64,000 nt of DNA, taken from assembly GCA_030431755.1 (NCBI GenBank), contig JAUIIK010000001.1:42184-106183 (forward strand), read 5' to 3'. Source of the DNA: Chloroflexia bacterium. GTDB lineage: Bacteria > Chloroflexota > Chloroflexia > Thermomicrobiales > CFX8. Below are positions 1 through 64,000 of the stretch, one piece after another (position 1 is the first letter of the stretch; every line of letters starts with the position of its first letter). The notes under the pieces were generated by a model. The model did no database searches. It was given only the letters and a program-made list of their open reading frames with translations, and had not been told where the DNA came from. The position numbers were made by a program, and so were the translations under genes.

Positions 1-107
1 ATAACTACGGCATCATGGCTATTCGCAATGAAGTCAGAAACTTCGGGCCGAACACAACGCTCTTTGAGCTTGAGCCTGAATTCACCAACTGCTGGCTAGA
101 GAGCTAG
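1..107 (+). CDS. 3' end of a gene cut by the window edge; by context probably the solute-binding protein of the downstream Dpp/Opp-type ABC importer
   Basis: Frame 3 is open from the window edge to TAG at 105-107 (..NYGIMAIRNEVRNFGPNTTLFELEPEFTNCWLES*). It lies directly upstream of two DppB/DppC-like permease genes. Product is contextual only. Confidence 0.35.
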   Translation, partial: NYGIMAIRNEVRNFGPNTTLFELEPEFTNCWLES

Positions 108-163
108 CACAACGTGGATGCGCGGCGGGATCCCGCCGGCCTTGCACGGCGGCCCGGCGCGTA

Positions 164-219
164 GGTTGTGAACGGCGCAGCTCGCTGGCTACATCCACCG
201 GCGGCTGCGCCGTTCACAA
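164..219. repeat. Perfect 17-bp inverted repeat (GTTGTGAACGGCGCAGC ... GCTGCGCCGTTCACAAC) with a 22-nt loop; REP-like hairpin in the leader of the permease genes
   Basis: Arms read directly at 164-180 and 203-219. The CACAACG / GGTTGTGAA motif recurs at 108-114, 163-171, 214-220, 2278-2284 and 2295-2303. Confidence 0.6.
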
Positions 220-380
220 CGCAACCGCAGACCGATATGATGGCAGGTGAACGCAAGTGCACATGAGCGGCGTCACGGCAACCAGGGTTCGCGTTTCGTG
301 CGTGCCTCGGTTGCCGGCGGCACACCGAGAGGCGGAGTGCAGTTGACCGGGACGAGCAAACGAGCTGATGGAGCAGCGCA

Positions 381-1331
381 ATGACGGCATACATTCTGCG
401 CCGGATCGCGTTGATGGCTCCGGTGCTAATCATCGTAGCCGTCATCATCTTTTCTCTGATTCACATCACTCCCGGTGATCCTGCCGCCGTGATGGCGGGG
501 GAGGAGGCCACCCAGCAGCAGGTCGAGGAGATGCGCGAGCGTCTCGGCCTGAACGAGCCGATCTACATCCAGTTCATCGAGTGGACGGCCAATGCGTTGC
601 GGTTGGACTTCGGTGAGTCGATCTTCCTGCGTCAATCGGTGTCGAGCGCGATGGTGGAACGAGTGCAGCCTACGCTGCTGCTAACCATCTACTCTCTCAC
701 GCTGGCGATGTTGATCGCTATCCCGTCGGGCGTGATCGCCGCGGTTCGGCGTAACTCCATCGTGGATCGCATCCTGATGGTGTTCGCCATCGGTGGTGCC
801 GCCGTGCCGAACTTCTTCTTTGGGATCGTGCTGATCCTCCTGTTCGCCGTGATTCTTGGCTGGCTTCCGGCGGGCGGCTACGTCGACATCGACGACGATC
901 CGGTTCAGCACTTCAGGCGCATGATACTGCCGTCCGTGACGCTCGGCTTTGCCGCGGCGGGTCTGCTGGCCCGGATGGTGCGCTCGACGATGCTCGATGT
1001 GCTCAATGAGGACTACGTGCGGACGGCGTATGCCAAGGGGCTGCGTCAGAATCGCGTCGTCCTGCTCCACGCCCTTCGCAACGCAATGATCCCGGCGATG
1101 ACGGTGCTCGGCATCTCGTTGGCCGGTTTGCTCGGAGGTTCAGTCGTCATCGAAACGGTCTTCAGCTTGCCCGGTATGGGCAGGCTCGTCGTCCAAAGCA
1201 TCCAGCGGCGCGACTACCCGGTTATTCAAGGGGTTGTGCTTGTGACCGCCGTCATCCAGCTCGTTGTCATGCTCCTCATCGATGTGTTGTACGTCTATGT
1301 AGATCCGAGGGTCCGCTATGGTTCTGACTAG
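381..1331 (+). CDS. ABC transporter permease, DppB/OppB-like (peptide/nickel family)
   Basis: 316-aa polytopic ORF with N-terminus MTAYILRRI.. typical of DppB/OppB. It has the conserved permease loop (YVRTAYAKGL..RVVLLHALRNA) and overlaps the next permease gene by 14 nt. Confidence 0.9.
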   Translation: MTAYILRRIALMAPVLIIVAVIIFSLIHITPGDPAAVMAGEEATQQQVEEMRERLGLNEPIYIQFIEWTANALRLDFGESIFLRQSVSSAMVERVQPTLLLTIYSLTLAMLIAIPSGVIAAVRRNSIVDRILMVFAIGGAAVPNFFFGIVLILLFAVILGWLPAGGYVDIDDDPVQHFRRMILPSVTLGFAAAGLLARMVRSTMLDVLNEDYVRTAYAKGLRQNRVVLLHALRNAMIPAMTVLGISLAGLLGGSVVIETVFSLPGMGRLVVQSIQRRDYPVIQGVVLVTAVIQLVVMLLIDVLYVYVDPRVRYGSD

Positions 1332-2241
1332 ATCACAGGAGCAGTTGGCGGATCTCGCCGGAGGGGAGCATCAGCGGCGCTTCAGCCTCTCGTCGATTCC
1401 GCCCTCATCGCGCTATTACTGGATTCGCGTACTGCTGGAGAATCCGGCTGCGCTGGCCAGCCTGATCTTCCTTAGCACAGTCATCATCCTTGCCGTCTTC
1501 GCGCCGCTCGTGACATCCTACGCTCCGACCTTTGTCAATCCCGTATCGCGGCTCCAGGGGCCGTCAGCCGACTACTGGTTCGGGACCGATACACTCGGGC
1601 GCGATGTCTTCAGCCGCTCGGTCTATGGCGCGCGCATCTCGTTGCTCGTTGGTGGAGCGGTCATGTTCGGCGCAGGCTTTCTCGGCTCTGCCTTTGGGCT
1701 TGTCGCCGGCTACTATGACCGCGCCGACACGCCGATGATGCGGGTTATGGACGGTTTTGAGGCCTTCCCGGGGATTCTCCTGGCGATCGCGATTATGGCC
1801 TCGCTCGGGGCAGCGACGCGCAACGTCATCGTTGCCTTGATCATCGTCTTTACGCCCAACGTCGCGCGGCTCATGCGCGGCACGACGCTCGTGACCAAGC
1901 GCCAGCTCTACATTGAGTCGGCGCGGGCGATTGGGATGCGCGACCATGCCATCCTGCGCAAGTACGTCTTCATGAACTCGCTATCGCCCTTGATCGTCCA
2001 GTGCACCTTTGTCGTGGCGTTCGCGATTCTGGCCGAGGCGTCGCTGTCGTTCCTCGGCGCGGGTGTGCCGGCCGGCACGGCGACCTGGGGCAACATGGTC
2101 AGCGAAGGTCAGACCTACTTACAGCGCGCCTGGTGGATGGTCTTGTTCCCCGGCCTGCTGCTATTCATGACCGTGATGGCGATCAATCTCATCGGCGACG
2201 GACTCCGCGACGCGCTTGACCCGCGCTCGCGAGATCGCTAG
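1318..2241 (+). CDS. ABC transporter permease, DppC/OppC-like
   Basis: 307-aa polytopic ORF with motifs GTDTLGRDVFSR and ESARAIGM typical of DppC/OppC. Coupled to the upstream permease. Confidence 0.9.
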   Translation: MVLTRSQEQLADLAGGEHQRRFSLSSIPPSSRYYWIRVLLENPAALASLIFLSTVIILAVFAPLVTSYAPTFVNPVSRLQGPSADYWFGTDTLGRDVFSRSVYGARISLLVGGAVMFGAGFLGSAFGLVAGYYDRADTPMMRVMDGFEAFPGILLAIAIMASLGAATRNVIVALIIVFTPNVARLMRGTTLVTKRQLYIESARAIGMRDHAILRKYVFMNSLSPLIVQCTFVVAFAILAEASLSFLGAGVPAGTATWGNMVSEGQTYLQRAWWMVLFPGLLLFMTVMAINLIGDGLRDALDPRSRDR

Positions 2242-2321
2242 CCGACGGCGAGCGCGGCCCGCTTAGCTAGCAAATTACACAACGCTAGCCGGCGGGTTGT
2301 GAAGCGATCGAGAACAGCGCT

Positions 2322-2395
2322 GTCGGGGTGGAGTTCATCTCCACCCGGTTTTGTATTCGGTCCCACAGCCCGGTGGAGATGAACTCCACCCCGAC
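2322..2395. terminator. Composite palindrome: two 24-nt arms in perfect inverted orientation, each arm itself a hairpin (GGGTGGAG-TTCAT-CTCCACCC). The left sub-hairpin is followed by GGTTTTGTATT, so it is a likely intrinsic terminator of the permease operon.
   Basis: Arms at 2322-2345 and 2372-2395 are exact reverse complements, with a 26-nt loop. A T-rich tract follows the left sub-hairpin on the plus strand. The site lies in a convergent intergenic region. Confidence 0.5.
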
Positions 2396-2451
2396 AATTC
2401 ACGAGACGCAGCCGTCCGTAATGTAGTGCGAGCACCTGGACAGCGGCATAC

Positions 2452-2480
2452 GCAAATGACGCCCTCGTTCGAGGGCGTCA
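2452..2480 (-). terminator. Intrinsic terminator-like hairpin downstream of hup
   Basis: TGACGCCCTCG/CGAGGGCGTCA stem at 2457-2480, followed on the minus strand by ATTTGCG. It lies 36 nt after the hup stop. Confidence 0.55.
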
Positions 2481-2515
2481 TTCTGATTCCGTTGCTGCGT
2501 GGTTGACCGTCTGGT

Positions 2516-2794
2516 CTAGCTCTCCGAGACCGCGCGCTTGAGCTGCGTGCCGGGCCGGAAGCGCGGTGTCTTGCCGGCTGGAATCTGCATCGGCTCGCCG
2601 GTCTGCGGGTTACGACCCTCACGGGCGGCGCGTTCGGTGATCCCGAAGGTGCCGAAGCCGGTGATCGTAACGTCTTCGCCGCCGGAGAGGCTTTCGACGA
2701 TCGTGTCGAATGTCGCGTTCACGAACTCGCCGGAGAGCGACTCAGGCTGCTTCGTCCTGCGAGCGACCTCTTTAATCAGGTCTTGCTTACGCAT
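2516..2794 (-). CDS. hup: HU family DNA-binding protein
   Basis: 92 aa with the GFGTFGITERAAREGRNPQTGEPMQIPAGKTPRFRPG arm motif typical of HU/IHF. Confidence 0.9.
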   Translation of the reverse strand: MRKQDLIKEVARRTKQPESLSGEFVNATFDTIVESLSGGEDVTITGFGTFGITERAAREGRNPQTGEPMQIPAGKTPRFRPGTQLKRAVSES

Positions 2795-2922
2795 AGATTT
2801 CCCCCTGTTCTTGGCAGTATCGTCGGGACATAAGATTTCTGCGTCCCGAAACGTATGTCAACGGGCCGGACTATAGCACAGTTTTCGCATGTTTTCCCAT
2901 AAAATCGGCATACGTACGGAGT

Positions 2923-3726
2923 CTATTCAGGGGCACAATCACGGATAGCTTCGAAGAGCAGCACCGCCGCGGCCGCTGCGACATTGAGTGATTCGATGCC
3001 TGGTGCCATCCGGATGCGGACATGCTCGGTCGCTATCGCAGACCATTCTGCGCTCGGCCCCGACGCCTCGTTGCCCAACACGAGGATGTACGGGACTTGC
3101 CAGTCGAAAGCGGTGTGCGGCGTGCCTGTCGAGCTGTCGGCAAGGATGATCCGCCGCGGAAACCCGGCGAACTCGGGCGCGGCCAGCGCCTCCGGTGATG
3201 ATACCGGGATGATGGGCAGCGCGGTGAACTGCCCGCTGGTGGCGCGGATGACCTTTGGGCTGTAGGGGTCGACAGTACCTCTTGACATAAGTACCGCATC
3301 CACGCCCGCCGCTCGGCACGATCGTAGGATCGATCCCAAGTTACCAGGGTCCTGGATGCCGTCCAGCGCAATGACCGATTTGGGCGTTTGCGGCGGCGAT
3401 GGGTCGTGCATCTCGAAGACGCCGATAGCGGGCTGGGCTGTCTCGACATCGGAGAGCTCGGCGTAGAGCACCGGGTCGACGGCAAGCACAGGGGCGTCCG
3501 CGCGATGGGCCGCGTAGACGATCTCATCCGGCACGTCAGCGAAACGGGATGCATCGATCAAAAGCCGGCTGAGGCGGCTGCCGTGATCGAGCAGGCTCGC
3601 GATGGAGCGCATGCCCTCCGCGACGAAGAGCCGTTCGCGGTAACGCGCCGCGCGGCGTTGAAAGAGAGAACGCACCAGCCGGACTGTTGGATTCGTCCGG
3701 CTGGTGATCGTATCAATGGTGTTCAT
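2923..3726 (-). CDS. TrmH/SpoU family RNA 2'-O-methyltransferase
   Basis: 267 aa with SpoU motifs (DGIQDPGNLGSILRS, LVLGNEASG, ESLNVAAAAAVLLFE). Confidence 0.85.
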   Translation of the reverse strand: MNTIDTITSRTNPTVRLVRSLFQRRAARYRERLFVAEGMRSIASLLDHGSRLSRLLIDASRFADVPDEIVYAAHRADAPVLAVDPVLYAELSDVETAQPAIGVFEMHDPSPPQTPKSVIALDGIQDPGNLGSILRSCRAAGVDAVLMSRGTVDPYSPKVIRATSGQFTALPIIPVSSPEALAAPEFAGFPRRIILADSSTGTPHTAFDWQVPYILVLGNEASGPSAEWSAIATEHVRIRMAPGIESLNVAAAAAVLLFEAIRDCAPE

Positions 3727-3747
3727 GTTGGATTGTATCGGCGTTGG

Positions 3748-4101
3748 CTAGAGCGCTGCCTTGGCAACTGAGACGTATTCGCCAAATGCATCGGGATCAC
3801 GCACCGCGAGGTCGGCGAGGATCTTGCGGTCGATCGCGACGCCCGACTTGTTCAGCCCGTTGATGAACTGGTTGTAGGGTAGGCCATGTTCGCGCGCGGC
3901 GGCATTGATGCGCTGAATCCAGAGCCGGCGCATCTGGCGCTTGCGGGCGCGCCGGTCGCGGTAGGCGGTTGCGTCGGCGCGCATGACGGCTTCATTGGCG
4001 CGCTTGAACAGACGTTTGCGTGTGCCGCGGAACCCTTCTGCGCGCTTGAGTACTTTGCGGTGTCGGCGGTGGCTCGTCACGCCGCGCTTGATGCGTACCA
4101 T
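3748..4101 (-). CDS. rplT: 50S ribosomal protein L20
   Basis: [26 protein letters not shown].. is a canonical L20 N-terminus. 117 aa. Standard infC-rpmI-rplT order. Confidence 0.97.
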
Positions 4102-4135
4102 CGGTTGCGTCCTCTCTCAGGAAGTCGTGAACGGG

Positions 4136-4339
4136 CTACTTGACGCCGTACGGGAGCAGGCGCTTGATACGCTTGCGGTCCTGCGGCGCAACCTCGTGCA
4201 TCTTGTCGAACATCCGCTTGGTGCGCTTGGCCTTGCGGCGCCGAAAGTGAGATTTCATGCCTTTGGCGCGCATGACTTTGCCCTTGCCGGTGATCTTGAA
4301 TCGCCTGGCTGCGGCCTTGTTGGTCTTCATTTTTGGCAT
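4136..4339 (-). CDS. rpmI: 50S ribosomal protein L35
   Basis: MPKMKTNKAAARRFKITGKGKVMR.., 67 aa. GAGGG Shine-Dalgarno upstream. Confidence 0.95.
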   Translation of the reverse strand: MPKMKTNKAAARRFKITGKGKVMRAKGMKSHFRRRKAKRTKRMFDKMHEVAPQDRKRIKRLLPYGVK

Positions 4340-4376
4340 GATAACCTGCCCTCATCGTGATTACTGCGGCACTCAA

Positions 4377-4400
4377 ACGGCACCGCACAAGCGGTGCCGT
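4377..4400 (-). promoter_or_regulatory. Perfect 10-bp stem hairpin (ACGGCACCGC-TTGT-GCGGTGCCGT, then TTTGAG) between infC and rpmI; possible attenuator or L20 operator mimic
   Basis: Read directly from the sequence. It lies in the 120-nt infC-rpmI spacer. The T-run is only 3 nt, so it is weak as a terminator. Confidence 0.35.
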
Positions 4401-4459
4401 CTGTTGCGACCTCTAATGATAGCAGCCGGGCGCGACGAACGCTATGGTGTCATTGCGGG

Positions 4460-5005
4460 TTAGGCTTCCTCGTCGACTTCCATGGCCACGGCATCGGGGT
4501 CGGGACTGAGCAACATCGACATGTCCCGGCCCTCCGAACGCGGCATCTGGTCCACCTGGGCAATATCGTCAAGCATGTCAATAACGCGCATGAGAAGTTC
4601 ACGCCCAAGATCGCGATGCAGGTTCTGGCGGCCGCGGAAGCGGACCGATACCTTGACCTTGTCGCCGTTGCTGAGGAACTTGCGACCGTGGCGTACCTTG
4701 GTCTCGAGATCGTGGGTGTCGATATTCGGCGTGAACCGAATCTCTTTGACCTGCGCCTGCTTCTGCTTCTTCCGCGCTTCCCGCTCTTTACGGCTTTCCT
4801 CGTAGCGGAACTTGCCGTAGTCCATGAGCCGGGCAACGGGCGGGTTGGCGTTTGGCGCAACCTCGACCAGATCAAGGCCCTTATCTCGGGCAGCCTGCAG
4901 CGCCTCCACTGTCGGGACAACGCCGAGCTGGTTGCCTTCTTCGTCGATCAGACGTACTTCTCGGATGCGGATGCGTTCGTTGACGCGCGCCGTTCTGGAG
5001 CTTAT
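4460..5005 (-). CDS. infC: Translation initiation factor IF-3, with proposed non-canonical ATA start
   Basis: The track ORF (4460-4909) lacks the conserved N-domain. The same frame stays open upstream and reads ISSRTARVNERIRIREVRLIDEEGNQLGVVPT.., a typical IF-3 N-terminus. No ATG/GTG/TTG occurs in that stretch. ATA at 5005-5003 sits 5 nt after GAGGAGG (5017-5011). Confidence 0.85.
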   Translation of the reverse strand: MSSRTARVNERIRIREVRLIDEEGNQLGVVPTVEALQAARDKGLDLVEVAPNANPPVARLMDYGKFRYEESRKEREARKKQKQAQVKEIRFTPNIDTHDLETKVRHGRKFLSNGDKVKVSVRFRGRQNLHRDLGRELLMRVIDMLDDIAQVDQMPRSEGRDMSMLLSPDPDAVAMEVDEEA

Positions 5006-5086
5006 CGAGTCCTCCTCATGGTCTCAAGCACTGGGTACAACAAGTCACACGTTGTTGTTTCGCGTGTGTCTAGAATAACAGATACG

Positions 5087-7387
5087 TCAATACACCTCAA
5101 TCGCTGCCGCCAGAACCGGGTCGCCGGCACGTGCCAGGATCGTTGTCTGACCCTCCTGAAACGCAATCTGCCAGCCCAGCTCCTCAAGCGCCGCCACCTG
5201 CTGGGGACCGCGCGCGACAAGCTGCTCACAATCAGCGGAGGTGGAGCGTTCGATCACGCCCATGACGATGAAGCGGGGTTCGATGCCGTTCGGAGTTGGG
5301 CCCGGAGCGCCATTGAGCCAGCTCTGAGCCAACTGGTCTCGGCCACCAATCGCGAGTGTCAGGTCGGTGAATTCGCCGCGCCGCCACTGGCGTTCATGAT
5401 TGGCCCAGCCGAGCATCGTCGGGACGCCGGTGAACGCCGAGAAGCGGTTCATGGGCACGCCGCCGAGCGATTGATAGGCGCATCCCGGCGCTTCAACGAT
5501 GACGTCGCCTGCGCCGGCTTCGGACGCCAGCCATGCAACCGCCGCGGCTTCACCTGGGTTCGATTGCGCGAGATAGGCCGAGCCATCGAGGGTTCCGGAC
5601 ACCACGCCCATGTCCATCCAGTCCTCGGCCGAGAGCACAGCGTATGGCATGGAGACGAGCACGGCGACGACGATTGCCACGGAGCCGGCTCGACGAAAGA
5701 TGGCGCGGTTGCTTGCAGCGACGATGGCGAGGCTCGCCGCGCTCGCGACGCCGAGGAGTATCCACGCCTGGAAGTTCAGCTTGAAGACGGTGTTCATGCG
5801 GCTGCCAAACGAGTCCTGGATGTAGAGGAACTCCGGAACCAGCGCCAGCGCAAAACCGGCGGCAAAGAGGCCGGCGACGATCCGCGCCGGTTGGCGTGTG
5901 TCCCAGACGGAGACCGCGAGGAGGAACGCGCCAGGAATTCCGAGCAACACAAGCGCCGGTGCCCAGGCGATTGCCAACGCGAGGACCACGAGTCCAGCGG
6001 GCACTACGTATGGGATGAGGCCTGCCGTCCTGCTTGCCAGCGTCTCCGACGTGCGGAACACCCAGGCTGAAAAGACGCAGGCGCTGACGATCCACAGGCC
6101 GTGTACCGTCAGCAGCTCCGTGGCCGATGACGGCCGCCAGGTCACAATGGCGATCGTGTCGGGCAACGTACCGAGGACCGGGATGCGCGCGAACCACGCC
6201 GGCACGTCATTGGTTGCAACGCCAACCGGGGCGGTGTAGTGGATAGCAAAGGGCAGCGCGGCAACGGCAGCGCCGGCCAACGCCGCGCCGGCTCGCAGCA
6301 ACAGCTCCTGGTTCAGCGACTTGATGGCGAGCGCCAGCGCGCCAAGTACGACGACAACGCCGACTGGCGCGTCCCAGCTATTCGAGGCATAGAGTAGGCC
6401 AGCGCTCGCGCCGACGGCCGCCACGCGCTGGTAGCTGCACCAGGCACGGCCCGCGGCAAGTCCAGTAGCCAACACAACCACGGAGAGCAGCATTGGCAAC
6501 GTCGTCAAATGCGGGTGAAGGTCGCCGAGGACGAAAGAGAAGGCGGGAAACTCGTTGATCGTGTCAACCGCGTCCGGGTTGCCGTTGATGCCCGTGTCCG
6601 AAATGACGCGGCTCGCCTGCCAACCGACGCCGTCCCACCAGCCGGCCGAGACCGTAGCCGACGGGTCGCGCACGAGCCTGACGAAGGTCTCGAGATTGCC
6701 GGCGACGCCGACGAAGAACGCGGCCAACGCGCCGGCAACCCAGACAGCTGTCGAGGTGAGACGCGCTCGCTCGGCCAGCCATGCGCCGAGGCCAGCGGCG
6801 CAGGTCAATGTCGAGGCGAAGATACTGGCAAGCATGAGATTGAAAGCGACGGCAGTCTCGACCCGGCTGAGGTGGACGAGCGTTGCAACGGACTGGTAGC
6901 CAAAATAGTAGTAGTTGATTGGTGATCCGGCGAACCAGGGATCCGGCGCGGGCACGTCGCTGGAGATCACGACGGAGTTGAGCAGCGCGATCTCCATTGG
7001 TTTCTCGGTAAACGCGATGTCGGGATTCGCCACCCGGAAGACGACATATCCCAATATTCCAAACAACCACAAACCTTCAAACAGAACGATCGCACGCCAC
7101 TCAACCAGAGCGGGCGAACCGTCTCCGTGCTGGCGCACATGCGCCGCCCACGCCACAACACCAACAACCAGCGCTGCCACGCTGACTGTCGTGGTGTTGA
7201 AGGGTACGCCGAGCAACGCTGCTGGCCACCAGACGACGAATGTGGCCAGTGCCAGTCCAACGGGTCGCAGGAGCGCGTGCCGGTACGGGCCGAGCCCTGC
7301 CGCCATCCACCAGACGACGGGCGCAAGGGCGACGGTTATCAGGCTGTACGCGAGCCACCAGCGCAGGACCGCCTCAGCAACGCTCAT
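5087..7387 (-). CDS. DUF2298 / 'Chlor_Arch_YYY' domain polytopic membrane protein (GT-C-like candidate)
   Basis: 766 aa with many TM segments. Motifs: SPINYYYFGY, INEFPAFSFVLGDLHPHL, RMNTVFKLNFQAW. There is a C-terminal soluble domain. ATGA overlap with the upstream paralog (7384-7387). Confidence 0.85.
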   Translation of the reverse strand: MSVAEAVLRWWLAYSLITVALAPVVWWMAAGLGPYRHALLRPVGLALATFVVWWPAALLGVPFNTTTVSVAALVVGVVAWAAHVRQHGDGSPALVEWRAIVLFEGLWLFGILGYVVFRVANPDIAFTEKPMEIALLNSVVISSDVPAPDPWFAGSPINYYYFGYQSVATLVHLSRVETAVAFNLMLASIFASTLTCAAGLGAWLAERARLTSTAVWVAGALAAFFVGVAGNLETFVRLVRDPSATVSAGWWDGVGWQASRVISDTGINGNPDAVDTINEFPAFSFVLGDLHPHLTTLPMLLSVVVLATGLAAGRAWCSYQRVAAVGASAGLLYASNSWDAPVGVVVVLGALALAIKSLNQELLLRAGAALAGAAVAALPFAIHYTAPVGVATNDVPAWFARIPVLGTLPDTIAIVTWRPSSATELLTVHGLWIVSACVFSAWVFRTSETLASRTAGLIPYVVPAGLVVLALAIAWAPALVLLGIPGAFLLAVSVWDTRQPARIVAGLFAAGFALALVPEFLYIQDSFGSRMNTVFKLNFQAWILLGVASAASLAIVAASNRAIFRRAGSVAIVVAVLVSMPYAVLSAEDWMDMGVVSGTLDGSAYLAQSNPGEAAAVAWLASEAGAGDVIVEAPGCAYQSLGGVPMNRFSAFTGVPTMLGWANHERQWRRGEFTDLTLAIGGRDQLAQSWLNGAPGPTPNGIEPRFIVMGVIERSTSADCEQLVARGPQQVAALEELGWQIAFQEGQTTILARAGDPVLAAAIEVY

Positions 7388-10300
7388 AGATTGTGAACTG
7401 CGTCGGCTGCCGGGCGGATCATCGGGAAATCCAGTACCTCGTAGACGCGCGTTGGCCCGCTGACGAAGGCGAGCCGCAGTGACTCGCCGAGCATCGACTC
7501 GAATGCCTGCAAGCCCGCTTCGGAGGCGTAATACTCTGGAGCTTCCTGGTAGTTCCAGTAGCGTTCAACGTCGCCAACGACGACGTAGCGGACGTTATAG
7601 CGACGTAGCAGGTCGAGCTTCTCGGCAGGGACGGTCGAGTTGTAGATCGTCTTGACGTCGGCCATGCGTTTCGCGATGCCCTCTGGATAGCGTTGTTGGT
7701 ACTGGTGCCGGTCCCAGCCGATGACGGCCGGCATGCCGGTCGCGCTCGAAATGCGTGCGCCGTTGCCGCGATATGGGCCGATTCCGGCTTCGACGATGAC
7801 CGCTGTCTGGTCCTCCTGGCCGTTGAGCCAGTTGATCGCGTCCAAATCCCCGGCAAATGAGATCGTGTCGCCGGTTGCGTTCGTGATCCAGCCCTCTTCC
7901 ATCCAGGCGTAGCCATCAAGCGTCAGTGCGGAGGGGGACGTTGGCATGTCCTGACGTAGCCGTACCGGGGTCGCAAAGAAGGGATATGTCAACCCGGCCA
8001 CCAAGGCGACCACGCCGACGCCAGCGAACGCCGGACGGAGAAACCGTCGCCATTGACTTACCGTATGCGGCTCGGATCTTGCGTGTTCGGCCGGCGAAGC
8101 GACGATCCCCAATTGCTGGTTTGCGCCGCTGAGCGATGGCCAGGAGACTGAGCCCACTAGCCGCGCCAGCAGCACGCCGGAGCCGATTGCCAGAAGCATC
8201 CAGGCCTGGAGGTAGAACTTGAAGACCGTGTTCATCCGCTGCCATGAACCGTTCTGCAGGTCATCGACGACGTAGACGAACTCGGTCGAGGCTATCGTCA
8301 AACTCCCGACCGCGATGAACGCCCAGGGGAGAAAATAGCGCGGTTCCCGCCAGCGGCTTACGGCAAACATCGCGCTGTCGGCAGCAAGGCCAACCGCAAC
8401 GGCGGCGGCGGGCGCGGTCGGACTCAGGAATCCGGCTGCGACGACGAGCACGCATATCGCTACGACGGGCAGTGGATGCCGACCAAGCGGCCGCGTCGCC
8501 ATCGCCGCGCCGCCGATAGTCGCAATGACGAGCACAAGCGCAGCAAATACTTCACCGAGTGGCGCGCGTGCGAGTCCCGGCACGCCAATAATCGCACCCG
8601 GCGCGACTGCCGCGAGTCCCAATAGCAGCAAGGGCAACGCCTGCCGCGCACTGTCTGGTCTCGCCGTCGCAGTCAATCCACGGTACAGCATGACGGCTAC
8701 GACGACCATGAAGAAGACGCCCCAGACGGTCAGGAACTGGCGCAGGTTTGACCCAGCGTCGGCCCTTCCAACGCCTTCGACGACGCTATAGAAGTTCGTG
8801 TGAAATGGTAGGAACGCCGTGTAGCCGGCCGCGAGCACCACGCCTCCAGACAGCGCCAGCGTGAACGCAGCGCGAGTGGAGCGCAGCAGGCCGGCGTAGA
8901 AGAGTGTCGCAACCGTTACGGCGATCATCAGCGGCAGGTCCCAGGCGTTGATGACGAAGACACTACCGACCGCGAGCGCGCCAACGACGGCCAGCCCTAT
9001 CGCTCGATCAATCATCAGCGCATCAACTTGTAGCCCCTTGACATACGCGGTCGTTGCGACGAGGAGTGCCAGCGTTAACACGACAATTGGCATACCCATC
9101 AGATGCGGGTGCAGGTCCGCCCAGAGGAACGAGAAGTAGGGGAACTCGTTGATCGTGAAGTCGATGACGCGCGTGCTGCCCCAGAAGTCGAAGAAGTCCG
9201 GCACGTCGCGCCGCAGCTCAAGCACCTGTCGCAAGGCATCGAGGTTGCCCACGAAGAGCACGGCGACGAGCGCGAGTCCCGGCGCGAGGATCGCTCGGCC
9301 AATCCGCCCGGCCTCCCATCTGACACCGGAGAGCATCATCGCGACCAGCGCGACCTGCATCGCTAGCAACGCCGCGAGCGTCGGCACGGCAAGCTGGAAT
9401 GCGTGGGTCACGCCAACCCCGGGCACGCGGCCAATGGTGCTCACGAGATGCCAGCCGTAGTAGTAGTAGTTGATCGCGCCATCGCTGTACCAGGGATCGT
9501 AGGGCGGCATCTCGCCGGACGCCGCCACTGCGCGGAGATAGGCCAGCTCGAACGGCTTTTCGCCGCCGAGAAAGGTCTGCCAAAAATCTGGATACAGCGC
9601 GCGCGCCAACAGGAACGGAGCGAATACCGCCAGCATGAGCCCGGCAGCCAGACCGTAGGCTCGCAGTGATGGGAGGGCTGGCGCGCGCTTCGCATTGTCC
9701 CGCCACTGGAACCAACCCCAACAGGCGATGGCAAGCGCTGCGAGACACATCACAACGGTGGAGGTCGTTGCGCGCCAGAAGCCGAGGCTGGCCCCGATCC
9801 AGATGAGCCAACCGACGATGACGATGCCGACGAGTCTGGTCGCCAGCGCGCCGCGATCCGGCGTCCGGCTGAAGACGAGGGCACTCAACGGCAGAGCCGC
9901 CAGGCCAAAGAGCTCCAGCGCGATCAGCCAGACCAGGAGCGCGACCAACCCGCTGTCCACCGCCAACGCATTCCAGCCGATGTCGGCGACCGCCTCGCGT
10001 TCTCCAACTGGCTCATCGAGTAGGAGCCACTGCTGGGATGGATAGCGTTGCGGCTCCCACGGTTGATTGATGCCCCAGAGCAGCCGGTCGCGAAATTCCG
10101 CCTCGCTCAAGCGCTCAACACGCTCGAAGATCATGACCCGTGGGTGGTCGTATACCGTGAAGCTCTCATCGGCTCCGGAGTCGTCATAACGCACGCCGAA
10201 CAATTCTGGGCGCAGCTCTGCCTGGTACACAAGCTGGTAGCCGAGCTGCCCGTTGACCAAGCGCCGGTAGTACTCGTTCTGGACGCCGTAGCGCCAGGGC

Positions 10301-11847
10301 AGATTGTCAACGGAGTAGATCAAGCGATCGCTGGACATAACGACGTAGTCAACCGGCTCCAGTGCTTCGTAGAGGTAGCTGACTTTCTCCTCGGGTGGCA
10401 GGTCACCGTAGATGTCAAGCGACTGGATGTTGTAGCTACTCGTCTCGCCATCAATGCGTAACGGAAGAGCATCGTCCCATGACTCGGCGCTCAACGTCGC
10501 GCCCGGCTCGACGTTGTCGTAGATCCAGTGCGACGCGGCGATGCGCGGGTGCTCGCCGGAGTAGATCGAGCTGAACCCGAAGGCCCAGAGCGCCGTGACG
10601 CCGAGCACCACGACCGCCGCCGCCAGCGCCGTGCGTCGCGCCTCCGGCCGTTGCATCCAACTCCACAGCATCCCGCCGGCGAAGAGCGCAAAGACCGGCA
10701 ATAGTGGCAGCGCGTAGCGCAAGAAACGCGCCTCGGTGATGAGCAATGTTGGGATGTAGGCGACGATCCAGACAAGCGGTATCGCTAGCGCGACATCGCG
10801 CGATTTCGCCACCCGGAAGACCACGAAGGCAACGCCAGCAAGGCTTGCCAACAGGAGGGCCGGGCCAGCGGTATAGGCAAAGAGGTTCTGCAGCTCGTAG
10901 ACACCGGGTGTCAAGCCGACGAATTGACGGGTAAACGGGACGTCCCAGATCCCGCGCACGATACGCGCTTGCGTCCGGATATCTTGGATAAACGGTTCAC
11001 GGCGAATTAGCGCGTAGGGCTCGAAGAGCGTGAAGACCGCAAGCGCGGTCAGCGCGCCAGCGGCGGCTTGGCCGACGACGTGTTGCCGTCTGTCGGAGCG
11101 CCAAAACACCACACCGAAAGCCAGCAGCAACGGCCCCAACAGCGCCGGCACGCTCGCCTTAGTTGCGAAGGCGCAACCGACGACGATGCCGAGCAGCGCC
11201 GCGCGCTGTAGTGTCGGACGGTCCAAGTAGCGAATTGCAAGGAACAGTGCCGTCGTCACGAACGCTGTCAGCCACGGATCGACGGTGAAGTAGTGGCTCA
11301 GCTGGATTGGCAGCACTGCCAGCGCGTAGAGCGCCGCGCCGATCAATCCTGCGGCGTCGCCAAAGAGCCGCCGGCCGAGGAGAAAGACGACGACGAGGGT
11401 CACGAGATCAAGTAGAGCGGTGAGCGTGCGGCCGACGTGATACAGATCCCGGTATTCGCCGTATTGAGTATCGAAGACCAGGTCGATGGCCCAGCTCACC
11501 GCGCCCTGAACGTAGATCGGCAGCGTGCCGTAGGCAAATGACTGCGGGTTGCCGTTAGCATCGTCGCGGCGCGGGTTGATCGGGCTGTTGGCAGGATCGA
11601 AGACATCGCGCAGGCGGTCTGCCGGCAGCGTGACCCGGTCGCTGGAGACGCTGGCGATGAAGCGCTCATCGGGGTGCAGGTAATGGCCGTCGTCCCAATT
11701 CTGACCATAGAGGCGTAATCCCGCAGCGACGAACATGATCAACAGCAGCGCTAGCCAGGTCTTACTTAGGGTTGATAGACGCTGGGACATGGAGCTGGTT
11801 CCGACTCCCGGATAAGTACTAATCTCCGATGGCTCGTGTCGCTCCAT
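7384..11847 (-). CDS. Fusion of an N-terminal GT39/PMT_2(ArnT)-like glycosyltransferase module with a DUF2298 / YYY-domain module
   Basis: 1487 aa. The N-terminal ~600 aa have the GT-C loop-1 motif (YLHPDERF) and ArnT/PMT-like TM topology. The C-terminal ~850 aa are paralogous to the neighbour (AINYYYYGWH, INEFPYFSFLWADLHPHL, RMNTVFKFYLQAW). Confidence 0.85.
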   Translation of the reverse strand: MERHEPSEISTYPGVGTSSMSQRLSTLSKTWLALLLIMFVAAGLRLYGQNWDDGHYLHPDERFIASVSSDRVTLPADRLRDVFDPANSPINPRRDDANGNPQSFAYGTLPIYVQGAVSWAIDLVFDTQYGEYRDLYHVGRTLTALLDLVTLVVVFLLGRRLFGDAAGLIGAALYALAVLPIQLSHYFTVDPWLTAFVTTALFLAIRYLDRPTLQRAALLGIVVGCAFATKASVPALLGPLLLAFGVVFWRSDRRQHVVGQAAAGALTALAVFTLFEPYALIRREPFIQDIRTQARIVRGIWDVPFTRQFVGLTPGVYELQNLFAYTAGPALLLASLAGVAFVVFRVAKSRDVALAIPLVWIVAYIPTLLITEARFLRYALPLLPVFALFAGGMLWSWMQRPEARRTALAAAVVVLGVTALWAFGFSSIYSGEHPRIAASHWIYDNVEPGATLSAESWDDALPLRIDGETSSYNIQSLDIYGDLPPEEKVSYLYEALEPVDYVVMSSDRLIYSVDNLPWRYGVQNEYYRRLVNGQLGYQLVYQAELRPELFGVRYDDSGADESFTVYDHPRVMIFERVERLSEAEFRDRLLWGINQPWEPQRYPSQQWLLLDEPVGEREAVADIGWNALAVDSGLVALLVWLIALELFGLAALPLSALVFSRTPDRGALATRLVGIVIVGWLIWIGASLGFWRATTSTVVMCLAALAIACWGWFQWRDNAKRAPALPSLRAYGLAAGLMLAVFAPFLLARALYPDFWQTFLGGEKPFELAYLRAVAASGEMPPYDPWYSDGAINYYYYGWHLVSTIGRVPGVGVTHAFQLAVPTLAALLAMQVALVAMMLSGVRWEAGRIGRAILAPGLALVAVLFVGNLDALRQVLELRRDVPDFFDFWGSTRVIDFTINEFPYFSFLWADLHPHLMGMPIVVLTLALLVATTAYVKGLQVDALMIDRAIGLAVVGALAVGSVFVINAWDLPLMIAVTVATLFYAGLLRSTRAAFTLALSGGVVLAAGYTAFLPFHTNFYSVVEGVGRADAGSNLRQFLTVWGVFFMVVVAVMLYRGLTATARPDSARQALPLLLLGLAAVAPGAIIGVPGLARAPLGEVFAALVLVIATIGGAAMATRPLGRHPLPVVAICVLVVAAGFLSPTAPAAAVAVGLAADSAMFAVSRWREPRYFLPWAFIAVGSLTIASTEFVYVVDDLQNGSWQRMNTVFKFYLQAWMLLAIGSGVLLARLVGSVSWPSLSGANQQLGIVASPAEHARSEPHTVSQWRRFLRPAFAGVGVVALVAGLTYPFFATPVRLRQDMPTSPSALTLDGYAWMEEGWITNATGDTISFAGDLDAINWLNGQEDQTAVIVEAGIGPYRGNGARISSATGMPAVIGWDRHQYQQRYPEGIAKRMADVKTIYNSTVPAEKLDLLRRYNVRYVVVGDVERYWNYQEAPEYYASEAGLQAFESMLGESLRLAFVSGPTRVYEVLDFPMIRPAADAVHNL

Positions 11848-11926
11848 CGAACCTATACTCTACGTCAAGACAATGCAGTTTCCGCATATACGCCACGCCG
11901 TTCACGGTTAGCGGGGGTCCACGCGA

Positions 11927-12439
11927 ATGATACGCACATTGAAGGTCATTGTTGGCGGCGAAGGAGCAGTCGGAAAGACATCGCTCATCCGGCAATACGC
12001 GAAAGCCAAATTCAGCGAGGCACGCAACATCACGCTTGGGATTGACGTCACGACCCAGGAGTTCAACATCGACGGTCAAGACGTCAAGCTCGCCATCTGG
12101 GACATCGAGGGTCAGGCTGGCAACCGCCCGAACTTCTTCCTCGGCGCGCAGGCCGCGCTCCTCGTTTACGACACCACGATTGACGGCTCGCTCCAGGCGC
12201 TGACCGAGTGGCACGCGCGCTGCAAGCGCTATTGCCCCGACGCGCCGATCATCGTCGTCGGCAACAAGATCGACCTCGGCCTCTGGTTTCCCTCTGAGTG
12301 GCCGCGCACGCTGGCATGGTACTCTCGCGCGAAGCACGGCTTCCTGTCGGCGAAGACCGGCGAGAACGTCGGGCAGGGCTTCGAGCTGCTGGCCCGGTCG
12401 GCAATGAACCACGCGGGAGTGCTAGAGACGAGCGCCTGA
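11927..12439 (+). CDS. Ras-superfamily small GTPase (Rab/Rup-like)
   Basis: 170 aa with all five G motifs: G1 GGEGAVGKTS, G2 ITLGIDV, G3 WDIEGQ, G4 GNKIDL, G5 LSAKTG. Confidence 0.85.
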   Translation: MIRTLKVIVGGEGAVGKTSLIRQYAKAKFSEARNITLGIDVTTQEFNIDGQDVKLAIWDIEGQAGNRPNFFLGAQAALLVYDTTIDGSLQALTEWHARCKRYCPDAPIIVVGNKIDLGLWFPSEWPRTLAWYSRAKHGFLSAKTGENVGQGFELLARSAMNHAGVLETSA

Positions 12440-13368
12440 TCCACCGCATCGTATTTCTTGGATCGCCGGAGTTTGCCGTCCCGAGCTTGAACGAGCTGGC
12501 GGCCCATCCTGAGCTGGATGTCGTGCTGGTCGTGACCCAACCGGACCGGCCGGCTGGCCGTGGCCGCAAACTCACGCCACCGCCGGTCAAGCAGGCCGCG
12601 GAAGCGCTCGGCATACCGGTCTATCAGCCTGAATCCCTACGCACCGTTGATGCCTCCGCGCCGCTGCGGGAAGCCGCGCCGGATCTTCTTGTGGTTGTCG
12701 CATACGGCGAGATCCTGCGAAAGCATGTTCTCGACCTTGCGCCCGCCGGGGCGCTGAACGTCCATCCCTCGCTCCTGCCGCGCTATCGCGGTTCAGCGCC
12801 GGTGCGCGCCGCGATCCTCAACGGCGACGCTGAAACCGGTGTCACGATCATGCGTCTGGTGCGCAAGCTCGACGCTGGCCCCATCGTCCGGCAGGAACGC
12901 GTGCCATTGGCGGGAAACGAGGACGCGGAGAGCTTGTCCGACGAGCTCGCGAAGCTCGCGGCGGAGTTCCTGCCCGAGACATGCGTCAACTGGATCAACG
13001 GCTCGCTCGAGGCCGTAGAGCAGGACGACGCGCTTGCGACGATGACGCGCGAGTGGTCGCGGGATGACGCCCGCATCGACTGGACCGCCGATGCCGTCGA
13101 TACCGAGCGGCTGGTGCGAGCGTCACAACCGTGGCCGGTTGCGTGGACCATGCTGGACGGCGAGCCGTTTCGTATTCATCGCTCCGCCCTAGCGACTGGG
13201 TCGGGGCTTGCTGCCGGCACGGTTCGGCGGCAAGGGAAGAAGATCATCGTTGGCTGTGGCAGCGGCGTGCTTGAGCTCGTGAGCGTGCAACCCGCCGGCA
13301 AACGGGCGATGCCTGCGCCAGGCTGGTGGAACGGCGTCCGGCAGGATGAGGTCCAGTTCGACGCCTGA
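12436..13368 (+). CDS. fmt: Methionyl-tRNA formyltransferase (start uncertain)
   Basis: ..IHRIVFLGSPEFAVPSL.. and ..VVTQPDRPAGRGRKLTPPPVK.. are canonical Fmt. The conserved N-terminus begins at about 12436. The only candidate codon there is CTG (12436-12438), overlapping the GTPase TGA. The alternatives, GTG 12298 and ATG 16 nt further in, would add a ~40-aa non-conserved extension inside the GTPase gene. Confidence 0.8.
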   Translation: MIHRIVFLGSPEFAVPSLNELAAHPELDVVLVVTQPDRPAGRGRKLTPPPVKQAAEALGIPVYQPESLRTVDASAPLREAAPDLLVVVAYGEILRKHVLDLAPAGALNVHPSLLPRYRGSAPVRAAILNGDAETGVTIMRLVRKLDAGPIVRQERVPLAGNEDAESLSDELAKLAAEFLPETCVNWINGSLEAVEQDDALATMTREWSRDDARIDWTADAVDTERLVRASQPWPVAWTMLDGEPFRIHRSALATGSGLAAGTVRRQGKKIIVGCGSGVLELVSVQPAGKRAMPAPGWWNGVRQDEVQFDA

Positions 13369-13380
13369 GTGCGAAGCGGC

Positions 13381-13911
13381 CTACAACACAACATAATCCG
13401 GCATCTTTAGATTACGCCAGATAGAGTAGGGCGACTCGTCGCGCAAACGCGCTATGTACAGCGCCATTACCGTCCCGTGACTGACGATTCCCAACCTGCC
13501 TGAGACACACTGCGACATTTTTCGCGCCTCGTCGACAGCGCCGGCGAACCGCGTCAATGCCTGCGCCGCCGTCTCAAGTCCGAACACGAGTTCGTCGGGA
13601 GTCTCGAAGAACCGTTTCAGCTGCGCGTGCCAGGCATCTGCGCCCAACCACGGGAGCGCCTCCCGACCGTGTTCGCCCAGGTTTGGCACGGTCGACCAGG
13701 GAACATCGAGCGCGGCAGCGATTGCCTCCGCCGTGCCGGCAGCCTTTGGTTCCTCACTCGACACAAGCTGCTCGATATCGAACGCTCGCAGTTCTTCTCC
13801 GAGCCACATCGCCGCGGCTCGCCCATCTTGCGCGAGCGGCCACCGGGCAGCCGGGATCGACGGATCAACGTTCGGTTGCGCGTGCCGGATCAGAACAAGA
13901 TCGGCGCTCAT
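13381..13911 (-). CDS. Histidine phosphatase (phosphoglycerate mutase-like) family protein
   Basis: N-terminal LVLIRHAQP (RHG-type motif). 176 aa. ATGA overlap with the upstream gene. Confidence 0.7.
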   Translation of the reverse strand: MSADLVLIRHAQPNVDPSIPAARWPLAQDGRAAAMWLGEELRAFDIEQLVSSEEPKAAGTAEAIAAALDVPWSTVPNLGEHGREALPWLGADAWHAQLKRFFETPDELVFGLETAAQALTRFAGAVDEARKMSQCVSGRLGIVSHGTVMALYIARLRDESPYSIWRNLKMPDYVVL

Positions 13912-14933
13912 CTGTGTGGTTCTGGGAATGCTACTGACTCAACCACAAGGTTGCGTGCTGCGCCGCCAAACGGATCCTGCCATTGCCAGTCGCCGGCAAC
14001 CGACGCGAAGACGCGGCCACCCGAGCAGAGCGCCCAGACTTCGCCCTCTGGCGTCTCGACAAAGCGCTCGACCATGTCGTCCAGCGGCGTGTCGATGCCG
14101 GCGTTGAGCGGCTCCCACGATGCGCCTCGATCCCGCGTGCCAACGACCCAGCCGCCTTCGTTCGTGCGTGCCGCCGGCCCGGCGATCAGCCAGTCGGTGC
14201 TCGTTGACGGTATGTGGACGGCGCGGGTGTAGTGCGGCAGCAGCTTCGTCCAGGTCATCCCGTCGTCGCGTGAGACGGCGACACCGCCAATCTGGCGCGG
14301 CTCCATCAGCCACTCTCCATGTGTGCGGTCGACCAACGCGCCGCCGAGCGCCACGATGATGGCGTCGTCAATCGGATCGATCAGAACCTGGTGAACGTCG
14401 TCATGCACGCGCGGTCCGGGATCGACAGCCAGGAGCTCCCAGATCGCGCCCCGGTCAGAGCTCACCAGCAACCCGCCAACTTCGACCGAGGCATAGAGTG
14501 TGCCGTTCGCACTCGCCGCAAAGTTGCGGACCGCCCCGGCGCGCGGTGAGTAGGGTAGAAACCAGTCTTCTACACCCGACAGCTCGCAGATCGTCTCAAA
14601 CTCGTGCCAGCTTGCGCCAGTGTCAGCGCTGCGGAACACGCGCGCCGGTTCAGTTCCTGCCAGAATCGCGGTCCTGTCAAAGGGGTCGCGCTGCAAGGTC
14701 CTGAATGCGGCCGCCGTCAAGCCCGCGTTGGATGCGCTCCAGCTCGCTCCACCATCGCTACTTCTGAACATGCCAGAGCCATAAGAACCGGCCAATAGCG
14801 TTGTCTCGCCCACGTCTCCCGTACGCGCATACAGCGCCCAGATACGGTGCGCCTCCAAGCCCAGCCGCTCGATGCGTCCCGTAGCCCGGTCGAAGCCCCA
14901 AACACCGGAAGTCGTACCCAGGTACACCGTCAT
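13908..14933 (-). CDS. BNR/Asp-box repeat beta-propeller protein (sialidase-fold / Ycf48-like)
   Basis: Repeated S-x-D-x-G-x-(S/T)-W boxes: SSDGGASWS, SADTGASWHE, SSDRGAIWE, SRDDGMTWT, TRDRGASWE. Confidence 0.75.
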   Translation of the reverse strand: MTVYLGTTSGVWGFDRATGRIERLGLEAHRIWALYARTGDVGETTLLAGSYGSGMFRSSDGGASWSASNAGLTAAAFRTLQRDPFDRTAILAGTEPARVFRSADTGASWHEFETICELSGVEDWFLPYSPRAGAVRNFAASANGTLYASVEVGGLLVSSDRGAIWELLAVDPGPRVHDDVHQVLIDPIDDAIIVALGGALVDRTHGEWLMEPRQIGGVAVSRDDGMTWTKLLPHYTRAVHIPSTSTDWLIAGPAARTNEGGWVVGTRDRGASWEPLNAGIDTPLDDMVERFVETPEGEVWALCSGGRVFASVAGDWQWQDPFGGAARNLVVESVAFPEPHR

Positions 14934-15472
14934 GATGACGCTCCCTCACCGTTATCTCGATCGGTCAGCGCCACGATCCAACCTAGATGCTCGTCGTAGT
15001 GGAAAAAAGTATTGCCGGCGACGTAGGCGAACGCCGGAGCTCCGGGGCCATCGCCTGGTTCGTCTGGCGCAAAGTGCGCATAGGGTTGTTGCAGCCCATC
15101 CCAGCCGACATCCCGCAGCGTCGCGGTCAGTTGCTTATGCACCTCGTCGAACTCCGCGCGCACATCCGGCCAGTCCCGATCACGGTGCTGCCGGTAGATC
15201 TCAGCGTTGATCTCGTCGAAGTCGTGCGCTAGATAGGTCTCAAGCGCAACGCCGAGCCCTTCATGCCGAGGTCTGCCGGAGAGCAGATAGACCATTGACC
15301 GCTCCCAGTAGATGAGATGAGCAACGTGGTCCTTGGCGGACCAACCGGCCTGATCGCGCAGCTCGTCGCGTTCCTGTGACGTGAGACCGTCGACATACAA
15401 GAACAGCGCGGTGCGACCGCTCTCAATCCGCTCTTCTAGTTCGGTCAGGGACGTGGGATGCGCTTCAGCCAC
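14930..15472 (-). CDS. Hypothetical protein, DinB-like helical-bundle candidate
   Basis: 180-aa ORF with coding-like composition and His-containing helices (DHVAHLIYWE, FFHYDEHLGW). First gene of a three-gene ATGA-coupled set. Family call is tentative. Confidence 0.5.
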   Translation of the reverse strand: MAEAHPTSLTELEERIESGRTALFLYVDGLTSQERDELRDQAGWSAKDHVAHLIYWERSMVYLLSGRPRHEGLGVALETYLAHDFDEINAEIYRQHRDRDWPDVRAEFDEVHKQLTATLRDVGWDGLQQPYAHFAPDEPGDGPGAPAFAYVAGNTFFHYDEHLGWIVALTDRDNGEGASS

Positions 15473-15622
15473 TCGATCTTCCCTCCATACTCCGGTCCGG
15501 CGCGCCCGTGCGGAACGTCGAGCACGGGAATAGACGCAGGCCGCGGGCGTTGATAATCGTGTTCAAGATATTATCGTGACGAGGTCAGACAGACTACAGG
15601 ATCACTGGGAGAGGGGCACACG

Positions 15623-16165
15623 ATGGCAGGTAGCGCCAATCAGGCAGAGATCAATGAGCTGATGAAGCACGTCCGGCAATCACGCCAGTATGAAGCAGGC
15701 GCGGTGACGGAAGAGCAGGTCCAGCAGCTACTCGAGGTCGCGCAGTGGACCGGCAGCTCGCGCAACACGCAGCCCTGGCACTTCGTCGTCGTGAACGACG
15801 CGGATCAGCTGAAGGCGCTCAGCGATGTTCGCACTCCGATCAATTGGGTGGCCGACGCGCCGCTGGGCGTCGCAATCGTCCTCGACGGCAACAGCGAGGT
15901 CAGCGAAGCCTATGACGAGGGCCGGGTCACCGAGCGGCTGATGATCTCAGCGCACGCAATGGGCCTCGGCGCGGGCGTTGCCTGGTTCGGAGACGCCGAT
16001 CAGCAAGCGGAGGCCAAGCGTATTCTCGGGATACCGGCGGAGCGCACGGCGCGTTCGGTGGTCGCTATCGGCCCATCGAGGACCAGCAAGGACCCGCGTC
16101 CCAACCCGTCGCAGGGCGGCCGCAACCCGCTGTCCGAGATCGTCAGCTACAACAAGATGGACTAA
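15623..16165 (+). CDS. Nitroreductase family protein
   Basis: 180 aa with motifs SSRNTQPWHFVVV and a C-terminal GxG region typical of NfsA/NfnB-fold nitroreductases. Confidence 0.8.
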   Translation: MAGSANQAEINELMKHVRQSRQYEAGAVTEEQVQQLLEVAQWTGSSRNTQPWHFVVVNDADQLKALSDVRTPINWVADAPLGVAIVLDGNSEVSEAYDEGRVTERLMISAHAMGLGAGVAWFGDADQQAEAKRILGIPAERTARSVVAIGPSRTSKDPRPNPSQGGRNPLSEIVSYNKMD

Positions 16166-16190
16166 CACTTGACCAACGCGTGGGACTGAC

Positions 16191-16805
16191 GTGCCGGACG
16201 GTGATTCACTCGGATCATGGGAGCCGCTAGAGCCGGCTGCAGTCGCCCGGCTATTCGACGGCTTCAGCGAACCGTGGTGGGTTGGCGGCGGATGGGCGCT
16301 CGATCTGTTCCTCGGTCGTCATACGAGAGTTCACGAAGACATCGACGTGGAGATCCCGCATGCATCTCAGGCGGCGCTAGCAGCGCTGCTTGCCGGCTGG
16401 GATCTGCGGCTCGCGGCCGATGGCGTGTTGACGCCATGGCACCCCGAGACCGAGATCCCGGCCCACGTCAATAGCCTGTGGTGCCGACGCGCTGGGGGGC
16501 CCTGGCAGCTCCAGGTGATGTTGGCAATGACGGAAGGTGAGCAGTGGCTCTACCGCCGCGATCACCGCATCCGCCGCGCCCTGACTGAGGTCTATAGTCT
16601 GTCGGATGACGGCATTCCCTACGTTGCGCCTGAGATCCAGCTACTCTTCAAATCAAAGTCACCGCGACCGAAAGATGAGCGGGATTTCGAGGCCGTGGCC
16701 GGCATGCTTTCACCAGCGCAGCGGGACTGGCTAGAAGCCGCATTGGGCATGACCGCGCCTGACCATCCCTGGCTGGAGCAGTTGCTAGTGTTTGGCAACA
16801 CATGA
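16191..16805 (+). CDS. Nucleotidyltransferase related to aminoglycoside 2''-adenylyltransferase (ANT(2'')-like)
   Basis: WWVGGGWALDLFLGRHTRVHEDIDVEI matches the ANT(2'')-Ia signature (WIGGGWAIDARLGRVTRKHDDIDL, recalled from memory). 204 aa. Confidence 0.6.
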   Translation: MPDGDSLGSWEPLEPAAVARLFDGFSEPWWVGGGWALDLFLGRHTRVHEDIDVEIPHASQAALAALLAGWDLRLAADGVLTPWHPETEIPAHVNSLWCRRAGGPWQLQVMLAMTEGEQWLYRRDHRIRRALTEVYSLSDDGIPYVAPEIQLLFKSKSPRPKDERDFEAVAGMLSPAQRDWLEAALGMTAPDHPWLEQLLVFGNT

Positions 16806-16854
16806 CTTGCTCGACTATCTGATACCGATTCACGGTGAGATTGTCGCGATCGAT

Positions 16855-16935
16855 GTAGGGGCGTGATTCATCACGCCAACGCTGCGATCCATGCGTACGT
16901 TCGAGGGAAGCGGCTGCATGGGTCCACGCCCTTAC
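16855..16935. repeat. Nested stem-loop module (local GGCGTGA-TTCA-TCACGCC hairpin, CCATGC/GCATGG stem, long-range GTAGGGGCGTG/CACGCCCTTAC pairing)
   Basis: Complementarities read directly. Lies in a 426-bp convergent spacer of lower GC. Confidence 0.45.
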
Positions 16936-17012
16936 CGACGTTTGTCAGTCTATGCCACCAACAAAACGAAACAGTATGGGGCTCTCTAGAGGACTCAACA
17001 AGTACCAAGCTT

Positions 17013-17108
17013 GTCATTTCGACCAGCGGGAGAATCTCAGTCGAACACCAGCGAAGCGCTGCACTGAGATTTCACGCACCCACGACGTGGGTCCCTGCTC
17101 GAAATGAC
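17013..17108. repeat. 96-nt imperfect palindromic element of the 'GTCATTTCGA...TCGAAATGAC' type (REP/MITE-like or structured RNA)
   Basis: Outer arms GTCATTTCGACCAGCGGGA / TCCCTGCTCGAAATGAC. Inner arms AATCTCAGT / ACTGAGATT. Two small internal hairpins (CAGCG-AAG-CGCTG and ACCCAC-GAC-GTGGGT). Confidence 0.5.
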
Positions 17109-17231
17109 AGATTCGTTGCGGTTGAGTTGCCCAGCGACGTGAGACGATTCCTTCACATCGCCTGTGACACATGATTTAGCCGATGATCCGGGGCTTCCCG
17201 AATGACTCACCAGCTCGCGCGTGACTGCCTG

Positions 17232-17804
17232 CTAGACGGGTTCCAGGTGTTGGTGGGGGTGGGCCGGCAACGACGGCGCGATCACATCGCCTGAGCGAAC
17301 TTCCCCGCCGGTTACCACGACACCCATCACGCCGGCCTTACGGACGAGATTGCCGTCTTCGTCGCGGTCCAGCACTGCCATCATCAGGCCTGCCTGTATC
17401 GATTCCAGCTGGGCGCAGGGATTCCGCAACCCGGTGACTTCGACCACTACCTCAGCCCCGATGCGCAGGCGCGTTCCAGTCGGCAATGCAAGCAGGTCGA
17501 TGCCACGGGTGGTAATGTTCTCGCCCATCTGTCCCGGAGCAATGGGAAATCCCACAGCCGCGAGTTCGTCGAACAGCTCGGCGTGAATCAGATGTACCTG
17601 GCGCAGGTTTGGTTGCGTCGGGTCCTGCCGCACTCGCGAGCGGTGTTTCACAGTCTCGCCCATGTGAGCATCGCCCTCTACACCGAGCCCCGCGAGTAGC
17701 CGTATAACCCGCTCATTCGGCTTCGACAGCGTGTGCGCGCCGCTGCGGCTAACCGCGATGACCTCTCCGCATGCGTTTGCTTCCAGATCGGTCACGCTCA
17801 CCAT
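17232..17804 (-). CDS. MOSC domain-containing protein (YiiM-like)
   Basis: 190 aa with GLGVEGDAHMGETVKHRSR..NLRQVHLIHAELF and GENITTRGIDL motifs typical of MOSC domains. Confidence 0.8.
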   Translation of the reverse strand: MVSVTDLEANACGEVIAVSRSGAHTLSKPNERVIRLLAGLGVEGDAHMGETVKHRSRVRQDPTQPNLRQVHLIHAELFDELAAVGFPIAPGQMGENITTRGIDLLALPTGTRLRIGAEVVVEVTGLRNPCAQLESIQAGLMMAVLDRDEDGNLVRKAGVMGVVVTGGEVRSGDVIAPSLPAHPHQHLEPV

Positions 17805-18090
17805 CCTCTGCTGCTAGCGGCGGGCCAATCCCGCGCTCAATCAGTCCACCTCGCGCGACTATAGACAATCCATCGAGGCCACGCCAAAGACGTTAACGCG
17901 CCTGAGGGCTGGTCGTCCAACAGTTGAGAAATTTGGCTTCACTGTTGCAGGATCATAGACTTACCTCTAGTATGAAGCGCGACGGGGGAATGAATCATCG
18001 CGTCCGAATTTTCTACCAGGGGGTCGAAGCCAGAGGCTTTGTGGCCCTGTCCATGTCGGGCGAACGGTCGATCGCGGAAGGGCATCCAAC

Positions 18091-21000
18091 GTGCTGATTC
18101 GAATACTGACATTGTTCGCGCTGGTCGTGCCAATGTTCGCGGGTCTGGCCGTTGCGCCCGCCGCCAACGCGCAGGCCACGCCGGTCCGGTTCTTCGTCGA
18201 AGGTCCTGAGCGCGTCGACGTCGATAGCCCGATCGAGTTGCGCATCGGCGTGGACGGGGTGGAGAACCTGGCCGGATTCGAAGCTGTCGTGCTCTTTGAC
18301 ACCAACGCGGCGGTCTTCCGCGGGCATGAGCTGCGCGGCAGCGATCTCGCCCGCAACGGCCGGAGCGTGGCCCCGCTATCGGCCGTCGAACAGGACTACG
18401 GCATCGCCATTGGCGCGTACACCTGCTCGGCCAGCTCCTGTCTCAACGAACAGGTCGGCAACACGGAGTCCGGCAAGGACGGCCGGGTCAACCTCGGCTC
18501 GATCTCGCTGTTGACCGTGCTCGAAGGGCAGCTAGAGATCTCAATCGCGGCGATCAAGCTCGTGAACGCACGCGGCGAGGAGATCGGCCCGGCGCTGCCG
18601 GCCTTCAATTTGCGTATCAGCGTCGGCGAAAGCGGCGCGCGCGGGAGTCGCTTCGCCGCGCCAGCGCCGCCCTGGAAGCTCAAGCCGGATCCGGGCCTGG
18701 CGCGCAACTACGACATCGTCGCTGACAGCGTCGTCTCCTACGCGGACGCGGCTGAGGTCGCCGTGGCCTGGGTTGACCAGCGCGAACAGCGCAATCCCTG
18801 TCGCTCGCTCTGGGACGCGCGTATCGACGTCAACGGCGATGGCTGCGTCGATGTCGCCGATATCCAGCTCGTCGCCGCGAACTTCGGCAAAGCCACGAAT
18901 GACAGCGACGGCCCGCCGGACAATGGCCGCGATCAAACCGGCGCGGAGCTGGCACAGGGCGGCACGACATTCGTCGTCAACTCAACCGGCGATGAAGATG
19001 ACAACAACATCGGCAACGGCGTCTGCCAGACGCCGGCCGGCACCTGCACCTTGCGAGCGGCGATCCGCGAAGCCAACACCAGTCCCGGCCCAAACACGAT
19101 CGCCTTCAACATTCCCGGTGGCGGCGTCCAGCGCATCCAGGTGACCAAGCAGCTGCCGGCGCTTGGCGACCAGAGCGGCGGGACGACGATCGACGGCTAC
19201 ACACAACCGGGCGCGTCGGTCAATACGGCTGCGTTGGCCAGCAATGCCAACCTGCGCGTCGAGCTGCGCGGTGGCGGCGAAGACCAGTACGTCGCGATTA
19301 AGATCACGTCATCCAACAACGTCATCCGTGGTCTGTCCCTGTTCCGCTTCCGCAAGGCGATCTGGATCTTCGGTAGCGGCGCGTCGAACAATACTCTGAT
19401 CGGCAACTTCATCGGTACAGACGCTGCCGGTAGCTACGTGTCGCCGGTAATCCAGGGCGCCGGCCATGGCGTTCATATCGAGCAGGGCGCGCATGACAAC
19501 GTCATTGGCCGGCCGAATCTGGCCGACCGCAACGTCGTCTCCGGTAATGGCCGCCACGGCATCGGCATCTGGCACGCCCCGAGCAACGACAACGTCATCC
19601 AGAACAACATCGTCGGCCTGAGCCCGGCGGGTACCGCAGCCCGTCCCAACCGCAAGCACGGCATCGACATCAACTACGGCTCGGCCAACAATCTCATCGG
19701 CGGTGCGGGCGCGAACCAGCGCAACGTATCATCCGGCAACGACGACACCGGCGTCGAGATCTCGCACCTCGAATCGACGAGCGGCAATCAGGTCATCGGA
19801 AACTTCATCGGCTCCGACCTGACCGGCAACGGCGCGCCGGGCTACACGGCCAACCAGGGACGCGGCATCATGATGGAAGACGGCGTCCGCAACAACATCA
19901 TCGAAGGCAACGTCATCGTCAACAGCCAGCAAGCCGCCGGCATCGAGGTCCGCCACGACTACACCTCCGGCAACATCATCCGCGACAACCGTATCGGCAT
20001 CACGCTCAATGGCACAGCCGCGCCGAACCCAACCGGCATCGATGTCAACGGGAACAACACCCAGGTTGGGCCGGACAACACCATCGCCTTCAATCTCTTC
20101 GCCGGGATCAACCTCGGCACGGACACCGGCGACTTCAACACGATCACCCGTAACTCGATCTTCTCGAACGCCGGTCTCGGCATAAACATCGCTCCGGGCG
20201 GCGTCAACCCCAACGATCCGGGGGATGGCGACACCGGGCCGAATGAGGGGCTGAACTTCCCGGTGCTGAATCCGCCGACCACGTCGACGGCTACCGGCGC
20301 TGCCTGCGCCAACTGCGTCGTCGAGATCTTCGAGGCAGACAGCGCCGCCGGACAGCATGGCGAGGGCATGACCTTCGTTGCCAGCGCCAACGCCAACGGA
20401 TCGGGCGCGTTCTCGGTTGCGATCGGCGGACTCTCGCCGGGCACGGTTCTGACGGCAACGGCAACGGACCAGACCGGCAACACGTCGGAATTCGCCCAGA
20501 ACGTCGCCATCACCGGATCAAGCTCGCGGATTAAGGACATGACCTTCGAGAATGGCGCGGTCCAGCATCCAATCACTGGCGCTGACACCGACTTCGGGCC
20601 GATTTCAGCCGTCGCGCCTGGTTCTATCTCCGGCAACTTCTCAGCGGCCGTCGACACCAACACCTTCACCCGCGCCTACCTCCAGGAGGACTTCGCGGTC
20701 GCCGCCGACCTCTACGTCGCGTTCGAGTTCCGCATCGACGACCTGCCGGCAACGAACCTGCGCATATTCGAGATCTACAACCTGGGTTCGCTTGCAGGGA
20801 ACATCGGCCTGAGCTCTAACGGCGTGCTCACGCTGCGCTTTGGCTCAACCTTTATCGGTCAATCTGCCCCGTTGCAGGAAGGTCAGGTCTACCGCATCGG
20901 CATCCACCAGCAACGCGGAACCGGCGGCAACGCGGTGCTGGAAGCCTTTGTCGTACAGGGCGCCGGCGGCTTCGGCGCACCGTTTGCGTCAACGAGCTCA

Positions 21001-21108
21001 GGCAACTGGACGACGTTTGCGAACCGCATCCGGCTGGGAACGACCACCTCGACGATCTTTGAGGCAACGATTGACAACGTCTCGCTCGACACCGCCATGA
21101 TGCCTTGA
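18091..21108 (+). CDS. Secreted multidomain protein: signal peptide, cohesin-like domain, dockerin-like EF-hand repeat, long right-handed parallel beta-helix, C-terminal lectin/LamG-like domain
   Basis: Signal peptide ..AGLAVAPAANAQA. Cohesin-like segment (IELRIGVDGVENLAGFEAVVLFD). DVNGDGCVDVADIQLVAANFG (18823-18888). CTLRAAIREAN motif followed by many N/G-rich PbH1-type repeats. Confidence 0.8.
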   Translation: MLIRILTLFALVVPMFAGLAVAPAANAQATPVRFFVEGPERVDVDSPIELRIGVDGVENLAGFEAVVLFDTNAAVFRGHELRGSDLARNGRSVAPLSAVEQDYGIAIGAYTCSASSCLNEQVGNTESGKDGRVNLGSISLLTVLEGQLEISIAAIKLVNARGEEIGPALPAFNLRISVGESGARGSRFAAPAPPWKLKPDPGLARNYDIVADSVVSYADAAEVAVAWVDQREQRNPCRSLWDARIDVNGDGCVDVADIQLVAANFGKATNDSDGPPDNGRDQTGAELAQGGTTFVVNSTGDEDDNNIGNGVCQTPAGTCTLRAAIREANTSPGPNTIAFNIPGGGVQRIQVTKQLPALGDQSGGTTIDGYTQPGASVNTAALASNANLRVELRGGGEDQYVAIKITSSNNVIRGLSLFRFRKAIWIFGSGASNNTLIGNFIGTDAAGSYVSPVIQGAGHGVHIEQGAHDNVIGRPNLADRNVVSGNGRHGIGIWHAPSNDNVIQNNIVGLSPAGTAARPNRKHGIDINYGSANNLIGGAGANQRNVSSGNDDTGVEISHLESTSGNQVIGNFIGSDLTGNGAPGYTANQGRGIMMEDGVRNNIIEGNVIVNSQQAAGIEVRHDYTSGNIIRDNRIGITLNGTAAPNPTGIDVNGNNTQVGPDNTIAFNLFAGINLGTDTGDFNTITRNSIFSNAGLGINIAPGGVNPNDPGDGDTGPNEGLNFPVLNPPTTSTATGAACANCVVEIFEADSAAGQHGEGMTFVASANANGSGAFSVAIGGLSPGTVLTATATDQTGNTSEFAQNVAITGSSSRIKDMTFENGAVQHPITGADTDFGPISAVAPGSISGNFSAAVDTNTFTRAYLQEDFAVAADLYVAFEFRIDDLPATNLRIFEIYNLGSLAGNIGLSSNGVLTLRFGSTFIGQSAPLQEGQVYRIGIHQQRGTGGNAVLEAFVVQGAGGFGAPFASTSSGNWTTFANRIRLGTTTSTIFEATIDNVSLDTAMMP

Positions 21109-22118
21109 GCGCCGGGCAGTCCCAGACCGCGCCGACGCTCTACACGGTCGGCGGCAAACAGCGCCAGGCACGGACGTTGAGCGAGCGCGAGGTCGACTGG
21201 TACCGCTTCGGCCAGGGCTTGATCCTTGAGGTCGAGCCTGACACGGGGGATACACGCGAGGTGGTCTCCTACGTCTCACCGCCGGATGTCTGCGCCCCGG
21301 ATGACCCGGCTATTCTCTTCAAGGGCGCGGCGCTGTGCGGCGACGAGATGTACGTCTGCACGCCGACCGAGGTGCTCGTCTACGAACTACCCGGATTCGA
21401 GCTTCGCAGGTACATCTCGCTGCCGGCGTTCAACGATCTGCATCACGCGCGGCCAGACTCGCACGGCAACCTGCTCGTGGCAGTCACTGGTCTCGATCTC
21501 GTGTTGGCCATAGATCAGGCGAACTCGATCAGCGATTACTGGAGCGTTGCCGCCGGCCACAACGCGAGCCACCATATCGGCTCGTCGGTCGACTTCCGGC
21601 TGGTGGCCAGCACGAAACCGCACATGGCCCACCCCAACCAGCTCTTCTTGATCGACGACGAGCCCTGGGTGACGCGTTTCGAGCAGCGGGATGCGGTGAG
21701 CCTGCGATCTCCCGCGCGGCGCATCAACATCGGCTGCGAGCGCGTACACGATGGCTATGTCGACGGCGGCTGGGTCTACTTCACGACTGTCGACGGCCGC
21801 ATTGCCGTGGCGTCGACGACAACGCTGATCGTTGAAGACGTACTGGATCTCAACGAGATGTCCGGGACGTTGCTGGGCGATCGGCATCTCGGCTGGTGCC
21901 GGGGACTGTACATTGACGGCCCGCGCGCGTGGGTCGGCTTCTCGCGGCTGCGCCTGTCGCGGGTGCGCGCCAATCTCTCCTGGGTGCGTTGGGGCTTCAA
22001 ACCGTTCGCGCCGACCCGTATTGCCTGCTACGACCTCGAGCGCCGCTGCCTCGTCCACGAGGTCGACTTGCAGCGGCACGGCCTCGACGCCATCTTCAGC
22101 ATTCTGCCGGCCAGCTAG
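21105..22118 (+). CDS. Hypothetical protein (beta-rich, possibly propeller-like), coupled to the upstream secreted protein
   Basis: 337-aa ORF. The TTG start overlaps the upstream TGA (TTGA at 21105-21108). Composition is coding-like. No motif I can name with confidence. Confidence 0.55.
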   Translation: MSAGQSQTAPTLYTVGGKQRQARTLSEREVDWYRFGQGLILEVEPDTGDTREVVSYVSPPDVCAPDDPAILFKGAALCGDEMYVCTPTEVLVYELPGFELRRYISLPAFNDLHHARPDSHGNLLVAVTGLDLVLAIDQANSISDYWSVAAGHNASHHIGSSVDFRLVASTKPHMAHPNQLFLIDDEPWVTRFEQRDAVSLRSPARRINIGCERVHDGYVDGGWVYFTTVDGRIAVASTTTLIVEDVLDLNEMSGTLLGDRHLGWCRGLYIDGPRAWVGFSRLRLSRVRANLSWVRWGFKPFAPTRIACYDLERRCLVHEVDLQRHGLDAIFSILPAS

Positions 22119-22160
22119 ACACTGCGGCTGCGTGATCGACCTCAATGTGTGCGGCGCGGT

Positions 22161-22985
22161 CTAGAGGACGGCTGGGAGGACTACCAGCATCGAGATCGTC
22201 ATAAGGGCGTGAGCGCCGACCGGCCCCCAGAGCGATCCGGTCCAGTAGCGGCCGAAGCCAAACAGCAACCCGGCGACGAATGCAATCAGCACGGCAGCCG
22301 GCGAGCGACTACCGGTGTAGAGCACCGCAAAGAGCAGCCCGGACCAGACGACGCCGATCCAGCCAAGGGTCGAGCTGAGCGGCGACTGAAACATCCCGTG
22401 GATCAGCAGCTCCTCTACCAGCGCCGAGCAGACGAGCAGGACCAGGCCGAAGGCGACAATTTGGACGATGCTCGGGTTCTCGACGAGTGGCCGCGGCTCC
22501 ACCATGATGTAGCCAACGTATCCCAGCGCAGCCCCGGCCGGCAGGAGGGCCAGTTCCACCGGCGTGAATGAGCCGGTCAAACCTAGCTGCCGCAGATTGA
22601 TCGTGCCGGAGTAGATGAGCACCACCGCGGCCAGCAATCCCGTTGTTCCCGCGCCCACGTACCAGACCACAGGCGACGTCGACGCCATCGGCAATGCCAG
22701 GCTCGCAATGCGCACGATTGCAGTCGAAAGCAGCGCAAATGCGACCACCCGCCGCCCGCCGCCGGTGGCGGACAGCGCGACATGGCACGCCAGGCTGAAC
22801 GCGCCTACGGCATACATGCTCGCGCCGTAGAGCGGACTCACAAAGGTCGCTAGCACCTCGGCCACAATCGCGAACTGAATCGCCACCGCGACGTATGCGG
22901 TGAGCGACGCTCTGCTGTCCAGGCGACCAATGCCCAACCGTGGTTCAGGTCTTGATGCCGGCGTGGTTGAAAGCGGTGTGTTCAT
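22161..22985 (-). CDS. CPBP (CAAX/Abi) family intramembrane protease-like protein with variant catalytic motifs
   Basis: Polytopic. Motif 1 is EELLIHG (usual EExxxR), motif 2 is FAVLY (usual FxxxH), motif 3 is HALMT. ATG at 22985 forms an ATGA overlap with the upstream gene, so it is preferred over 23027. Confidence 0.6.
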   Translation of the reverse strand: MNTPLSTTPASRPEPRLGIGRLDSRASLTAYVAVAIQFAIVAEVLATFVSPLYGASMYAVGAFSLACHVALSATGGGRRVVAFALLSTAIVRIASLALPMASTSPVVWYVGAGTTGLLAAVVLIYSGTINLRQLGLTGSFTPVELALLPAGAALGYVGYIMVEPRPLVENPSIVQIVAFGLVLLVCSALVEELLIHGMFQSPLSSTLGWIGVVWSGLLFAVLYTGSRSPAAVLIAFVAGLLFGFGRYWTGSLWGPVGAHALMTISMLVVLPAVL

Positions 22986-23239
22986 AGCCAGTTGAGGATA
23001 GTCATGATGCGCACCGCGATAATGCATCCGGCAACAAAGGCAAGCGGCAGAATCGCAACATAGAGTCCGGTTGGTGGACTGGCTGGACCGTCAGCCGTGC
23101 GGTAGGCGCGCAGCGCTTCGTTCAACACCAGCAGCGCAAGCAGCAGCAGCACCGGGACGAGCGCGGTTTCAGTCGAGAGCACGGAGAGAGCCGAACCCTC
23201 TGCCGTCCGGTAGGACGTTTCGTTGATCGTGCCAGTCAA
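22982..23239 (-). CDS. Small two-TM membrane protein
   Basis: 85 aa with two hydrophobic helices. TTGA overlap upstream and ATGA overlap downstream. Confidence 0.45.
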   Translation of the reverse strand: MTGTINETSYRTAEGSALSVLSTETALVPVLLLLALLVLNEALRAYRTADGPASPPTGLYVAILPLAFVAGCIIAVRIMTILNWL

Positions 23240-23649
23240 TGCTGCGCTCCTTGCGGCTCCGACGGCGGTCCACGTAGCGCCGCCAATGCGACCAGCACTA
23301 GTGTCAGCGCCGCCAGACCAAAGAAGACCAGCTCGGGTTCCCAGATGCCGGCATAGAGCAGCGAGCCGGCCAGGATGATATTTGCTGCGATGCTCGTCGC
23401 AATCGCGAAGACCAGTGTTCCCGCCAGTCCTTGGATACCGAGCGCCCGCGCCAGGGCCAGTCCAGGCGCGGCCAACATGAAACCCAACAGGACTACGACC
23501 CGGAGCGGGGACTGCCGGTCGTCGATCACAAGCGCGAGCGCCAGGGCTGTGAGCAGCATGATGCCCCAGAGCCAGAATGCCCCGGGCGCATGGAGATAGC
23601 CATTGGCTGTCCGCTTGATCAACTGCTCCAACCTTCGCCGTCCAGACAT
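23236..23649 (-). CDS. Four-TM membrane protein, function unknown
   Basis: 137 aa with a basic N-terminus followed by four hydrophobic helices. First gene of a coupled three-gene set, divergent from wzm. Confidence 0.5.
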   Translation of the reverse strand: MSGRRRLEQLIKRTANGYLHAPGAFWLWGIMLLTALALALVIDDRQSPLRVVVLLGFMLAAPGLALARALGIQGLAGTLVFAIATSIAANIILAGSLLYAGIWEPELVFFGLAALTLVLVALAALRGPPSEPQGAQH

Positions 23650-23718
23650 CGCGCGACGATCATCAGAGACATTCTATACGCTTCCGTAGATACATACTAT
23701 TCGTGAGATACTTCGGGC

Positions 23719-24609
23719 ATGAAATCTCTCGATGCCCCGCACGATAGTCGCGCCCAATACTCGCACACCGCAGGCCTCCAGACTGCTGGCGACGACGTTA
23801 CAACAGTCCGCGCAACCGACGGCGTGACGGTGGCCGTTCTCGGCGAGGCGCTGAAGTATCGGGAGCTGCTGGGCTTTCTCGTCTGGCGTGATATCAAGAT
23901 CCGCTACAAACAGACTGCGCTCGGCGGCGCGTGGGCGATTCTCCAGCCGCTGCTATCGATGGCGATCTTCAGCGTCGTCTTCGGTCGGCTGGCGGGATTG
24001 GACAGCGACGGCGTACCCTATCCGCTATTCGCCTACGCGGCGCTCGTGCCCTGGACCTATTTCTCAACGGCTGTCAGCCAGGCCGCTAGCAGTCTCGTCG
24101 ACCAGGAACGCCTGCTCACCAAGGTCTACTTCCCCCGTGCCCTGATGCCGGCTGCGCCGGTCGCCGGCGGGCTGCTCGATTTCGCAGTCGCCTTCGCCCT
24201 CTTGCTTCTGATGCAAGCGTTCTATGGGATCACGCCGGGCTGGGGCATCGTCGCTTTGCCGTGCTTCCTGGCGCTCGCCGTCGCCGCTGCGCTCGGCATC
24301 GGTTTCTGGCTCGCTGCCTTGAACGTCGAATACCGCGACGTGCGCTACGTCGTGCCTTTCTGCCTTCAAGCGCTCTTGTTCGCAACTCCCGTCGCCTACT
24401 CCAGCTCGCTCGTGCCGGAACGCTGGCGTCCGCTCTTCGGGCTGAACCCGATGGCGGGCGTCATCGAGGGCTTTCGCTGGAGTCTGTTCGACCTGCCAGG
24501 TCCGTCGTGGGCGATGATCGCGGTCTCACTTGCTACCACTATCGGTCTGCTCGGCAGCGGCTACCTCTACTTCGCGCGCATGGAGCGTACCTTTGCTGAC
24601 CGCATCTAG
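23719..24609 (+). CDS. wzm: ABC-2 type polysaccharide/O-antigen exporter permease (Wzm/TagG/RfbA-like)
   Basis: LKYRELLGFLVWRDIKIRYKQTALGGAWAILQPLL is the canonical Wzm N-terminal signature. Six predicted TM segments. Confidence 0.85.
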   Translation: MKSLDAPHDSRAQYSHTAGLQTAGDDVTTVRATDGVTVAVLGEALKYRELLGFLVWRDIKIRYKQTALGGAWAILQPLLSMAIFSVVFGRLAGLDSDGVPYPLFAYAALVPWTYFSTAVSQAASSLVDQERLLTKVYFPRALMPAAPVAGGLLDFAVAFALLLLMQAFYGITPGWGIVALPCFLALAVAAALGIGFWLAALNVEYRDVRYVVPFCLQALLFATPVAYSSSLVPERWRPLFGLNPMAGVIEGFRWSLFDLPGPSWAMIAVSLATTIGLLGSGYLYFARMERTFADRI

Positions 24610-24622
24610 GCACAACCGCACG

Positions 24623-25864
24623 GTGATAACGGCGCGCGGTCTCGGCAAGCAGTACCAACTTGGCGGACGCGACAACTACCGGGCGCTCCGCGATGTCCTG
24701 ACGGATTCGACACGCAAGCTCTTTTCCCGCAGCGCTGACCAGCATGATGTCAAGGACAATATCTGGGCGCTGCGAGAGGTGAGCTTCGACATTCGCCAGG
24801 GCGAGATCGTCGGGGTGATTGGTCACAATGGCGCGGGCAAGAGCACATTGCTCCGTATCCTCTCGCGCATCACCCACCCAACGACCGGAGAGTTCAGCTT
24901 TCGCGGCCGCATTGGCTCGCTGCTCGAGGTCGGGACCGGATTCCACCCGGAGCTGACCGGCGGCGAGAACATCTACCTGAGCGGCGCGATCCTCGGCATG
25001 TCGCGCGATGAGATCCGTGCCCGCTTCGACGAGATCGTCGCCTTCGCCGAAATCGAGCCGTTCGTGGACACACCGGTGAAACGCTTCTCAACCGGCATGT
25101 ACATGCGGCTGGCCTTCGCGGTCGCCGCCCATCTCGATACGGATATCCTGCTCGTTGATGAGGTTCTGGCGGTGGGCGATGCGCGCTTCCAGCAGCGCTG
25201 CATCGGCGCGCTTGAGAATGCGGCCTTCGAGCATGGGCGCACGGTGCTCCTGGTCAGCCATAACATGGCAACGATTGAGAAGCTCTGCGGACGCGCGCTG
25301 CTGATCGATCACGGTCGGCTCGCTGTCGACGGCAGTCCAACGGAGGCGCTCGAAGCCTATCTCGCAGACGTCCCGACGGCGAGCAAACCCGGTGAGTGGA
25401 TCGACCTTGGCGACGCGCGCAGATCTGGGAGCGGCGAGGCGCGCTTCATCGCGCTGCGCTACTCCGCCGGCAGCGTTGAGCAGCAGCGGCGTGTGCAGCC
25501 CGGCGCGTCAATCGCCATCGATCTCCGCATCAACACCAAGCAGGCCATGACAGTCAACCACCTCGCTGTATCGATCACCGATCGGCGGAGCACGAAGCTG
25601 ATCCATGCCGATGTCGCCCAATCCGGTGATTTCATCAGGCTCGACGAAGGCAACAACGTCTTTCGCGTGTCGCTGCCGTCACTGGCGCTCAATCCGGGTC
25701 GCTATGCGCTTGAGCTGCGGCTTGCGCGGCGGCGCAACAGCGTCGTCGACGCGCTCGAGCCAGCGATCGAATTCGACGTATTCAGCCCTGATGGCGCTGA
25801 TGCCGTGGACCCCACCGAGCACGGCTACCTCTGGACAGCAGCTACCTTCGACCGCATCACGTAG
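24623..25864 (+). CDS. wzt: Polysaccharide ABC exporter ATP-binding protein with C-terminal glycan-binding beta-sandwich (Wzt-like)
   Basis: Walker A GHNGAGKST, signature FSTGMYMRLAFA, Walker B ILLVDEVLAVGD. A ~170-aa C-terminal extension (..RRSGSGEARFIALRYS..) resembles the Wzt C-terminal domain. GTG 24623 gives the usual short N-terminus (VITARGLGKQY). Confidence 0.85.
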   Translation: MITARGLGKQYQLGGRDNYRALRDVLTDSTRKLFSRSADQHDVKDNIWALREVSFDIRQGEIVGVIGHNGAGKSTLLRILSRITHPTTGEFSFRGRIGSLLEVGTGFHPELTGGENIYLSGAILGMSRDEIRARFDEIVAFAEIEPFVDTPVKRFSTGMYMRLAFAVAAHLDTDILLVDEVLAVGDARFQQRCIGALENAAFEHGRTVLLVSHNMATIEKLCGRALLIDHGRLAVDGSPTEALEAYLADVPTASKPGEWIDLGDARRSGSGEARFIALRYSAGSVEQQRRVQPGASIAIDLRINTKQAMTVNHLAVSITDRRSTKLIHADVAQSGDFIRLDEGNNVFRVSLPSLALNPGRYALELRLARRRNSVVDALEPAIEFDVFSPDGADAVDPTEHGYLWTAATFDRIT

Positions 25865-25893
25865 CGCTTACACCCACGACCAAGTGGCCAGGC

Positions 25894-27531
25894 TCACGCT
25901 TGCACAAGCGGCAGCAGCGCCGCGAGCAGTCCGGCGAACTCATTGTGATGGCTCCTACGCTGCCGCTCGCCGAGATGCCTCTCGCGGCGCTCGCGCTCGA
26001 CGCCGTGCTCCAGCAGCATGACGATCCAAAACGGGATGAGATAGTCCCGACTGATCTCGAATGCTGCCCGGTAGCGGTCGATCTCTTCGCTGGCGGCCTG
26101 CATCGCGTCGGTATGCTCCGCAGCAGGGCCGAGAAGGGCAAGGAGCCATGCTGCACTATCGTCACGCCCATCGACAGCGCAGCCCCAGTGCAACGTGAAG
26201 TAGAGCAGGTCACAGATCCCTGGCCCGGGAGGCGCGTCCGGCGACGCGTTCTCCCAATCGATCACGCTCAGATGAGCTCCGTCGCGCAGCACGTTCCACG
26301 GTGTGAAATCGCGATGGCGCAACGTTACGCTGAGCGGGTCGTCCACGAGGCGCTCAACACGCTGTCGCGTCGCGTCGACCGTCAGGAGCGCATCTGGGTA
26401 ATGCCTGGCCCACATGGAGCGAACTGCGGCCGGCATGTCGAGCGACCCGGCGAACCAAGCGCGCGCGCTGGCCCGCTCGCTCGGTTCGAGGTGACGATGC
26501 GCACGGCGCAGCCAATGCGCCGCCAGCCGCAGGTCGAGCTGTTTCTCGCCAAAGGCCCGGTTTCGTCTCCAGGCCAGGTCAATGACTCGAGTGCCTGGGG
26601 TCCACGATTCTGTCACGGTGAGCGTTGTCCCGTCCCGCCGTTCCGCAAGCGGCATCGGGACCGCCACCGCCAACTCCTCCGGAAGCATCCTATGAAGATG
26701 CGCTAGTGTCGACTGCTCGCGCGCGATCTGTTCATCGAAGTTCGGGTGGCGTGCTGTCTTCGCCACACGCATGGGCTGCGAGCTCTCGTCCGAAAACCAG
26801 AGCGTCACGACGCGGCTGCCGTCGTCGACACCGCTCGTCATCTGAATTCGGGCCGTTTCGTTCAACTGAGATTCAACGGCACAACGATCAATCCGGCTCA
26901 GGGCTCCTGGTGGTGCCAGGGTGGAGAGGAACTCCACCCCTACGGCGCTCCGGGTGCGGCGACGTTCGGTGCGGCCTTGTACAGCAGGTCCTGCCGTGGG
27001 CGGGAGCTTCCAGGCTACTGTCCCGATCGCGGCTCCCCGTCGCATCGCCAACCGGCTAGCAATGCGTGGGGACCGCGAAAGCATCCACCTGGCAACCTGC
27101 TGAACTGCACTAGCACCGGAGACTAAACTACGCGCGTACCAGGCCATGGTCCGGTCGTCGACCTGAACATAGCGACGAGCGTTCGCCGGGCCGAGGAGCA
27201 GATAGTGCGTGATTGAGACATCCCGTATGTCGGTCTGCTCTATCGGTCCCTCGAAATAGAGCGCCTGGCCCGGCGTCAACAGCGCGCAGGCATCCCGGAA
27301 CGACAACGGCGACCCCGGCAACACGGCCAATGCTTGATACTCGTTCGAGCGACTGGAGATCGGGGCGACATGCCGGGCAATACCGCAATCCACGAGCAGA
27401 TCACCTAGCCCTGCCGGACCGCCCGAAAGGGCGAGGAGGTCGAATTCCGGACCGACCTGCGGACCAAACAGGAAGCGCCAATCAGCGTGCCGTAGCGTCG
27501 ATTCGCCCGTCACCGGACGAGCCCGTGACAT
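25894..27531 (-). CDS. Two-domain protein: N-terminal Rossmann-like (possibly degenerate methyltransferase) region plus C-terminal APH/protein-kinase-like phosphotransferase; WbdD-like chain-terminator candidate
   Basis: Kinase-fold catalytic loop HRDFTPWNVLRDGAHLSVIDWENA..ICDLLYF. N-terminal G-rich segment LLALSGGPAGLG..LLTPGQALYFEG. Last gene of the glycan operon, convergent with wzt. Confidence 0.65.
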   Translation of the reverse strand: MSRARPVTGESTLRHADWRFLFGPQVGPEFDLLALSGGPAGLGDLLVDCGIARHVAPISSRSNEYQALAVLPGSPLSFRDACALLTPGQALYFEGPIEQTDIRDVSITHYLLLGPANARRYVQVDDRTMAWYARSLVSGASAVQQVARWMLSRSPRIASRLAMRRGAAIGTVAWKLPPTAGPAVQGRTERRRTRSAVGVEFLSTLAPPGALSRIDRCAVESQLNETARIQMTSGVDDGSRVVTLWFSDESSQPMRVAKTARHPNFDEQIAREQSTLAHLHRMLPEELAVAVPMPLAERRDGTTLTVTESWTPGTRVIDLAWRRNRAFGEKQLDLRLAAHWLRRAHRHLEPSERASARAWFAGSLDMPAAVRSMWARHYPDALLTVDATRQRVERLVDDPLSVTLRHRDFTPWNVLRDGAHLSVIDWENASPDAPPGPGICDLLYFTLHWGCAVDGRDDSAAWLLALLGPAAEHTDAMQAASEEIDRYRAAFEISRDYLIPFWIVMLLEHGVERERRERHLGERQRRSHHNEFAGLLAALLPLVQA

Positions 27532-28376
27532 GCGCGCGCCAATGCCCCGATACGCCGCGCTCCGCCAACAAGCCGAAGAACGACCTCGAGTTGGAGCAGT
27601 CGCAACTTGCCGTAGTGCTTCCGATAGTAGCGCCGCGCTCCCGTCTGCCAGCGGCGCCAGACGCCGTCAGGGGCATCGGGACTACTCCCACCTCCGACAT
27701 GCGCGACCGTCGCAAACGGCGCGAAATGCACCTCGCGGCCAAACGCCCAGCACCGCGCGCAGTAGTCAGTCTCCTCGTAGTAAAGCGGAAACTGCTCATC
27801 GAAGCCCCCGAGCCGGTCAAATGTCTCCCGCTCGATGAGCAACGCAGCGCCGAGCAGCCAGCGCACTCTCCGTGGACGGCGATGATCCCACCAGCGCACA
27901 GAGAGACGCCCCGCGCCCGGCAGACGAGCAAGCAGCGGGCTCAGCCCGCTTGAATCGATCAACACGTTCAATGGTGTCGGCTCCGGATAGCACGATGGCT
28001 GGAGCGTGCCATCCGGATTGACGATGCGCGGCCCGATGACGGCTGCTTCCGGATGCCGCTTCGCGTATGCCGCAAGCTGGCTGACCGTGCCAGGCTCGGA
28101 CACGGTGTCGGGATTGAGCAGCAGCGCATACGGGGTGGTGGTCTCGCGAATACCCTGGTTGGCCGCCGGTCCGTAGCCGCGGTTGCGCCCGTTCAAGATA
28201 GCCCGTACCTGAGGGAACTCCGTGCCTAGCATCTCGATCGTGCCGTCAGTAGATGCATTGTCGACGACGACCAATTGAGCGAGGCCCTGACCTCCGAGCG
28301 CGGCAAGGCAGCGCCGAAGGTGATCGCGGGAGTTGTAGCTGACGATGCAAGCTGCGACCGGGTACAGCGCGCTCAT
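27510..28376 (-). CDS. Glycosyltransferase family 2
   Basis: CIVSYNSRDHLRRCLAAL..VVVDNASTDGT and a DxD-type region (LLNPDT). 288 aa. ATGA overlap with the upstream gene. Confidence 0.85.
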   Translation of the reverse strand: MSALYPVAACIVSYNSRDHLRRCLAALGGQGLAQLVVVDNASTDGTIEMLGTEFPQVRAILNGRNRGYGPAANQGIRETTTPYALLLNPDTVSEPGTVSQLAAYAKRHPEAAVIGPRIVNPDGTLQPSCYPEPTPLNVLIDSSGLSPLLARLPGAGRLSVRWWDHRRPRRVRWLLGAALLIERETFDRLGGFDEQFPLYYEETDYCARCWAFGREVHFAPFATVAHVGGGSSPDAPDGVWRRWQTGARRYYRKHYGKLRLLQLEVVLRLVGGARRIGALARACHGLVR

Positions 28377-30253
28377 TCGCTAGAGTTGAAGGCGGTGCTA
28401 TCGAGTGGTTCGCTCAGCACGAGAATTGTCGCGTCATCGGTATCGAGCACAGCGCGGAACTCGCCCGACTCGAGCAGTTCATCAACCAGATGATCCAGCG
28501 CGCCGGTCTCCAGCCCGTAGAAGATATCAACCGCCGCGCTCGTTGCCCGCGTGACGACGAAATAGACCTCATTCCGGTTCGTCTCGCGGACCTCGCGCAT
28601 GTAGGTAGCGATCTGGTCGGGGTCGCCCTCGCGGATCATACGCGCCGGGATGACGCGCTCGCTAAGATCCTCGTAGCGCTCGGCCTTCCAGGGCACGCTC
28701 GGCCCGCCGGCCACCAACACCGCGCCCTCGGGCGCTTCGGCATAGAGATACGCAATCGCAGCCACCTCCTCGGCGGTGTAGTAGTCCATGCGCTCGTTTC
28801 CGAAGCGCGCGAAGAGAAATCCGCCGAACAAGACGAGACTGAGCGCTCCAGCAACGAGCGAGGTCCGCAGCTGAGTCTGCCCCGGACGCGCGTAGATCGC
28901 GAGCGCGGCCAGCAACGCCAGGCCCGGCAACGCGAAGAAGAAGGCACGCAGCACGCCCTCGCCGCCGTAGGCCTGCAAGCCCAGGATGACGACCGGCGCG
29001 CCCGCCAGCAGGATTGGGACGATATCCCAGCGACCGGAGCAAACCCGCATCACGATGCCGATCCCGGCCAGGATGATGTAGGCGACGGCCATCACGAGCC
29101 GCATCTGGACGACGAAGACATGCTCCCGGCTGCCGCTGACCCGGCCGGCGACGCCGGCATTCACGTTGCCGCTCAACTGGCCGACGCCACTAGCAACACC
29201 TTCGAGGTGCCCCAGCAAGAACGGCACAGTCGCGAAGGCGATCCAGCTTCCGACGACCAGCCCGGCATAGAGCGCGATGCCGGTTGGCTGAATCCGCCGG
29301 AAGATCACCAGTGCGCCGAGCATGATGACCAACGCCACCGGCGTGAGCTGGTGGCTCGGGGCCATCGCGGCAATGATCAGCAGCGTTGCCAGCATGAGCC
29401 CGACACGCTGCCACGGTCCGGCCAGGCCGGTGTCGCCGTCGATCTCACTCGCCGCTGCGAGCTGCCGCGAAACCACGGGAAAGCGCTCCAGATGAGCGGC
29501 CGTCCAGGCCCGGAATCTGCTCGGCTCGGCGCTCAGGGGCATCGGGAACCAGTGCAGAAGGATGGCCAGGACCGACAGATAGAGCAAATAGTCCAACGCT
29601 TGCGGCGCGAAGTAATCCTGGCCAATCCAGTTGCCGAGGTAGAAGAGCCAGATCCCGAACCAGCGCGCCCGCTCGTCGCGGACGATGGACTTGAAGATGA
29701 CATACAGCGGCGCAAGATAGAGCGCGTTGAAGACGAGCGAGGCCCAGCCGGCCAACGCTGACGGGTCATCGACGCCGGTCAGTTCGGTGAGCAGCGCCGC
29801 GAGGATAAATGCGCCCGGCCAGCTGAAGTAGGCATCGAGTCGTGTGTCGAGCTGTTCATTGCGGATGATGTACTCGGTAATCCCGATGTGTTTCCAGGTC
29901 GCTGCAAAGCGCGGCGCTTCCTCAACCGCCGAGGTCGTCGCAAAGAGAATCACGATCATCGCCGCAATATGTAGAAAGACCGCAACTTGAGAGACCTTTG
30001 CGCCGCGGAGCGACGATACAAAGCCACAGGTGAGCGTCGCAAACGCCGCGTAGTACAGCACCGGCAGCACCGACACCAGGCCGAGGTCGTTCATCCCCTC
30101 GACCGAGATGCGGTCGAGCGAGAGCGCCCAGAGGACCAGCGCCAGCGGCGGAAACGCAAGCTCTACCGGAGGCAGGCGCAACCAGCCGCTGCGGCCACGC
30201 AACGCACTGGAGAATCTGCGTTCGCCTGGTTCTAGTCGAACGGATTCAGCCAT
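28373..30253 (-). CDS. Large polytopic membrane protein with C-terminal soluble domain (polymerase or GT-C-like candidate)
   Basis: 626 aa, about 14 hydrophobic segments, then a ~130-aa hydrophilic tail (YYTAEEVAAIAYLYAEAPEGAVLVAGG..). Embedded in the glycan operon. No named family recognised by eye. Confidence 0.65.
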   Translation of the reverse strand: MAESVRLEPGERRFSSALRGRSGWLRLPPVELAFPPLALVLWALSLDRISVEGMNDLGLVSVLPVLYYAAFATLTCGFVSSLRGAKVSQVAVFLHIAAMIVILFATTSAVEEAPRFAATWKHIGITEYIIRNEQLDTRLDAYFSWPGAFILAALLTELTGVDDPSALAGWASLVFNALYLAPLYVIFKSIVRDERARWFGIWLFYLGNWIGQDYFAPQALDYLLYLSVLAILLHWFPMPLSAEPSRFRAWTAAHLERFPVVSRQLAAASEIDGDTGLAGPWQRVGLMLATLLIIAAMAPSHQLTPVALVIMLGALVIFRRIQPTGIALYAGLVVGSWIAFATVPFLLGHLEGVASGVGQLSGNVNAGVAGRVSGSREHVFVVQMRLVMAVAYIILAGIGIVMRVCSGRWDIVPILLAGAPVVILGLQAYGGEGVLRAFFFALPGLALLAALAIYARPGQTQLRTSLVAGALSLVLFGGFLFARFGNERMDYYTAEEVAAIAYLYAEAPEGAVLVAGGPSVPWKAERYEDLSERVIPARMIREGDPDQIATYMREVRETNRNEVYFVVTRATSAAVDIFYGLETGALDHLVDELLESGEFRAVLDTDDATILVLSEPLDSTAFNSSE

Positions 30254-30363
30254 CGTCCCTATCCGTTGAACGCTCCGCCACCTGCGCCACCAGCCAACGC
30301 AGCGAGGCCAGCATCATTCGATGACAATACGCACGTTCTGTAATAGTAATACAGTGCATACGA

Positions 30364-31383
30364 TCATCGCGCCGCAAAGGTCCGTTGCGCCAGCCGCTCC
30401 ACCAGCGGTTTCGGAGCTGCACCGGCGGCGGCGAACCAGGCCGCGAACCCGGCCCTCCGCCAGACCGGTGCGTCGTCACGCCGCTTCGCCGCCCATATGC
30501 CGGATGAAACGAGTGACGCGCGCGAGTCATGCCGGCGTGGATGCCCTTCCGGATCAAGCCGGAGCGACACCAGCCGGGCTGCCAGATCCGTCACCGAGAG
30601 CTGCCCACGGCCATCGCCGGCGTCCGGATCGAGACCCAGCTCGCAGGCCCGCCGGCGAACATGCGCGTCCCCGGCTTGATTGCGTTCGATGAGCCCACGC
30701 AGCGCAGCAAGATCAAGCGACGTCCGGTGGTGGGCATTCCCACCATGCACACGGTAGCGCCCGAGAACCTGATCGAGCGAGACGACGTCGCCGTAGAGCG
30801 GGGTGAGATTCAGCAGGTAGAGATCAGCGAGTACCGCGCCATACTCGGCCTCCGGGATCGGCAGTATCCGCTCGAGCACGCGCCGCCGATAGGCGTTGCC
30901 ACTCATCGGCGGACAGCGGACGTCGTGTGGATAACGGAGGATCTCCGAGCGGAGGTCGCCGTCAGGCATACGCCTGTGCTGAGGCGGGGTCGTGCCCGGC
31001 AGCGACACGCCGTTCCCATCGACATGGCCAAGCCGAAACTGCACCCGCGCCGCGTCCGGGCGCTCGGCAAACGCCTGCGCGACGAGCCCGGCCGCGTGCG
31101 GCTCCAGCCAGTCGTCGGCATCGAGAAAGTGCACGACATCGCCACGGGCCAGCCTGAAGCCAGTGTTGACGGCCGCGGCCTGGCCCGCGTTCGAGCGCTG
31201 GCGCGCGGCTTGAATCGAGCTGCCGTATGACTCGATCGTGGTCCAAGATTCGTCAGTCGATGCATCATCAACGACAACGACCTCAACATCGACGCCCTGC
31301 TGCCCGAGCGCGCTCTCGATAGCATCCGGTAGATAGCGGGCGTAGTTGTAGTTCGAGATGATGATGCTGACTGCCGCCTTCAT
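30364..31383 (-). CDS. Glycosyltransferase family 2
   Basis: MKAAVSIIISNYNYARYLPDAIESALGQ..VEVVVVDDASTDES, DADD motif. ATG 31383 forms an ATGA overlap with the flippase stop. The 35-aa Arg-rich extension to 31488 is rejected. Confidence 0.85.
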   Translation of the reverse strand: MKAAVSIIISNYNYARYLPDAIESALGQQGVDVEVVVVDDASTDESWTTIESYGSSIQAARQRSNAGQAAAVNTGFRLARGDVVHFLDADDWLEPHAAGLVAQAFAERPDAARVQFRLGHVDGNGVSLPGTTPPQHRRMPDGDLRSEILRYPHDVRCPPMSGNAYRRRVLERILPIPEAEYGAVLADLYLLNLTPLYGDVVSLDQVLGRYRVHGGNAHHRTSLDLAALRGLIERNQAGDAHVRRRACELGLDPDAGDGRGQLSVTDLAARLVSLRLDPEGHPRRHDSRASLVSSGIWAAKRRDDAPVWRRAGFAAWFAAAGAAPKPLVERLAQRTFAAR

Positions 31384-32798
31384 GGCAGCCGGCTCGAAGG
31401 CTCCGGATGCAATGCCGGCGAACTCGCGGCCCGCGTTCGCGTGAGCATGGGACTGAGCCGAAGCGCCGCGACCACCGCGCCGACGCATTGGGCGATCAGC
31501 CAGAATGCAGCGACGCCGACAAGCCCAAACTCAAGCGCGCCAAACGCCGCGCCGGCCAGGGAAAGGAAGCTGATGCCGCCGGCCACGATTGCAGGTTCCG
31601 TCAGATCGCGGGTGGCGCGCCGGACGGCAACATAGGTCTCGATGAAGGTGCGTGGAAGAACACCCAGCGCCACGAGCCGCAACGCAGCCGCGCCCTCACG
31701 CGCATAGTCTGCGCCCATGATCGAAAGCAGGAGATCGGCGCTAACGATGAGCACAAGCGCGACAGGCACGCCGATTGCAAGCGCAGTCGTTACGCTCTTC
31801 CGCACGCTCACGTCGACGCTCCGGCGGTTCGCGGCGGCCTGGGAGAAGAGCGCCTGGGCACTCGCGCTTGGCACGACCATCACCAGGACGCCAAACATCC
31901 ACACCGCATACCAGTAGGCCGCCGCGCTCGCCCCGAGCAGCTCCGCGACCAGGATCGGCAGTATCCAGATCTGCGCGAGCAGCGCCAGCGATAGCCGGTA
32001 GTTCGGCAGCCCGATTGAGAGCATCACCTTCATCGTCCTGCGCCGGAACTTCGGTAGCAACGTGAGCTTCGGCAGATGCCATGTCAATTGCACGATGCCC
32101 AGAACGTTCGAGAGCAGCAACGCGACAGACCAGGCGAGCATGATCGCCGCGACGCCGTCCGTCGACGACGCCAGGGCGGCGGCCGCGAGAACGGCGACGC
32201 TAACGACACCCTGCACTGCGCTGCGCACGACGATGCGCTCGGCGCGCCGTACGGCGAGCAACACGGCGTCGATTGCGACCGATAGTGTCCAGAGCAGGCT
32301 CAACAAGACGAACCCGGCGGCATAGCCGGGCTCTCGCGCGAGCGCCGCCATGTCGTCCAGCACAACTGAAGCGGTCAGCAGGAATGCAGTGTTAACAACC
32401 AGCGCGGCAAGCAGCACCGTCGAGAAGAAGGTGCGCATGAGGCCGGACGAATGCCGGCGGACACCAGGCAGCATCGTGATGACCGCAGCGTTGAGCCCAA
32501 GCAGGGCGAGCTGCGCCGAGAGCCGCATCGCCGACGTTGCGCCAGCGCCGAGCCCAACCGCGTCGGCTTCAAATAGCCGCGCGGCAAGCAACCAGAATGG
32601 GTAACCGAGCGCTGCCGAGAGCATGACGTTCAGCATGAGTGCGAGTGCATTGGCCCGCATCGGAAGTGCCCGGTAGTCGATGTCTCCACGGGCACGCCAG
32701 ATCAATCCACGCCAGCCGTCGTCGAGGAGCTCGCTCAGCTCATCCAGCGCGCCCTGGACGAAACCCGTCGCGGCGCGGCTGCGGCGCCGCAGGTTCAT
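31380..32798 (-). CDS. MOP-superfamily oligosaccharide flippase-like protein (Wzx-like)
   Basis: 472 aa, about 12-14 TM segments, typical polysaccharide-biosynthesis-protein topology. ATGA overlaps on both sides. Confidence 0.7.
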   Translation of the reverse strand: MNLRRRSRAATGFVQGALDELSELLDDGWRGLIWRARGDIDYRALPMRANALALMLNVMLSAALGYPFWLLAARLFEADAVGLGAGATSAMRLSAQLALLGLNAAVITMLPGVRRHSSGLMRTFFSTVLLAALVVNTAFLLTASVVLDDMAALAREPGYAAGFVLLSLLWTLSVAIDAVLLAVRRAERIVVRSAVQGVVSVAVLAAAALASSTDGVAAIMLAWSVALLLSNVLGIVQLTWHLPKLTLLPKFRRRTMKVMLSIGLPNYRLSLALLAQIWILPILVAELLGASAAAYWYAVWMFGVLVMVVPSASAQALFSQAAANRRSVDVSVRKSVTTALAIGVPVALVLIVSADLLLSIMGADYAREGAAALRLVALGVLPRTFIETYVAVRRATRDLTEPAIVAGGISFLSLAGAAFGALEFGLVGVAAFWLIAQCVGAVVAALRLSPMLTRTRAASSPALHPEPSSRLP

Positions 32799-34024
32799 GC
32801 TGCCCGTCCTTGCGCCAGGAGGTCTTGGTAGACGGTTTCAGTTGCAAGCACTGCTCGCTCTTCGCTGAACATCGCCGCCGTCCGGCGCGCGCCGGCAGCA
32901 AGCCGCGCCCGCAAGGCCTCGTCACCGGCAATATGAGCGAGCGCAGCCGCCAGCGCAACCGGATCGTCGGGCGGCGCCAGTAGGCCGTTATCGCCATCGT
33001 TGACGACATCGGGAATTCCGCCCACGCGCGAGGCGACAACCGGCTTGCCGGCGTTCATCGCTTCAAGCAGCACCAGGCCGAACGGCTCAGCCCAGACCGA
33101 CGGGACGACCCCGGCCAGCGCCCGTTGCCAGGCGAGCTGGACGGCGTCGTTGGGCCATTCGCCAAGATTGACGGCACGGGCAGGCAGATCCGCCAGTCCA
33201 GCGTCCCAGGTCTTGCCAATCAACACCAGCGGCGGACGAGACTCATCGAGTCTAGCATAGGCGTCGAGGAGTACGCCGATGCCCTTGTCGCGCCTGAAAT
33301 CGCCGACAAACAGGAAGTACGGCCTTTCTGGCAAGCGCTCGTAGTAGTCGGAGTAGTCATGGTTTCCAATGGCAGGTTGCGTGATGAAGTTGGGAATGAC
33401 CGACACGTTGCGCCGATCTGCGATCTGGTTGCCCTGCACCGTAGCCGAGCTCACCGCAATGAAGTGATCGACCAGCTTCCGCTCGGCTAGCGTGCCGGCG
33501 CGGTGCAGGGCCAGCGCGACCGGCCCTTTGGCCGTGCCATAGTGCTCCACCGAGCACGCAAGGCAGCGCAGCGCGTCGGGCCCGGCACATGGCGCATCGT
33601 GCCTCATCAAGGTCTTCTTCGCACATGCCGCCGTGTAGTAGTGGAGTGACATAACAAGCTTCGCGGGGAACAGCGGCTTTAACGGCAGGTACGACCGCGC
33701 CAGCCATTCGTGGCCGTGGACGACATCGGGCTTGAACCGCCGCACAATCCGCGCAAGCGTCTGAGTGGCGAGCGGATCAGGGGCTGGCGGTGCCCAGCGC
33801 CGTTGTGTATGCGCGTGCAACCCGTTCGCGCGCTGCGCCAACCCCTGCAGACGCACCACCCGTACTGGACCATCAAGCTCGTGCGCCGGGCGCTCCGGGT
33901 GGGCAAGCGTGGCGACGACGACCTGGTGTCCTCGCCGGGCGAGCGCGTGACTGAGGCCGCGCACATGCTGTTCGACGCCGCCAACATAGGGATGATAGAA
34001 GTCCGCGATCATTAGGACACGCAT
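32795..34024 (-). CDS. Glycosyltransferase family 4 (GT-B) with a four-Cys insertion
   Basis: MRVLMIADFYHPYVGGVEQH.. N-terminus and a C-terminal EPFGLVLLEAMNAGKPVVASRVGGIPDVV (EX7E-type) motif. Cys cluster C-x11-C-x7-C-x2-C at about 33554-33625. Confidence 0.85.
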   Translation of the reverse strand: MRVLMIADFYHPYVGGVEQHVRGLSHALARRGHQVVVATLAHPERPAHELDGPVRVVRLQGLAQRANGLHAHTQRRWAPPAPDPLATQTLARIVRRFKPDVVHGHEWLARSYLPLKPLFPAKLVMSLHYYTAACAKKTLMRHDAPCAGPDALRCLACSVEHYGTAKGPVALALHRAGTLAERKLVDHFIAVSSATVQGNQIADRRNVSVIPNFITQPAIGNHDYSDYYERLPERPYFLFVGDFRRDKGIGVLLDAYARLDESRPPLVLIGKTWDAGLADLPARAVNLGEWPNDAVQLAWQRALAGVVPSVWAEPFGLVLLEAMNAGKPVVASRVGGIPDVVNDGDNGLLAPPDDPVALAAALAHIAGDEALRARLAAGARRTAAMFSEERAVLATETVYQDLLAQGRAA

Positions 34025-35196
34025 TGACGCTCCGCCGCGATCTCGTAGTAGAGCTGCTCGAGCTCGGCCGTGCAGCCTTCCCATGTTGGCAGTTCGAACT
34101 CCGCCGTCATCTCCGGCGCGTCGATGCGCTCGATGATCGCCGCGGCGACAGCTTCGGGCGAGCTACCCGGCGGAATCGTGCGCACCGGCGGGTAGCGCCC
34201 AAACTGGGCCAGGCCGGAGGTGTCCGCCACGAGCACCTTGGAGCCACAGGTGAGGGCCTCCAACACGGCGATCGGATAGGCTTCGTAGTCGCTCAGCGCC
34301 GTGACGACGTCGGCCGACCCAAGCAGCCGCGCCATGCCTTCGCGGTCGTCGTGTGGAACTCGCGCGATCTGTACGCGGCCGCCAACGCCAAGCTCGTGAG
34401 CAAGCTCCCGCAGCTTGTGCCCGTATGGTCCCGCCCCGGCAATCCTCAGCTGGACGTCCGGGTAGACCTTCGCTACGTGGGGCAGGGCCTCGATAACTCG
34501 CTGGTGTCCCTTGTAGCGTTCGAGCCTCCCGGGCGACACGATTAGTGTGTGGTCAACGGCTGCCTGCCGAGCGGAGTCGGGGATGCGGGCAACCGAGTCC
34601 GCCCCATTCAGAATGACTGTGAAGTCGTCGCGCGGGATATCGAGCTCGCGGCTAAAGTGATCGGCCTCGAATTCCGAGACGCCAACGAGCCGGTCGGCCC
34701 GGGCAATCAGGGGCCGCAGCATCCGCCACTGCACGGGCCGCGCCAACACCCGCAGCCGCGACGAGTGGCCGCCGCTGTGAAAGGTAACCACATAGGGGAT
34801 GTCATGCTGTCTGGCTGCGAGCATCGCCGCCGGCGCAACGAACGTGTGATAGCCCTGACAGTGCACGACATCCCAGTCCCGGGCAGTCACAAAGTCGTAG
34901 ATTTGCGGCGCGATGTAGAGATCGAGATTCGATAGGAGCGTTGGCACACGGATCACCCGCACGCCATCGATGATCTCGCGCGAGGGCACGTCATCGCCTG
35001 GATCGGTCGTCAGGACGGCGACCTCGTGGCCGCGCGCGGCGAGCCTCCGGCCAACCTCGTAGACGTGCGTCTCTGTGCCGCCGACAAGCGGCTGGAAACG
35101 CGCCGAGACCATTGCGATGCGCAATGGACGCTGCCGGCATTGCGCCTCCGGCTGTGCCTGCTCCCGTGGAGCAAGGTCAAGAACTGAGGTAGCCAT
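34012..35196 (-). CDS. Glycosyltransferase family 4 (GT-B)
   Basis: LRIAMVSARFQPLVGGTETHVYEV.. and EAYPIAVLEALTCGSKVLVADTSGL motifs. 394 aa. Confidence 0.85.
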   Translation of the reverse strand: MATSVLDLAPREQAQPEAQCRQRPLRIAMVSARFQPLVGGTETHVYEVGRRLAARGHEVAVLTTDPGDDVPSREIIDGVRVIRVPTLLSNLDLYIAPQIYDFVTARDWDVVHCQGYHTFVAPAAMLAARQHDIPYVVTFHSGGHSSRLRVLARPVQWRMLRPLIARADRLVGVSEFEADHFSRELDIPRDDFTVILNGADSVARIPDSARQAAVDHTLIVSPGRLERYKGHQRVIEALPHVAKVYPDVQLRIAGAGPYGHKLRELAHELGVGGRVQIARVPHDDREGMARLLGSADVVTALSDYEAYPIAVLEALTCGSKVLVADTSGLAQFGRYPPVRTIPPGSSPEAVAAAIIERIDAPEMTAEFELPTWEGCTAELEQLYYEIAAERQCVS

Positions 35197-36175
35197 AGCG
35201 TGCCAATACAGGGAGCGTCATCGCAGACATCGCCGCTTGCTGCCAGCGTGGCATCTGCTCCCGCCAGGCGTCGTCGGTGCGGATGACCGCTCGACCGGAA
35301 CTGAACCTGTTCGGGTTCCCGCCAATCGTGTGGTCGATTCCGAACTCGACGCCGCGGCCCGTTTCATCCCAGGGTGGTCGGGACCAATCGGCCTCGAATG
35401 CCCCGGCGAGCTGCTCGACCGTCCCGGCTGGGTCAGCCGTCAGATCCTCGTAGCGCAGCACCACGTGGCGGTCAAAGCGACGCATGGCCAGCGCCAGGAG
35501 CGTGTGCATGCTGTTCCACTCGAACGCCGATTTCGCGAGGCTGTAGCGCTCCATGTAGCGCTCCTCCCAGTGCACCTCGGGCCGTAGCTTCTTGCGCTGC
35601 CAGGAGTATGCCGTCGCCCGGCTGTCGCGCACGAGCTGAATCCCGTCGATCTTGAGCTCGTCGACCTCGCCAAGCATAAAGGCATAGGAGGCGAGCTTCG
35701 ACGAATCGACGATCAGCGACGCGCCGGACACATCGCGTATGGCCCGGTAGAGCCGCCCGAGAATGCGCTGATAGCGTTCCAGCCGGCGCGCATAGGCCGG
35801 CGGCCGCAGATGCGGGAAGACCAGGTAGGGCAGATACTTGCGATCCTGGACCGAGTTCCAGAGCCGCATCATCTTGTCCGTCTCGACCTTCTCGAAGCCG
35901 CCGAAGGCCGTGTCGAAGACCTCGGTCCAGAATGGGCAGCTACGGATCGGCACGCCGCAGCCGCAGAGCTGGTTCTCCTGCAGCCCGACCCGCCAGATAT
36001 GCCAGACCTCGCCGACCGCGAGGTGATCGTCGATCGTCGCCAGCAGGCGATTGAACATCGTGCTGCCGCTGCGGGTATACCCGCCGATGTAGAGCATGTG
36101 GACTGGTTCGACCACGCTAACCCGCCCATTCGTGGACAAGCTCGTCGCTGCCGGTGTCTCAAGCATCCCAGTCAT
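35177..36175 (-). CDS. Sulfotransferase family protein
   Basis: 5'-PSB-type P-loop LYIGGYTRSGSTMFNRLL near the N-terminus. A later VRDSRATAYSW segment is consistent with a 3'-PB region. 332 aa. Confidence 0.8.
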   Translation of the reverse strand: MTGMLETPAATSLSTNGRVSVVEPVHMLYIGGYTRSGSTMFNRLLATIDDHLAVGEVWHIWRVGLQENQLCGCGVPIRSCPFWTEVFDTAFGGFEKVETDKMMRLWNSVQDRKYLPYLVFPHLRPPAYARRLERYQRILGRLYRAIRDVSGASLIVDSSKLASYAFMLGEVDELKIDGIQLVRDSRATAYSWQRKKLRPEVHWEERYMERYSLAKSAFEWNSMHTLLALAMRRFDRHVVLRYEDLTADPAGTVEQLAGAFEADWSRPPWDETGRGVEFGIDHTIGGNPNRFSSGRAVIRTDDAWREQMPRWQQAAMSAMTLPVLARYGYLSS

Positions 36176-37046
36176 AGTCAGTCCCCAACATTCGGTAGAG
36201 ACGCTGGTTGGCGTCTCGAAAGCGCTCCGCGAGTAGCTCCCGCCGCTCCGGTTTCAACTTCGGATACTTGTATGATTTGTGCCCGTGGTATGGCTCCGGT
36301 TGCCAGTCGTCCAGCTCCAGGAAGGCCGCGACCCGCCGCAGCGAGCCAGCGGGATCGCGGAAGAACGCCTCCGACTGGAGCACCAGCAGCTGGTCGTCGC
36401 CGAAGTGCTCCGTCCACCACGGGAGTTGGTCGGCGTAGTAGCCGCGTGAGAGATATGAGAAGTGGTTGCGGGCGAAGCTGAAGTAGCCAGGGTCCGCCAG
36501 CACCTTCTTGGTCTCGCCAGCCAGGCGCTCCGGCTCGCGCTCAAACGCCTCTGATACCGGCAGCGACTCGAAACCCAGCCGGACCTCGTGGTGATAGTGC
36601 GAGAGTGCCCGGTCAATCGGGTTCCGCAGCAGCGCGATCAGCTTGACGCCGGGTAGTTCACGGGCAATTCTGGCGGGCGCATGCGGGTAATAGATGTAGC
36701 CGCTGGCTTCGCCGCTAATGATCCCGGCTTCTCGCGCGTCGTCGGGAAAGTTGGCCCGGTACCAGTCAAGACCTTTCCCGTAACGGCGGTGGAAGTAGTG
36801 GATCTCGCCGTCGTTCAACGACTCGAACAGACAGGCCTTGACCTGCGGGTGCTCGATCAGGCGATCGTAGAGATAGGTCGTCCCGCACTTCTGGCCGCCG
36901 ATGACGATGAACGCCGGCGCGGTACCGGTCTTACCCGCCGCCATCCGCGCGGAGAGCGCCGCATCCAGCACCGTCTCACGCTGGCGCAGGATGCCTCGCT
37001 TGACTCCGGGCGGAAGCGTCCGGACGGCGATCTCGCGAATCTGCAC
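36159..37046 (-). CDS. Sulfotransferase (Sulfotransfer_1-like)
   Basis: 5'-PSB motif FIVIGGQKCGTTYLYDRL and 3'-PB motif LIALLRNPIDRALSHY. GTG start 17 nt after the sat-cysC stop. Confidence 0.85.
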   Translation of the reverse strand: MQIREIAVRTLPPGVKRGILRQRETVLDAALSARMAAGKTGTAPAFIVIGGQKCGTTYLYDRLIEHPQVKACLFESLNDGEIHYFHRRYGKGLDWYRANFPDDAREAGIISGEASGYIYYPHAPARIARELPGVKLIALLRNPIDRALSHYHHEVRLGFESLPVSEAFEREPERLAGETKKVLADPGYFSFARNHFSYLSRGYYADQLPWWTEHFGDDQLLVLQSEAFFRDPAGSLRRVAAFLELDDWQPEPYHGHKSYKYPKLKPERRELLAERFRDANQRLYRMLGTDYDWDA

Positions 37047-37063
37047 GTCGTCCTCGCCCTCGC

Positions 37064-39968
<2,905 letters not shown>

Positions 39969-39969
<1 letters not shown>

Positions 39970-40829
39970 CAACCAGTCCCGAGGTCGGACTCGAAGGCGG
40001 GCGACGTGCTCTGTGCAAGCCGCACCGCCTCTGGGCCACGGCGCAGCCGCCGCGCTTGTGAGCGGAGCAAGGCGTTGATCTCGCCCATTACCCGGTTCCG
40101 GTCATCCAGCTCGGAATGCTCCGGAATCGGCGTATGGCGCTCGTGCCAGATCGTGCGCAGCACGCGCAAGCCGTCGGGAATCGTCTTGAGACGGCCCTCG
40201 CCATAGACCCGCTTCGCTTCAAAGCTCGGCACCTCAGCGATTTGCAGCCCGGCACGGAGCGCTCGGACGTTCATCATCGTCTCGATTTCGAAGCCATCGC
40301 CGTTGAGTTGCAGCAGATGCGTTGTCGAGGTCCAGAAGGCGTTGTAGCCGTAGCAGAGATCGGAGAAGCGCCCGCCATAGAGCAACCGCACAAAGTAGAC
40401 GAAGGCGAGGTTTCCGAACTGCCGGTAGCGCGGCATGTCCGCCGTACCGCCGCCGTGCAGGAAGCGCGAGCCTTTGGCGAAGTCCGCGCCGGCCAGCAAC
40501 GCGCCGACATACTGCGGGATCTCGCGCGGATCGGTCGAGCCGTCGGCGTCGAGCATCACGATGATGTCGCCGGTGACAGCCTCGAAGCCCGCCCGCAGCG
40601 CGTCGCCCTTGCCTTTGCCGGGTTGTTGGACTACACGGATGTCGGGTAGGAGCTGCCTTGCGACGGAGATCGTATCGTCGACTGAATGGCCGTCGATCAG
40701 AATGACTTCATGAACGCCGTCGGGAATGTGTGGCAGGACGTAAGGCAGGTTCTCAGCTTCGTTGAGCGCCGGGATAACGACACTTACGCGGCATCGTGGT
40801 GGCCAGATGCCGGTCTCATACGCGGCCAT
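39969..40829 (-). CDS. Glycosyltransferase family 2 (polyprenol-phosphate glycosyltransferase-like)
   Basis: VSVVIPALNEAENLPYVL..VHEVILIDGHSVDDT and MLDADGS motifs. ATG 40829 is preceded by AAGGAAG, so it is preferred over 40880. Confidence 0.8.
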
Positions 40830-40961
40830 GCGCGCTTCCTTTCCCCTTGACCGTGGCAGCGAGCAATGGGGCTCCCACATACCAACTTGCTCGCCATGCA
40901 GACCGATCAGTGCGAGGCAAGCGTTGAACCCAGACCCCTGTCCTTGCCCCAGATGGTCAGT

Positions 40962-40990
40962 AACTTACGATTAAGAAGATACAGTGTCAA
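40962..40990 (-). promoter_or_regulatory. Sigma-70-like promoter candidate for the glycan operon: TTGACA-N17-TAAGTT
   Basis: The minus strand reads cccTTGACActgtatcttcttaatcgTAAGTTa. It lies in the lower-GC spacer about 130 nt upstream of the first operon start. Confidence 0.45.
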
Positions 40991-41100
40991 GGGATAGTAG
41001 CTAGCGTCAGGTTATATTTGCGAACAGCTAACGACAGGCTAATACGCGCGTAATCCGTGGCGGCGCCGCACATGAACGGGGACTGTGCCAGGCATACGAA

Positions 41101-41130
41101 AGCGACCCGCGACGTTACGCGCGGGTCGCT
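41101..41130 (-). terminator. Intrinsic terminator-like hairpin downstream of the beta-helix gene
   Basis: AGCGACCCGCG / CGCGGGTCGCT 11-bp stem, followed on the minus strand by TTCGTAT. Lies 39 nt after the stop at 41169. Confidence 0.5.
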
Positions 41131-41168
41131 GTGTCTCGGAACGAAGTAGAGCGGAAGCGGCTCTGCCG

Positions 41169-43244
41169 CTAGTCGAAGACCACGATGGCGTCGAGGTCGA
41201 CGCGCTTCGACGAAGAGTTCTGATTCTTCGCGCCGAGCACCTTGATCTCCAGCGTGTGCGTGAAGTTGGGATCCAGGCCATCGGCGGTGAAGGCCACACG
41301 CCGGGACATCGCGCCGCCATTGACATAAAGGTCAACGGTCTGCATCTTTACGCCGTCGAGCCAGACTTCCGCTTTGCCGCGGTTGTTGCCTCGCACGGAG
41401 ATCCAGCTCACGCTGGTTCCGGTGAAGGTGAAGGTCACATTTGATCCCTTGGCGCTGGCGTGCTTGAGCGCGCCACCATATGCGCCGCTCATGGATGCCG
41501 TCGTCCAGCTACCGCTGTAGGGGATCGAGCTCGAGCTTTCCTCGTAGAGTCTGATCGAGAATGTCTCGCCGGTAGACCAATCGCTCACCGCGCCGAGATT
41601 GTCGGTTGCCCGGACACGCAGCTGGTAGTCATGCCAGGGCGGCAGGTTCAAGGCGGTCGATTGATTCTCGGCGCCGCTGGCGATCGTCTTGACCGTCACG
41701 AACGCGCCGCCGTCGGTGCTCAGCTGGAGTTCGTGAAGGCTGACGCCATCGCTGTCGCTGCCCGACCAGGCAACCGGCACCGGCACAGCGCTCGGCGTCA
41801 GCCGGAAGACCGGCGGAGCATAGGTTGGCGCGCTAACCGTGGGCGGCTCGTTGATCGTCGCGCCCGGTCCGTCGCGCTCGTCGACGCCGATCTCCATCGC
41901 CGCGGCGCCGGGGGCGGCGTCGCCGTCGAGGTCCTCGGTGTAACCCTCGCCGGCAGGCTCGTTCGTGCCCCGGTCGATGACCGGGCTATTGCCGCTGACG
42001 TGGAAGTCTTTGCCGGCCGGATTGACGAAGTGCGGGTCGGCGATGATCGAGGTTGGACTGATCTCCCAGTTCTGAATGAAGTTGTTCGGAAGTGGAAGCC
42101 CGCCGGGATGCCAGTAGAGATTGTGTGTCTCATTGATCGTGTTGCCGGAGTTGACGTAGATCGCCTTGTCCGACGCGACGATGATGTTGTTCTTCATCTC
42201 CAACACCTGGTTGGAGCAGGACATGCAGACGACGCCCTGGCCATCGTTGCCGATGTTGTAGACGACGTTGTTGTAGAGCGATGTGCGCCAGACCGGGCCG
42301 TGCGGTTCGCCCGCGCCCCGCGTTACGACGAAGCGGCTACGCTCCTCGTTGTTCGAGTGGACGTTGTAGGCAAACGTATTGTCCGCCGACGTGATCGACG
42401 AGCTGCTACCCATCTCAACGAAGATGCGATCATACGAAACATTGTGATGCACGTTCGAGTTCGTCGCATTGAAGAGCTCGATCGAGATGCTGGATGTGTA
42501 CTGGCCAATGCCGCCATCCGGGGCTTTCGTGCAGAGGCTGTTGTTGTTGGCGAATGTGTTCCAGGCGACCTCGTTGGCATTGCCATGGAGATTCACCCCC
42601 AGGCCGCCGAGCGGGTCCCCGGGCTCGTTGCGCCAGAGGCCGACATTATCGCGAATCTCATTGCGAAAGATGACATTGTGGTGCGAGTTGTCGGACATGC
42701 CGAAACCCATGCTGTGATTCGAGGTCTTCGAGTGGCGAACCGTGTTGTGGTGTGCCGCGCCATCGAACTGGAAGCCAATCTTCCAGCCCACCGGCTGATT
42801 CAGGCAGCTGCCATCCAGCTCGTAGGCCGTCATGTCATGGCGCGTCTGCAGGTACTGGACGATGATGTAGGAGCCGGAGATCTTGACGTTGGCGTTCGGC
42901 GCGTTCTTGATCATCGGGCGGTCGCCCGAGCCATAGGCGCTGATCATGATCGGGTTGGCCGACGTTCCATGCCAGCTCGCCTTGAGCGGACCGTCCCAGC
43001 TGCAACCGCGTTTGAGCAGCAGCTGGTCGCCGGCTGAGAGGGTAGCGCTGTTGACGGGGTCGAGCGACTTCCAGGCGTTGCTCGATGAGGTTCCGCTGGC
43101 GCCGTCATTGCCGGCCACACAGTCAACATAATACTTGGTGCCGCCTGCGGCCAGAGCCTGTTGGGTGAGTCCTGGCGTGATGGCGGCGAAGCCGGATACG
43201 ACTACAGCGCACGCCAGGAGAAGACAAGTGAACTTGCGGGGCAC
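41169..43244 (-). CDS. Secreted right-handed beta-helix protein with Ig-like and C-terminal carbohydrate-binding-like domains (glycan lyase/hydrolase or surface-protein candidate)
   Basis: GTG 43244 is preceded by GGGAG and gives the signal peptide VPRKFTCLLLACAVVVSGFAAITPGLTQQALA. GTKYYVD..GNDGASGTS..WKSL entry motif, then N/H-rich beta-helix repeats. C-terminal beta-sandwich (YSGSWTTASMSGAYGGALKHA..VDLDAIVVFD). Confidence 0.75.
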   Translation of the reverse strand: MPRKFTCLLLACAVVVSGFAAITPGLTQQALAAGGTKYYVDCVAGNDGASGTSSSNAWKSLDPVNSATLSAGDQLLLKRGCSWDGPLKASWHGTSANPIMISAYGSGDRPMIKNAPNANVKISGSYIIVQYLQTRHDMTAYELDGSCLNQPVGWKIGFQFDGAAHHNTVRHSKTSNHSMGFGMSDNSHHNVIFRNEIRDNVGLWRNEPGDPLGGLGVNLHGNANEVAWNTFANNNSLCTKAPDGGIGQYTSSISIELFNATNSNVHHNVSYDRIFVEMGSSSSITSADNTFAYNVHSNNEERSRFVVTRGAGEPHGPVWRTSLYNNVVYNIGNDGQGVVCMSCSNQVLEMKNNIIVASDKAIYVNSGNTINETHNLYWHPGGLPLPNNFIQNWEISPTSIIADPHFVNPAGKDFHVSGNSPVIDRGTNEPAGEGYTEDLDGDAAPGAAAMEIGVDERDGPGATINEPPTVSAPTYAPPVFRLTPSAVPVPVAWSGSDSDGVSLHELQLSTDGGAFVTVKTIASGAENQSTALNLPPWHDYQLRVRATDNLGAVSDWSTGETFSIRLYEESSSSIPYSGSWTTASMSGAYGGALKHASAKGSNVTFTFTGTSVSWISVRGNNRGKAEVWLDGVKMQTVDLYVNGGAMSRRVAFTADGLDPNFTHTLEIKVLGAKNQNSSSKRVDLDAIVVFD

Positions 43245-43782
43245 GATGGATACTCCCTTGCAGTTTCGCGATCCCCATACATCACCATGCTCCCATCGGG
43301 GAGCTTGCGGTGGCAGGCCCCGATAGGTTGTCTCAGGCCCCGACAAGCGGCCTAGGACCACCCAGACCAACGGTCTAGGAGGGCTCGCAAACTACGGGGT
43401 CGACGCTGCTTCGGGATCGGGAATAGGCCGGCAGCCTGTGCCGCGGAGTGGCTCTCGTGCGGGCATGGAAAGAGCCGCGTACACGGTCTCTGTTGACAAC
43501 CGAGGCGGTGCTAGTTTGCCCGGGAATATCTCATATACACGCCGAAAAGCAGCATCAACGCCCCAACGACTCCGACTGCGAAACCTGGCATCCGGCATCC
43601 CGCTACGCCGCCGCCGATGCGGAGCGCAACGAACCGTCAAACCCGGTCAGCACGTGATTACCGCCTACCGACCGTCGAGCGGTAGGCTAGCCACTACCAT
43701 ACACTAACCCAATGCGATAAAACTAATCATTAGTATGTTAATAATTACTAGCAACCAGCGCTCGTATCCATTTCATAGCCAC

Positions 43783-45084
43783 TCACGCTCTCTGTTCAGA
43801 GAAGCTGCGCATCGTCCGGATGGGTGCATGTCCCACCCACAGGGTAGAAAGCAGCATCCCCAGAGCTCCAATGGCCAGCGTCGGACGCAGCCCGATGGCC
43901 GTTCCCAAGACGCCGCCCAGCAGCCCGCCAATGGGGATTGTTCCCCAGATGATGAAGCGCATCGAGGCGTTCATCCGGCCAAGCAGTCTATCTGACGTAA
44001 GCATCTGCCTCAGGCTCACCTGGTTGATGTTGTAGATGGTCGAACCAAATCCCAAGAGCATCCGTGACACCATCAGGATCAAGGTCAGGGCAACCAATGA
44101 ACCCGAGGCGATCGGAATCAACGCAACACCGACGCCGGCAATCAACCTGCCGGCAATGATCGTCCGGCCAATCCCAAACCTCTCCGTCATCGGTGCTGCC
44201 AGCACTGAAGCCGAGAGTGCGCCGATGCTCCCGATCGCGAAGATAAGCCCCAGTAGCCCGCCACCAATGTCCAGCGTGCGTGTCGCATACAGTACGAAGA
44301 CTGCCAGAATCAGTGCTCGCGAGAGATTCGCCGTGGCAGTACACCCAGCGAGCGAGCGTAGCAACGAGTTCCCGAGCACGGTTTGCAGACCCTCGCGAAT
44401 GTCCGGCCAGATACTCCGCCGCGAGGGTGTCTCCGTGGGAGCCGCTTCAGGCGTGCGGATCGAGCGCAGCAACAGCGCCGAAATCAGGAAGGTCACGGCA
44501 TCGACAACCAGCGCAAACGGCGCGCTGGCGATCTGTACCAACCCGCCCGCCAGCCCCGGCCCGGCAAACTGGGCGATCGAGCGACTGGCAGTGAGTCTGC
44601 CGTTGGCGTCTGGGAGCTGGGCACGGCCAACGAGGGATGGGAGATAGGACTGATAGGCGACATCGAAGAACACGCGAAACAGCCCAGCGAGAAAGACGAT
44701 GATCAGGAGGTGCGTGATCTGCAGCCTATCGAGGAATGCCAGTATCGGAATGACGAGCAGCAGTGCGAAGCGAGTGAGATCGGAAACGACCAGGATCGGT
44801 CGCCGGCGGAAACGGTCGGCCCACACACCCGCAAACAGCCCGACGAGCAAGGCCGGTGCCTGGCCGGCGAAGGTCAGAAAGCCCATCTCCAGGGCTGTTG
44901 CATCCAGCGTCAATGCCGCAACGAGCGGGATCGCCAGCAAGGATATCTCTGAGCCAAACTGCGAGGCGGACTGCGCGGCCCAAAACCTGAGGAAGTCGGT
45001 ATGTCGCCAGAGGTTGCCGCCAGCGATCTGCACGCGGGACGAATCACACGGTGCAGCATCATCCCGTGGCCCTGCGCCGGACAT
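43783..45084 (-). CDS. MFS transporter
   Basis: 433 aa, 12 TM segments, N-terminus FLRFWAAQSASQFGSEISLLAIPL typical of an MFS subfamily. Confidence 0.85.
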   Translation of the reverse strand: MSGAGPRDDAAPCDSSRVQIAGGNLWRHTDFLRFWAAQSASQFGSEISLLAIPLVAALTLDATALEMGFLTFAGQAPALLVGLFAGVWADRFRRRPILVVSDLTRFALLLVIPILAFLDRLQITHLLIIVFLAGLFRVFFDVAYQSYLPSLVGRAQLPDANGRLTASRSIAQFAGPGLAGGLVQIASAPFALVVDAVTFLISALLLRSIRTPEAAPTETPSRRSIWPDIREGLQTVLGNSLLRSLAGCTATANLSRALILAVFVLYATRTLDIGGGLLGLIFAIGSIGALSASVLAAPMTERFGIGRTIIAGRLIAGVGVALIPIASGSLVALTLILMVSRMLLGFGSTIYNINQVSLRQMLTSDRLLGRMNASMRFIIWGTIPIGGLLGGVLGTAIGLRPTLAIGALGMLLSTLWVGHAPIRTMRSFSEQRA

Positions 45085-45086
45085 AC

Positions 45087-45869
45087 CTAGAAGGTCACAT
45101 CACGATTGACGTCCTTGTAGAGCAGGTAGGCAGCCTCTTCCCAGCCGGTGCAGAAGCAGAACTGCGGGCAGTAGTGATTCATCCAGATGAAATCGTGAGC
45201 TTGCACTTCGTGGAGGTCGCCGGCCAGCTGGTAGAGCATCTGGCCCTCGAGCATGTAAAGACCGTGCTCCATGATATGCGTTTCGACGTAAGGGAAGTAG
45301 ACGCCCGGTTCGAAGCCGAGGATGTTCATCTGCATGTCGAATGCGATGTCATCAATCGGCAGCAGATACTGCCAGTAACGGCCGACAGTGTCATGGCGAC
45401 TACGCTCGACATTGTCCCGGTGGCCGATCAGCGCGTCCGGCGTCGGCAGGTCGATTGCCGCATAGGGGCGCTTGATCCACAGCAGGCGGCTCTCCTCGTC
45501 GCTGTCGCTCCGGATGTCGTATGTGTGACCGGCGGGGACATACGCGTAGCCGTGGGGCGTCAGGTGGTGAGACTGACCGTCGATGCTGATCGAGACAGCG
45601 CCGCTGACCAGGTAGAAGAAATGCTCCAGGCCATCGTTGCGGGCTGCGGTCGTGCCGCCGCCGGATTCGATCTCGAGCGCTGCCTGGGCGAAATGCGCAC
45701 CCATCTCAGGCGATGTCTGAAATCGGACGACCGTCTTTTCGAAGCCTGGTAGGCGGCTCGTCAAGATGCCTTCCGGCGGCATAACGGCATACTGGGGAGT
45801 GACCACCCCCCGGTTGTGCGCGAAGATGTTCGGCGGTAGCGTGGTCAGTTCTGAACGAGTCACAAGCAT
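45087..45869 (-). CDS. Bicupin protein, (S)-ureidoglycine aminohydrolase-like
   Basis: Start at ATG 45869 (MLVTRSELTTLPPNIF..). Two cupin barrels. Resembles the AllE/YlbA family by eye, so the family call is tentative. Confidence 0.6.
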   Translation of the reverse strand: MLVTRSELTTLPPNIFAHNRGVVTPQYAVMPPEGILTSRLPGFEKTVVRFQTSPEMGAHFAQAALEIESGGGTTAARNDGLEHFFYLVSGAVSISIDGQSHHLTPHGYAYVPAGHTYDIRSDSDEESRLLWIKRPYAAIDLPTPDALIGHRDNVERSRHDTVGRYWQYLLPIDDIAFDMQMNILGFEPGVYFPYVETHIMEHGLYMLEGQMLYQLAGDLHEVQAHDFIWMNHYCPQFCFCTGWEEAAYLLYKDVNRDVTF

Positions 45870-45910
45870 GTTCCTTTCATAGCGTTCCCAGAGCCGGAAA
45901 CATCGCGGTG

Positions 45911-47299
45911 CTAGCCGTTGGTTGCGCCGGGCATTCGGATCTCGGCGCAGTCGCCGAGAATGTCGATGCATGTCCCGAACGGCGCTGAAAGCCGCGCAAC
46001 GTCGGACAGTATTTCCCGGGCCTCGTCGCCTGTCGCGAGCGCGGGCCGTCCACGCCTTTGGGGCGCGTCATGCTGGCCGAGAGAAACCGGGAGAAGCTCA
46101 ACGCGGTTCAGGTTGTCCCCTGCGAAGTCGCAGATGGGCACGACCGTCTGCCAGTACCGCCGGTCGGCAACGAAGCCGCCAGCGCCACCCTTGTTACGGC
46201 TCCGTGCCATCTCGGCGGGGGTAGCGGCTGGGTCGAGTCGGAATTTCTCATACGCGTCAGCCGGGTGCTTGTAGATCAGGTCATGCTGATCGATGAAGTT
46301 GCCAAGACTGTAGAAGATCGGCTTGCCGCGATAGATCTCGATTCCGCGGAGCAGATGCGGTCCGTGTCCTGCGATCACATCTGCGCCCTCGTCAATCATG
46401 CGCTGGGAGAACTCCCGGATGAAAGCTGCGGGCTCCTCCTTCGTGTCACCCGGCTCGTGTGCGTGGAGGCTAACGAGGACGAGATCGGCCCGCCGGCGTG
46501 CATCACGGACCCAGGCGGCGAGCTGCTCGACATCGCGCTCATTCAGCACGCGCTCCGTAGCCGGCGTGTCTCCAGCCTTGAAGTGCATGCCTCCGAAGGG
46601 GAAGCGGCCCGGATCGTCTGGCGGGAAGCTGAACCCGAGTTCGATGCCATCCTTCCGGCGCTTTTCGAATCCCAGCTCCTCGGCCATCGTCTGGATAACC
46701 GCCAGCTGATCCGGCTTGATCCGGTACGTTGTCGTGAAGCGCAGTGGGTTGATGCCCGGGCGTCCCTGCATGTCGGGGCGTTGCTCGCCGGCTTGCTGCC
46801 CGCGCTTGAACGTCGAGCAACAGGCGATCAGCGCGACCGCGCCGCGCGGGCTGTCGTAGTAGGCCGGCATGCGTGCCTCGCCGAGATTCCGTCCAACCCC
46901 GGCATATGCAACGCGCCGCTGTTCGAGCGCATCAATCATCGCGAGCAACCCCTCGATGCTGTAGTCCAGGGAATGGTTGGTCGCAGTAGCGAAGAGATCG
47001 AAACCCATCGCGATGAGCTCGTCGAGCACCCAGCTATGCCCGGCCATGTGATCGCCGCCAGTTTCCTGGGCTGGGTAACCCTGGAAGTTGTTGGCCAGCA
47101 CTTCGAGGTTGGTGAAGGTAACGTCCGCGGCACGCAAACGCTCGACCAGGTCTTGCACCGCTTGTTCAGTTGAGCCGGCAATGCCGCCGCGCATGATCGC
47201 GCTGTCGCCGGTCAACGCAATTGACAGGCTTCTCTGATTGTCCTCCAAAATCGCCCTCTTTGCTGCTGCAGTTCTTTGCCCTGTATCACTGGAATACAC
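45911..47299 (-). CDS. CapA/PGA_cap family metallophosphatase-like protein
   Basis: 462 aa with IALTGDSAIMRG, FTNLEVL, ATNHSLDYSIEGL, SLHAHEP and GHGPHLLRGIE motifs characteristic of CapA-type proteins. Confidence 0.8.
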   Translation of the reverse strand: MYSSDTGQRTAAAKRAILEDNQRSLSIALTGDSAIMRGGIAGSTEQAVQDLVERLRAADVTFTNLEVLANNFQGYPAQETGGDHMAGHSWVLDELIAMGFDLFATATNHSLDYSIEGLLAMIDALEQRRVAYAGVGRNLGEARMPAYYDSPRGAVALIACCSTFKRGQQAGEQRPDMQGRPGINPLRFTTTYRIKPDQLAVIQTMAEELGFEKRRKDGIELGFSFPPDDPGRFPFGGMHFKAGDTPATERVLNERDVEQLAAWVRDARRRADLVLVSLHAHEPGDTKEEPAAFIREFSQRMIDEGADVIAGHGPHLLRGIEIYRGKPIFYSLGNFIDQHDLIYKHPADAYEKFRLDPAATPAEMARSRNKGGAGGFVADRRYWQTVVPICDFAGDNLNRVELLPVSLGQHDAPQRRGRPALATGDEAREILSDVARLSAPFGTCIDILGDCAEIRMPGATNG

Positions 47300-47348
47300 T
47301 CGGCACGCGTACGCGCATTGATGACGCAGGCGCGTTCGATATGGCTTC

Positions 47349-47374
47349 CAACTAATATACTAGTTGTCATATGA
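47349..47374. promoter_or_regulatory. Candidate GntR operator(s) in the divergent promoter: CAACTA-ATATAC-TAGTTG and the adjacent perfect palindrome TCATATGA
   Basis: Palindromes read directly in the AT-rich 130-bp spacer between capA-like and gntR. GntR/FadR-type operators are short AT-rich palindromes built around GT..AC. Confidence 0.3.
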
Positions 47375-47432
47375 TAAATGGCAAGCACAGCAAGCGTCAC
47401 CGCACCAATGCGCAGGAAATGAGAACGCACGT

Positions 47433-48158
47433 ATGCCGATACCGCCGAACGTCCACCGAGAAGAAGCGGACAGACCGGCGCGGGAGGTCGTCCTGAGCCA
47501 TCTCCGGAACTGGATCGTCGAGGGCATTCTGGCGCCCGGCGAGATCATCAAGGACACGGAGATTGCCCGAACCTTCGACGTGAGCCGTACACCGGTGCGC
47601 GAGGCATTGCTCCAATTGCGGGCCGAAGGATTGATCGAGACAAAACCGCAGGGCTGGACCCAGGTCAAGCCGCTTGATCTAGCACAGGTCAAACTACTAC
47701 TGCCGGTTGTGCTCAATCTCGAAGGGTTGGCCGCGCGCATGGCCGCCGAGCAGCCGGATCGGGAAATGCGCGAGCTCGAGCAGGCACACCGAGACCTTAT
47801 CGATCTGCTTGAGGAAGCCGGTGTGCCGGTGCCGGCGGATAGCGCCGAAGCCGTCATCGTCGCTGACGACCACTTTCACGCGACCGTGCTGGCAATGGCA
47901 AACAACGTGTTTCTCTCGGGCGCGTTGCAGCCCCTGAAGATGCTGATGCGGCGCTACGAGCGCATCTACTACGGCCGCATGACGGTAGTGGACCACGATT
48001 CGCTGACGCTACACCAGCGAATACTCGACGCCATCCGCGCTGGCGACGGCGAACAGGCGGCAGCGCTGATCATCCGCAATCTTTCGAACTCTCCGCTGCA
48101 TGCGGCAATGAACCGACTGGATTCCAGCTTGGCCGCCGAGAGCGGCGGTAGCGAGTGA
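47433..48158 (+). CDS. GntR family transcriptional regulator (FadR/FCD subfamily)
   Basis: wHTH segment EIARTFDVSRTPVREALLQLRAEGLIE followed by an all-helical C-terminal domain. ATG 47433 is preferred over the TTG at 47364, which lies inside the operator palindromes. Confidence 0.85.
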   Translation: MPIPPNVHREEADRPAREVVLSHLRNWIVEGILAPGEIIKDTEIARTFDVSRTPVREALLQLRAEGLIETKPQGWTQVKPLDLAQVKLLLPVVLNLEGLAARMAAEQPDREMRELEQAHRDLIDLLEEAGVPVPADSAEAVIVADDHFHATVLAMANNVFLSGALQPLKMLMRRYERIYYGRMTVVDHDSLTLHQRILDAIRAGDGEQAAALIIRNLSNSPLHAAMNRLDSSLAAESGGSE

Positions 48159-48223
48159 CAACAGCCTATTCTCTAATGCGGATAATCTAGCTTATTCGCA
48201 TACTGGCGGGACTAGAACCTGCT

Positions 48224-49169
48224 TCATAGAGCTTGTCCATCATCGAAGGCGTAGCCACAGTGCTGAAACCAACCGCGCGCATCTTGGACGGTGATCCGAT
48301 CAAGCCCTTGCGCGATCGCTTCCCAGAGCCCCTCGACCGCGCGTTGGTTGGCTCGTCGAAGATGGGCTTTGAGTTTGGAAAAGAGCTGCTCGATGGGGTT
48401 GAAGTCCGGCGAGTAGGGCGGTAAAGGGAGCACCCGACATTCGGCGGCCTCGATGAGCACTACGGCATCGCTACTCTTATGCACACTGAGGTTATCCCAG
48501 ATGACAATCTGCCCCGCACGCAATTGCGGGACGAGGAATTGGGCGATGAACTGATCGAAGACGGGCCGGTCCATGGCCCATTCAATGACCACCGCCGTCT
48601 CGACACCACCAAGGGTCATGGCCGCCATCACTGTCGTGTTCTTGCCCCAGTTGCGCGGCACCTGGCCGATGCAGCGCGCTCCGCGTGGAGCCCGGCCGTA
48701 GCGTGGCGTCAACGTGATGTTGGCGCCACTCTCATCGACAAAGATCAACTGCTCTGCGGCAACACCCTCGATCTCAGCCCACCAGGCAGTGCGTGCTTCT
48801 GGATCCTGTTCGCTGGCGATCAGCCGCTTTTTTTCGCGTCAATTCCAGCCGCTGCAGCGTGCGGCACATGGTCGCGGCACTGACCCTGACCCCGCTGACT
48901 CCCATCCACTGATGGCAGTAGTCGCTCAGGGTGGCATCGGCGCTGGCACGCACCAGGGCTGTCAGCGCCGCATGCTGGTCGGCTGGGATCAGCGGCGGGC
49001 GTCCCGGGCTGGTGCGCGCCACAACCGAGCCTTCCGCACGCCACTGCTGGCGATAGCGCCGCACAGTGCGGGCCGAGACGGCGAACCGCCGCGCGACCTC
49101 TGCCACCGTCTGCCCCAACTCCAGAGCGGCGATGATCCGTTCACGGAGATCCGGACTGTAGGCACGCAT
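48224..49169 (-). CDS. IS630 family transposase; the HTH part (49169-48774) and DDE part (to 48224) lie in different frames that meet at an A7 run
   Basis: N-terminal part MRAYSPDLRERIIAALELGQTVAEVARRF.. . After CGAAAAAAAG the +1 frame continues ..KKRLIASEQDPEARTAWWAEIEGVAAEQLIFVDESGANITLTPRYGRAPRG..DNLSVHK..LPPYSPDFNPIE (DDE_3 signature). Confidence 0.8.
48828..48834 (-). other. A7 homopolymer (T7 on the plus strand) at the transposase frame junction; candidate +1 recoding or transcriptional-slippage site, or an inactivating indel
   Basis: Read directly: CGA AAA AAA GCG in the orfA frame versus GAA AAA AAG CGG in the orfB frame. Confidence 0.6.
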
Positions 49170-49315
49170 CACCCCTCCTGCCTTTCACCCTGCGTGCCAC
49201 AGTGTCACCGAGGAACAGCCTATTCGCAATAGGGTCTAGTGTTCCGGGGCACGCAGTTTTTCTGCAGTTGGTCCTCGAACTGAGCTAACACAATGTGCGA
49301 TATTGCGTCACCTGT

Positions 49316-50638
49316 TCAGCCTCGGCATGGTAGAGTGAAACTTGCAGTTGTCCCGGTTCCCGGCTCGCTGACGACCCCGATCGTGCCGCCGTGCGCCTCA
49401 GTGATGGCACGCGCAATGGCGAGGCCAAGTCCAGTACCGCCAGTACGCCGCGATCTAGATCGGTCAACTCGATAGAACCGGTCGAATATCCGATGCAAGT
49501 GCTCCGGTGGAATGCCGCTACCGGTATCGGATACCGACACGACGGCTGTCTCACCACCGTTTTCGACGAGTACGTCGACGCTCCCGCCCGCTGGCGTATG
49601 TTTTCGAGCGTTGTCGAGCAGAATGCGAACGACCTGGGCGATTCTTCCTTGGTCGATAGATGCTGTGGCTGCTGAGCGCGCCGCGAACGACAGGCGGATA
49701 CCGGCTGCTTCGAAGATTGGCCGCATCTCGTCGACGGAAGCCGCGACCGTTTCCGACAGATCGCTAGGTTGCGTCTGCAGGTCAAGCGCCTGGCTGTCGA
49801 GCCGCGCGATGAGCAGGAGATCACCGATGAGCCGGTCGATGTGGTCGATCTCCCGCAAGATACTCTTGATCTCTGGCGTGATCGGCTGCGCTTCTTCAGG
49901 CGCTTCCATGAGTGCCATTTCCGCGTTCGCGCGAATGAGCGTCATCGGAGTCCGCAGCTCGTGCGATGCGTCGGCGACGAACTGGCGTTGCCGGTCGAAC
50001 GCAGAATTGATCGGCTGCATTGCGCGACGTGAGAGATAAAAGCCGGCCGGCGCGGCAATCAGGCCGCCGAGTGCAACACCGAGCAGTATCACGCGCCGGA
50101 GCTCTGCCAGTCGCCCGTCCAGCTCGTCAAGACTCCGAATACCTTGGACGGCGCCGACAACTTCGTCGCCACTGTAGACCGGTACCGTAAGTACGCGAAC
50201 TCGATACCCGCCATTGAGTGTCACCGAGCGGACATCGGAGTCGCCAGTCAGCGCGGCCGGTATGCCACCAGCCACCGGCACGTCGTCGAGGTGAATCTCG
50301 CGAGGGTTACCGACGATCCGGCCATCTGAGCCGATGACCATTAGGACGGTATCGCCGGAGCCGATGATTTGCCACTCGCGCTCGTAATCTTCCTCGACAT
50401 TTGGGGGCCGTTCGTCGGTGACTCGTGATGTGTTGGCGAAGAGATCCTCACCTCGAACGAACGCCGCCGGGTCGTCAGGCAGTTCGGCGGACTCGACTCG
50501 CTCGTTGAGCGCCTTGTCCAGCTCCTGGAAGTGGCTGTGTCGCAGCGCGATGTACACGACAGCGCCAACGATCGAAATCAGAAGTATCACAGTTGCCGCG
50601 TTGAGAATGGCGAGCTGGCGTCCGACGCGTGTGAACAT
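49316..50638 (-). CDS. Sensor histidine kinase (two TM segments, periplasmic loop, HAMP, HisKA, HATPase_c)
   Basis: H-box ASHELRTPMT, N-box LLDNARKHT, G1 DTGSGIPPE, G2 GGTGLGLAIARAI. 440 aa. Confidence 0.9.
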   Translation of the reverse strand: MFTRVGRQLAILNAATVILLISIVGAVVYIALRHSHFQELDKALNERVESAELPDDPAAFVRGEDLFANTSRVTDERPPNVEEDYEREWQIIGSGDTVLMVIGSDGRIVGNPREIHLDDVPVAGGIPAALTGDSDVRSVTLNGGYRVRVLTVPVYSGDEVVGAVQGIRSLDELDGRLAELRRVILLGVALGGLIAAPAGFYLSRRAMQPINSAFDRQRQFVADASHELRTPMTLIRANAEMALMEAPEEAQPITPEIKSILREIDHIDRLIGDLLLIARLDSQALDLQTQPSDLSETVAASVDEMRPIFEAAGIRLSFAARSAATASIDQGRIAQVVRILLDNARKHTPAGGSVDVLVENGGETAVVSVSDTGSGIPPEHLHRIFDRFYRVDRSRSRRTGGTGLGLAIARAITEAHGGTIGVVSEPGTGTTASFTLPCRG

Positions 50639-50647
50639 ATGCTGCCC

Positions 50648-51322
50648 TCAATCCGCGCGCAGGCGATATCCGACGCCGCGCACGGTTTCAATCGGAGAGC
50701 CCGGTCCATCGACTTGCAGCTTGCGGCGCAAGTAGTGGATGTAGAGATCGACGACGTTGCCTTCTGGATCGGCGTCGTAGCCCCAGACATGTTCCAGGAT
50801 CTGGTCGCGGGTGAGCGCCTGGTCGGCGTTTCGCAACAAGAACTCGAGCAACGAGAATTCTGTTGGTGTCAACTCCACGGCCCTGCCGCCAACAGAGACC
50901 GAGCGTCTGTGAATATGCATCGCGACGCTCCCGACAGCCAGGACATCCGGCAAGTACCGCTGGCTTGCGCGGCGTGTCAACGCGTGGACGCGCGCAATGA
51001 GCTCCTCGAACGCGAATGGTTTGCCAAGGTAGTCATCGGCGCCGTTTTCCAGCCCCTCGACGCGACGGTCGAGGTCGCGGAGCGCACTGAGAATAAGCAC
51101 CGGCGTATTGACGCCGGCAAGCCGCAACTCATAGCAGATCGATAGACCGTCCATGCCGGGAAGCATGCGATCGAGGATGATCCCGTCGAATGTTCCGGTG
51201 AGCGCTTTCTCAAGCCCTTTATCGCCTGTATGAGCCAGTTCAATGTCAATGCGCTCGCGCTCGAGGGCGCGTCGGATGAGACGTGCCAGCTCGATTTCAT
51301 CTTCGACGACGAGGATACGCAT
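50648..51322 (-). CDS. OmpR/PhoB family response regulator
   Basis: MRILVVEDE.., phospho-acceptor region IILDRMLPGMDG, winged-helix LTPTEFSLLEFLL..VWGY. Confidence 0.93.
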   Translation of the reverse strand: MRILVVEDEIELARLIRRALERERIDIELAHTGDKGLEKALTGTFDGIILDRMLPGMDGLSICYELRLAGVNTPVLILSALRDLDRRVEGLENGADDYLGKPFAFEELIARVHALTRRASQRYLPDVLAVGSVAMHIHRRSVSVGGRAVELTPTEFSLLEFLLRNADQALTRDQILEHVWGYDADPEGNVVDLYIHYLRRKLQVDGPGSPIETVRGVGYRLRAD

Positions 51323-51364
51323 CAGACAAACCCGCCGTCTGACGCCGACGCCATGCTAGCTGGC

Positions 51365-52768
51365 TCAGTCATCATCGTCATCATCGGAGCCTGAGTCACC
51401 GTCATCATCGTCTTCATCATCGCCGCCTGACCCAGGCCCGGAATTGTCGTCGTCCCCACTACCGGAACCGCTCCCTGAGCTGTCATCGTCACTGTCATTG
51501 TCGCCGGATCCGGGTCCCGAGTTGTCATCATCATCGTCGTCATCGTTGCCTGATCCTGGCCCGGAATCATCATCGTCATCTCCGCCGGAACCAGGGCCCG
51601 AGCTGTCATCTTCGTCGCCTGGTCCTTCGCCCGCATCGTTTACACCAACGTCACCGTCGTCGTCCCCGCCGGAGCCGGGTCCGGAGTTGTCATTTTCCTC
51701 ATCGTCATCGTCGTTGGATCCGGGACCTGAGTTGTTCCCATCGGAATTGTCATCGTCGCCCTCGCCAGAGCCAGGTCCGGAGCTATCATCCTCGTCGCCA
51801 TTGCCATCGCCATCGTCGCCTGGTCCCGGCCCGGAGCTGTCGCCTTCATGGTCGCCGTTCTCATTGGAGCCGAGCTCTGCGTCATCCCCGTCGCTATCGT
51901 CATCGCGGCCTGACCCGGGCCCGGAACTGTCGTCATCTCCCCCGCTGGAACCGCTCCCGGAATCGTCGTCCTCGTCGTTGTCATCGTCAGTGGATCCAGG
52001 GCCAGAGTTATCTCTCTCCTCGGAGCCGGGACCGGAATCATCGTGGTCACCGTCGCTAACCCGGGCGCCACTGTCGTCGTCGCCGGATCCCGAGATGTCC
52101 TCACGCTCGTCATCGACGTCATCTGAACCCGGACCGGAGTTGTGCTCTTCCGGCTCATCATTGCTGCTCCCGTTTCCTGCCGGGCCCGGATCTTCCTCAC
52201 GGTCGTCGTCATCGGCGCCTGACCCTGGTCCAAAGCTGTCGTCATCTTGGGCCACCGTTCCGGGTGTGCCGTCGTCGCCGTCACCCGGTCCCGAGCCGCT
52301 TGCGGGTTCCTGCTCGGTTTCGCCGCTGGGCTCAGCATTGTCATCGCGATCGTCTTCGTCACGCGCCAATCCGAACGAGCTCGCGGGGGATGGGTTCGGA
52401 GGTTGGGCGCCACGCGAATCGGCTGGAAGCTGAAGGTCACCACTGTCGTCACCCGGCGGCGCGGTCGCATGGATGTTTTCTCCGTCGAGTCGCTTCGTTG
52501 CCAGGCCAGTTGACGCGCCGGAGCGTGCGATTGTGTCAATTTTCGCAGCTGCCGCGGTTGGGGAAGCAAGCGCCACGTCTCCATTGGCCGCCTCATCCGC
52601 GTCGTCACCGGCGTCATCTACAAGTTCGCCGGCATTGAGGCGCGCGAGCGGATTGAACCGGTCCAGATCGAGCACCGGATAGATCATGAGGCTGATCACC
52701 AATAGGACGGCAGCCATCCATGATGTCGATAGTGCCCAGACCGGCAGTCTTTGCCGCACTCGAACCAT
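51365..52768 (-). CDS. Membrane-anchored, extremely acidic low-complexity protein with about a dozen (D/E/N)n-S-G-P-G-S repeats
   Basis: N-terminal hydrophobic anchor (LPVWALSTSWMAAVLLVISLMIYPVL). GAGGGA Shine-Dalgarno before the ATG. The C-terminal ~300 aa are Asp-rich blocks separated by SGPGS/SGSGS. Lies 42 nt upstream of the RR-HK pair on the same strand. Confidence 0.7.
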   Translation of the reverse strand: MVRVRQRLPVWALSTSWMAAVLLVISLMIYPVLDLDRFNPLARLNAGELVDDAGDDADEAANGDVALASPTAAAAKIDTIARSGASTGLATKRLDGENIHATAPPGDDSGDLQLPADSRGAQPPNPSPASSFGLARDEDDRDDNAEPSGETEQEPASGSGPGDGDDGTPGTVAQDDDSFGPGSGADDDDREEDPGPAGNGSSNDEPEEHNSGPGSDDVDDEREDISGSGDDDSGARVSDGDHDDSGPGSEERDNSGPGSTDDDNDEDDDSGSGSSGGDDDSSGPGSGRDDDSDGDDAELGSNENGDHEGDSSGPGPGDDGDGNGDEDDSSGPGSGEGDDDNSDGNNSGPGSNDDDDEENDNSGPGSGGDDDGDVGVNDAGEGPGDEDDSSGPGSGGDDDDDSGPGSGNDDDDDDDNSGPGSGDNDSDDDSSGSGSGSGDDDNSGPGSGGDDEDDDDGDSGSDDDDDD

Positions 52769-52841
52769 GCGTATCCCTCGCTTCAGCCACCTGCGGTCAG
52801 TTACGTCCGATCCATCCTACGTGCGACAGATTGGAGTTACA

Positions 52842-53927
52842 TTAGAATCCACTTCCGGTTCCTGAAAGCGGCCCGGCAAGCCGTTCTTCGACAAGTTCCA
52901 GGAGCATTCCGGTCGCGCTCTCACGGCCTGCAATCTGACTGCTGAGTGAGACGTGACGCGCAAGCGTTAGCGTCTTCGTGATCTCCACATCAGCGGCGGA
53001 AATCCTCCCGGACTGTACGTCGATTGACCGCTCAATAAAAGTCTGTTCGGTTCTCTCAAGGTACGGAGTTCCAGGTGACGCGCGTACCCGCAGCTCACTG
53101 AGGTGCCCAGCGAAGTTGCCGACGTCAATCGCCGCGGGTCCACGAGAGTACAGGTCGACGTCGAGGATCCAGACCCTGCTCCCGTCGATGAGCACATTGT
53201 CCTGGTAGAAATCACGGTGGAGACCGACCGTCGGAGCATCGCTCAAGCCGGATGCTACCTGGCGGCATTGCTCGAACACACTTCCCAGTCGTTCGCTGAG
53301 CTCCGGTCGCACGGTCGACAAGCTGCGGAAGCGCTCCTCCAGGATTGCGAGTTCGTGTGGAACTGCGTGCCGTCGTGTGCAGCCGGCGGCGCACGCGTGA
53401 AAGACGGCCAGCGCCTCGGCTACCCGTCGCGCCACGATGTCACCGTTCGTGCCGGTCAGGGCGATCTCCGCAGGTACACCTGGGACTCGATGTTGGAGCC
53501 ACATGTGAAAGGCAGGGATATAGCCGGCAACGGGAGGGACCGAGACGCCATGACGGCTACTTGGCCCAAGCCCGAGGCTGGCGAGCCGGTACTGGATGCC
53601 GTAGGCATGGCTGTCCAAGCCCTTTGCGCGGACTTTGCCGATGAGAGCGATTGAGCGCGAGCCGCGCCATGGCGCGCTGATCTGCAAGCCGTACTCGATG
53701 AGGCAGCGCCGGCCCGGTTTGTGTCGAATGACCCGAATCGACGAGAGCCCGCAATGGTTTGCACAGCGTCCGAGGGGGCCGGTCGGCTGCGTTAGCGCCG
53801 CCAATGCTGTACGAGGGTCGAGGGCCGGCTTGAGGAACTGAAATGCTGGATCGTTGCGTACTCCGGCCGAGTCTTCAACCGTCGCGGCCGGCACTAGCGT
53901 TTCCTGTTCGGAGATGTCACGAGACAA
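52842..53927 (-). CDS. Phosphotransferase (APH / kinase-like fold) family protein
   Basis: Catalytic loop LHRDFYQDNVLIDGSRVWILDVDL..AIDVGNFAGHL. 361 aa. Confidence 0.7.
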   Translation of the reverse strand: MSRDISEQETLVPAATVEDSAGVRNDPAFQFLKPALDPRTALAALTQPTGPLGRCANHCGLSSIRVIRHKPGRRCLIEYGLQISAPWRGSRSIALIGKVRAKGLDSHAYGIQYRLASLGLGPSSRHGVSVPPVAGYIPAFHMWLQHRVPGVPAEIALTGTNGDIVARRVAEALAVFHACAAGCTRRHAVPHELAILEERFRSLSTVRPELSERLGSVFEQCRQVASGLSDAPTVGLHRDFYQDNVLIDGSRVWILDVDLYSRGPAAIDVGNFAGHLSELRVRASPGTPYLERTEQTFIERSIDVQSGRISAADVEITKTLTLARHVSLSSQIAGRESATGMLLELVEERLAGPLSGTGSGF

Positions 53928-55207
53928 CGGCGATCCATGAGCCTGGATACGCGTTGCAGACCCTGATCGATCCGATGATGCCAGTCCGGGTCACGCCGCC
54001 GGAAGTGATGCACCAGCAAGCCGAACAGACCGGCAGCACGATAGATCTGGATCTCGCGACGATCCACCACTCCTCCGGCCGCGACGTACGCAGTCACCAG
54101 TTGCTCCTCGGCATCATCTGCAAAGTCGGGAGACCACCCGAGCCAGTAGCTGTTCCGGTCAAGATGCGCAAGGAATAGGCCAAGATCTTCGGCTGGATCT
54201 CCTCGACCGGCTTCATCAAGATCGATCAGCCCGATGCCCCGGCCACGCAATAGCACCTGTTTTGGGTGGAGATCACCGTGTACGAGTGCCGTTCCAACCG
54301 GGAGCGCCGGCAGCGTGGCTAGCAGCCGTGACGTTACCTGCTCCACCTGTTGCGTCAGAGAGGGCGCAAGCCAGCTGATCATGTTCGCGTTTGCGATGGT
54401 CTTGTTGGCGAGGTCGGACGGAAGCCGCTGCGGCATGCCTGATGTGTCCTGCGCGTGGAATATGGCAAGGCCATGTGCCAGGGCGTCAATCCACTGCTCA
54501 TGCTCCGGGGCGGCCGGCAACACGGATGCGAGCGATACGCCGTTCAGCCAGTCCAGAGCCAGCGCACTCCGGCGCCGCGTCTTGCCCAGGTGTTGAGGCA
54601 GTGTCAGCTCGGACTCTGAGGCCGTTGGCGTGCGTTTCGATCGACCGATCTCGTAGTCGGTACTCCGGTAGATACGCACCACGACCCGGCGCCCAGCGCT
54701 ATTTGAGACCAGCCCGACGAACCTGCGCTCCGGCTTGTAGTTCAACTCCTCTACGCTCCACTGACCCTGTGACGCATCCGAGCCGAGCAAGCGGCGCATG
54801 ATCTGGCTTCGCCGGTGAGGAAGCAGCAATTGAGGAAGCCCTTTGAGCTTGTTATCCAGCGGCGTGAAGACGAGTTCCGTCGAGTGGTCCCGCAGTAACA
54901 GACGACCGGGATACTCGCGATGCCCACTGTCGGAGGGATGGCGTGGCATCCCGAGCTTGGCTGCAGCATCGTCACGATAGGCCTTTGCGTAGCCTGTTAG
55001 CTCCTGGCCGCCGGACTGTATCCGGAACCTGCAGAGGCAGTTCATGCCTGGCTTGTAGCGTGTGTAGTCGACGCGCAGTTCGTCCACTCCGAGATCCGGG
55101 ACTGCCCGGCGCACACGGTCCGCCAGTTCGGCGCTGTCGAGCACAAGCGCGAGTCCACGCAGCTGGGAGTCGCGCGCGCAGAGGATCGCCTCAGTCTGAG
55201 GCAACAT
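53894..55207 (-). CDS. Phosphotransferase (APH / kinase-like fold) family protein
   Basis: Catalytic loop LVHGDLHPKQVLLRGRGIGLIDLDEAGRGDPAEDLG. ATG 55207 is preceded by GGAGGAA, so it is preferred over 55273. Confidence 0.7.
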   Translation of the reverse strand: MLPQTEAILCARDSQLRGLALVLDSAELADRVRRAVPDLGVDELRVDYTRYKPGMNCLCRFRIQSGGQELTGYAKAYRDDAAAKLGMPRHPSDSGHREYPGRLLLRDHSTELVFTPLDNKLKGLPQLLLPHRRSQIMRRLLGSDASQGQWSVEELNYKPERRFVGLVSNSAGRRVVVRIYRSTDYEIGRSKRTPTASESELTLPQHLGKTRRRSALALDWLNGVSLASVLPAAPEHEQWIDALAHGLAIFHAQDTSGMPQRLPSDLANKTIANANMISWLAPSLTQQVEQVTSRLLATLPALPVGTALVHGDLHPKQVLLRGRGIGLIDLDEAGRGDPAEDLGLFLAHLDRNSYWLGWSPDFADDAEEQLVTAYVAAGGVVDRREIQIYRAAGLFGLLVHHFRRRDPDWHHRIDQGLQRVSRLMDRRCLVTSPNRKR

Positions 55208-57008
55208 ACTCGTTCCTCCGGTCATGGGTGGTGGTGTGCACCGCGGATAAGCGTGCGTAGCGACCGCCGGCATCGATCAAGCTTGCGTGTGTGCCGCGTT
55301 CTACGATCTCACCGTTCTCGATGTACAGAATGTAGTCAGCGCGGGATGCGAAGGCGAGGTCGTGTGTTACAAGCACCGTCGTGGTGTGCTCGGAGAGACG
55401 TTTCAGCGCGTTGATCACTGATTGCTCATTTGCCTCGTCGAGACCGGTCGTTGGCTCGTCCAAGACGAGAATCGGCGCTTGCCGGACGGCGGCGCGCGCA
55501 ATCGACAGGCGCTGCCGCTGGCCGCCGGACAAGGTCGTACCGCGTTCGCCGAGTACCGTCTCGTAACCATGTGGGAGATCGCCGATGAAGAGATGGGCGT
55601 TGGCCAGGCGCGCCGCCGCGACAATGTCCGCTGCTGTCGAGTCGGGACGCCCATACGCAATGTTGTCGCGCACCGACGCTGCGAACAGCAGGGTCTCCTG
55701 CATAACAACGCTCATCTGCCGGCGGAGGGACTCGACCTTGTAGCTACGAATGTCTCGCCCGTCGATCTCGATCCCGCCGTCGGTCGGATCATACAGGCGC
55801 AGCAGAAGACTGGCGATGGTCGATTTCCCGTGGCCCGATGGACCGATCAGCGCGACCGTCTGACCAGGCTGGATCGTGAACGAGATGTTGCGCAGGACCG
55901 GATGTTGAGGATCGTACCCAAATGACACATTTCGGAACGCAATCTCGCCCAGAAATGGCGGCGCGTCGATTGCCCCCGCAGTGTCCTTGATGTCTGGTGT
56001 GCGCTCGAAGACGTCAAGCACGCGTTCGCCGGCCGCCGACGCCTTGGCCAATCGCCCGGTGTACTTGGCGTAGCTCTGAATCGGCCGGTAGGAAGACTTG
56101 AGGTAGGAGAGAAAGACCAGCAGTTCGCCGGCTGTCAGCGCGCCTTGCAGTACCAGGCGGACCCCGTACCAGAGCACGAGAGCGGAACCGCAGGCTGTCA
56201 GCACGTCAACAGACCGTTCAAGGCGTGCCTCCAGCCGCTTCGCTCGCACCGACTCCGCCTGACTCCGGTTGTTCTGCCGCGCGAACTGATTGCCAAACGT
56301 GTCTTCGAGCGACAGTGCCTGGACAGTCCGAATCGCGCTGATTGCTTCCGCCGCGGTTGCGGCGACTGCGCCTTCACGTTGTCGCTGCTTGCGCGACACC
56401 TGGCTAATCCGCTTGCTGAGCCGGATCGAGCGAATCAGGAACAGCGGGAGCACAGACGCCGCGAGGAGTGCGAGTTGCCAGTTAAGCCAGAAGGTGACCG
56501 AGAGCATGCCAACGAGGATGAGCGCATTTGCGATCAGCGGCAGGACCGCCGTGACCGTCACATCCTTGAGCATTCCGATGTCACCAATAACCCGAATGGT
56601 GAGATCGCCGGTGCGTGTACTGTCGTGATAGGAGAGCGAGAGGCGTTGCATGTGATGGTAGAGGTCCGCGCGAACAGCAGTGAGTACGCGATTCCCAACG
56701 AGCGCCATCCCAATCGTGCTCGCGTACGATGTAACTGCCCGTAGTAAGGCGACGACCACGACCGCGCCAGCCATCAGTGTGAGCCAGACAAGTTGGTTGT
56801 CGACTTCCTCTCCGGCCGGTGGGCTGATCAGGCGGTCGAAGACGAACTTGAGTGGCCACGGCTCGAGCAATCGAAATCCAACCTGCGCCAGCAAGGCAAC
56901 GAAGGAGCCGCCGAGGAGCATCTTGTGCTGTCGGATGTAAGGCCAGAACGCTCTGACGAACCGGAACAGGCCAGGTAGCGCGGCAGCGATGGACGATGTC
57001 CGCGCCAT
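55191..57008 (-). CDS. ABC exporter, fused permease/ATPase (MsbA/type IV exporter-like)
   Basis: Six-TM N-domain. Walker A GPSGHGKST, signature LSGGQRQRLSIARA, Walker B ILVLDEPT. ATG 57008 lies 1 nt after the upstream stop. Confidence 0.9.
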   Translation of the reverse strand: MARTSSIAAALPGLFRFVRAFWPYIRQHKMLLGGSFVALLAQVGFRLLEPWPLKFVFDRLISPPAGEEVDNQLVWLTLMAGAVVVVALLRAVTSYASTIGMALVGNRVLTAVRADLYHHMQRLSLSYHDSTRTGDLTIRVIGDIGMLKDVTVTAVLPLIANALILVGMLSVTFWLNWQLALLAASVLPLFLIRSIRLSKRISQVSRKQRQREGAVAATAAEAISAIRTVQALSLEDTFGNQFARQNNRSQAESVRAKRLEARLERSVDVLTACGSALVLWYGVRLVLQGALTAGELLVFLSYLKSSYRPIQSYAKYTGRLAKASAAGERVLDVFERTPDIKDTAGAIDAPPFLGEIAFRNVSFGYDPQHPVLRNISFTIQPGQTVALIGPSGHGKSTIASLLLRLYDPTDGGIEIDGRDIRSYKVESLRRQMSVVMQETLLFAASVRDNIAYGRPDSTAADIVAAARLANAHLFIGDLPHGYETVLGERGTTLSGGQRQRLSIARAAVRQAPILVLDEPTTGLDEANEQSVINALKRLSEHTTTVLVTHDLAFASRADYILYIENGEIVERGTHASLIDAGGRYARLSAVHTTTHDRRNEYVASD

Positions 57009-57009
57009 C

Positions 57010-58188
57010 TCAAACTGACACTTCTCGCGGCTGGGCAGCTTCGAATGCCGCGGCAACGACCCGGTCAACGATCGCGTCCCACGTGTATTGCCGGACGGCC
57101 GCGGCGCGCGCGCTCGTGCCAAGGCGGGCGCGAAGCCCCGAGTCACCTGCCAGCCTCACTAATGTGAGCGCCAGGTTGTCGGCATCGCCCGGGCGGCTGA
57201 GCAAGCCTCGTTCGCCGTCCTGGATGATTTCCGGGATCTGGCCGGTTGCGCTCGCGACGACCGGCAAGCCCGCGGCCATGTATTCGAAGATCTTGAGCGG
57301 CGAAAAGTAGAAACCTGGGATCGTGTCGTACGGGGCGACGCCGATGTCCATCGAAGTCAACATCCCCGGCATGCGCTCCGGGTCAACGGGGCCCACGAGC
57401 CGCACGACCTGATCGAGCTCAGCAGTCTGGACGGTTGATTCAATCTCTTGCCGGAGCGGACCGTCCCCAACAATCAGCAGCCGCAGTGCGGGACACTTCC
57501 GACTTGCGATCTTGAACCCATCGATGAGCGTGAGCAAGCCGTGCCAGCGTTTCATCGAGCCGGCAAAACCTACGGTGATCGTCCCTGGCTGCCGCGCAAT
57601 CATCGGAGGTATGTCGGGACTGAAGCGGGTAGGGTCTACGCCGTTTGGCTCAATATGTATGTGTTCCGCCGGCGCGTCCCGCTGTCTGACATAGTCAGCT
57701 ACTGCGTCCGAGACGACGACAATATGACTCGATGCCACGAAGGCCCGTCGGGCAACACCTTCGGCCAGCTCGCGGTCGGCCAGTTCGCGGTAGGTTGCCT
57801 GCTCTTCGATTAGTGGCGCGTTGACCTCCAGTACGCGAGGGATACCCGCCACGCGGCCGAACTCCATTGCCGCGGCGCTCCACAGTGAGTGGCGCTCGTA
57901 GATCAGGTCGAATGGCGTTCCCTTCATCAGCGCTCCCCGTATCGCGTCATTGAGCAGACTTATCGTGCGCTCCCGCGCGATCGGGGAGGACGAAGAGAGC
58001 TCGGGGAGTTGCGTGACGGAGACCGCATCAAGTCCACGTCGTACCGGACCGCCCAGAGAGGCGGCGATTAGCTCGACCTGCCAGCCACGTTTGACGAAGG
58101 TCCTTAGCACTTCCTGAACGTGGATCGAGCAGCCCTTGTGGCCGAACACCGGCACTCCAGCGTCGGCGCAGACGTATGCGATTTTCAC
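57010..58188 (-). CDS. Glycosyltransferase family 4 (GT-B)
   Basis: VKIAYVCADAGVPVFGHKGCSIHVQEV.. N-terminus and YFSPLKIFEYMAAGLPVVASATGQIPEII motif. GTG 58188 forms a GTGA overlap with the upstream stop. The Arg/Pro-rich 116-aa extension to 58536 is rejected. Confidence 0.85.
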   Translation of the reverse strand: MKIAYVCADAGVPVFGHKGCSIHVQEVLRTFVKRGWQVELIAASLGGPVRRGLDAVSVTQLPELSSSSPIARERTISLLNDAIRGALMKGTPFDLIYERHSLWSAAAMEFGRVAGIPRVLEVNAPLIEEQATYRELADRELAEGVARRAFVASSHIVVVSDAVADYVRQRDAPAEHIHIEPNGVDPTRFSPDIPPMIARQPGTITVGFAGSMKRWHGLLTLIDGFKIASRKCPALRLLIVGDGPLRQEIESTVQTAELDQVVRLVGPVDPERMPGMLTSMDIGVAPYDTIPGFYFSPLKIFEYMAAGLPVVASATGQIPEIIQDGERGLLSRPGDADNLALTLVRLAGDSGLRARLGTSARAAAVRQYTWDAIVDRVVAAAFEAAQPREVSV

Positions 58189-59420
58189 GACACCGCTCCC
58201 GCCAGCGCGCATTCGCGGTGCCAGGCATTCACGGCCCTGACAGTGAAGAGCTTCCGAACCCGAGCGGCGTTCTGGAGAATGTTGAAATCGGATTCGACGC
58301 GCATCCTGGCATTCTGCGCGAGCCGTTGCCGGAGGGCGGGATCTTCGAGGAGGCGCTTGAGTGCCGCCGCCAGCTCGAATGGATCTTCGGGCGGGACGAG
58401 TAGGCCGCCTTCGCCATGCCGGATCATCTCCGGGATCCCGGTGAGCTGTGTGGAGACGCACGCCGTTCCAAGTGCCATCGCTTCCAGCAGTACCGTGGGC
58501 AGGCCGTCCCTGTTGCCGTCGCGGGCCAGGCGGCACGGAGCGGCAAACAGGCTCGCGCGCGCGACACGGTGCTTGACCTCGGCCTGCGGCAACGGGCCGG
58601 CGAGCGTAACCTTGCTTGAAAGCCCAGCGCGCTCAATGTGCTCAGCAAGGGCAGGTCGAAGCTCGCCGTCGCCGACGATGTCGCAGGTGAACTCGACACC
58701 ATCGCGAGCCAGCAGGTCACAGGCGTCAATAAGTATGTCGAATCCCTTTTTCTCGACCAGCCTGCCGACAGCCACGAGCTTTGCAGTCTCTCTGTGGTCC
58801 GCGCTGAAGTGGAATGCGTCGAGATCGAGGCCGTTGTAGATCCGGCGCACGCTTCGAGCATCGGGGCCGAATTGCTGCCTGAGGTAGTCCGCATTGAAAT
58901 CGCTGACGGTGACTACGGCCGTCGCGTCAGCCATCTTGCGGCGGAGATCCTCCGGTTCGACTGTCTCGTGGTAGATGTCTTTGGCATGGGCTGTGAAGCT
59001 ATAAGGCACTCCGGACATCATTGCCGCAAGGCGGGTGACCGTCGTCGCGACGCTCGCAAAATGCGCGTGGAGATGGGTGATACCGCGTTCGCGCACCTCC
59101 GCAGCGATGATCGCGGCCTGGTAGACATCCAGTGCCCGCACACCCTGTGCCGCCGCGAATGCTTCAGAGTACCGGCGTGGGCTGTCACCAGCTGCCTGAG
59201 CAAGAGCAGCCCAGAGCGCATCGCCTCCAATCTTGCCTGCCGGGACGTAGGTCACACCGGCCTTGACTCGGGCGAGAACATCCTGAAAATGCGTGTCGGC
59301 GGGCGGCCGCAATGAGAAGATGTCGATGTCGAGCCCAGATGCCTCATGCGCCAGAATCTCGCTGACGACAAAGGTCTCGGAGTAGCGCGGGTACCGCTTG
59401 ACAACATAGCCAACTCGCAT
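58185..59420 (-). CDS. Glycosyltransferase family 4 (WcaL-like)
   Basis: MRVGYVVKRYPRYSETFVVSEILAHEASG.. N-terminus typical of WcaL-type GT4 enzymes. C-terminal DGLPTVLLEAMALGTACVSTQLTGIPEMI. Confidence 0.85.
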   Translation of the reverse strand: MRVGYVVKRYPRYSETFVVSEILAHEASGLDIDIFSLRPPADTHFQDVLARVKAGVTYVPAGKIGGDALWAALAQAAGDSPRRYSEAFAAAQGVRALDVYQAAIIAAEVRERGITHLHAHFASVATTVTRLAAMMSGVPYSFTAHAKDIYHETVEPEDLRRKMADATAVVTVSDFNADYLRQQFGPDARSVRRIYNGLDLDAFHFSADHRETAKLVAVGRLVEKKGFDILIDACDLLARDGVEFTCDIVGDGELRPALAEHIERAGLSSKVTLAGPLPQAEVKHRVARASLFAAPCRLARDGNRDGLPTVLLEAMALGTACVSTQLTGIPEMIRHGEGGLLVPPEDPFELAAALKRLLEDPALRQRLAQNARMRVESDFNILQNAARVRKLFTVRAVNAWHRECALAGAVS

Positions 59421-59421
59421 G

Positions 59422-60714
59422 TCAGTCTCCCGATATTCGTGTATCAGCGTGGATGGCGTGTGGGGCATTCGAAATCAGATCGTTGAGAAAGACCGGGATC
59501 TTCGTAAGCCCTGCCAAGTCGAGGGCTTCAAACGCGCGGGGACGGTCGGCCGATGTGTCTGCCAGCCAGGCTTCAAGCGCGTCCGGCGAGAGGTCGGCCG
59601 GGTGAAGCATGTCAACCAGCCCTCGTTCGCTCAGTCGAGTGGCACGCAGTAATTGCTCTCGACGCGGCGTGGTTCGCGGAACGATCAAGGCGGATGCGCC
59701 ATAGGACAGCACCTCGCCTACTGCGTTGTAGCCGCCCATCGAGATGACCCGGTCGGCGGCTTCGATCAGTGACGCCGGCTCGGACACGAAGCCGAGGACA
59801 TCGAGGTCATTTCGTCCGCTTGCGAGTCTGGCGATGTCGTTTGCAGTTTCAGCCGGCATGTACGGTCCAGTCAGCAGCACTCCGGCTGCATCGGACGGGA
59901 AGCGCGTTGCAGCGAACGCTGTGGCGAGCGTGCCGCCATCCTGGCCGCCTCCGACAAGACAGAGAAGCAGGCGTTGGCCTGATGATCGAATTTTCTCGAC
60001 CAGACTGGCGACGCGTTCGTCGGGAACCCGGGGACGTGATTGCTGATCCAGGTACCCGGTGAACCGGACAATGCTTCGCACGTTTGCGAGGAACTTGTAC
60101 TCCCGCGTTGCGTCGTAGACAGCCCTGTCGCCGTAGATCCAGATGGCGTCGTAGACCGATTGGACCAACCTGTCCGCTCCCGTTTTCCTCCACTCTGCCT
60201 CAATGACGGCTGGAGCGTCCAGGATGTCCCGCAAGCCAAGAACGATCTTTGTCACCCCTTCCTGGCGAAGACGGTTGAGTGCTGGTAGCAGTTCACCGCC
60301 CGCGCCGGCCGGTACGTTGTCGACGATCAGCACGTCGGGCCGAAAGCTCTCCAGTGCGGAACTGATGATCGCTGAACGCAGCGCGATCAACGAGTCGAAT
60401 GAGCAGGTCAGCCGCCGCGCGGTGTAGGACCCTGCGCCGTTCTTGTAGAGCGAGGGCAGGGTGACGAGGTCTGTCCCAGCCGGCAGCTTGAATGAGCGAG
60501 TCTCGAGCGCGCCCGAGAGGAGCAGAATCGAACATCCGTGAACGTGGTTGGAAATTGCCTGCGCGATAAGTAAGTTGCGGCGAGTGTGCCCGAGTCCCTG
60601 GGAGTCGTGCGCGTACATCGCAATTCGTGGGGCTCTGCCGCCATGCGCAACGTTCCACGCTCCGGGGCCGAACCTCGTCGTACCGAACATCTCCGTGACG
60701 TTGAATGTGCTCAT
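59422..60714 (-). CDS. GT-B glycosyltransferase, MurG/GT28-like (COG4671-type, recalled from memory)
   Basis: RIAMYAHDSQGLGHTRRNLLIAQAI N-terminal motif and C-terminal ..RVISMGGYNAVGEVLSYGASALIVPR. 430 aa. Start codon uncertain because no SD is seen. Confidence 0.65.
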   Translation of the reverse strand: MSTFNVTEMFGTTRFGPGAWNVAHGGRAPRIAMYAHDSQGLGHTRRNLLIAQAISNHVHGCSILLLSGALETRSFKLPAGTDLVTLPSLYKNGAGSYTARRLTCSFDSLIALRSAIISSALESFRPDVLIVDNVPAGAGGELLPALNRLRQEGVTKIVLGLRDILDAPAVIEAEWRKTGADRLVQSVYDAIWIYGDRAVYDATREYKFLANVRSIVRFTGYLDQQSRPRVPDERVASLVEKIRSSGQRLLLCLVGGGQDGGTLATAFAATRFPSDAAGVLLTGPYMPAETANDIARLASGRNDLDVLGFVSEPASLIEAADRVISMGGYNAVGEVLSYGASALIVPRTTPRREQLLRATRLSERGLVDMLHPADLSPDALEAWLADTSADRPRAFEALDLAGLTKIPVFLNDLISNAPHAIHADTRISGD

Positions 60715-60992
60715 CGGCGGTGCGCCAGACTCGGCTCGCTGGCGGCCTGCATCCAGATCATCCCTCGGCTCCTCTCAGCTACAGGAGGACACTATAAGGA
60801 TTCGATTAGAGAGAGATTAGAGAGTAATGGTCGAGATTCGAGTTAGAGCCGATTTGACATGCTTTCCGCGTTTCGGACCAAGGATAGTGAGAGTCCATAA
60901 CCCGATGAAGGGGGACTTTCATGCGCATGACGTGCACCCGGTATCTGGTCCAGCGAGAATGAGAGTCCGCCGCTCGACGACGGGAGACTTTC

Positions 60993-61259
60993 ATGCGTAA
61001 GAGCTGCTACAGCGAGGAGCAGATCATCGATATCCTGCGGGAGCATGAAGCGGGCGCCAGCGTCACCGACCTGAGTCGCCGGCACGGGGTTAGTCAGTTG
61101 ACGATCTACCGCTGGAAACAGAAGTATGACGGGTTGGAACTCTCCGAGCTCAAGCGGCTGAAAGCGCTTGAGGCGGAGAATGCCCGGCTGAAGAAGCTCG
61201 TGGCAGACCAGGCCTTTGACAACCAGATGCTCAAGGAGTTGCTCGGAAAAAAGTGGTGA
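60993..61259 (+). CDS. IS3 family transposase OrfA (HTH)
   Basis: MRKSCYSEEQIIDILREHEAGASVTDLSRRHGVSQLTIYRWKQKY..LKALEAENARLKKLVADQ is a canonical IS3-family OrfA with a leucine zipper. Confidence 0.85.
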   Translation: MRKSCYSEEQIIDILREHEAGASVTDLSRRHGVSQLTIYRWKQKYDGLELSELKRLKALEAENARLKKLVADQAFDNQMLKELLGKKW

Positions 61260-61444
61260 CGGCGGAGGCACGGCGCGAGGCGGTGGCGCATCTGCGAGAG
61301 CGCTTTCCCGTCTCCGAACGCTGTGCTTGCCGGCTGGTCGGCGTTGCACGTATGCGAGCAGATTCCGACCGTGCTGGGCGAGATGACGCCTGTCGATGGG
61401 TTGGACGTGATGCTCGCCACCTGCGCCCTGATGGTCATCGTTGA
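61253..61444 (+). pseudogene. 5' remnant of IS3 family transposase OrfB
   Basis: The -1 frame after A AAA AAG (61247-61253) reads ..VVTAEARREAVAHLRERFPVSERCACRLVGVAR.., the typical OrfB N-terminus. It then degenerates and stops, and no integrase/DDE core follows. Confidence 0.6.
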
Positions 61445-61527
61445 CCTGTGAAAGACGCAATGTGGTTGATCGGGACGATCGTTCGCAACTCTGTCGGTAG
61501 GGCGAGGCTACTCGGGCCAGGAGAGGA

Positions 61528-61700
61528 GTGCCTATGGCTGCACGCATCGCAGTGATCGTGATCGACTGTAACGATTCTGCGCCGGTGGCTGCGTTCTGGA
61601 TGGCCGCGCTGGGCTACGGGGTGGCGGCGCAGAGCGGTGACTGGATCAAGCTGCGCGATCCGGCAGGCAAGGGACCACCACTAGCGTTCCAGCCCAAGGA
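61528..61700 (+). pseudogene. 5' fragment of a VOC/glyoxalase-like domain gene
   Basis: MAARIAVIVIDCNDSAPVAAFWMAALGYGVAAQSGDWIKLRDPAGKGPPLAFQP matches the N-terminal half of glyoxalase-like domain proteins. The expected ..KNR.HLD.. continuation is absent, and the rest of the ORF overlaps the opposite-strand gene. Confidence 0.5.
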
Positions 61701-62232
61701 CGGATTTGCATGGCCCGCTCGAATGAAGTCGCGGACTTCGTCGAGGGAGATGTGCGCTAAAGAACAGGTTACGAGTCGTGTCCTGCTCAGTCTTGAGCGC
61801 TCCGATCGCCGCAGAGCACAGCATCCCATCGACCATATCCGTGAGATTCATTGCGGGCGCCGTCCAACGGAGGAACGAGTCCATGTTGTCGGTCGCGATC
61901 ACAACCAGGCACCCGCGTTCGCGGAGCGCAGCAATCAAATCCGGAATCACGGGTGAGACGAGTGTCATCCGCTGGCAGCTGGAAACGAACTCCGCCATCA
62001 CGAAGTCAACCTCAAGCACGGTGTGATCCGCGACGACCTCGATGACCGCCTCAGTCGACAGCGAACCGCGCATCCACGGGACAATGAGACTCTGGTTCAC
62101 GTCGAACAAGGACGCACGCAACCGGGCATACCGATGCTCGTGAGCAGCCGACCGCGCAAGCGTTTGGTCCCAGAACAGCGATGTCGACAACGTATTGTGC
62201 CAATCGATAAACACGCACTTGTATTGGCTCAT
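61681..62232 (-). CDS. HAD-like hydrolase candidate with atypical motif I; 3' end probably not native
   Basis: KCVFIDWHNTL (DxDxT-like with His in place of the second Asp), VVIATDN and ..LKTEQD.. segments. The last ~25 codons run antisense through the VOC fragment. Confidence 0.4.
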   Translation of the reverse strand: MSQYKCVFIDWHNTLSTSLFWDQTLARSAAHEHRYARLRASLFDVNQSLIVPWMRGSLSTEAVIEVVADHTVLEVDFVMAEFVSSCQRMTLVSPVIPDLIAALRERGCLVVIATDNMDSFLRWTAPAMNLTDMVDGMLCSAAIGALKTEQDTTRNLFFSAHLPRRSPRLHSSGPCKSVLGLER

Positions 62233-62297
62233 CGTTCACCCTGTTGGCGGACCTGCTGCTTCTATAGATCGACAGCACCGACTGGAGGGTTGAAGGT

Positions 62298-62834
62298 CTA
62301 TGCAGCCCGGTCCGAGTGCAGCACGCCCATATAGACGACGTCGACGTAGCGGCCGTTGCTGTACATGTGCTCGCGCAGGCGGCCTTCTTCCGCGAAGCCG
62401 CAAGCACGGTAGGCGCGGATGGCGCGCTCGTTGTCGGCGTGAACCCAGAGCCAGACACGCCGGAAGTTGCGGTAGCGGAAGGCGTAGTCAACGAGCAGGT
62501 TGACGGCTTCGCGACCATAGCCCTGACCCCAGTAGCGCTTGTCGCCAATGACGATTCCGAGCTGGGCGGTGCGCGCCGTCTCGTTGAAATCGAACAAGCC
62601 GCACTGGCCGGCAAACGCGCCATCGATTTCAATTGCAAACCATGCGCCGTCGCGGTCACCTTCGGCAGCCTGACGGTCGAAGTCCGCTTCGAGGCGCTGA
62701 ATCGATTGGGGCATCGGTGGATCGCCGCCGCCGGCCAGCTCAACATCAAGATCATTATTGAAACGCCAGAGCGGCTCCAGATCGTCGCGCCGCAAACCCC
62801 GCAGCGTCACTCGTTCTCCAACCAGCATCGGCAA
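62298..62834 (-). CDS. GNAT family N-acetyltransferase (RimJ/RimL-like)
   Basis: VTLRGLRRDDLEPLWRF.. N-terminus and acetyl-CoA motif YWGQGYGREAV. 178 aa. Confidence 0.85.
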   Translation of the reverse strand: MPMLVGERVTLRGLRRDDLEPLWRFNNDLDVELAGGGDPPMPQSIQRLEADFDRQAAEGDRDGAWFAIEIDGAFAGQCGLFDFNETARTAQLGIVIGDKRYWGQGYGREAVNLLVDYAFRYRNFRRVWLWVHADNERAIRAYRACGFAEEGRLREHMYSNGRYVDVVYMGVLHSDRAA

Positions 62835-62888
62835 GCTCCTCCCGACCTCGCTACGGTGGCATTATAGGCACGAGCGGCTTCCAACCCG

Positions 62889-63458
62889 ATGCAAGGAGCG
62901 CCCATGACGCAACCAGACATCCAGGTGCGACCTGCCAGACCCGGTGACGCGACCGGCATCGCGCAGGTACACGTCGACTCCTGGCGCACAACCTACAAGG
63001 GCATCGTCTCGGACGCGACGCTCGCTGCACTCTCGGTCGAAGCACGGGCCGATTTCTGGGGCCGGACGCTGGCGGAACCTGACAACGACGCTTTGACCTA
63101 TGTTGTCGACGATGCAAGCGCCAAGAAGATCGTCGGCTTCGCCTCGGCTGGTCCGGAGCGCGAAAATAACCCGGAGTTTCGTGGCGAACTCTATGCGATC
63201 TACCTGCTTGAGGAGCACCAGGGGCAGGGACTTGGCAAGCGACTCACAGCCGCAGCCGTCGACGGCCTACGATCTACCGGATACGGCACAATGCTCGTCT
63301 GGGTGCTTGCTGACAATCCGGCACGCCGCTACTACCAGGCCATCGGTGGAGCCGAGATCGGCAGCAAACCAGTTGAGATCGGTGGCGACACGTTCGAGGA
63401 AATCGCCCTCGGCTGGCGCGACATCGAAACGCTCGCTGCCCGGCTCCGGGCGCGGTGA
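62889..63458 (+). CDS. GNAT family N-acetyltransferase
   Basis: IQVRPARPGDATGIAQVHVDSW.. and acetyl-CoA motif HQGQGLGKRLTAAAV. 189 aa. Confidence 0.85.
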   Translation: MQGAPMTQPDIQVRPARPGDATGIAQVHVDSWRTTYKGIVSDATLAALSVEARADFWGRTLAEPDNDALTYVVDDASAKKIVGFASAGPERENNPEFRGELYAIYLLEEHQGQGLGKRLTAAAVDGLRSTGYGTMLVWVLADNPARRYYQAIGGAEIGSKPVEIGGDTFEEIALGWRDIETLAARLRAR

Positions 63459-63467
63459 CTGCCCATC

Positions 63468-64000
63468 CTAACTCTTTATGTCGAGTCTCCTGACGACACC
63501 CCGCCCTGCCAGGGCTGACGTAAACGTGGCCTCGAGCGCGTCCGCCTCGGCCCGCCGTACGTCGACGATGATCTCTGTCTCCTCGGTATAGCGCGTGTCG
63601 CGAATCGGCGCATCGAACTGGCCAATCGTGTGCATCGCCGGGGATGTGTCGTCGTACTGAAATGTCAGACTGACGCGCTCGCGCAGGATCTTCGTCACGA
63701 CACGCGCTACGTCGAGCGCGCCGGCAGCGGCATCACCGTAGGCGCGAATGAGACCACCGGTCCCGAGGTTGGTGCCGCCGTAGTAGCGCGTCACCACCAC
63801 GATCAGATTCGTTAGCTCGCGGCCATCGATGTGCCGCAGGATCGGTGGACCGCCGGTTCCGTTCGGCTCGCCGTCGTCGCTGTAGCGGAAGTCCTCGGCC
63901 TGATGACCCAGGCGGTAGGCAAAGCAATGGTGGGACGCGTTGTATTCCCGTTTCCGGATCGCCTCAAGGTACTCGGTAGCCTCCTCGACGCTCTCCGCCG
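63468..64000 (-). CDS. YigZ / IMPACT family protein (5' end beyond the window)
   Basis: The frame is open to the window edge and reads ..ASHHCFAYRLGHQAEDFRYSDDGEPNGTGGPPILRHI..VVVTRYYGGTNLGTGGLIRAYG.., the canonical UPF0029/YigZ core. The track ORF starts at an internal GTG. Confidence 0.85.
   Translation of the reverse strand, partial: AESVEEATEYLEAIRKREYNASHHCFAYRLGHQAEDFRYSDDGEPNGTGGPPILRHIDGRELTNLIVVVTRYYGGTNLGTGGLIRAYGDAAAGALDVARVVTKILRERVSLTFQYDDTSPAMHTIGQFDAPIRDTRYTEETEIIVDVRRAEADALEATFTSALAGRGVVRRLDIKS

Follow-up and report, generated by a model that had tools for sequence, protein, structure and literature searches.

Two membrane protein genes lie side by side on the minus strand of the 64-kb stretch of DNA analyzed here (the window). 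The downstream one (5087..7387) encodes a standalone YYY/DUF2298 protein of 766 aa, characterized from its ORF, Pfam and TIGRFAM matches, an AF2 model, Foldseek searches, and predicted topology. The upstream one (ORF 7384-11847) encodes a 1487-aa protein composed of an N-terminal module (N-module; 9958..11847) and a second YYY module (aa 635-1487; 7384..9945). The stop of the upstream ORF and the start of the downstream one overlap in an ATGA at positions 7384-7387. The original prediction of two ATGA-coupled ORFs was exact in coordinates, lengths, and overlap. The larger ORF has two possible starts: with the ATG at 11847 it has 1487 aa, and with M20, the start chosen in the public gene call, 1468 aa. 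A promoter and terminator scan around the gene pair was uninformative.

Both proteins scored above the curated cut-offs of the two family models in an HMM search, which places them in the DUF2298/YYY family as originally proposed. The Pfam model PF10060 (DUF2298; cut-off, 27.8) matched the 766- and 1487-aa proteins with 337 bits (E = 2.7e-100) and 292 bits (E = 1.6e-86), respectively, and TIGR03662 (Chlor_Arch_YYY; cut-off, 300.25) matched them with 382 and 448 bits. The YYYxG motif expected in this family of highly hydrophobic proteins of 700-900 aa is present as INYYYFG in the 766-aa protein (aa 157-163) and as INYYYYG in the 1487-aa protein (aa 792-798). The membrane cores of the two proteins are 31% identical (BLASTP; E = 2e-28), and every conserved motif claimed for the pair was found in both of them: INYYY(F/Y)G, INEFP.FSF...DLHPH, RMNTVFK, VIVEA, and GW..H. 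The fused YYY module has all the family motifs intact (GGEKPFE, YDPW, INYYYYG, INEFP..DLHPH, NAWD, RMNTVFK, VIVEA, and GWDRHQ), and every invariant residue is retained in all three modules of the window. The two YYY modules are ancient paralogs, that of the 1487-aa protein belonging to a separate "fused-type" orthologous group.

About 8,800 clusters at 50% identity make DUF2298 a large family, and it has members in at least 582 species-level genomes. Its range is wider than Chloroflexi and Archaea, to which it had been assumed to be mainly restricted, with relatives found in Binatia, Acidobacteriota, and Rubrobacter as well. Relatives of 2,400-2,700 aa carry added TPR repeats. A literature search on DUF2298, PF10060, and TIGR03662 returned incidental mentions and nothing discussing the function of the family; the matches to "YYY domain" concerned the unrelated Y_Y_Y domain and were discarded.

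Fold and conserved sites of the YYY module

The AlphaFold (AF2) model of the 766-aa protein has a pLDDT of 94.8. When compared with solved structures by Foldseek, it matched AftA, ArnT, and STT3A with a probability of 1.0 and AftD with 0.99. All the confident matches were GT-C enzymes (AftA, ArnT, STT3A, AftD, and Emb), and the matches outside GT-C had probabilities of 0.12 or lower. The best structural match was AftA (PDB 8if8; Foldseek E = 2e-4), and STT3A was among the top four. TM-scores against solved GT-C structures were modest (0.43-0.53, at 9-14% identity); when normalized to the target, those for AftA, ArnT, and STT3A were 0.38-0.53. Profile alignment with hhalign revealed a weak but colinear homology between YYY and the PMT_2-like N-module (E = 3.5e-5), in which helix 97-120 of YYY corresponds to TM1 of the N-module and the loop after it to loop 1, and in which the C-terminal domains of the two align as well. 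PMT and PMT_2 models do not detect YYY.

As judged from its model, the YYY module is a GT-C fold. The GT-C-like core sought by the Foldseek comparison was found, and the proposal that YYY is a second GT-C-type unit holds for the fold, by both Foldseek and hhalign, while the catalytic activity, the donor type, and the DLHPH metal site are putative. An oligosaccharyltransferase (OST)-like role, also considered in the original prediction, is not specifically supported: YYY lacks the WWDxG motif, and searches with STT3/OST models gave no match for YYY or the N-module.

Sixteen TM helices are predicted in the 766-aa protein, whose N-terminus and C-terminal domain are both predicted to be outside. 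The inner loops of YYY have a K+R density of 0.179 per residue, compared with 0.062 for the outer loops, and the positive-inside rule places the conserved loops at the extracytoplasmic face, not in the cytoplasm, in agreement with what had been anticipated for the motifs. According to this prediction, the invariant residues all sit in outward-facing loops. Since the end of the N-module is on the outside, the N-out topology of YYY suits the fusion.

Among 103 modules from bacteria and archaea, a set partly selected on the INEFP..DLHPH motif, E128, Y159, G163, E279, P281, and E713 are 100% conserved, and D289, H291, H293, R530, N532, and K536 are invariant in this set as well as in alignments assembled without reference to the motifs. 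The first long outer loop (aa 121-177), predicted to be outside, has helices at 129-141 and 162-174 in the model and starts with NPDIAFTEKPME (aa 121-132; 6992..7027, minus strand), whose E128, kept in 103/103 modules, is the candidate catalytic acid. This loop matches loop 1 of the N-module in the hhalign alignment, where D52 of the N-module falls on D123 of YYY, a position that is acidic in only 62% of the modules. The same loop carries the family signature, PDPW followed by INYYYFG (aa 148-163; 6899..6946, minus strand), with D149 conserved in 98% of the 103 modules, W151 in 97%, Y159 in 100%, Y160 in 98%, and G163 in 100%. In the second long outer loop, INEFPAFSFVLGDLHPH (aa 277-293; 6509..6559, minus strand) contains E279, D289, H291, and H293, a candidate metal or ligand site.

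RMNTVFK (aa 530-536; 5780..5800, minus strand) spans an outer loop and the start of TM15, and its R530 and K536 are candidate phosphate binders. The Arg of this motif may correspond to the donor-phosphate-binding Arg of AftA (PMC10265970) and to the Arg preceding TM10 in PMT/PMT_2 proteins (PMC7801869). These putative residue equivalences (E128 with AftA D128; R530/K536 with AftA R415) were drawn from sequence position and one hhalign alignment of 72% probability. Finally, aa 594-766 (5087..5608, minus strand) form a C-terminal domain that is mixed alpha/beta in the model and predicted to be extracytoplasmic by helix count and the positive-inside rule. It bears VIVEA and GW..HE, and its conserved residues in the 103 modules are E632, G654, H664, R683, G710, and E713.

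The N-module and the genomic partners of YYY

The N-module (aa 1 to ~630, minus strand) is a GT-C module of the Agl23-like/PMT_2 type, made up of about 11 TM helices plus an outer alpha/beta domain. Its residues 140-272 match PMT_2 (PF13231; E = 1e-11, 45.7 bits versus a cut-off of 26.1), and many of its orthologs also match PF02366 (PMT). The AF2 model (pLDDT, 91.7) gave Foldseek matches to STT3/AglB (top), ALG9/12, Pmt4, and ArnT, a structural likeness at the superfamily level. PMT/PMT_2 proteins are characterized by a pair of acidic residues in loop 1 and by an Arg ahead of TM10 (PMC7801869), and the N-module has both features. Loop 1 follows TM1 (20-46) and includes NWDDGHYLHPDERF (aa 50-63; 11659..11700, minus strand), with the acidic pairs D52-D53 and D60-E61; D52, H58, P59, D60, and E61 are invariant. 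EARFLRY (aa 372-378; 10714..10734, minus strand) contributes R377 and Y378, both invariant, immediately ahead of helix 376-398, which is the tenth TM. The PMT_2 match and the GT-C Foldseek matches bear out the original reading of this region as a PMT-like GT-C module with a loop-1 acidic motif. Directly after the last TM, the N-module has S-W-D-D (aa 456-459), where W457 is invariant and D458 nearly so; OSTs carry WWDxG after the last TM, at the place of W457-D458.

Since the N-module is a genuine GT-C and YYY has a GT-C fold, the 1487-aa protein carries two GT-C modules. Its description as a dual-module glycosyltransferase thus stands as far as the two GT-C-fold modules are concerned, with glycosyl transfer itself being putative. 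Sequence and profile searches of the PDB with both proteins gave nothing significant, the best match being ArnT (5ezm; E = 0.25). An assignment of the N-module as ArnT was rejected, its score with PRK13279 being 22.5 bits versus an equivalog cut-off of 567.

Neither the relationship of the N-module to Agl23 nor the recurrent pairing of YYY with Agl23-like modules was part of the original prediction. The N-module aligns over its length with the Agl23 family TIGR03663 (hhalign probability, 97.9%; E = 3.2e-13; residues 13-570 versus 4-550), and its loop-1 HPDE falls on the HHDE of that family (shared H-x-D-E). The TIGR03663 model gave no match to the N-module at E ≤ 0.01 (cut-off, 126.25 bits). 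Being below the model yet a full-length homolog, the N-module is treated as a related subfamily, "Agl23-like," and not as a member. The NCBI name of TIGR03663 is "flippase activity-associated."

Of 82 related loci, at least 55 have a PMT_2-type GT-C module that is either fused to YYY or next to it, and YYY is almost always in the company of another GT-C module. Eight of the 12 separate GT-C partner genes tested were above the TIGR03663 cut-off, and separate TIGR03663 partner genes in other loci scored 222-431 bits. At many loci, including the archaeal operon, YYY is the only GT-C within the operon itself. This operon, found in Methanoculleus and Methanoregula among the Methanomicrobiales, consists of overlapping genes for a flavoprotein, a GT2, a flippase-like TIGR00374 protein, and then YYY. 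The GT2 has 239 aa and is closest to Dol-P-hexose transferase and ArnC. A lipid-P-sugar synthase, a flippase, and a GT-C make up the three-component paradigm (PMC11127046). A search for YYY homologs aimed at haloarchaeal members retrieved only Methanomicrobiales among the 120 matches listed.

The expected co-occurrence of YYY with polyprenol-phosphate GT2 genes was observed in the archaeal operon. Of about 80 bacterial loci, just 3 had a GT2 homologous to the archaeal one in their flanks. In Dehalococcoidia, a flippase-like gene (TIGR00374/PF03706) adjoins YYY, and there is no GT2 there. A tblastn search for homologs of the archaeal GT2, flippase-like protein, and flavoprotein found none in the 64-kb window. 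The partnership once suggested between the pair and the glycan loci of the window was not upheld, since these loci are 12-28 kb away, the GT2s of the window match a single homologous ORF across related loci, and the conserved neighbors of the pair, in relatives down to 35% identity, are the housekeeping genes fmt and infC-rpmI-rplT-trmH.

A proposed glycosylation machine and its alternatives

Considering the fold of the modules, their conserved residues and predicted orientation, and the genes linked to YYY, we find it reasonably probable that the two genes encode three GT-C-fold modules forming an extracytoplasmic glycosylation machine. From the same observations we infer its catalysis, residue roles, donor, acceptor, and assembly into a complex. 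In each YYY, a 13-helix GT-C core would be preceded by three extra N-terminal helices and capped by an alpha/beta domain. The module would take a polyprenol-phosphate-linked sugar from the outer leaflet of the membrane, with R530 and K536 holding the phosphate, and pass it to an envelope acceptor, with E128 serving as the base in catalysis. The outer loop after that of E128 could provide a metal or substrate site made up of E279, D289, H291, and H293. The Agl23-like module may supply or use the same class of lipid-linked donor and, being fused or adjacent to YYY, may act in the same pathway or complex. The YYY paralogs would be nonredundant, performing successive steps or forming a heterodimer, as in Pmt1-Pmt2 and EmbA-EmbB. 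The probable acceptor is a protein or glycan that the envelope carries constitutively.

YYY and the Agl23-like module could instead be a flippase/scramblase apparatus for polyprenol-phosphate-linked sugars, with another enzyme carrying out the transfer. The family of the recurrent YYY partner, which is homologous to the N-module, includes HhAgl23, studied as a flippase: it is a putative hexose-P-dolichol flippase that rescues yeast rft1-delta and, once purified, translocates M5GN2-PP-Dol in liposomes (PMC11182771). We nevertheless regard this alternative as unlikely, given that the archaeal and Dehalococcoidia clusters already hold a dedicated flippase-like TIGR00374/PF03706 protein beside YYY. 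Moreover, the invariant acidic, His, Arg, and Lys residues predicted at the outer face, together with the capping outer domain, are features of GT-C transferases, and YYY has no detectable similarity to Agl23 (hhalign probability, 0.1%). The structural matches of YYY and the N-module to STT3A and STT3/AglB, respectively, and the position of W457-D458 would suit a different function of YYY, that of an en bloc transferase, ligase, or polymerase of polyprenol-(pyro)phosphate-linked oligosaccharides, like OST/AglB. The D-x-H-x-H plus Glu cluster would also suit a catalytic divalent metal, as in PglB, which has one near its catalytic site (PMC10265970). Such a function is quite improbable in view of the absence of STT3/OST model matches and of WWDxG in YYY, of the short archaeal GT2, whose nearest relatives (Dol-P-hexose transferase/ArnC) make monosaccharide donors, and of the best structural match, AftA, which is a single-sugar transferase.

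Very unlikely, in our opinion, is a third possibility, in which one or both YYY modules are noncatalytic GT-C-like scaffolds or acceptor-binding subunits and the PMT_2/Agl23-like module is the sole enzyme. An inactive protein of GT-C fold, PIG-U, does exist (PMC7801869), GPI-transamidase subunit U was among the weak Foldseek matches, and YYY is almost always beside another GT-C module. Against this, the charged residues are 100% kept in bacteria and archaea and in both paralog groups, at positions corresponding to GT-C active sites, and YYY is at many loci, archaeal ones included, the sole GT-C of its operon.

The glycosylation machine favored above could have a more specific identity, which we consider possible but doubtful. 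YYY and the Agl23-like module would be a two-enzyme outward-facing hexosyltransferase machine of Chloroflexota and Euryarchaeota, the missing polyprenol/dolichol-P-hexose enzyme that glycosylates S-layer or envelope proteins. The "flippase" phenotype of Agl23 would then reflect its role in the complex, and the conserved HpnE/CrtI-like flavoprotein would modify either the lipid carrier or the lipid-linked sugar in a new donor pathway.

The placement of the large, uncharacterized DUF2298 family in GT-C provides a concrete hypothesis of envelope glycosylation for lineages with poorly understood cell surfaces, namely Chloroflexota, including Dehalococcoidia, and methanogens. It comes with a set of candidate catalytic residues predicted to face outward and with a set of partners: an Agl23-like GT-C, a flippase-like protein, a flavoprotein, and, in archaea, also a Dol-P-hexose-synthase-like GT2. 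Because YYY is the constant genomic companion of Agl23-like proteins, and here a fusion partner, it bears on the choice between flippase, transferase, and complex subunit as the role of Agl23. Should activity be demonstrated, DUF2298 would become the founder of a new CAZy GT family, like GT136 before it.

Comparison with known systems

AftA (GT85), the priming arabinofuranosyltransferase of Mycobacterium tuberculosis, resembles YYY in having its GT-C core after extra N-terminal TM helices, two in AftA and three in YYY, whose N-terminus is predicted to be outside. It has a catalytic acid on the first long two-helix loop, a donor-phosphate-binding Arg, and a capping alpha/beta C-terminal domain (PMC10265970). 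The two share 12-14% identity; at the putative equivalent of Asp128 of AftA, YYY has an invariant Glu, and YYY-G, INEFP, and D-x-H-x-H are specific to the YYY family. Found in Chloroflexota and methanogens, YYY has no connection with arabinogalactan.

With the ArnT (GT83)/PMT clan, the N-module shares the PMT_2 match, the loop-1 acidic pair, and the Arg before TM10. ArnT is its closest solved relative by sequence and a confident structural match for both modules. To our knowledge, lipid A is not expected in this monoderm lineage. The Zn2+ site of ArnT, located between JM1 and PL4 (PMC10265970), resembles the putative E/D-x-H-x-H site of YYY. TMTC1-4, also of the PMT clan, carry TPR repeats, as do the longest YYY relatives.

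Paralogous GT-C enzymes working side by side are known from Pmt1-Pmt2 and EmbA-EmbB, and GT-C enzymes commonly work as dimers (PMC10265970). For the YYY pair an interaction is a proposal, and the pair differs from both systems in that one paralog is covalently fused to a third GT-C module. We know of no characterized paralogous GT-C pair with such a fusion.

Agl23 of Haloarcula hispanica (TIGR03663) shares with the N-module a full-length alignment and H-x-D-E in loop 1, and true TIGR03663 members are the recurrent neighbors of YYY. It acts on hexose-P-dolichol for extracellular glycosylation and has been studied as a flippase, with no report of transferase activity (PMC11182771). The N-module differs in its extra NWDD insertion and in its fusion to YYY.

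Three-component systems (GtrA/GtrB/Gtr*, ArnC/ArnT, and GT136) follow the same logic as the archaeal YYY operon. Synthase and flippase genes were not found near the pair in the window by tblastn. The archaeal flippase candidate is of the MprF-TM/TIGR00374 type and not of the GtrA, SMR, or MATE types, and the HpnE/CrtI-like flavoprotein and the second, Agl23-like GT-C are additional parts in the case of YYY.

Two tandem genes and the fold of their products

The standalone YYY gene (766 aa; window positions 5087-7387, minus strand) and the PMT_2-YYY fusion gene (1487 aa; 7384-11847, minus strand) overlap by ATGA, confirming the overlapping YYY paralogs of the original prediction; the public gene call of the larger ORF starts at M20, giving 1468 aa. 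Both proteins match Pfam DUF2298 (E = 2.7e-100 for the 766-aa protein, 1.6e-86 for the 1487-aa protein) and exceed the curated cut-off of NCBIfam TIGR03662 (Chlor_Arch_YYY), the family to which they had been assigned. They share 31% identity across the membrane core (BLASTP; E = 2e-28), and all the motifs claimed to be common to both are visible in this alignment. The nearest homologs of the pair carry the labels Thermomicrobiales or Chloroflexota.

The AlphaFold2 model of the 766-aa protein, built from its alignment with 73 homologs, reached a mean pLDDT of 94.8 (pTM, 0.94). Its top Foldseek match in the PDB was AftA (E = 2e-4; probability 1.0; target-normalised TM-score, 0.53), followed by ArnT, human STT3A, AftD, EmbA/EmbB, Pmt1/Pmt2, ALG3, and Pmt4, while matches outside the GT-C glycosyltransferases all had a probability of ≤0.12. 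Searching the PDB by sequence alone with the proteins of the pair gave no match. The suspected GT-C character of the YYY module is thus borne out for the fold, since the confident matches are all GT-C. A colinear profile-profile alignment of YYY residues 95-764 with residues 26-587 of the N-module, the region upstream of YYY in the larger protein (probability, 72%; pairwise E = 3.5e-5), pairs YYY helix 97-120 with TM1 of the PMT_2-like module, the NPD...TEKPME loop with loop 1, and one C-terminal soluble domain with the other. Together with the Foldseek matches, it suggests that a YYY module begins with three extra helices, continues into a GT-C core of 13 helices, and is capped by an alpha/beta domain. 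In AftA, too, additional N-terminal helices lie outside the GT-C core.

The PMT/ArnT-like module expected at the N terminus of the larger protein was recovered both as a PMT_2 match above the gathering score (residues 140-272) and in the model of residues 1-640 (pLDDT, 91.7), which matched STT3/AglB (E about 1e-9), ALG12/ALG9, Pmt4, ArnT, DPY19, PglB, and Emb. Its invariant residues include D52, H58-P59-D60-E61, K230, and R377-Y378; members of the PMT/PMT_2 clan are recognized by an acidic pair of loop-1 residues and by an arginine preceding TM10 (PMC7801869). The N-module scored below the cut-off of, or did not match, any of the ArnT equivalog and OST models, and it did not match the TIGR03663 (Agl23) model. 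It aligned end to end with the TIGR03663 family by hhalign (probability, 97.9%; E = 3e-13), its HPDE facing the HHDE of Agl23. By this alignment, the 1487-aa protein is a fusion of two partners, YYY and Agl23-like, found elsewhere as separate neighboring genes.

Conserved residues and membrane orientation

Conservation was assessed in 103 YYY modules from 82 bacterial and archaeal loci. E128, Y159, G163, E279, P281, D289, H291, H293, R530, N532, T533, F535, K536, W542, G654, and E713 (766-aa numbering) were conserved in 100% of the modules, and D149, W151, Y160, N231, N336, and W338 in at least 97%. Because locus retrieval relied on the DLHPH and RMNTVFK patterns, this set is biased for these two motifs; both were also invariant in the alignment used for modeling and in a second one, obtained by homology searches without those patterns.

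With helix boundaries taken from the model and sides alternated, the 766-aa protein is predicted to have 16 TM helices, both termini outside, and all conserved motifs on the outer face. The density of K+R per residue was 0.179 for the loops placed on the cytoplasmic side versus 0.062 for the short loops placed outside, so that helix count and charge agree in placing the motifs away from the cytoplasm, in line with their expected orientation. In its model, the N-module has its N terminus inside, 11 helices, and an outer domain at its end, which fits the outside start of the following YYY module and provides independent support for this topology.

The first long loop of AftA consists of two crossed helices and bears the catalytic Asp128; Arg415 is positioned at the phosphate of the donor, and the site is covered by an alpha/beta domain at the C terminus. 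Two related enzymes contain metals: Zn2+ is bound between JM1 and PL4 in ArnT, and Mn2+ lies close to the catalytic site in PglB (PMC10265970). By position and analogy with these three enzymes, E128 is a candidate catalytic base, E279/D289/H291/H293 a candidate metal or ligand site, and R530/K536 candidate phosphate binders.

Genomic setting, distribution, and partners

Down to 35% identity, Thermomicrobiales and Sphaerobacter keep the gene order fmt, (Ras-like GTPase), PMT_2-YYY fusion, YYY, infC-rpmI-rplT-trmH-HU. The setting of the pair is housekeeping, not a variable glycan island. The gene of the Ras-family small GTPase (11927-12439, plus strand) is in divergent orientation to the pair, and the equivalent position of a Sphaerobacter locus (L001 4925-5428) holds a gene that shares its Pfam domains.

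The glycan locus of the window (23719-40880) is of the ABC-transporter type, with Wzm, Wzt with Wzt_C, four GT2, two GT4, two sulfotransferases, and a PAPS synthase (fused ATP-sulfurylase/APS-kinase), a gene content that points to a sulfated polysaccharide. An adjacent GT2 pair resembles archaeal AglJ and AglG, both below curated cut-offs. This locus (~23.7-41 kb) lies 12-28 kb from the YYY pair and outside the conserved synteny, and the proposed partnership between the two found no support. Two large ORFs within it had no Pfam or NCBIfam match (28373-30253, 626 aa; 31380-32798, 472 aa; both minus strand). A 733-aa protein (41169-43370, minus strand) showed weak chondroitinase-B/DUF5123 (beta-helix) matches below cut-offs, and a PGA_cap (CapA-type) protein is encoded downstream of the locus (45911-47299, minus strand).

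A scan of species-representative genomes found YYY relatives in at least 582 genomes, including all major Chloroflexota classes, Binatia, Acidobacteriota, and Rubrobacter among bacteria and Methanosarcinales, Methanoculleus, and Methanobacteriota among archaea; a full HMM search gave 8,794 clusters at 50% identity. The PMT_2-YYY fusion occurs in 31 of the 82 non-redundant loci, and a PMT_2-type GT-C is fused or adjacent to YYY in at least 55 of 82, a lower bound because many contigs end early. Eight of the 12 separate partner genes examined exceeded the cut-off of TIGR03663 ("flippase activity-associated protein Agl23"). All fused YYY modules (31/31) had another fused module as nearest neighbor, and all comparable ones (25/25) were closer to the fused module of another genome than to the adjacent paralog. 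Fused-type modules are a separate ancient orthologous group, and the standalone YYY of the window falls within the other, standalone type, whose partner is Agl23.

Giant relatives of 2,000-2,700 aa (P0204, P0205, P0209, P0239; P0254-P0277) contained two to four stretches matching the YYY profile, the first four proteins also carrying PMT_2 and TPR-type Pfam domains, and a single chain could hold as many as three or four GT-C modules. Some Agl23-family partners end in an NHL/ScyF-like beta-propeller region (L024 12414-15785; L039 4118-7198), possibly an acceptor-binding domain. In several Dehalococcoidia loci (L033, L038, L054, L059, L072, L083), a gene with a sortase domain lies a few genes away from the YYY/Agl23-like block; this recurrence may hint at protein acceptors or just reflect shared synteny.

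Donor-supply genes and putative function

Dehalococcoidia carry a block of FtsY, YYY, Agl23-like, flippase-like (PF03706/TIGR00374), and NF005560 flavoprotein genes. In Methanoculleus chikugoensis and Methanoregula, overlapping genes run from flavoprotein through GT2 and flippase-like to YYY, with an Agl23 ortholog (431 bits) ~6 kb upstream. The best NCBIfam matches of this GT2 (239 aa) were dolichyl-phosphate hexose transferase and ArnC, both below cut-offs. No homologs of the archaeal GT2, flippase-like, and flavoprotein genes were found in the window. The flavoprotein (L085 6103-7335; L086 6097-7329; L069 14209-15540; L004 14021-15343), annotated "hypothetical protein" and distantly HpnE/CrtI/protoporphyrinogen-oxidase-like, accompanies YYY, flippase-like, and Agl23-like genes as a conserved partner in Dehalococcoidia and Methanomicrobiales alike; it might act as a tailoring enzyme on the polyprenol carrier, or oxidize or epimerize the lipid-linked sugar.

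Judged by the models, the YYY proteins are a branch of the GT-C superfamily that had not been characterized before, and the two genes encode three intact GT-C modules. As the most likely function, we lean toward putative outward-facing glycosyl transfer: YYY would take a sugar from a polyprenol-phosphate donor and transfer it on the outer face, with the Agl23-like module as its partner. A flippase-associated role of YYY is a rival that draws on the finding that purified Agl23 of Haloarcula hispanica translocates a lipid-linked oligosaccharide (PMC11182771); YYY might otherwise perform OST-like en-bloc transfer or serve as a non-catalytic scaffold. With its synthase-like GT2, flippase-like protein, and GT-C, the archaeal YYY operon is laid out like the known three-component systems of lipid-P-sugar synthase, flippase, and GT-C (PMC11127046); a flavoprotein and a second GT-C come in addition.

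Follow-up and report, generated by a model that had tools for sequence, protein, structure and literature searches.

A Rab-like small GTPase of the Rup branch precedes fmt in a predicted two-gene operon conserved in Thermomicrobiales

The window analyzed here—the whole 64-kb stretch of DNA, numbered from its first letter—carries a Ras-superfamily small GTPase gene next to fmt. The GTPase gene, rup, runs from ATG to TGA at 11927..12439 on the plus strand, as do all features below unless a strand is given, and encodes a 170-aa protein of Rup type with Rab-like character (Pfam, PDB, AlphaFold2, and Foldseek). Overlapping its stop codon is fmt (12436..13368), which encodes methionyl-tRNA formyltransferase, 310 aa when counted from a CTG codon, with matches to Formyl_trans_N, Formyl_trans_C, and TIGR00460 (292 bits; cut-off 201.5). 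Divergent from rup lies the gene for a 1487-aa GT-C-type membrane protein with Pfam PMT_2 and DUF2298 domains (7384..11847, minus strand), followed with a 4-nt overlap by a second DUF2298 membrane-protein gene (5087..7387, minus strand; Pfam). Alignments of homologs to the GT-C protein begin at residues ~20–45, and its annotated start would place a conserved promoter block inside the ORF; its true start is therefore probably Met20 (ATG at 11790). Gene scans found no def gene in the 64-kb window, and searches with Rfam at gathering thresholds and with ARAGORN found no RNA elements anywhere in it. PADLOC returned nothing for rup, fmt, and the two genes downstream, and a role in a defence system was set aside.

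The initial annotation credited the 170-aa ORF with complete G1–G5 motifs, and all five are present as quoted. The P-loop (G1), GGEGAVGKTS at residues 10–19 (11954..11983), was read directly, with G11, G16, and K17 invariant. Switch I (G2) reads R33-N-I-T36-LGIDV (12023..12049); it includes the ITLGIDV motif with Thr36 and places Arg33 at the position of Ras Tyr32. Switch II (G3) is WDIEGQ, residues 58–63 (12098..12115), with Asp59, Gly62, and a catalytic-type Gln63. G4, GNKIDL at residues 112–117 (12260..12277), contains the NKxD guanine-specificity motif (N113-K-I-D116), and G5 is SAK at residues 141–143 (12347..12355). Pfam Ras (PF00071) covers residues 6–159 at E = 1.1e-29 and 103.6 bits (cut-off 21.6 bits); Roc (3e-24) and the NCBIfam model small_GTP, TIGR00231 (1.6e-16), also match. 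AlphaFold2 models a single G domain confidently (pLDDT 92.4, pTM 0.89), and the model has the ~170-residue extent, six-stranded sheet, and five helices of the Ras family. With Gln63 and Thr36 intact, the protein is predicted to bind and hydrolyze GTP.

Arg33 precedes the switch I Thr by three residues in 116/116 family members; most other Ras-like domains have Tyr there. The same spacing (R-x-x-T) separates the cis arginine finger of G-alpha from its switch I Thr, and, judged by spacing alone, the invariant Arg33 may act as a cis arginine finger that permits GAP-free hydrolysis. The C-terminus (...NHAGVLETSA) carries no Cys prenylation motif (CC, CxC, or CAAX), and its last 60 residues contain no Cys. 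Nor does the protein begin with an amphipathic helix: MIRTLKV runs straight into beta-1. These features predict a soluble, single-domain GTP/GDP switch with no lipid anchor.

The ORF belongs to the Rup branch, is Rab/Ras-like rather than MglA, and is the ortholog of Sphaerobacter thermophilus Sthe_1175. The Sphaerobacter protein is 75% identical to the window protein; it falls in cluster P0042, which includes ACZ38611/D1C2Z4 from strain DSM 20745, and the correspondence of that cluster to Sthe_1175 was drawn from organism, length, and accession ACZ38611. Sthe_1175 (167 aa) was entered as “Rup Unc” (unclassified) in the 2014 survey, with its neighborhood recorded only as “Rup>” and fmt unmentioned (Wuichet & Sogaard-Andersen, PMC4316618). 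NCBI names the homologs “Rab family GTPase,” and with the Rup listing of Sthe_1175 this means that the kind of gene is already known. A look-up of the exact window protein in public assemblies returned no record. Rup proteins are defined as prokaryotic Ras-superfamily members outside MglA and closest to eukaryotic Rab, Ras, Rho, and Ran (PMC4316618), and both the Sthe_1175 listing and the tree distances place the window protein there. Neither defined Rup group accommodates it: Group 1 is recognized by neighboring genes for a coiled-coil protein, an OmpA-domain protein, and a diguanylate cyclase or histidine kinase, and Group 2 is a multi-copy clade restricted to Crenarchaeota (PMC4316618), whereas rup is flanked by GT-C/DUF2298 genes and fmt, belongs to bacteria (Thermomicrobiales), and occurs once in the window.

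Structure, sequence, and distance agree on this placement. The best Foldseek matches were Rab7, Rab43, Rab23, Rab1b, Rab5, and a Thorarchaeota Rab, with TM 0.79–0.85 to Rab and Rho structures, and PDB sequence matches were to Rab7, Rab23, Rab21, and Rab5 (~1e-21). In a neighbor-joining distance tree with 200 bootstraps (not maximum-likelihood), the phylogenetic placement proposed in the initial annotation, Rab7 (1.34) and Rab5 (1.39) lay nearest, Arf1 at 2.52, and MglA was the most distant reference at 2.77. The Chloroflexota sequences formed their own clade with 63% support, and a group of Thermomicrobiales plus L033–L036 with 95.5%. Arf membership was ruled out by the missing N-terminal helix and by the Pfam scores (Arf 28.5 bits vs. 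Ras 103.6). That the protein might be an MglA-type polarity or motility GTPase is extremely improbable. Membership of the Ras superfamily is common to the two bacterial proteins, and MglA does occur in Thermomicrobia, but BLASTP against Myxococcus xanthus MglA, a query verified against PDB 6hjh, gave only 18.5 bits (E = 0.064). Moreover, the window G3 (DIEGQ) keeps the Asp where MglA has TVPGQ, no mglB adjoins rup, and the Sphaerobacter ortholog is classed as Rup in a genome with a separate MglA, Sthe_1565. We therefore reject MglA membership on BLASTP, the G3 Asp, tree distance, and the lack of an adjacent mglB. The earlier description of a stand-alone, Rab/Ras-like, non-MglA protein with a DxxGQ G3 is thus borne out by BLASTP, PDB, and Foldseek.

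The neighborhood holds no Roadblock-type partner. None of the 59 window genes matched Roadblock/LC7 (56 scanned with Pfam, two assessed through Pfam records of their L008 orthologs, and one a shadow ORF), and precomputed Pfam records placed no Robl_LC7 gene adjacent to rup in the orthologous loci; the initial annotation was right that no MglB-like ORF flanks the gene. Nor does the window encode an MglA or a second Rup copy. The initial annotation took a missing MglB partner to be unusual, a view that does not hold, since it is MglA, rather than the Rup type, that pairs with MglB (Wuichet & Sogaard-Andersen 2014, PMC4316618). Its term “orphan” can be applied to the neighborhood alone; Thermomicrobia carry MglA and MglB elsewhere (PMC4316618). 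Anaerolineales cousins of rup have a conserved Roadblock/longin-like gene directly upstream. The C-terminal domain of its product was modeled as alpha-beta-beta-alpha-beta-beta-beta-alpha, with Foldseek matches to dynein LC7, the Sec22b longin domain, LAMTOR, and Roadblock proteins; its profile returned only noise against PDB sequences (E ≥ 0.18), so that fold comparison was needed. An HMM of this partner had no match in the window or among the Thermomicrobiales loci, and tblastn with the partner proteins gave only noise.

Ahead of rup, an alignment of 12 Thermomicrobiales loci brought out a putative promoter, TTGAC[CT]-N17/18-TATACT, in all 12. The –10 element TATACT (11854..11859) is invariant in 12/12 loci and lies 17–18 nt downstream of the –35 element, which is degenerate in the window (TGGCTC, 11830..11835) and reads TTGACC, TTGATC, or TTGTCC at the aligned position in relatives. 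A consensus promoter and terminator scan of 11600–13700 returned nothing; the promoter went unflagged because the window –35 is weak, and it emerged only from the cross-species alignment. Both elements fall within a nearly invariant non-coding block of ~80 nt between the GT-C gene and rup (11810..11890), which takes in the promoter and the first part of the 5' UTR. Across this block, the window, L008, L009, and L012 align with long identical stretches, although the GT-C proteins of these loci are only 64–69% identical.

The rup stop and the fmt start share the tetranucleotide CTGA (12436..12439), in which CTG (12436–12438) overlaps TGA (12437–12439). This CTG stands four codons ahead of the conserved fmt N-terminus RIVFLGSPEFAVP, and the codon at 12445 aligns to position 2 of the TIGR00460 fmt model. 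A Shine–Dalgarno-like GAGA (12425..12428) lies 7 nt upstream of the CTG in the junction sequences, and at equal spacing GAGG or GGAGG is present in five of the six relatives with CTGA. CTG initiation is rare in bacteria, and here the arrangement recurs: six relatives (L008, L009, L012, L090, L091, and L113) share the CTGA overlap, making seven loci with the window, and six other loci overlap through TTGA. The homologous start codon is ATG in Sphaerobacter and GTG in Nitrolancea. Across 39/39 distinct Thermomicrobiales junctions, the fmt start falls between –20 and +15 nt of the rup stop. The two genes are thus co-directional with the –4/–1 overlap or very short spacer associated with termination–reinitiation; –4 nt overlaps give tight coupling of this kind and are enriched among genes for subunits of complexes (PMC10666635). 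The earlier idea that rup and fmt are co-translated is strongly backed by these comparative data, that is, by the 39 junctions and the recurrence of CTGA and TTGA.

The initial annotation regarded the overlap as the only plausible fmt start region. The CTGA overlap itself stands, but no stop interrupts the window fmt frame as far back as GTG 12298, and with ATG 12316 also in frame, canonical codons are available upstream. Initiation at either one, which would overlap rup by 124–142 nt, is nonetheless very unlikely. The extension it would add is Arg-rich, of low complexity, and outside the Pfam and TIGRFAM fmt models, and all other lineages begin 2–13 codons (mostly four) before the [IV]xF[LF]G motif. 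In five CTGA relatives (L008, L009, L012, L090, and L113), CTG is the sole NTG start: an in-frame stop lies 15 or 57 nt upstream, with no intervening ATG, GTG, or TTG, and the upstream codons of the window are therefore not conserved. A Rup–Fmt fusion produced by frameshift or readthrough was also rejected, because the relative reading frames differ between lineages: rup and fmt share a frame in Sphaerobacter, and in the window clade they are one base out of register.

The linkage of rup to fmt is maintained while its surroundings change. In every Thermomicrobiales locus with downstream DNA, fmt directly follows rup; the pair is kept where the downstream context varies (nfi, spermine synthase, or His_Phos_1) and in L006/L007, which have a different upstream context of nuo genes and a gene for an FAA hydrolase. 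The GT-C + DUF2298 pair lies upstream of rup in 23/26 fmt-linked genome loci; it is missing in L006/L007, L030, and L031, of which L006/L007 and L031 retain rup–fmt. Of the three proteins, Rup is the most conserved, with a median identity to the window of 75%, against 56% for Fmt and 43% for GT-C. Outside Thermomicrobiales, relatives lack an adjacent fmt: L032, at 58% identity, is flanked by an HpcH aldolase gene and a GlcD-like oxidase gene, and the L033–L036 and Anaerolineales groups are likewise unlinked. The neighbor-joining tree did not recover the fmt-linked sequences as a clade excluding L032, so the GTPase can persist where linkage to fmt has been lost. Two further relatives, the N-terminally extended P0125 and the 46%-identity P0132, both sit on short contigs. 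From this comparative record, rup–fmt is predicted to be a conserved two-gene operon in Thermomicrobiales, a modestly novel arrangement. A search of the literature turned up no paper that connects a small GTPase with fmt in Chloroflexi.

We consider it probable that rup, the Rup-branch ortholog of Sthe_1175, encodes a switch whose gene is the first cistron of a promoter-driven rup–fmt operon with a coupled CTG start, and whose role is tied to Fmt or translation initiation. Under this model, one operon in Thermomicrobiales would hold rup first and fmt second, and the conserved sigma-70-type promoter (–10 TATACT, 11854–11859) would drive both. Translation of fmt would begin at the weak CTG 12436 inside the CTGA stop/start overlap. 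Because that codon is weak and lies in the overlap, Fmt synthesis would rely mainly on ribosomes that have completed rup immediately before, by termination–reinitiation or tight coupling, and the amounts of the two proteins would be tied. Rup could then act as a partner or as a nucleotide-state regulator of Fmt or translation initiation, a connection suggested by the conserved coupling.

Two other accounts of the neighborhood must be weighed against this model. The adjacency might reflect inherited synteny or promoter sharing, with Rup serving an unrelated signaling or polarity pathway whose partners, such as a Roadblock/longin-type regulator, are encoded elsewhere. This account is tentative, with an appreciable but lesser chance of being correct. 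It draws on the confinement of the link to Thermomicrobiales, with L032, L033–L036, and the Anaerolineales group all unlinked, on the Roadblock/longin-like gene upstream in the Anaerolineales cousins, and on the MglB genes elsewhere in Thermomicrobia. Simple inheritance fits less well with 39/39 junctions that overlap or lie at most 15 nt apart despite rearranged flanks, with 4-nt overlaps and weak starts that would tie Fmt output mechanistically to the translation of rup, and with an Anaerolineales partner HMM that has no Thermomicrobiales match. Alternatively, Rup might regulate the divergent GT-C/DUF2298 glycosyltransferase pair, via the control region that they share or at the level of the membrane proteins themselves. 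The pair's presence in 23/26 fmt-linked loci and the near-invariance of the intergenic block in four species speak for such a link, which we still hold to be unlikely: L006/L007 and L031 keep rup–fmt without the pair, GT-C evolves far faster than Rup (43% vs. 75% identity), and Rup has no membrane-targeting feature, neither a C-terminal Cys nor an N-terminal amphipathic helix. The initial annotation had offered a functional link to either the GT-C genes or fmt; the fmt half is backed by the comparison, and the GT-C half is the weaker of the two, the pair being lost in L006/L007, L030, and L031.

A stronger version of the Fmt-linked model would make Rup a dedicated partner or regulator of Fmt, GAP-independent by virtue of Arg33, that senses the guanine-nucleotide state and adjusts either the formylation of initiator tRNA or translation initiation; Fmt synthesis would then be strictly stoichiometric with that of Rup and IF3-sensitive. 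We regard this version as distinctly unlikely. If true, it would give the first function for any Rup protein—none had been experimentally characterized as of the 2014 survey (PMC4316618)—and the first case of a Ras-family GTPase integrated into translation initiation in bacteria. Should the linkage be only synteny, rup would be an ordinary, already annotated small GTPase. The combination of extreme GTPase conservation with predicted order-wide coupling to fmt is an unusually clean genetic clue to Rup function, and the conserved CTGA/TTGA junctions offer a natural test case for non-AUG reinitiation. Direct experiments are possible because cultivable members exist (Sphaerobacter thermophilus and Nitrolancea hollandica).

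Among known GTPases, the closest counterpart is the Sphaerobacter Rup, likewise a single-domain protein of ~167–170 aa with a DxxGQ G3 and no MglB neighbor; its locus shares the flanks of the window, with infC-rpmI-rplT, two DUF2298 genes, rup, and fmt. Asgard Ras/Rab-like GTPases are the next-closest homologs after Chloroflexota in a genome scan (31–39% identity), and the Thorarchaeota Rab structure (PDB 7ezb) is among the best fold matches, although Asgard gene contexts differ from that of rup. The eukaryotic Rabs Rab7, Rab23, Rab5, and Rab1 gave the best matches in sequence (~30% identity) and fold (TM ~0.8). Likeness extends to switch I (T-L-G-I-D vs. T-I-G-V-D-F) and to the K-L-x-I-W-D preceding G3; compared by eye with Rab7 rather than by a formal profile, the RabF regions show partial likeness (LGIDV vs. 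IGVDF; KLAIWD vs. KLQIWD). Eukaryotic Rabs differ in having a C-terminal Cys prenylation motif and a hypervariable tail, both lacking in the window protein, in a switch II of DTAGQERF, where the window protein has DIEGQAGNRP, and in a conserved Tyr, where it has Arg33; the window protein is also bacterial, with no membrane-traffic context.

The MglA/MglB module is likewise built on a bacterial Ras-superfamily switch, and the Roadblock/longin-like gene upstream in Anaerolineales recalls MglB; rup departs from it in its retained G3 Asp, its very distant sequence, and a window with no Roadblock gene. In architecture, rup–fmt resembles the NTGA gene pairs described by Huber et al. (2019, 2023; PMC6728339, PMC10666635), with a conserved 4-nt overlap and a Shine–Dalgarno-like motif within the upstream gene. 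Such pairs usually start with ATG or GTG, whereas rup–fmt uses CTG or TTG, and coupling at this junction is a prediction from sequence. The usual bacterial arrangement is def–fmt, where fmt is likewise the second of two tightly packed genes in one operon. The difference lies in the upstream cistron, which encodes peptide deformylase in def–fmt and a Ras-like GTPase in rup–fmt.

The ORF at 11927–12439 (+), with an ATG start, a TGA stop, and a 170-aa product, is a genuine gene, here called rup. Its product, Rup, matches Pfam Ras (1.1e-29, residues 6–159), Roc (3e-24), and NCBIfam small_GTP (1.6e-16). The complete G1–G5 set claimed in the initial annotation was found in place, five motifs out of five: G1 GGEGAVGKTS (residues 10–19), the switch I Thr36 within ITLGIDV, G3 WDIEGQ (residues 58–63), G4 GNKIDL (residues 112–117), and G5 SAK (residues 141–143). 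Codon-position GC of 0.58/0.45/0.80—deduced from an exact antisense shadow ORF—is typical of the window (63% GC) and so gives no sign of recent transfer. That shadow, a 197-aa ORF at 11819–12412 (−) exactly codon-opposed to the GC3-rich rup, can be taken in its place by a naive gene picker, as happened with our heuristic.

Sequence and fold comparisons place Rup nearest the Rabs, as the initial annotation had proposed in calling it Rab-like rather than MglA-type. The best sequence matches among solved structures were Rab7, Rab23, Rab21, Rab5, Rab18, and Ran (approximately 1e-21 to 1e-17). A confident AlphaFold2 model (pLDDT 92.4, pTM 0.89; input alignment of 75 sequences) gave as top Foldseek PDB matches Rab7, Rab43, Rab23, Rab1b, Rab5a, and a Thorarchaeota Rab (TM 0.79–0.85). 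Alignment to Myxococcus xanthus MglA, whose sequence was checked as identical to PDB 6hjh, reached just 18.5 bits (E = 0.064). In a distance matrix in which MglA was the one reference checked against a deposited entry, Rab7 (1.34) and Rab5 (1.39) were closest to Rup and MglA (2.77) and Arf1 (2.52) remotest. The core is Rab-like, yet Rup belongs to neither Rab nor Arf, since cysteines are missing from its C-terminus and an amphipathic helix from its N-terminus.

The gene encodes a genuine Rup-type small GTPase, a kind already known and annotated. A protein search returned 3277 homologs. Close hits belong to Thermomicrobiales (Sphaerobacter thermophilus, Nitrolancea, Thermomicrobiaceae), where database entries call them "Rab family GTPase" or "small GTP-binding protein". 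A Sphaerobacter cluster 75% identical to Rup includes ACZ38611/D1C2Z4 (strain DSM 20745, 167 aa); the 2014 survey of Wuichet & Sogaard-Andersen enters Sthe_1175 (167 aa, S. thermophilus DSM 20745) as "Rup Unc", neighborhood "Rup>", and records for the same strain a distinct Group 1 MglA accompanied by two MglB genes (Sthe_1565) (PMC4316618). As of that survey, Rup proteins were without any experimental characterization (PMC4316618). Later work groups Rup1 with Asgard RasL and eukaryotic Rab/Ras/Rho/Ran.

The family is narrow and lineage-specific. Only 13 clusters (50% identity) among 1.84 billion representatives have E < 1e-30 to Rup. When one genome from each GTDB species was scanned, homologs of at least 58% identity came solely from Thermomicrobiales-type MAGs, those of 45–48% from other Chloroflexia (loci L033–L036), those of 40–43% from Anaerolineales, and those of 31–39% chiefly from Asgard and Thermoplasmatota archaea. 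In a neighbor-joining tree (200 bootstraps), Thermomicrobiales Rups, including L030 and L032, form one clade (88%), which L033–L036 join with 95.5%; the all-Chloroflexota grouping receives 63%. In the L033–L036 subgroup (e.g., L036 6001–6516), G3 reads WDIAGE, replacing the catalytic Gln with Glu, and these GTPases may be hydrolysis-impaired paralogs; two of the loci carry a HIT-family gene upstream, and two others carry a ~865-aa Peptidase_C39-like/PA14 gene downstream.

The next same-strand gene downstream of rup is fmt (292 bits to TIGR00460, whose cut-off is 201.5), and tblastn over all loci places fmt directly downstream of rup in every Thermomicrobiales locus with downstream DNA. Across 39 distinct junctions plus the window, all predicted fmt starts lie −20 to +15 nt from the rup stop. 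The flanks are more variable. In the window, rup is divergent from a gene for a 1487-aa PMT_2 + DUF2298 (GT-C type) membrane protein with a second DUF2298 gene beyond it; such a pair lies upstream in 23/26 fmt-linked genome loci, and Sphaerobacter and Nitrolancea share the order rplT-rpmI-infC, two opposite-strand DUF2298 genes, rup, fmt. L006/L007 (62% identity) have a wholly different upstream region (nuo genes and an FAA hydrolase) and keep rup-fmt-nfi, with a 20-nt overlap between the called rup and fmt genes. Downstream of fmt lie nfi, spermine synthase, or, in the window, a convergent His_Phos_1 gene. The linkage is not universal: the L032 rup (58% identity) sits between HpcH-family aldolase and GlcD-like oxidase genes, and homologs in L033–L036 and the Anaerolineales groups have no fmt linkage. 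Because rup and fmt stay tightly joined while their flanks vary, the comparative pattern reads as a classic operon signature rather than drifting synteny. On the long-read Nitrolancea chromosome OY970217.1 (L004/L028; a MAG), fmt and two DUF2298 genes are broken by frameshifts; they are intact in L005, a second assembly with the same Rup protein, and the breaks probably stem from indel errors in assembly, not from genuine pseudogenes.

At the rup–fmt junction itself, the codon four positions ahead of the conserved [IV]xF[LF]G motif of fmt differs between lineages. It is ATG in Sphaerobacter, 6 nt past the rup stop, and GTG in Nitrolancea. Six loci (L010, L011, L092, L095, L096, L107) have TTG inside a TTGA overlap, and seven (the window, L008, L009, L012, L090, L091, L113) have CTG inside a CTGA overlap. 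In L008, L009, L012, L090, and L113, a stop closes the fmt frame 15–57 nt upstream and no ATG, GTG, or TTG precedes the motif, leaving CTG as the sole NTG option; the stop/start overlap proposed in the initial annotation is thus supported. In-frame ATG 12316 and GTG 12298 of the window were accordingly rejected as fortuitous, since these relatives offer CTG alone. GAGG or GGAGG lies 7 nt upstream of the CTG in 5/6 CTGA relatives; the window counterpart is GAGA (12425–12428). Experimentally, −4 nt overlaps give tight termination–reinitiation coupling that collapses with ~20-nt spacers (PMC10666635).

Transcription probably starts ahead of rup. Alignment of upstream regions from 12 loci revealed an invariant TATACT (11854–11859 in the window, 67 nt ahead of the rup ATG) lying 17–18 nt 3′ of TTGAC[CT], which reads TTGTCC or TTGTTC in close relatives and a degenerate TGGCTC in the window. 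A simple consensus scan of 11600–13700 found no promoter or terminator, hence no predicted internal fmt promoter, and likewise missed this conserved one. The surrounding ~80-nt block (11810–11890) is almost invariant among the window, L008, L009, and L012, and has no Rfam match; its conservation exceeds the need of a bare promoter, and an operator or 5′-UTR element may therefore lie within it. The GT-C proteins of these four species are just 64–69% identical. The promoter position implies that the GT-C gene (7384–11847, −) probably starts at Met20 (ATG 11790), not at 11847, consistent with homolog alignments beginning at about residues 20–45; codons 1–19 (11790–11847, −) overlap the promoter and are left unaligned by homologs.

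Comparison thus adds a predicted order-wide rup–fmt operon with putative translational coupling and a conserved promoter, together with conserved CTGA/TTGA junctions with predicted non-AUG starts and an Arg that never varies at the site of Ras Tyr32. The 2014 survey makes no mention of the operon, the junctions, or the Arg (PMC4316618), and a literature search turned up no paper that connects fmt with a small GTPase in Chloroflexi. Subunits of complexes are overrepresented among pairs with −4 nt overlaps (PMC10666635), the sole argument, and an indirect one, for a physical Rup–Fmt relationship. A functional link of some form between Rup and Fmt or translation initiation is plausible but, in our estimate, less likely than not; that Rup is a dedicated Fmt partner or regulator tuning initiator-tRNA formylation or initiation we consider improbable.

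The surroundings of rup-fmt are mostly translation-related in most Thermomicrobiales, L006/L007 excepted: past the two membrane-protein genes, as seen from rup, lies a run of infC, rpmI, rplT, and a SpoU/TrmH-family RNA methyltransferase gene (2923–4909, −). Within that run, infC (IF3; 4460–5005, −) lacks any ATG, GTG, or TTG where its N-terminus would be expected; a strong GGAGGA Shine–Dalgarno is followed 4 nt on by ATA (5005–5003) and then SSRTARVNERIRIREV. E. coli infC uses a non-canonical AUU start for IF3 autoregulation, and the window start looks like this classic type. A putative IF3-discriminated infC start and a CTG start on fmt would make a curious pairing 7 kb apart. Elsewhere, a large envelope-polysaccharide cluster (~22100–47300) with a Wzm/Wzt-type ABC exporter, several GT2 and GT4 glycosyltransferases, two sulfotransferases, a fused ATP sulfurylase/APS kinase, and a PGA_cap protein suggests a sulfated exopolysaccharide. 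Transposase fragments at 48224–49172 and 60993–61259 (IS630-type HTH + DDE_3 over two ORFs; an IS3-type HTH_Tnp_1 ORF) are mobile-element remnants.

The initial annotation had also reported no Roadblock/MglB neighbor, which held throughout: Roadblock/LC7 was matched in none of the 59 window genes (56 covered by Pfam, two via L008 ortholog Pfam records, one a shadow ORF), nor in the Pfam tables precomputed for orthologous loci. Its statement that such GTPases usually come with an MglB-type GAP did not hold for Rups: pairing with MglB belongs to MglA, Group 1 Rups have their own, different conserved neighborhood, and Group 2 Rups have none (PMC4316618). A Rup without MglB is thus the expected case. 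The Anaerolineales cousins carry a conserved ~245-aa gene directly upstream in 13 loci (L037–L048 and L051; e.g., L047 5257–5988). Annotated "hypothetical protein", its product belongs to a family of 891 members and matches nothing in Pfam or, by sequence, in the PDB. The model of this protein (pLDDT 62.6 overall, 75–86 in the core) places a coiled coil N-terminal to an alpha-beta-beta-alpha-beta-beta-beta-alpha domain, whose Foldseek matches were all Roadblock/longin type (E 3e-4 to 4e-3): dynein LC7, Sec22b longin, LAMTOR/Ragulator, and Streptomyces and Asgard Roadblock proteins. Pfam does not recognize this protein, a candidate GAP or GEF of MglB type. Its HMM matched nothing in the window or any Thermomicrobiales locus, so the wider Chloroflexota clade includes one lineage with a candidate MglB-like companion, and Thermomicrobiales have putative fmt coupling in its place.

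By identity, rup is the most constrained gene of the locus: median identities to the window are 75% (Rup), 56% (Fmt), and 43% (GT-C), and those in L012 are 95%, 78%/47% over two HSPs, and 69%. Residues invariant in the family include W58, D59, I60, G62, R67, W95, and W125. An Arg three positions ahead of the switch I Thr (Arg33 of Rup) occurs in 116/116 family members and also in Anaerolineales-type relatives; L033–L036 have Tyr there, and other Ras-like domains mostly have Tyr, equivalent to Ras Tyr32. The catalytic cis-arginine of G-alpha has the same R-x-x-T spacing (Arg178 and Thr181 in G-alpha-i1), and by this analogy Arg33 might support GAP-independent GTP hydrolysis in Rup.

Follow-up and report, generated by a model that had tools for sequence, protein, structure and literature searches.

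The locus analysed here lies in the window, that is, the whole stretch of 64,000 nucleotides from a Chloroflexia bacterium, and consists of a wzm-wzt exporter gene pair facing, tail-to-tail, the final gene of a minus-strand glycan operon that runs from 40880 to 25894 (Table 1). The gene positions and sequence features given in a preliminary description were all recovered, and the two convergent stop codons are 29 nt apart; a consensus scan of this gap (25865-25893) found no terminator hairpin. The wzm gene ends 13 nt upstream of wzt. Its product matches the NCBIfam galactan Wzm and KpsM models below cut-off (E 1e-13 and 1e-11), and its homologues (E 1e-75 to 1e-139) adjoin wzt in related loci.

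Table 1. Coordinates of the features at the exporter and glycan locus, counted from the first nucleotide of the window.
Feature	Position	Strand	Evidence
wzm, ABC-2 permease of the glycan exporter, 296 aa	23719..24609	+	PF01061 ABC2_membrane, 68.4 bits
wzt nucleotide-binding domain, aa 1-255, GTG start	24623..25387	+	PF00005, 80.1 bits
wzt C-terminal carbohydrate-binding domain, aa 256-413, and stop codon	25388..25864	+	PF14524
Gap separating the two convergent stop codons, 29 nt	25865..25893	.	Direct sequence reading
APH/ELK-fold kinase domain of the 545-aa protein, aa 225-545, and stop codon	25894..26859	-	PF01636
Low-confidence linker of the 545-aa protein, aa 179-224	26860..26997	-	AF2 pLDDT, alignment
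N-terminal Rossmann-like, putative pseudo-methyltransferase domain, aa 1-178	26998..27531	-	AF2 model, Foldseek
GT2 glycosyltransferase, 288 aa, conserved partner of the kinase	27510..28376	-	PF00535, 79.5 bits
Rest of the glycan operon	28373..40880	-	Pfam; hydropathy for transmembrane segments

On the minus strand, the full open reading frame of the 545-aa protein occupies 25894-27531, and the 3' end of the GT2 gene overlaps its start by 22 nt. The rest of the operon, given by window coordinates and therefore in the order opposite to transcription, encodes a 626-aa polytopic membrane protein, a GT2, a 472-aa polytopic membrane protein, two GT4 enzymes, two sulfotransferases, a bifunctional ATP sulfurylase/APS kinase and two further GT2 enzymes; neither of the polytopic proteins had a Pfam match. 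The locus contains two sulfotransferases and a PAPS synthase, and the glycan made there is probably sulfated; the host is a Chloroflexota bacterium, and an LPS O-antigen is probably not what this glycan represents. Synteny with locus L001, whose kinase is 41% identical, extends from the sulfotransferases through to wzm. Unlike several related loci, in which separate Methyltransf_11/23 genes were observed, the window locus has no separate methyltransferase gene. In addition, no nucleotidyl- or cytidylyltransferase partner was found in the operon, nor consistently in the related loci.

The wzt product (413 aa, identical to the NCBI gene call) contains the Pfam domains ABC_tran at aa 50-181 and Wzt_C (PF14524) at aa 265-388, the latter with 44.7 bits for a gathering cut-off of 30.4. 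The best PDB matches of the ATPase are Wzt and TagH (E 2e-59 to 1e-45), and the pairing of an ABC ATPase of the Wzt/TagH type with an ABC-2 permease was confirmed. The closest solved relative is the full-length Aquifex Wzt (8dku/7k2t, E 2e-59), with an alignment that extends up to aa 369. Over the ATPase domain and the carbohydrate-binding domain (CBD), Aquifex aeolicus WzmWzt (7k2t, 8dku, 6o14, 8dky) is the nearest solved system, but its CBD sequence is highly divergent from the window CBD, which had no PDB match when used alone as a single-sequence query. A profile of 14 kinase-linked Wzt C-domains (A3) matched the isolated Aquifex CBD structures 8dky/6o14 (E 5e-6). Together with the Pfam score above cut-off, this match bears out the C-terminal glycan-recognition domain that the preliminary description had proposed for Wzt and, by sequence, the extension of about 158 aa is a Wzt_C/CBD homologue. 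Two motifs were recognised in it (alignments A3 and A4), LxPGxY and R-x-G-x-G-x-A-R (RRSGSGEAR); the second is invariant in the kinase-linked CBD subgroup and peculiar to it.

Regarding the 545-aa protein, the NCBI annotation covers only its C-terminal 315 aa (P0001). Homologues with 23-47% identity span 81-99% of its length and, on these alignments, the full-length reading frame is genuine. The motifs that had been read as an N-terminal Rossmann-like region followed by an APH catalytic loop are present (LLALSGGPAGLG at aa 32-43, HRDFTPWNVL at aa 406-415 and IDWENA at aa 424-429), with all the catalytic residues kept. In Pfam the protein matches APH only (PF01636, aa 245-446, 36.7 bits, cut-off 23.2) and not Pkinase. 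The catalytic set is complete, and comprises K258 (codon at 26758-26760, minus strand as for the others), E272 (26716-26718), H406 and D408 (26308-26316), N413 (26293-26295) and D425 (26257-26259). Across 146 family members K258, E272, H406, N413 and D425 are conserved at 92-100%, and D408 is the majority residue (75-90%). The kinase domain was modelled by AF2 with a pLDDT mostly above 90, and its top Foldseek matches were APH(2'')-Ia, APH(3') and the Mycobacterium tuberculosis maltose kinase Mak (E 3e-7 to 4e-6, probability 1.00), the last of which gave the longest alignment (407 columns, E 8e-7). These nearest solved folds are kinases of sugar or aminocyclitol hydroxyls. Judging from its residues, the domain is a catalytically intact kinase of the APH/ELK fold. 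The three matched enzymes also belong to PF01636 and phosphorylate sugar-type hydroxyls, but they share only 13-17% identity with the kinase domain and are stand-alone resistance or metabolic enzymes, without an N-terminal Rossmann domain and outside GT/Wzm/Wzt loci. No hydrophobic segment was found in the 545-aa protein by hydropathy, and the AF2 model shows no coiled coil at the C-terminus, no helix in it being longer than 25 residues; the protein stops at aa 545, and the coiled-coil ruler to be expected of a WbdD-like protein is absent.

The full-length AF2 model reached a pTM of 0.83. The N-domain shows in it an alternating beta-alpha-beta structure, with the family motif ADWRFL and the G-rich loop SGGPAGLG, and is followed by a linker (aa 179-222, pLDDT below 50), part of which is an insert that is window-specific in the alignment. 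The ADWRFL helix was modelled with confidence within the full-length protein (pLDDT 89) but not in the isolated domain (48), which suggests that both domains are one unit. All of the top 50 Foldseek matches of the N-domain were class I SAM methyltransferases, at weak scores (E 6e-4 to 2.5e-2, TM 0.22-0.39). However, none of 16 family N-domains matched the Pfam methyltransferase models at E<=10, while WbdD, used as positive control, scored 36-49 bits on five of them. The N-domain residues conserved in the family are W18, R19, G37, Y92, E94 and W131. G37 alone is conserved in the glycine loop, and no acidic residue follows beta1 or beta2 anywhere in the family, the positions of D60 and D82 of WbdD being occupied by L/A and S. 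Since these acidic SAM-binding residues are absent, a methyl-phosphate cap made by the 545-aa protein, as the preliminary description had contemplated, is unlikely; what stands of the SAM-binding fold sought in the N-domain is a weak methyltransferase-like similarity in structure. Most likely, the N-domain descends from a methyltransferase fold, no longer has the residues for SAM binding and serves as a docking or acceptor-binding module rather than as a methyltransferase. It should be noted that in this domain the window protein is atypical of its family, with a deletion of about 20 aa and three changes (D66Q, G106S and P123Q) that fall at three of the most conserved N-domain positions.

Proteins of about 540 aa that combine an 'ADWRFL' N-domain with an APH kinase constitute, as defined here from their sequences, a large uncharacterised family, with 1,028 cluster representatives (50% identity) at E<=1e-30; the family HMMs match the window frame with E 9e-29 (N-domain) and 4e-79 (kinase). 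The family was always found in glycosyltransferase-rich loci, and so the protein does not fall among antibiotic or choline kinases that have nothing to do with glycan loci, a grouping that had been considered as evidence against a role in glycan capping. Some members are fused to glycosyltransferases: P0027 has the order GT2, N-domain, kinase, and its GT2 shares 43% identity over 264 aa with the GT2 encoded upstream of the kinase in the window, and fusions to GT4 were also found. In 10 loci a homologue of the partner GT2 (E<1e-50) is encoded close to the kinase, and in L001, L010 and L012 the partner gene is immediately upstream of it, with 55-76 nt between stop-to-stop ORFs. Another member, P0043, is fused to a Wzx-like Polysacc_synt_3 flippase, and for this reason the family may reach beyond ABC-dependent, cap-gated export.

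The linkage of the kinase to a CBD-bearing Wzt recurs across phyla. As a raw count, uncorrected (like the other linkage figures) for how common CBD-bearing Wzt is in these phyla, Wzt lies within 10 kb of the kinase in 16 of 45 family loci. In all 16 of these Wzt proteins the ATPase domain is followed by 157 aa or more, i.e. the size of a CBD; 11 of the extensions resemble the window CBD, and five align across the LxPGxY core. In a reverse search over seven loci picked solely by CBD similarity (26-39% identity), the kinase family was present within 6 kb in six, although three of these six (L047, L048 and L049) are a single lineage and not independent. The tail-to-tail arrangement of kinase and wzt was also observed in L001 (133 nt apart), in the Gemmatimonadales loci L040 and L043 (20 and 28 nt) and in L048 and L049, where an intact convergent kinase gene lies 9-16 nt from wzt; in L047 a frameshifted kinase copy overlaps the 3' end of wzt. 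On the other hand, of the 25 family loci whose flanks are complete to 10 kb, 14 show no Wzt over that distance, among them L006, L011 and L019, which belong to Chloroflexia/Thermomicrobiales and are the closest in sulfation genes. The kinase and the CBD subgroup occur together also in loci without sulfotransferases, and this makes phosphate a likelier common ligand than sulfate. A sulfate cap may be possible at the window locus, but many loci have no sulfotransferase, and there it leaves the linkage of kinase and CBD unexplained.

WbdD of E. coli O9a and K. pneumoniae O3 (PDB 4AZS series) has a methyltransferase at residues 1-210 and a kinase at 211-459, whose nearest folds are Src-like tyrosine kinases (PMC3482155). 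The 545-aa protein resembles it in the order of its domains, a Rossmann/methyltransferase-type fold and then an ELK-fold kinase, in the Pfam APH score (37.7 bits for WbdD versus 36.7) and in the catalytic loop (HDDVRPWNV versus HRDFTPWNV, with the pattern H-x-D-x-x-P-W-N-V ... I-D). In E. coli O9, wbdD also adjoins a wzt that encodes Wzt_C, but the genes are co-directional there and convergent here. Furthermore, WbdD has 708 aa, with a C-terminal coiled-coil/membrane-anchoring region of about 250 aa that has no counterpart here, and it also matches Pkinase in Pfam; its kinase is nearest to Src-like tyrosine kinases and the one studied here to APH enzymes. No WbdD chain was found among the PDB matches of the 545-aa protein in phmmer and hmmsearch at E<=10. 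An hhalign comparison of the family alignment A1 with the genuine E. coli HS WbdD aligned 26 catalytic-loop columns only (probability 3.4%), and that of the N-domain with the WbdD methyltransferase domain gave nothing (probability 0.2%). The protein was ruled out as a relative of WbdD on the missing PDB match and the hhalign result over 26 columns. From the WbdD-style checkpoint of the preliminary description we can retain the domain order, the intact kinase and the CBD-type Wzt, and have to abandon the homology to WbdD, the SAM motifs and the coiled coil.

Where terminated O-polysaccharide systems have been characterised, the terminal cap is read by a CBM that Wzt carries, and a coiled coil is present in all characterised terminators (PMC11231755). 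ORF6 of K. pneumoniae O7 is a terminator-polymerase fusion, and the closest structure to its kinase is the APH-family amicoumacin kinase AmiN (PMC11231755). Compared with the 545-aa protein by its published description, ORF6 is alike in a kinase that is unrelated to WbdD by sequence and closest in structure to the APH family (PMC11231755), in being joined to GT2 polymerase modules, as some family members are here, and in a partner Wzt that bears a CBM. It differs in an active SAM methyltransferase and an extra CBM-like domain, neither of which is present here, and in a coiled coil between the terminator and GT modules, which is also absent here. The GT2 and GT4 fusions of the family parallel terminator-polymerase fusions such as ORF6, and a terminator kinase of the APH-like type has a precedent in the O7 kinase, the one closest to AmiN (PMC11231755).

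On these comparisons, structure models and analogies we propose, at about even chances, that the 545-aa protein is a phosphate-capping terminator with its N-domain as a pseudo-methyltransferase, which would act with a Wzt-CBD-gated ABC export of a surface glycan; what we infer is which substrate is used, that the phosphate is terminal and that the CBD recognises it. The pathway in this Chloroflexota bacterium would be ABC-transporter-dependent. Cytoplasmic GT2 and GT4 enzymes would assemble the polymer on a lipid carrier, and the 545-aa protein would act together with the GT2 encoded just upstream. With ATP as donor, the APH-type kinase would phosphorylate a hydroxyl of a sugar located at, or close to, the non-reducing end, which would end elongation and leave an anionic cap. 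This capped end would be bound by the CBD of Wzt, so that Wzm/Wzt would export finished chains only. The N-domain would pack against the kinase as a docking or acceptor-binding module and, as it would not be a methyltransferase, the cap would be plain phosphate and not methyl-phosphate. In the absence of a coiled-coil ruler, the length of the chains would be set by the balance between terminator and polymerase activities.

Some observations speak against a terminator: the 14 of 25 GT-rich full-flank loci without a nearby Wzt, the flippase fusion of P0043, the missing coiled coil that known terminators have and the aberrant N-domain of the window protein. The first three would fit a kinase that decorates the glycan, phosphorylating internal residues of the polymer or a lipid-linked primer or adaptor. 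By analogy with WaaP, which acts on LPS core heptose, the phosphorylation may be internal and not terminal, and the CBD would then read another feature, such as a sulfate cap, a sugar that the partner GT2 attaches at the chain end, or the repeat unit itself; the two sulfotransferases and the PAPS synthase could provide that other anionic cap. We regard decoration as rather unlikely, considering that the kinase was found in six of the seven CBD-selected loci, that its tail-to-tail abutment with wzt recurs across phyla, that every Wzt near the family has a CBD-size extension and that the same CBD subgroup accompanies the kinase where sulfotransferases are lacking.

The APH family takes in anomeric sugar kinases and choline kinases, and Mak is among the best structural matches (407 columns, E 8e-7). 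A kinase that supplies a precursor, either a sugar-1-phosphate (as NahK, AmgK or Mak) or phosphocholine/phosphoethanolamine (as LicA), which would be then activated and incorporated, is nevertheless improbable: the nucleotidyl- or cytidylyltransferase partner is lacking, the GT2/GT4 fusions and the tight pairing with a CBD-type Wzt would be unexpected for a soluble precursor kinase, and the conserved extra N-domain would be left without explanation. It is very improbable that the protein leaves the glycan unmodified, as a regulatory protein kinase or a pseudo-enzyme scaffold that controls or organises the GT/transporter complex. The ELK fold is common to protein kinases, WbdD matches Pkinase too, the N-domain appears non-catalytic and the tight packing of the two domains in the model would fit a scaffold; however, the conservation of the catalytic residues across the family argues against a pseudokinase, the best structural matches are small-molecule kinases and not protein kinases, and the Pfam match is to APH. 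A true bifunctional enzyme of the WbdD style, whose N-domain would be an unusual but active methyltransferase producing a methyl-phosphate cap, would account for a methyltransferase-like fold of about 178 aa placed before the kinase as in WbdD (PMC3482155), for the class of the 50 Foldseek matches and for the close APH scores and catalytic loops. We consider it quite improbable, given the low TM values of those matches, the failure of all 16 N-domains on Pfam models that detect WbdD, the hydrophobic residue and Ser found family-wide at the D60 and D82 equivalents, the reduction of the glycine loop to G37, the hhalign result for the methyltransferase domain and the separate methyltransferase genes of related loci, which the window locus does not have.

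Judged on sequence and models, the 545-aa protein differs from the known E. coli capping enzyme WbdD in having no methyltransferase chemistry and no length ruler. With regard to the preferred reading, that of a phosphate-capping terminator, the function we assign to the kinase and the gated exporter is inferred from gene linkage: this pairing, which recurs in several phyla, probably marks finished chains with phosphate before export. It is conceivable, at somewhat below even chances, that a new class of terminator is represented here, composed of a pseudo-methyltransferase, an APH-type kinase and a dedicated GT2, without a ruler, whose phosphate cap would be read by the R-x-G-x-G-x-A-R subfamily of CBDs. 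If true, the class would comprise about 1,000 clusters (50% identity) in Chloroflexota, Gemmatimonadota, Acidobacteriota, Actinomycetota and Bacillota, and the cap-and-export checkpoint, established so far in proteobacterial LPS, would reach the surface glycans of largely uncultured phyla.

The glycan locus of the window pairs a Wzm/Wzt ABC exporter, with 13 nt between wzm and wzt, with a minus-strand operon ending in the gene for a 545-aa protein, in which an N-terminal Rossmann-like domain precedes an APH-fold kinase domain. We put about even weight on the reading that this protein is a terminator kinase that, with its partner GT2, would place a phosphate on the end of the glycan chain, to be read by the C-terminal carbohydrate-binding domain (CBD) of Wzt. 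The layout noted in the preliminary description was borne out: the kinase gene is the final one of its operon and converges on wzt, with 29 nt between the stop codons and no terminator hairpin found between the two genes. In order of transcription, the operon encodes two GT2 enzymes, a bifunctional ATP sulfurylase/APS kinase (PAPS synthase), two sulfotransferases, two GT4 enzymes, a 472-aa polytopic protein, a GT2, a 626-aa polytopic protein, the partner GT2 and the kinase. Since the host is an uncultured Chloroflexota bacterium, whose Fmt protein has its best named matches in Thermomicrobiales and Chloroflexia (57-61% identity), "O-antigen" is probably the wrong term for the product.

Features of the glycan locus and of its neighbourhood in the window
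Feature	Position	Strand	Remarks
Two very large DUF2298 membrane proteins	5087-11847	-	766 aa and 1487 aa, the latter also with a PMT_2 GT-C domain; upstream of glycan locus
Secreted right-handed beta-helix protein	18091-21108	+	1005 aa; Big_6 domain; conserved with locus in L001
337-aa protein	21105-22118	+	no family match
Rce1-like CPBP intramembrane protease	22161-23027	-	
wzm	23719-24609	+	ABC2_membrane (Pfam)
wzt	24623-25864	+	413 aa; GTG start; product identical to NCBI gene call
Wzt ABC_tran domain	aa 50-181		Pfam
Wzt_C (PF14524) in Wzt	aa 265-388		44.7 bits; gathering score 30.4
Glycan operon	40880 down to 25894	-	kinase is last gene
Kinase (545 aa)	25894-27531	-	
APH (PF01636) in kinase	aa 245-446		36.7 bits; sole Pfam match
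Partner GT2	27510-28376	-	immediately upstream of kinase; overlaps its start by 22 nt
626-aa polytopic protein	28373-30253	-	about 11 TM segments and soluble C-terminal domain; no Pfam/NCBIfam match
472-aa polytopic protein	31380-32798	-	about 12 TM segments; no Pfam/NCBIfam match
Sulfotransferase	35177-36175	-	
Sulfotransferase	36159-37046	-	
PAPS synthase	37064-38896	-	
Secreted right-handed beta-helix protein	41169-43370	-	733 aa; chondroitinase-B-like; DUF5123; conserved in L006, L011, L019
Second cluster	52842-60714	-	
APH-family ORF	52842-53927	-	
APH-family ORF	53894-55273	-	
Fused ABC exporter	55191-57146	-	ABC_membrane + ABC_tran
GT4	57010-58536	-	
GT28-like protein	59422-60714	-	

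The C-terminal extension of Wzt had been described as a glycan-recognition domain. Among solved structures, the whole protein comes closest to full-length Aquifex aeolicus Wzt (8dku/7k2t, E 2e-59), with an alignment that extends to residue 369. A single-sequence search in which the isolated C-domain was queried against the PDB gave noise only, and a profile built from 14 C-domains of kinase-linked Wzt proteins matches the isolated Aquifex CBD structures 8dky/6o14 (E 5e-6). Taken with the PF14524 match, this identifies the extension as a Wzt-type domain. In the kinase-linked CBD subgroup the motif R-x-G-x-G-x-A-R is invariant; its version in the window is RRSGSGEAR. Such a motif might suit an anionic ligand.

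The association between kinase and exporter was observed from both directions. Starting from the kinase, a Wzt lies within 10 kb in 16 of 45 related loci, and in all 16 of these Wzt proteins the ATPase domain is followed by at least 157 residues. Eleven of the extensions are detectably similar to the window CBD; the remaining five, from Solirubrobacterales, form a second group alignable through an LxPGxY core. Besides the window, kinase and wzt are convergent with gaps of 20-133 nt in L001, L040 and L043. Starting from the CBD, we ran a CBD-only profile against the protein database and examined the loci of seven hits that lay on long contigs; the kinase family is present within 6 kb in six of these loci (L046, L047, L048, L049, L050 and L053), or in about four of five independent lineages, L047-L049 being one lineage. 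The kinase gene converges on wzt at 9-16 nt in L048 and L049, and L047 has a frameshifted kinase copy at the same site beside wzt; only in L051, a heavily frameshifted assembly, was no family member found. In addition, separate Methyltransf_11/23 and polysaccharide deacetylase genes recur in L046, L047, L048, L049 and L053 (ENA ERZ250395xx contigs), and the window locus has no separate methyltransferase gene of this kind. If the cap in those organisms is methyl-phosphate, the methyl source would be a stand-alone enzyme.

The NCBI annotation of the kinase gene (P0001) is limited to the C-terminal 315 aa; the gene call leaves out the conserved N-domain. Homologues with 23-47% identity span 81-99% of the 545-aa ORF, so the N-terminal part is real. 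NCBIfam gave no match to the protein. Its confident AlphaFold2 model (18 sequences, pLDDT 84, pTM 0.83) has three parts: aa 12-175 form the N-domain, of alternating beta/alpha structure, aa 179-222 a disordered linker, and the kinase domain then extends to the C-terminus. Foldseek against the PDB retrieved APH(2'')-Ia, APH(3') and the Mycobacterium tuberculosis maltose kinase (E 3e-7 to 4e-6, probability 1.00), with no WbdD chain among the top 50. Over 146 family members, K258 (100%), E272 (99%), H406 (97%), N413 (92%) and D425 (100%) are conserved and D408 is the majority residue. All six are intact in the window protein, which, from these residues, should be an active kinase.

A word-index search returned 18 relatives. 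The tiny family that this implied was overturned by an exhaustive profile (HMM) search, with 7,802 representatives at E<=1e-3 and 1,028, nearly all full length, at E<=1e-30; the protein belongs to a large uncharacterised family. The ADWRFL motif of the family was located in 40 GTDB genome loci, from Chloroflexota, Gemmatimonadota, Acidobacteriota, Solirubrobacterales, Coriobacteriia and Bacillota MAGs, and GT2 or GT4 genes are present in nearly all of the loci that exceed about 5 kb. The glycan-locus setting therefore holds for these kinases, which do not group with antibiotic or choline kinases unrelated to such loci. Family members are fused to a GT2 at the N-terminus (P0027, P0033, P0133) or C-terminus (P0088, P0112) and to a GT4 (P0132, P0149). 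In P0027, the N-terminal GT2 shares 43% identity over 264 aa with the partner GT2 of the window, homologues of which occur near the kinase in 10 loci, immediately upstream in L001, L010 and L012 (55-76 nt between stop-to-stop ORFs). This likeness and recurrence make GT2 and kinase a conserved pair. The two APH-family ORFs of the second cluster are only distant relatives of the kinase family, not paralogues within it; that cluster may be a glycolipid or natural-product locus.

The preliminary description had proposed a checkpoint in the style of WbdD, the methyltransferase-kinase terminator of Escherichia coli O9a. As a control we used the genuine WbdD of the E. coli HS O9 cluster (L052:27967-30093, 708 aa, directly downstream of wzt), which matches five Pfam methyltransferase models (36-49 bits), APH (37.7 bits) and Pkinase. 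The 545-aa protein is like WbdD in domain order and kinase superfamily, but of the four defining features of WbdD that could be tested it lacks three. A direct sequence link was sought and rejected: phmmer and profile searches of the PDB were empty, and hhalign of the family profile with WbdD aligned the catalytic loop only (26 columns, 3.4% probability; HRDFTPWNV...IDWE against HDDVRPWNV...IDFG), with nothing found between the N-domain profile and the WbdD methyltransferase domain. The coiled-coil and membrane-anchoring region of WbdD, of about 250 residues, has no counterpart either, since no helix in the model is longer than 25 residues and aa 545 is the last of the chain. Domain order and superfamily thus stood, while sequence homology, SAM motifs and the C-terminal coiled coil did not, and the protein falls outside the WbdD family.

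As regards the N-domain, its top 50 Foldseek matches, modelled alone (pLDDT 77), are all class I SAM-dependent methyltransferases, although weak (E 6e-4 to 2.5e-2, TM 0.22-0.39, about 10% identity). Pfam, including its methyltransferase models, and NCBIfam matched none of 16 family N-domains even at E<=10. Both acidic residues of WbdD motif I (LDLGCAQG, D60) and motif II (GID, D82) are missing in the family, where L/A and S occupy the equivalent positions after beta1 and beta2 and the glycine loop keeps G37 alone. Conservation in the family falls instead on the N-terminal ADWRFL helix (W18, R19), Y92, E94 and W131. In the window protein three positions deviate from the family (D66Q, G106S and P123Q), and about 20 residues are missing after beta4. 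The ADWRFL helix is confident solely in the full-length model (pLDDT 89, against 48 in the isolated domain), which suggests that it packs on the kinase. The best description of the domain is a non-catalytic module of methyltransferase origin; that it is an active, atypical methyltransferase, as the fold matches might allow, we regard as very unlikely given the missing residues.

Capping followed by reading through a CBD was worked out almost entirely in the O-antigens of Enterobacteriaceae, where every characterised terminator has a coiled-coil ruler. The 545-aa protein plausibly works like WbdD in a stripped-down form, with no ruler and no working methyltransferase; chain length would then be set by the ratio of terminator to polymerase activity. 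In characterised systems, terminated O-polysaccharides are exported only once the Wzt CBM recognises the cap, and transporters of uncapped polymers have no CBM (PMC11231755). Furthermore, the kinase of the Klebsiella pneumoniae O7 terminator, fused to GT2 modules, has the APH-family AmiN as its closest structure (PMC11231755), so terminator kinases need not resemble WbdD. The checkpoint interpretation is thus partly supported, by the CBD-type Wzt and its linkage to the kinase, while membership in WbdD fell away.

Of the other explanations, the most probable, if distinctly doubtful, is that the family acts more generally as a glycan-modifying kinase, because no Wzt is near the kinase in 14 of the 25 loci whose 10-kb flanks are complete (L006, L011 and L019, of the sulfation type, among them) and P0043 is fused to a Wzx-like Polysacc_synt_3 domain; the recurrence of the kinase beside CBD-selected Wzt genes speaks for the terminator. 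A precursor kinase would also be compatible with an APH fold in a polysaccharide locus, but we think it unlikely beside the GT2 pairing, and a regulatory or scaffold role, set against an intact catalytic site, is the least probable of all. At the window locus it is possible that the CBD reads a sulfate cap. The PAPS synthase and two sulfotransferases predict, from gene content, that this Chloroflexota bacterium exports a sulfated polysaccharide through Wzm/Wzt, and a literature search on sulfotransferases with Wzt systems found no paper on such a system. This sulfation block is conserved in L001, L006, L011 and L019, the only loci where these genes accompany the kinase, and the kinase-CBD association is therefore independent of sulfation.

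The same four loci conserve both polytopic proteins, which might represent one ligase or GT-C-like enzyme and one flippase-like protein; there may therefore be a second membrane translocation or transfer step beside the ABC exporter. The locus is flanked by the two large beta-helix proteins, which might act as glycan lyases, as remodelling enzymes or as carrier proteins. The 337-aa protein and the protease, between the beta-helix gene and wzm, are syntenic in L001.

If the terminator reading is wrong, the 545-aa protein is just an unassigned sugar kinase in a polysaccharide locus. If it is right, a function would be assigned to a family of about 1,000 clusters whose N-domain has no Pfam or NCBIfam model at present, and the family would be a source of regiospecific sugar kinases for glycoengineering. 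In addition, the kinase and CBD subgroup would be a genomic marker pair for capped glycans in uncultured Chloroflexota and Gemmatimonadota. A widespread APH-type terminator with no ruler and no working methyltransferase would mean that the checkpoint works on a principle older and more modular than the components so far known to carry it out.
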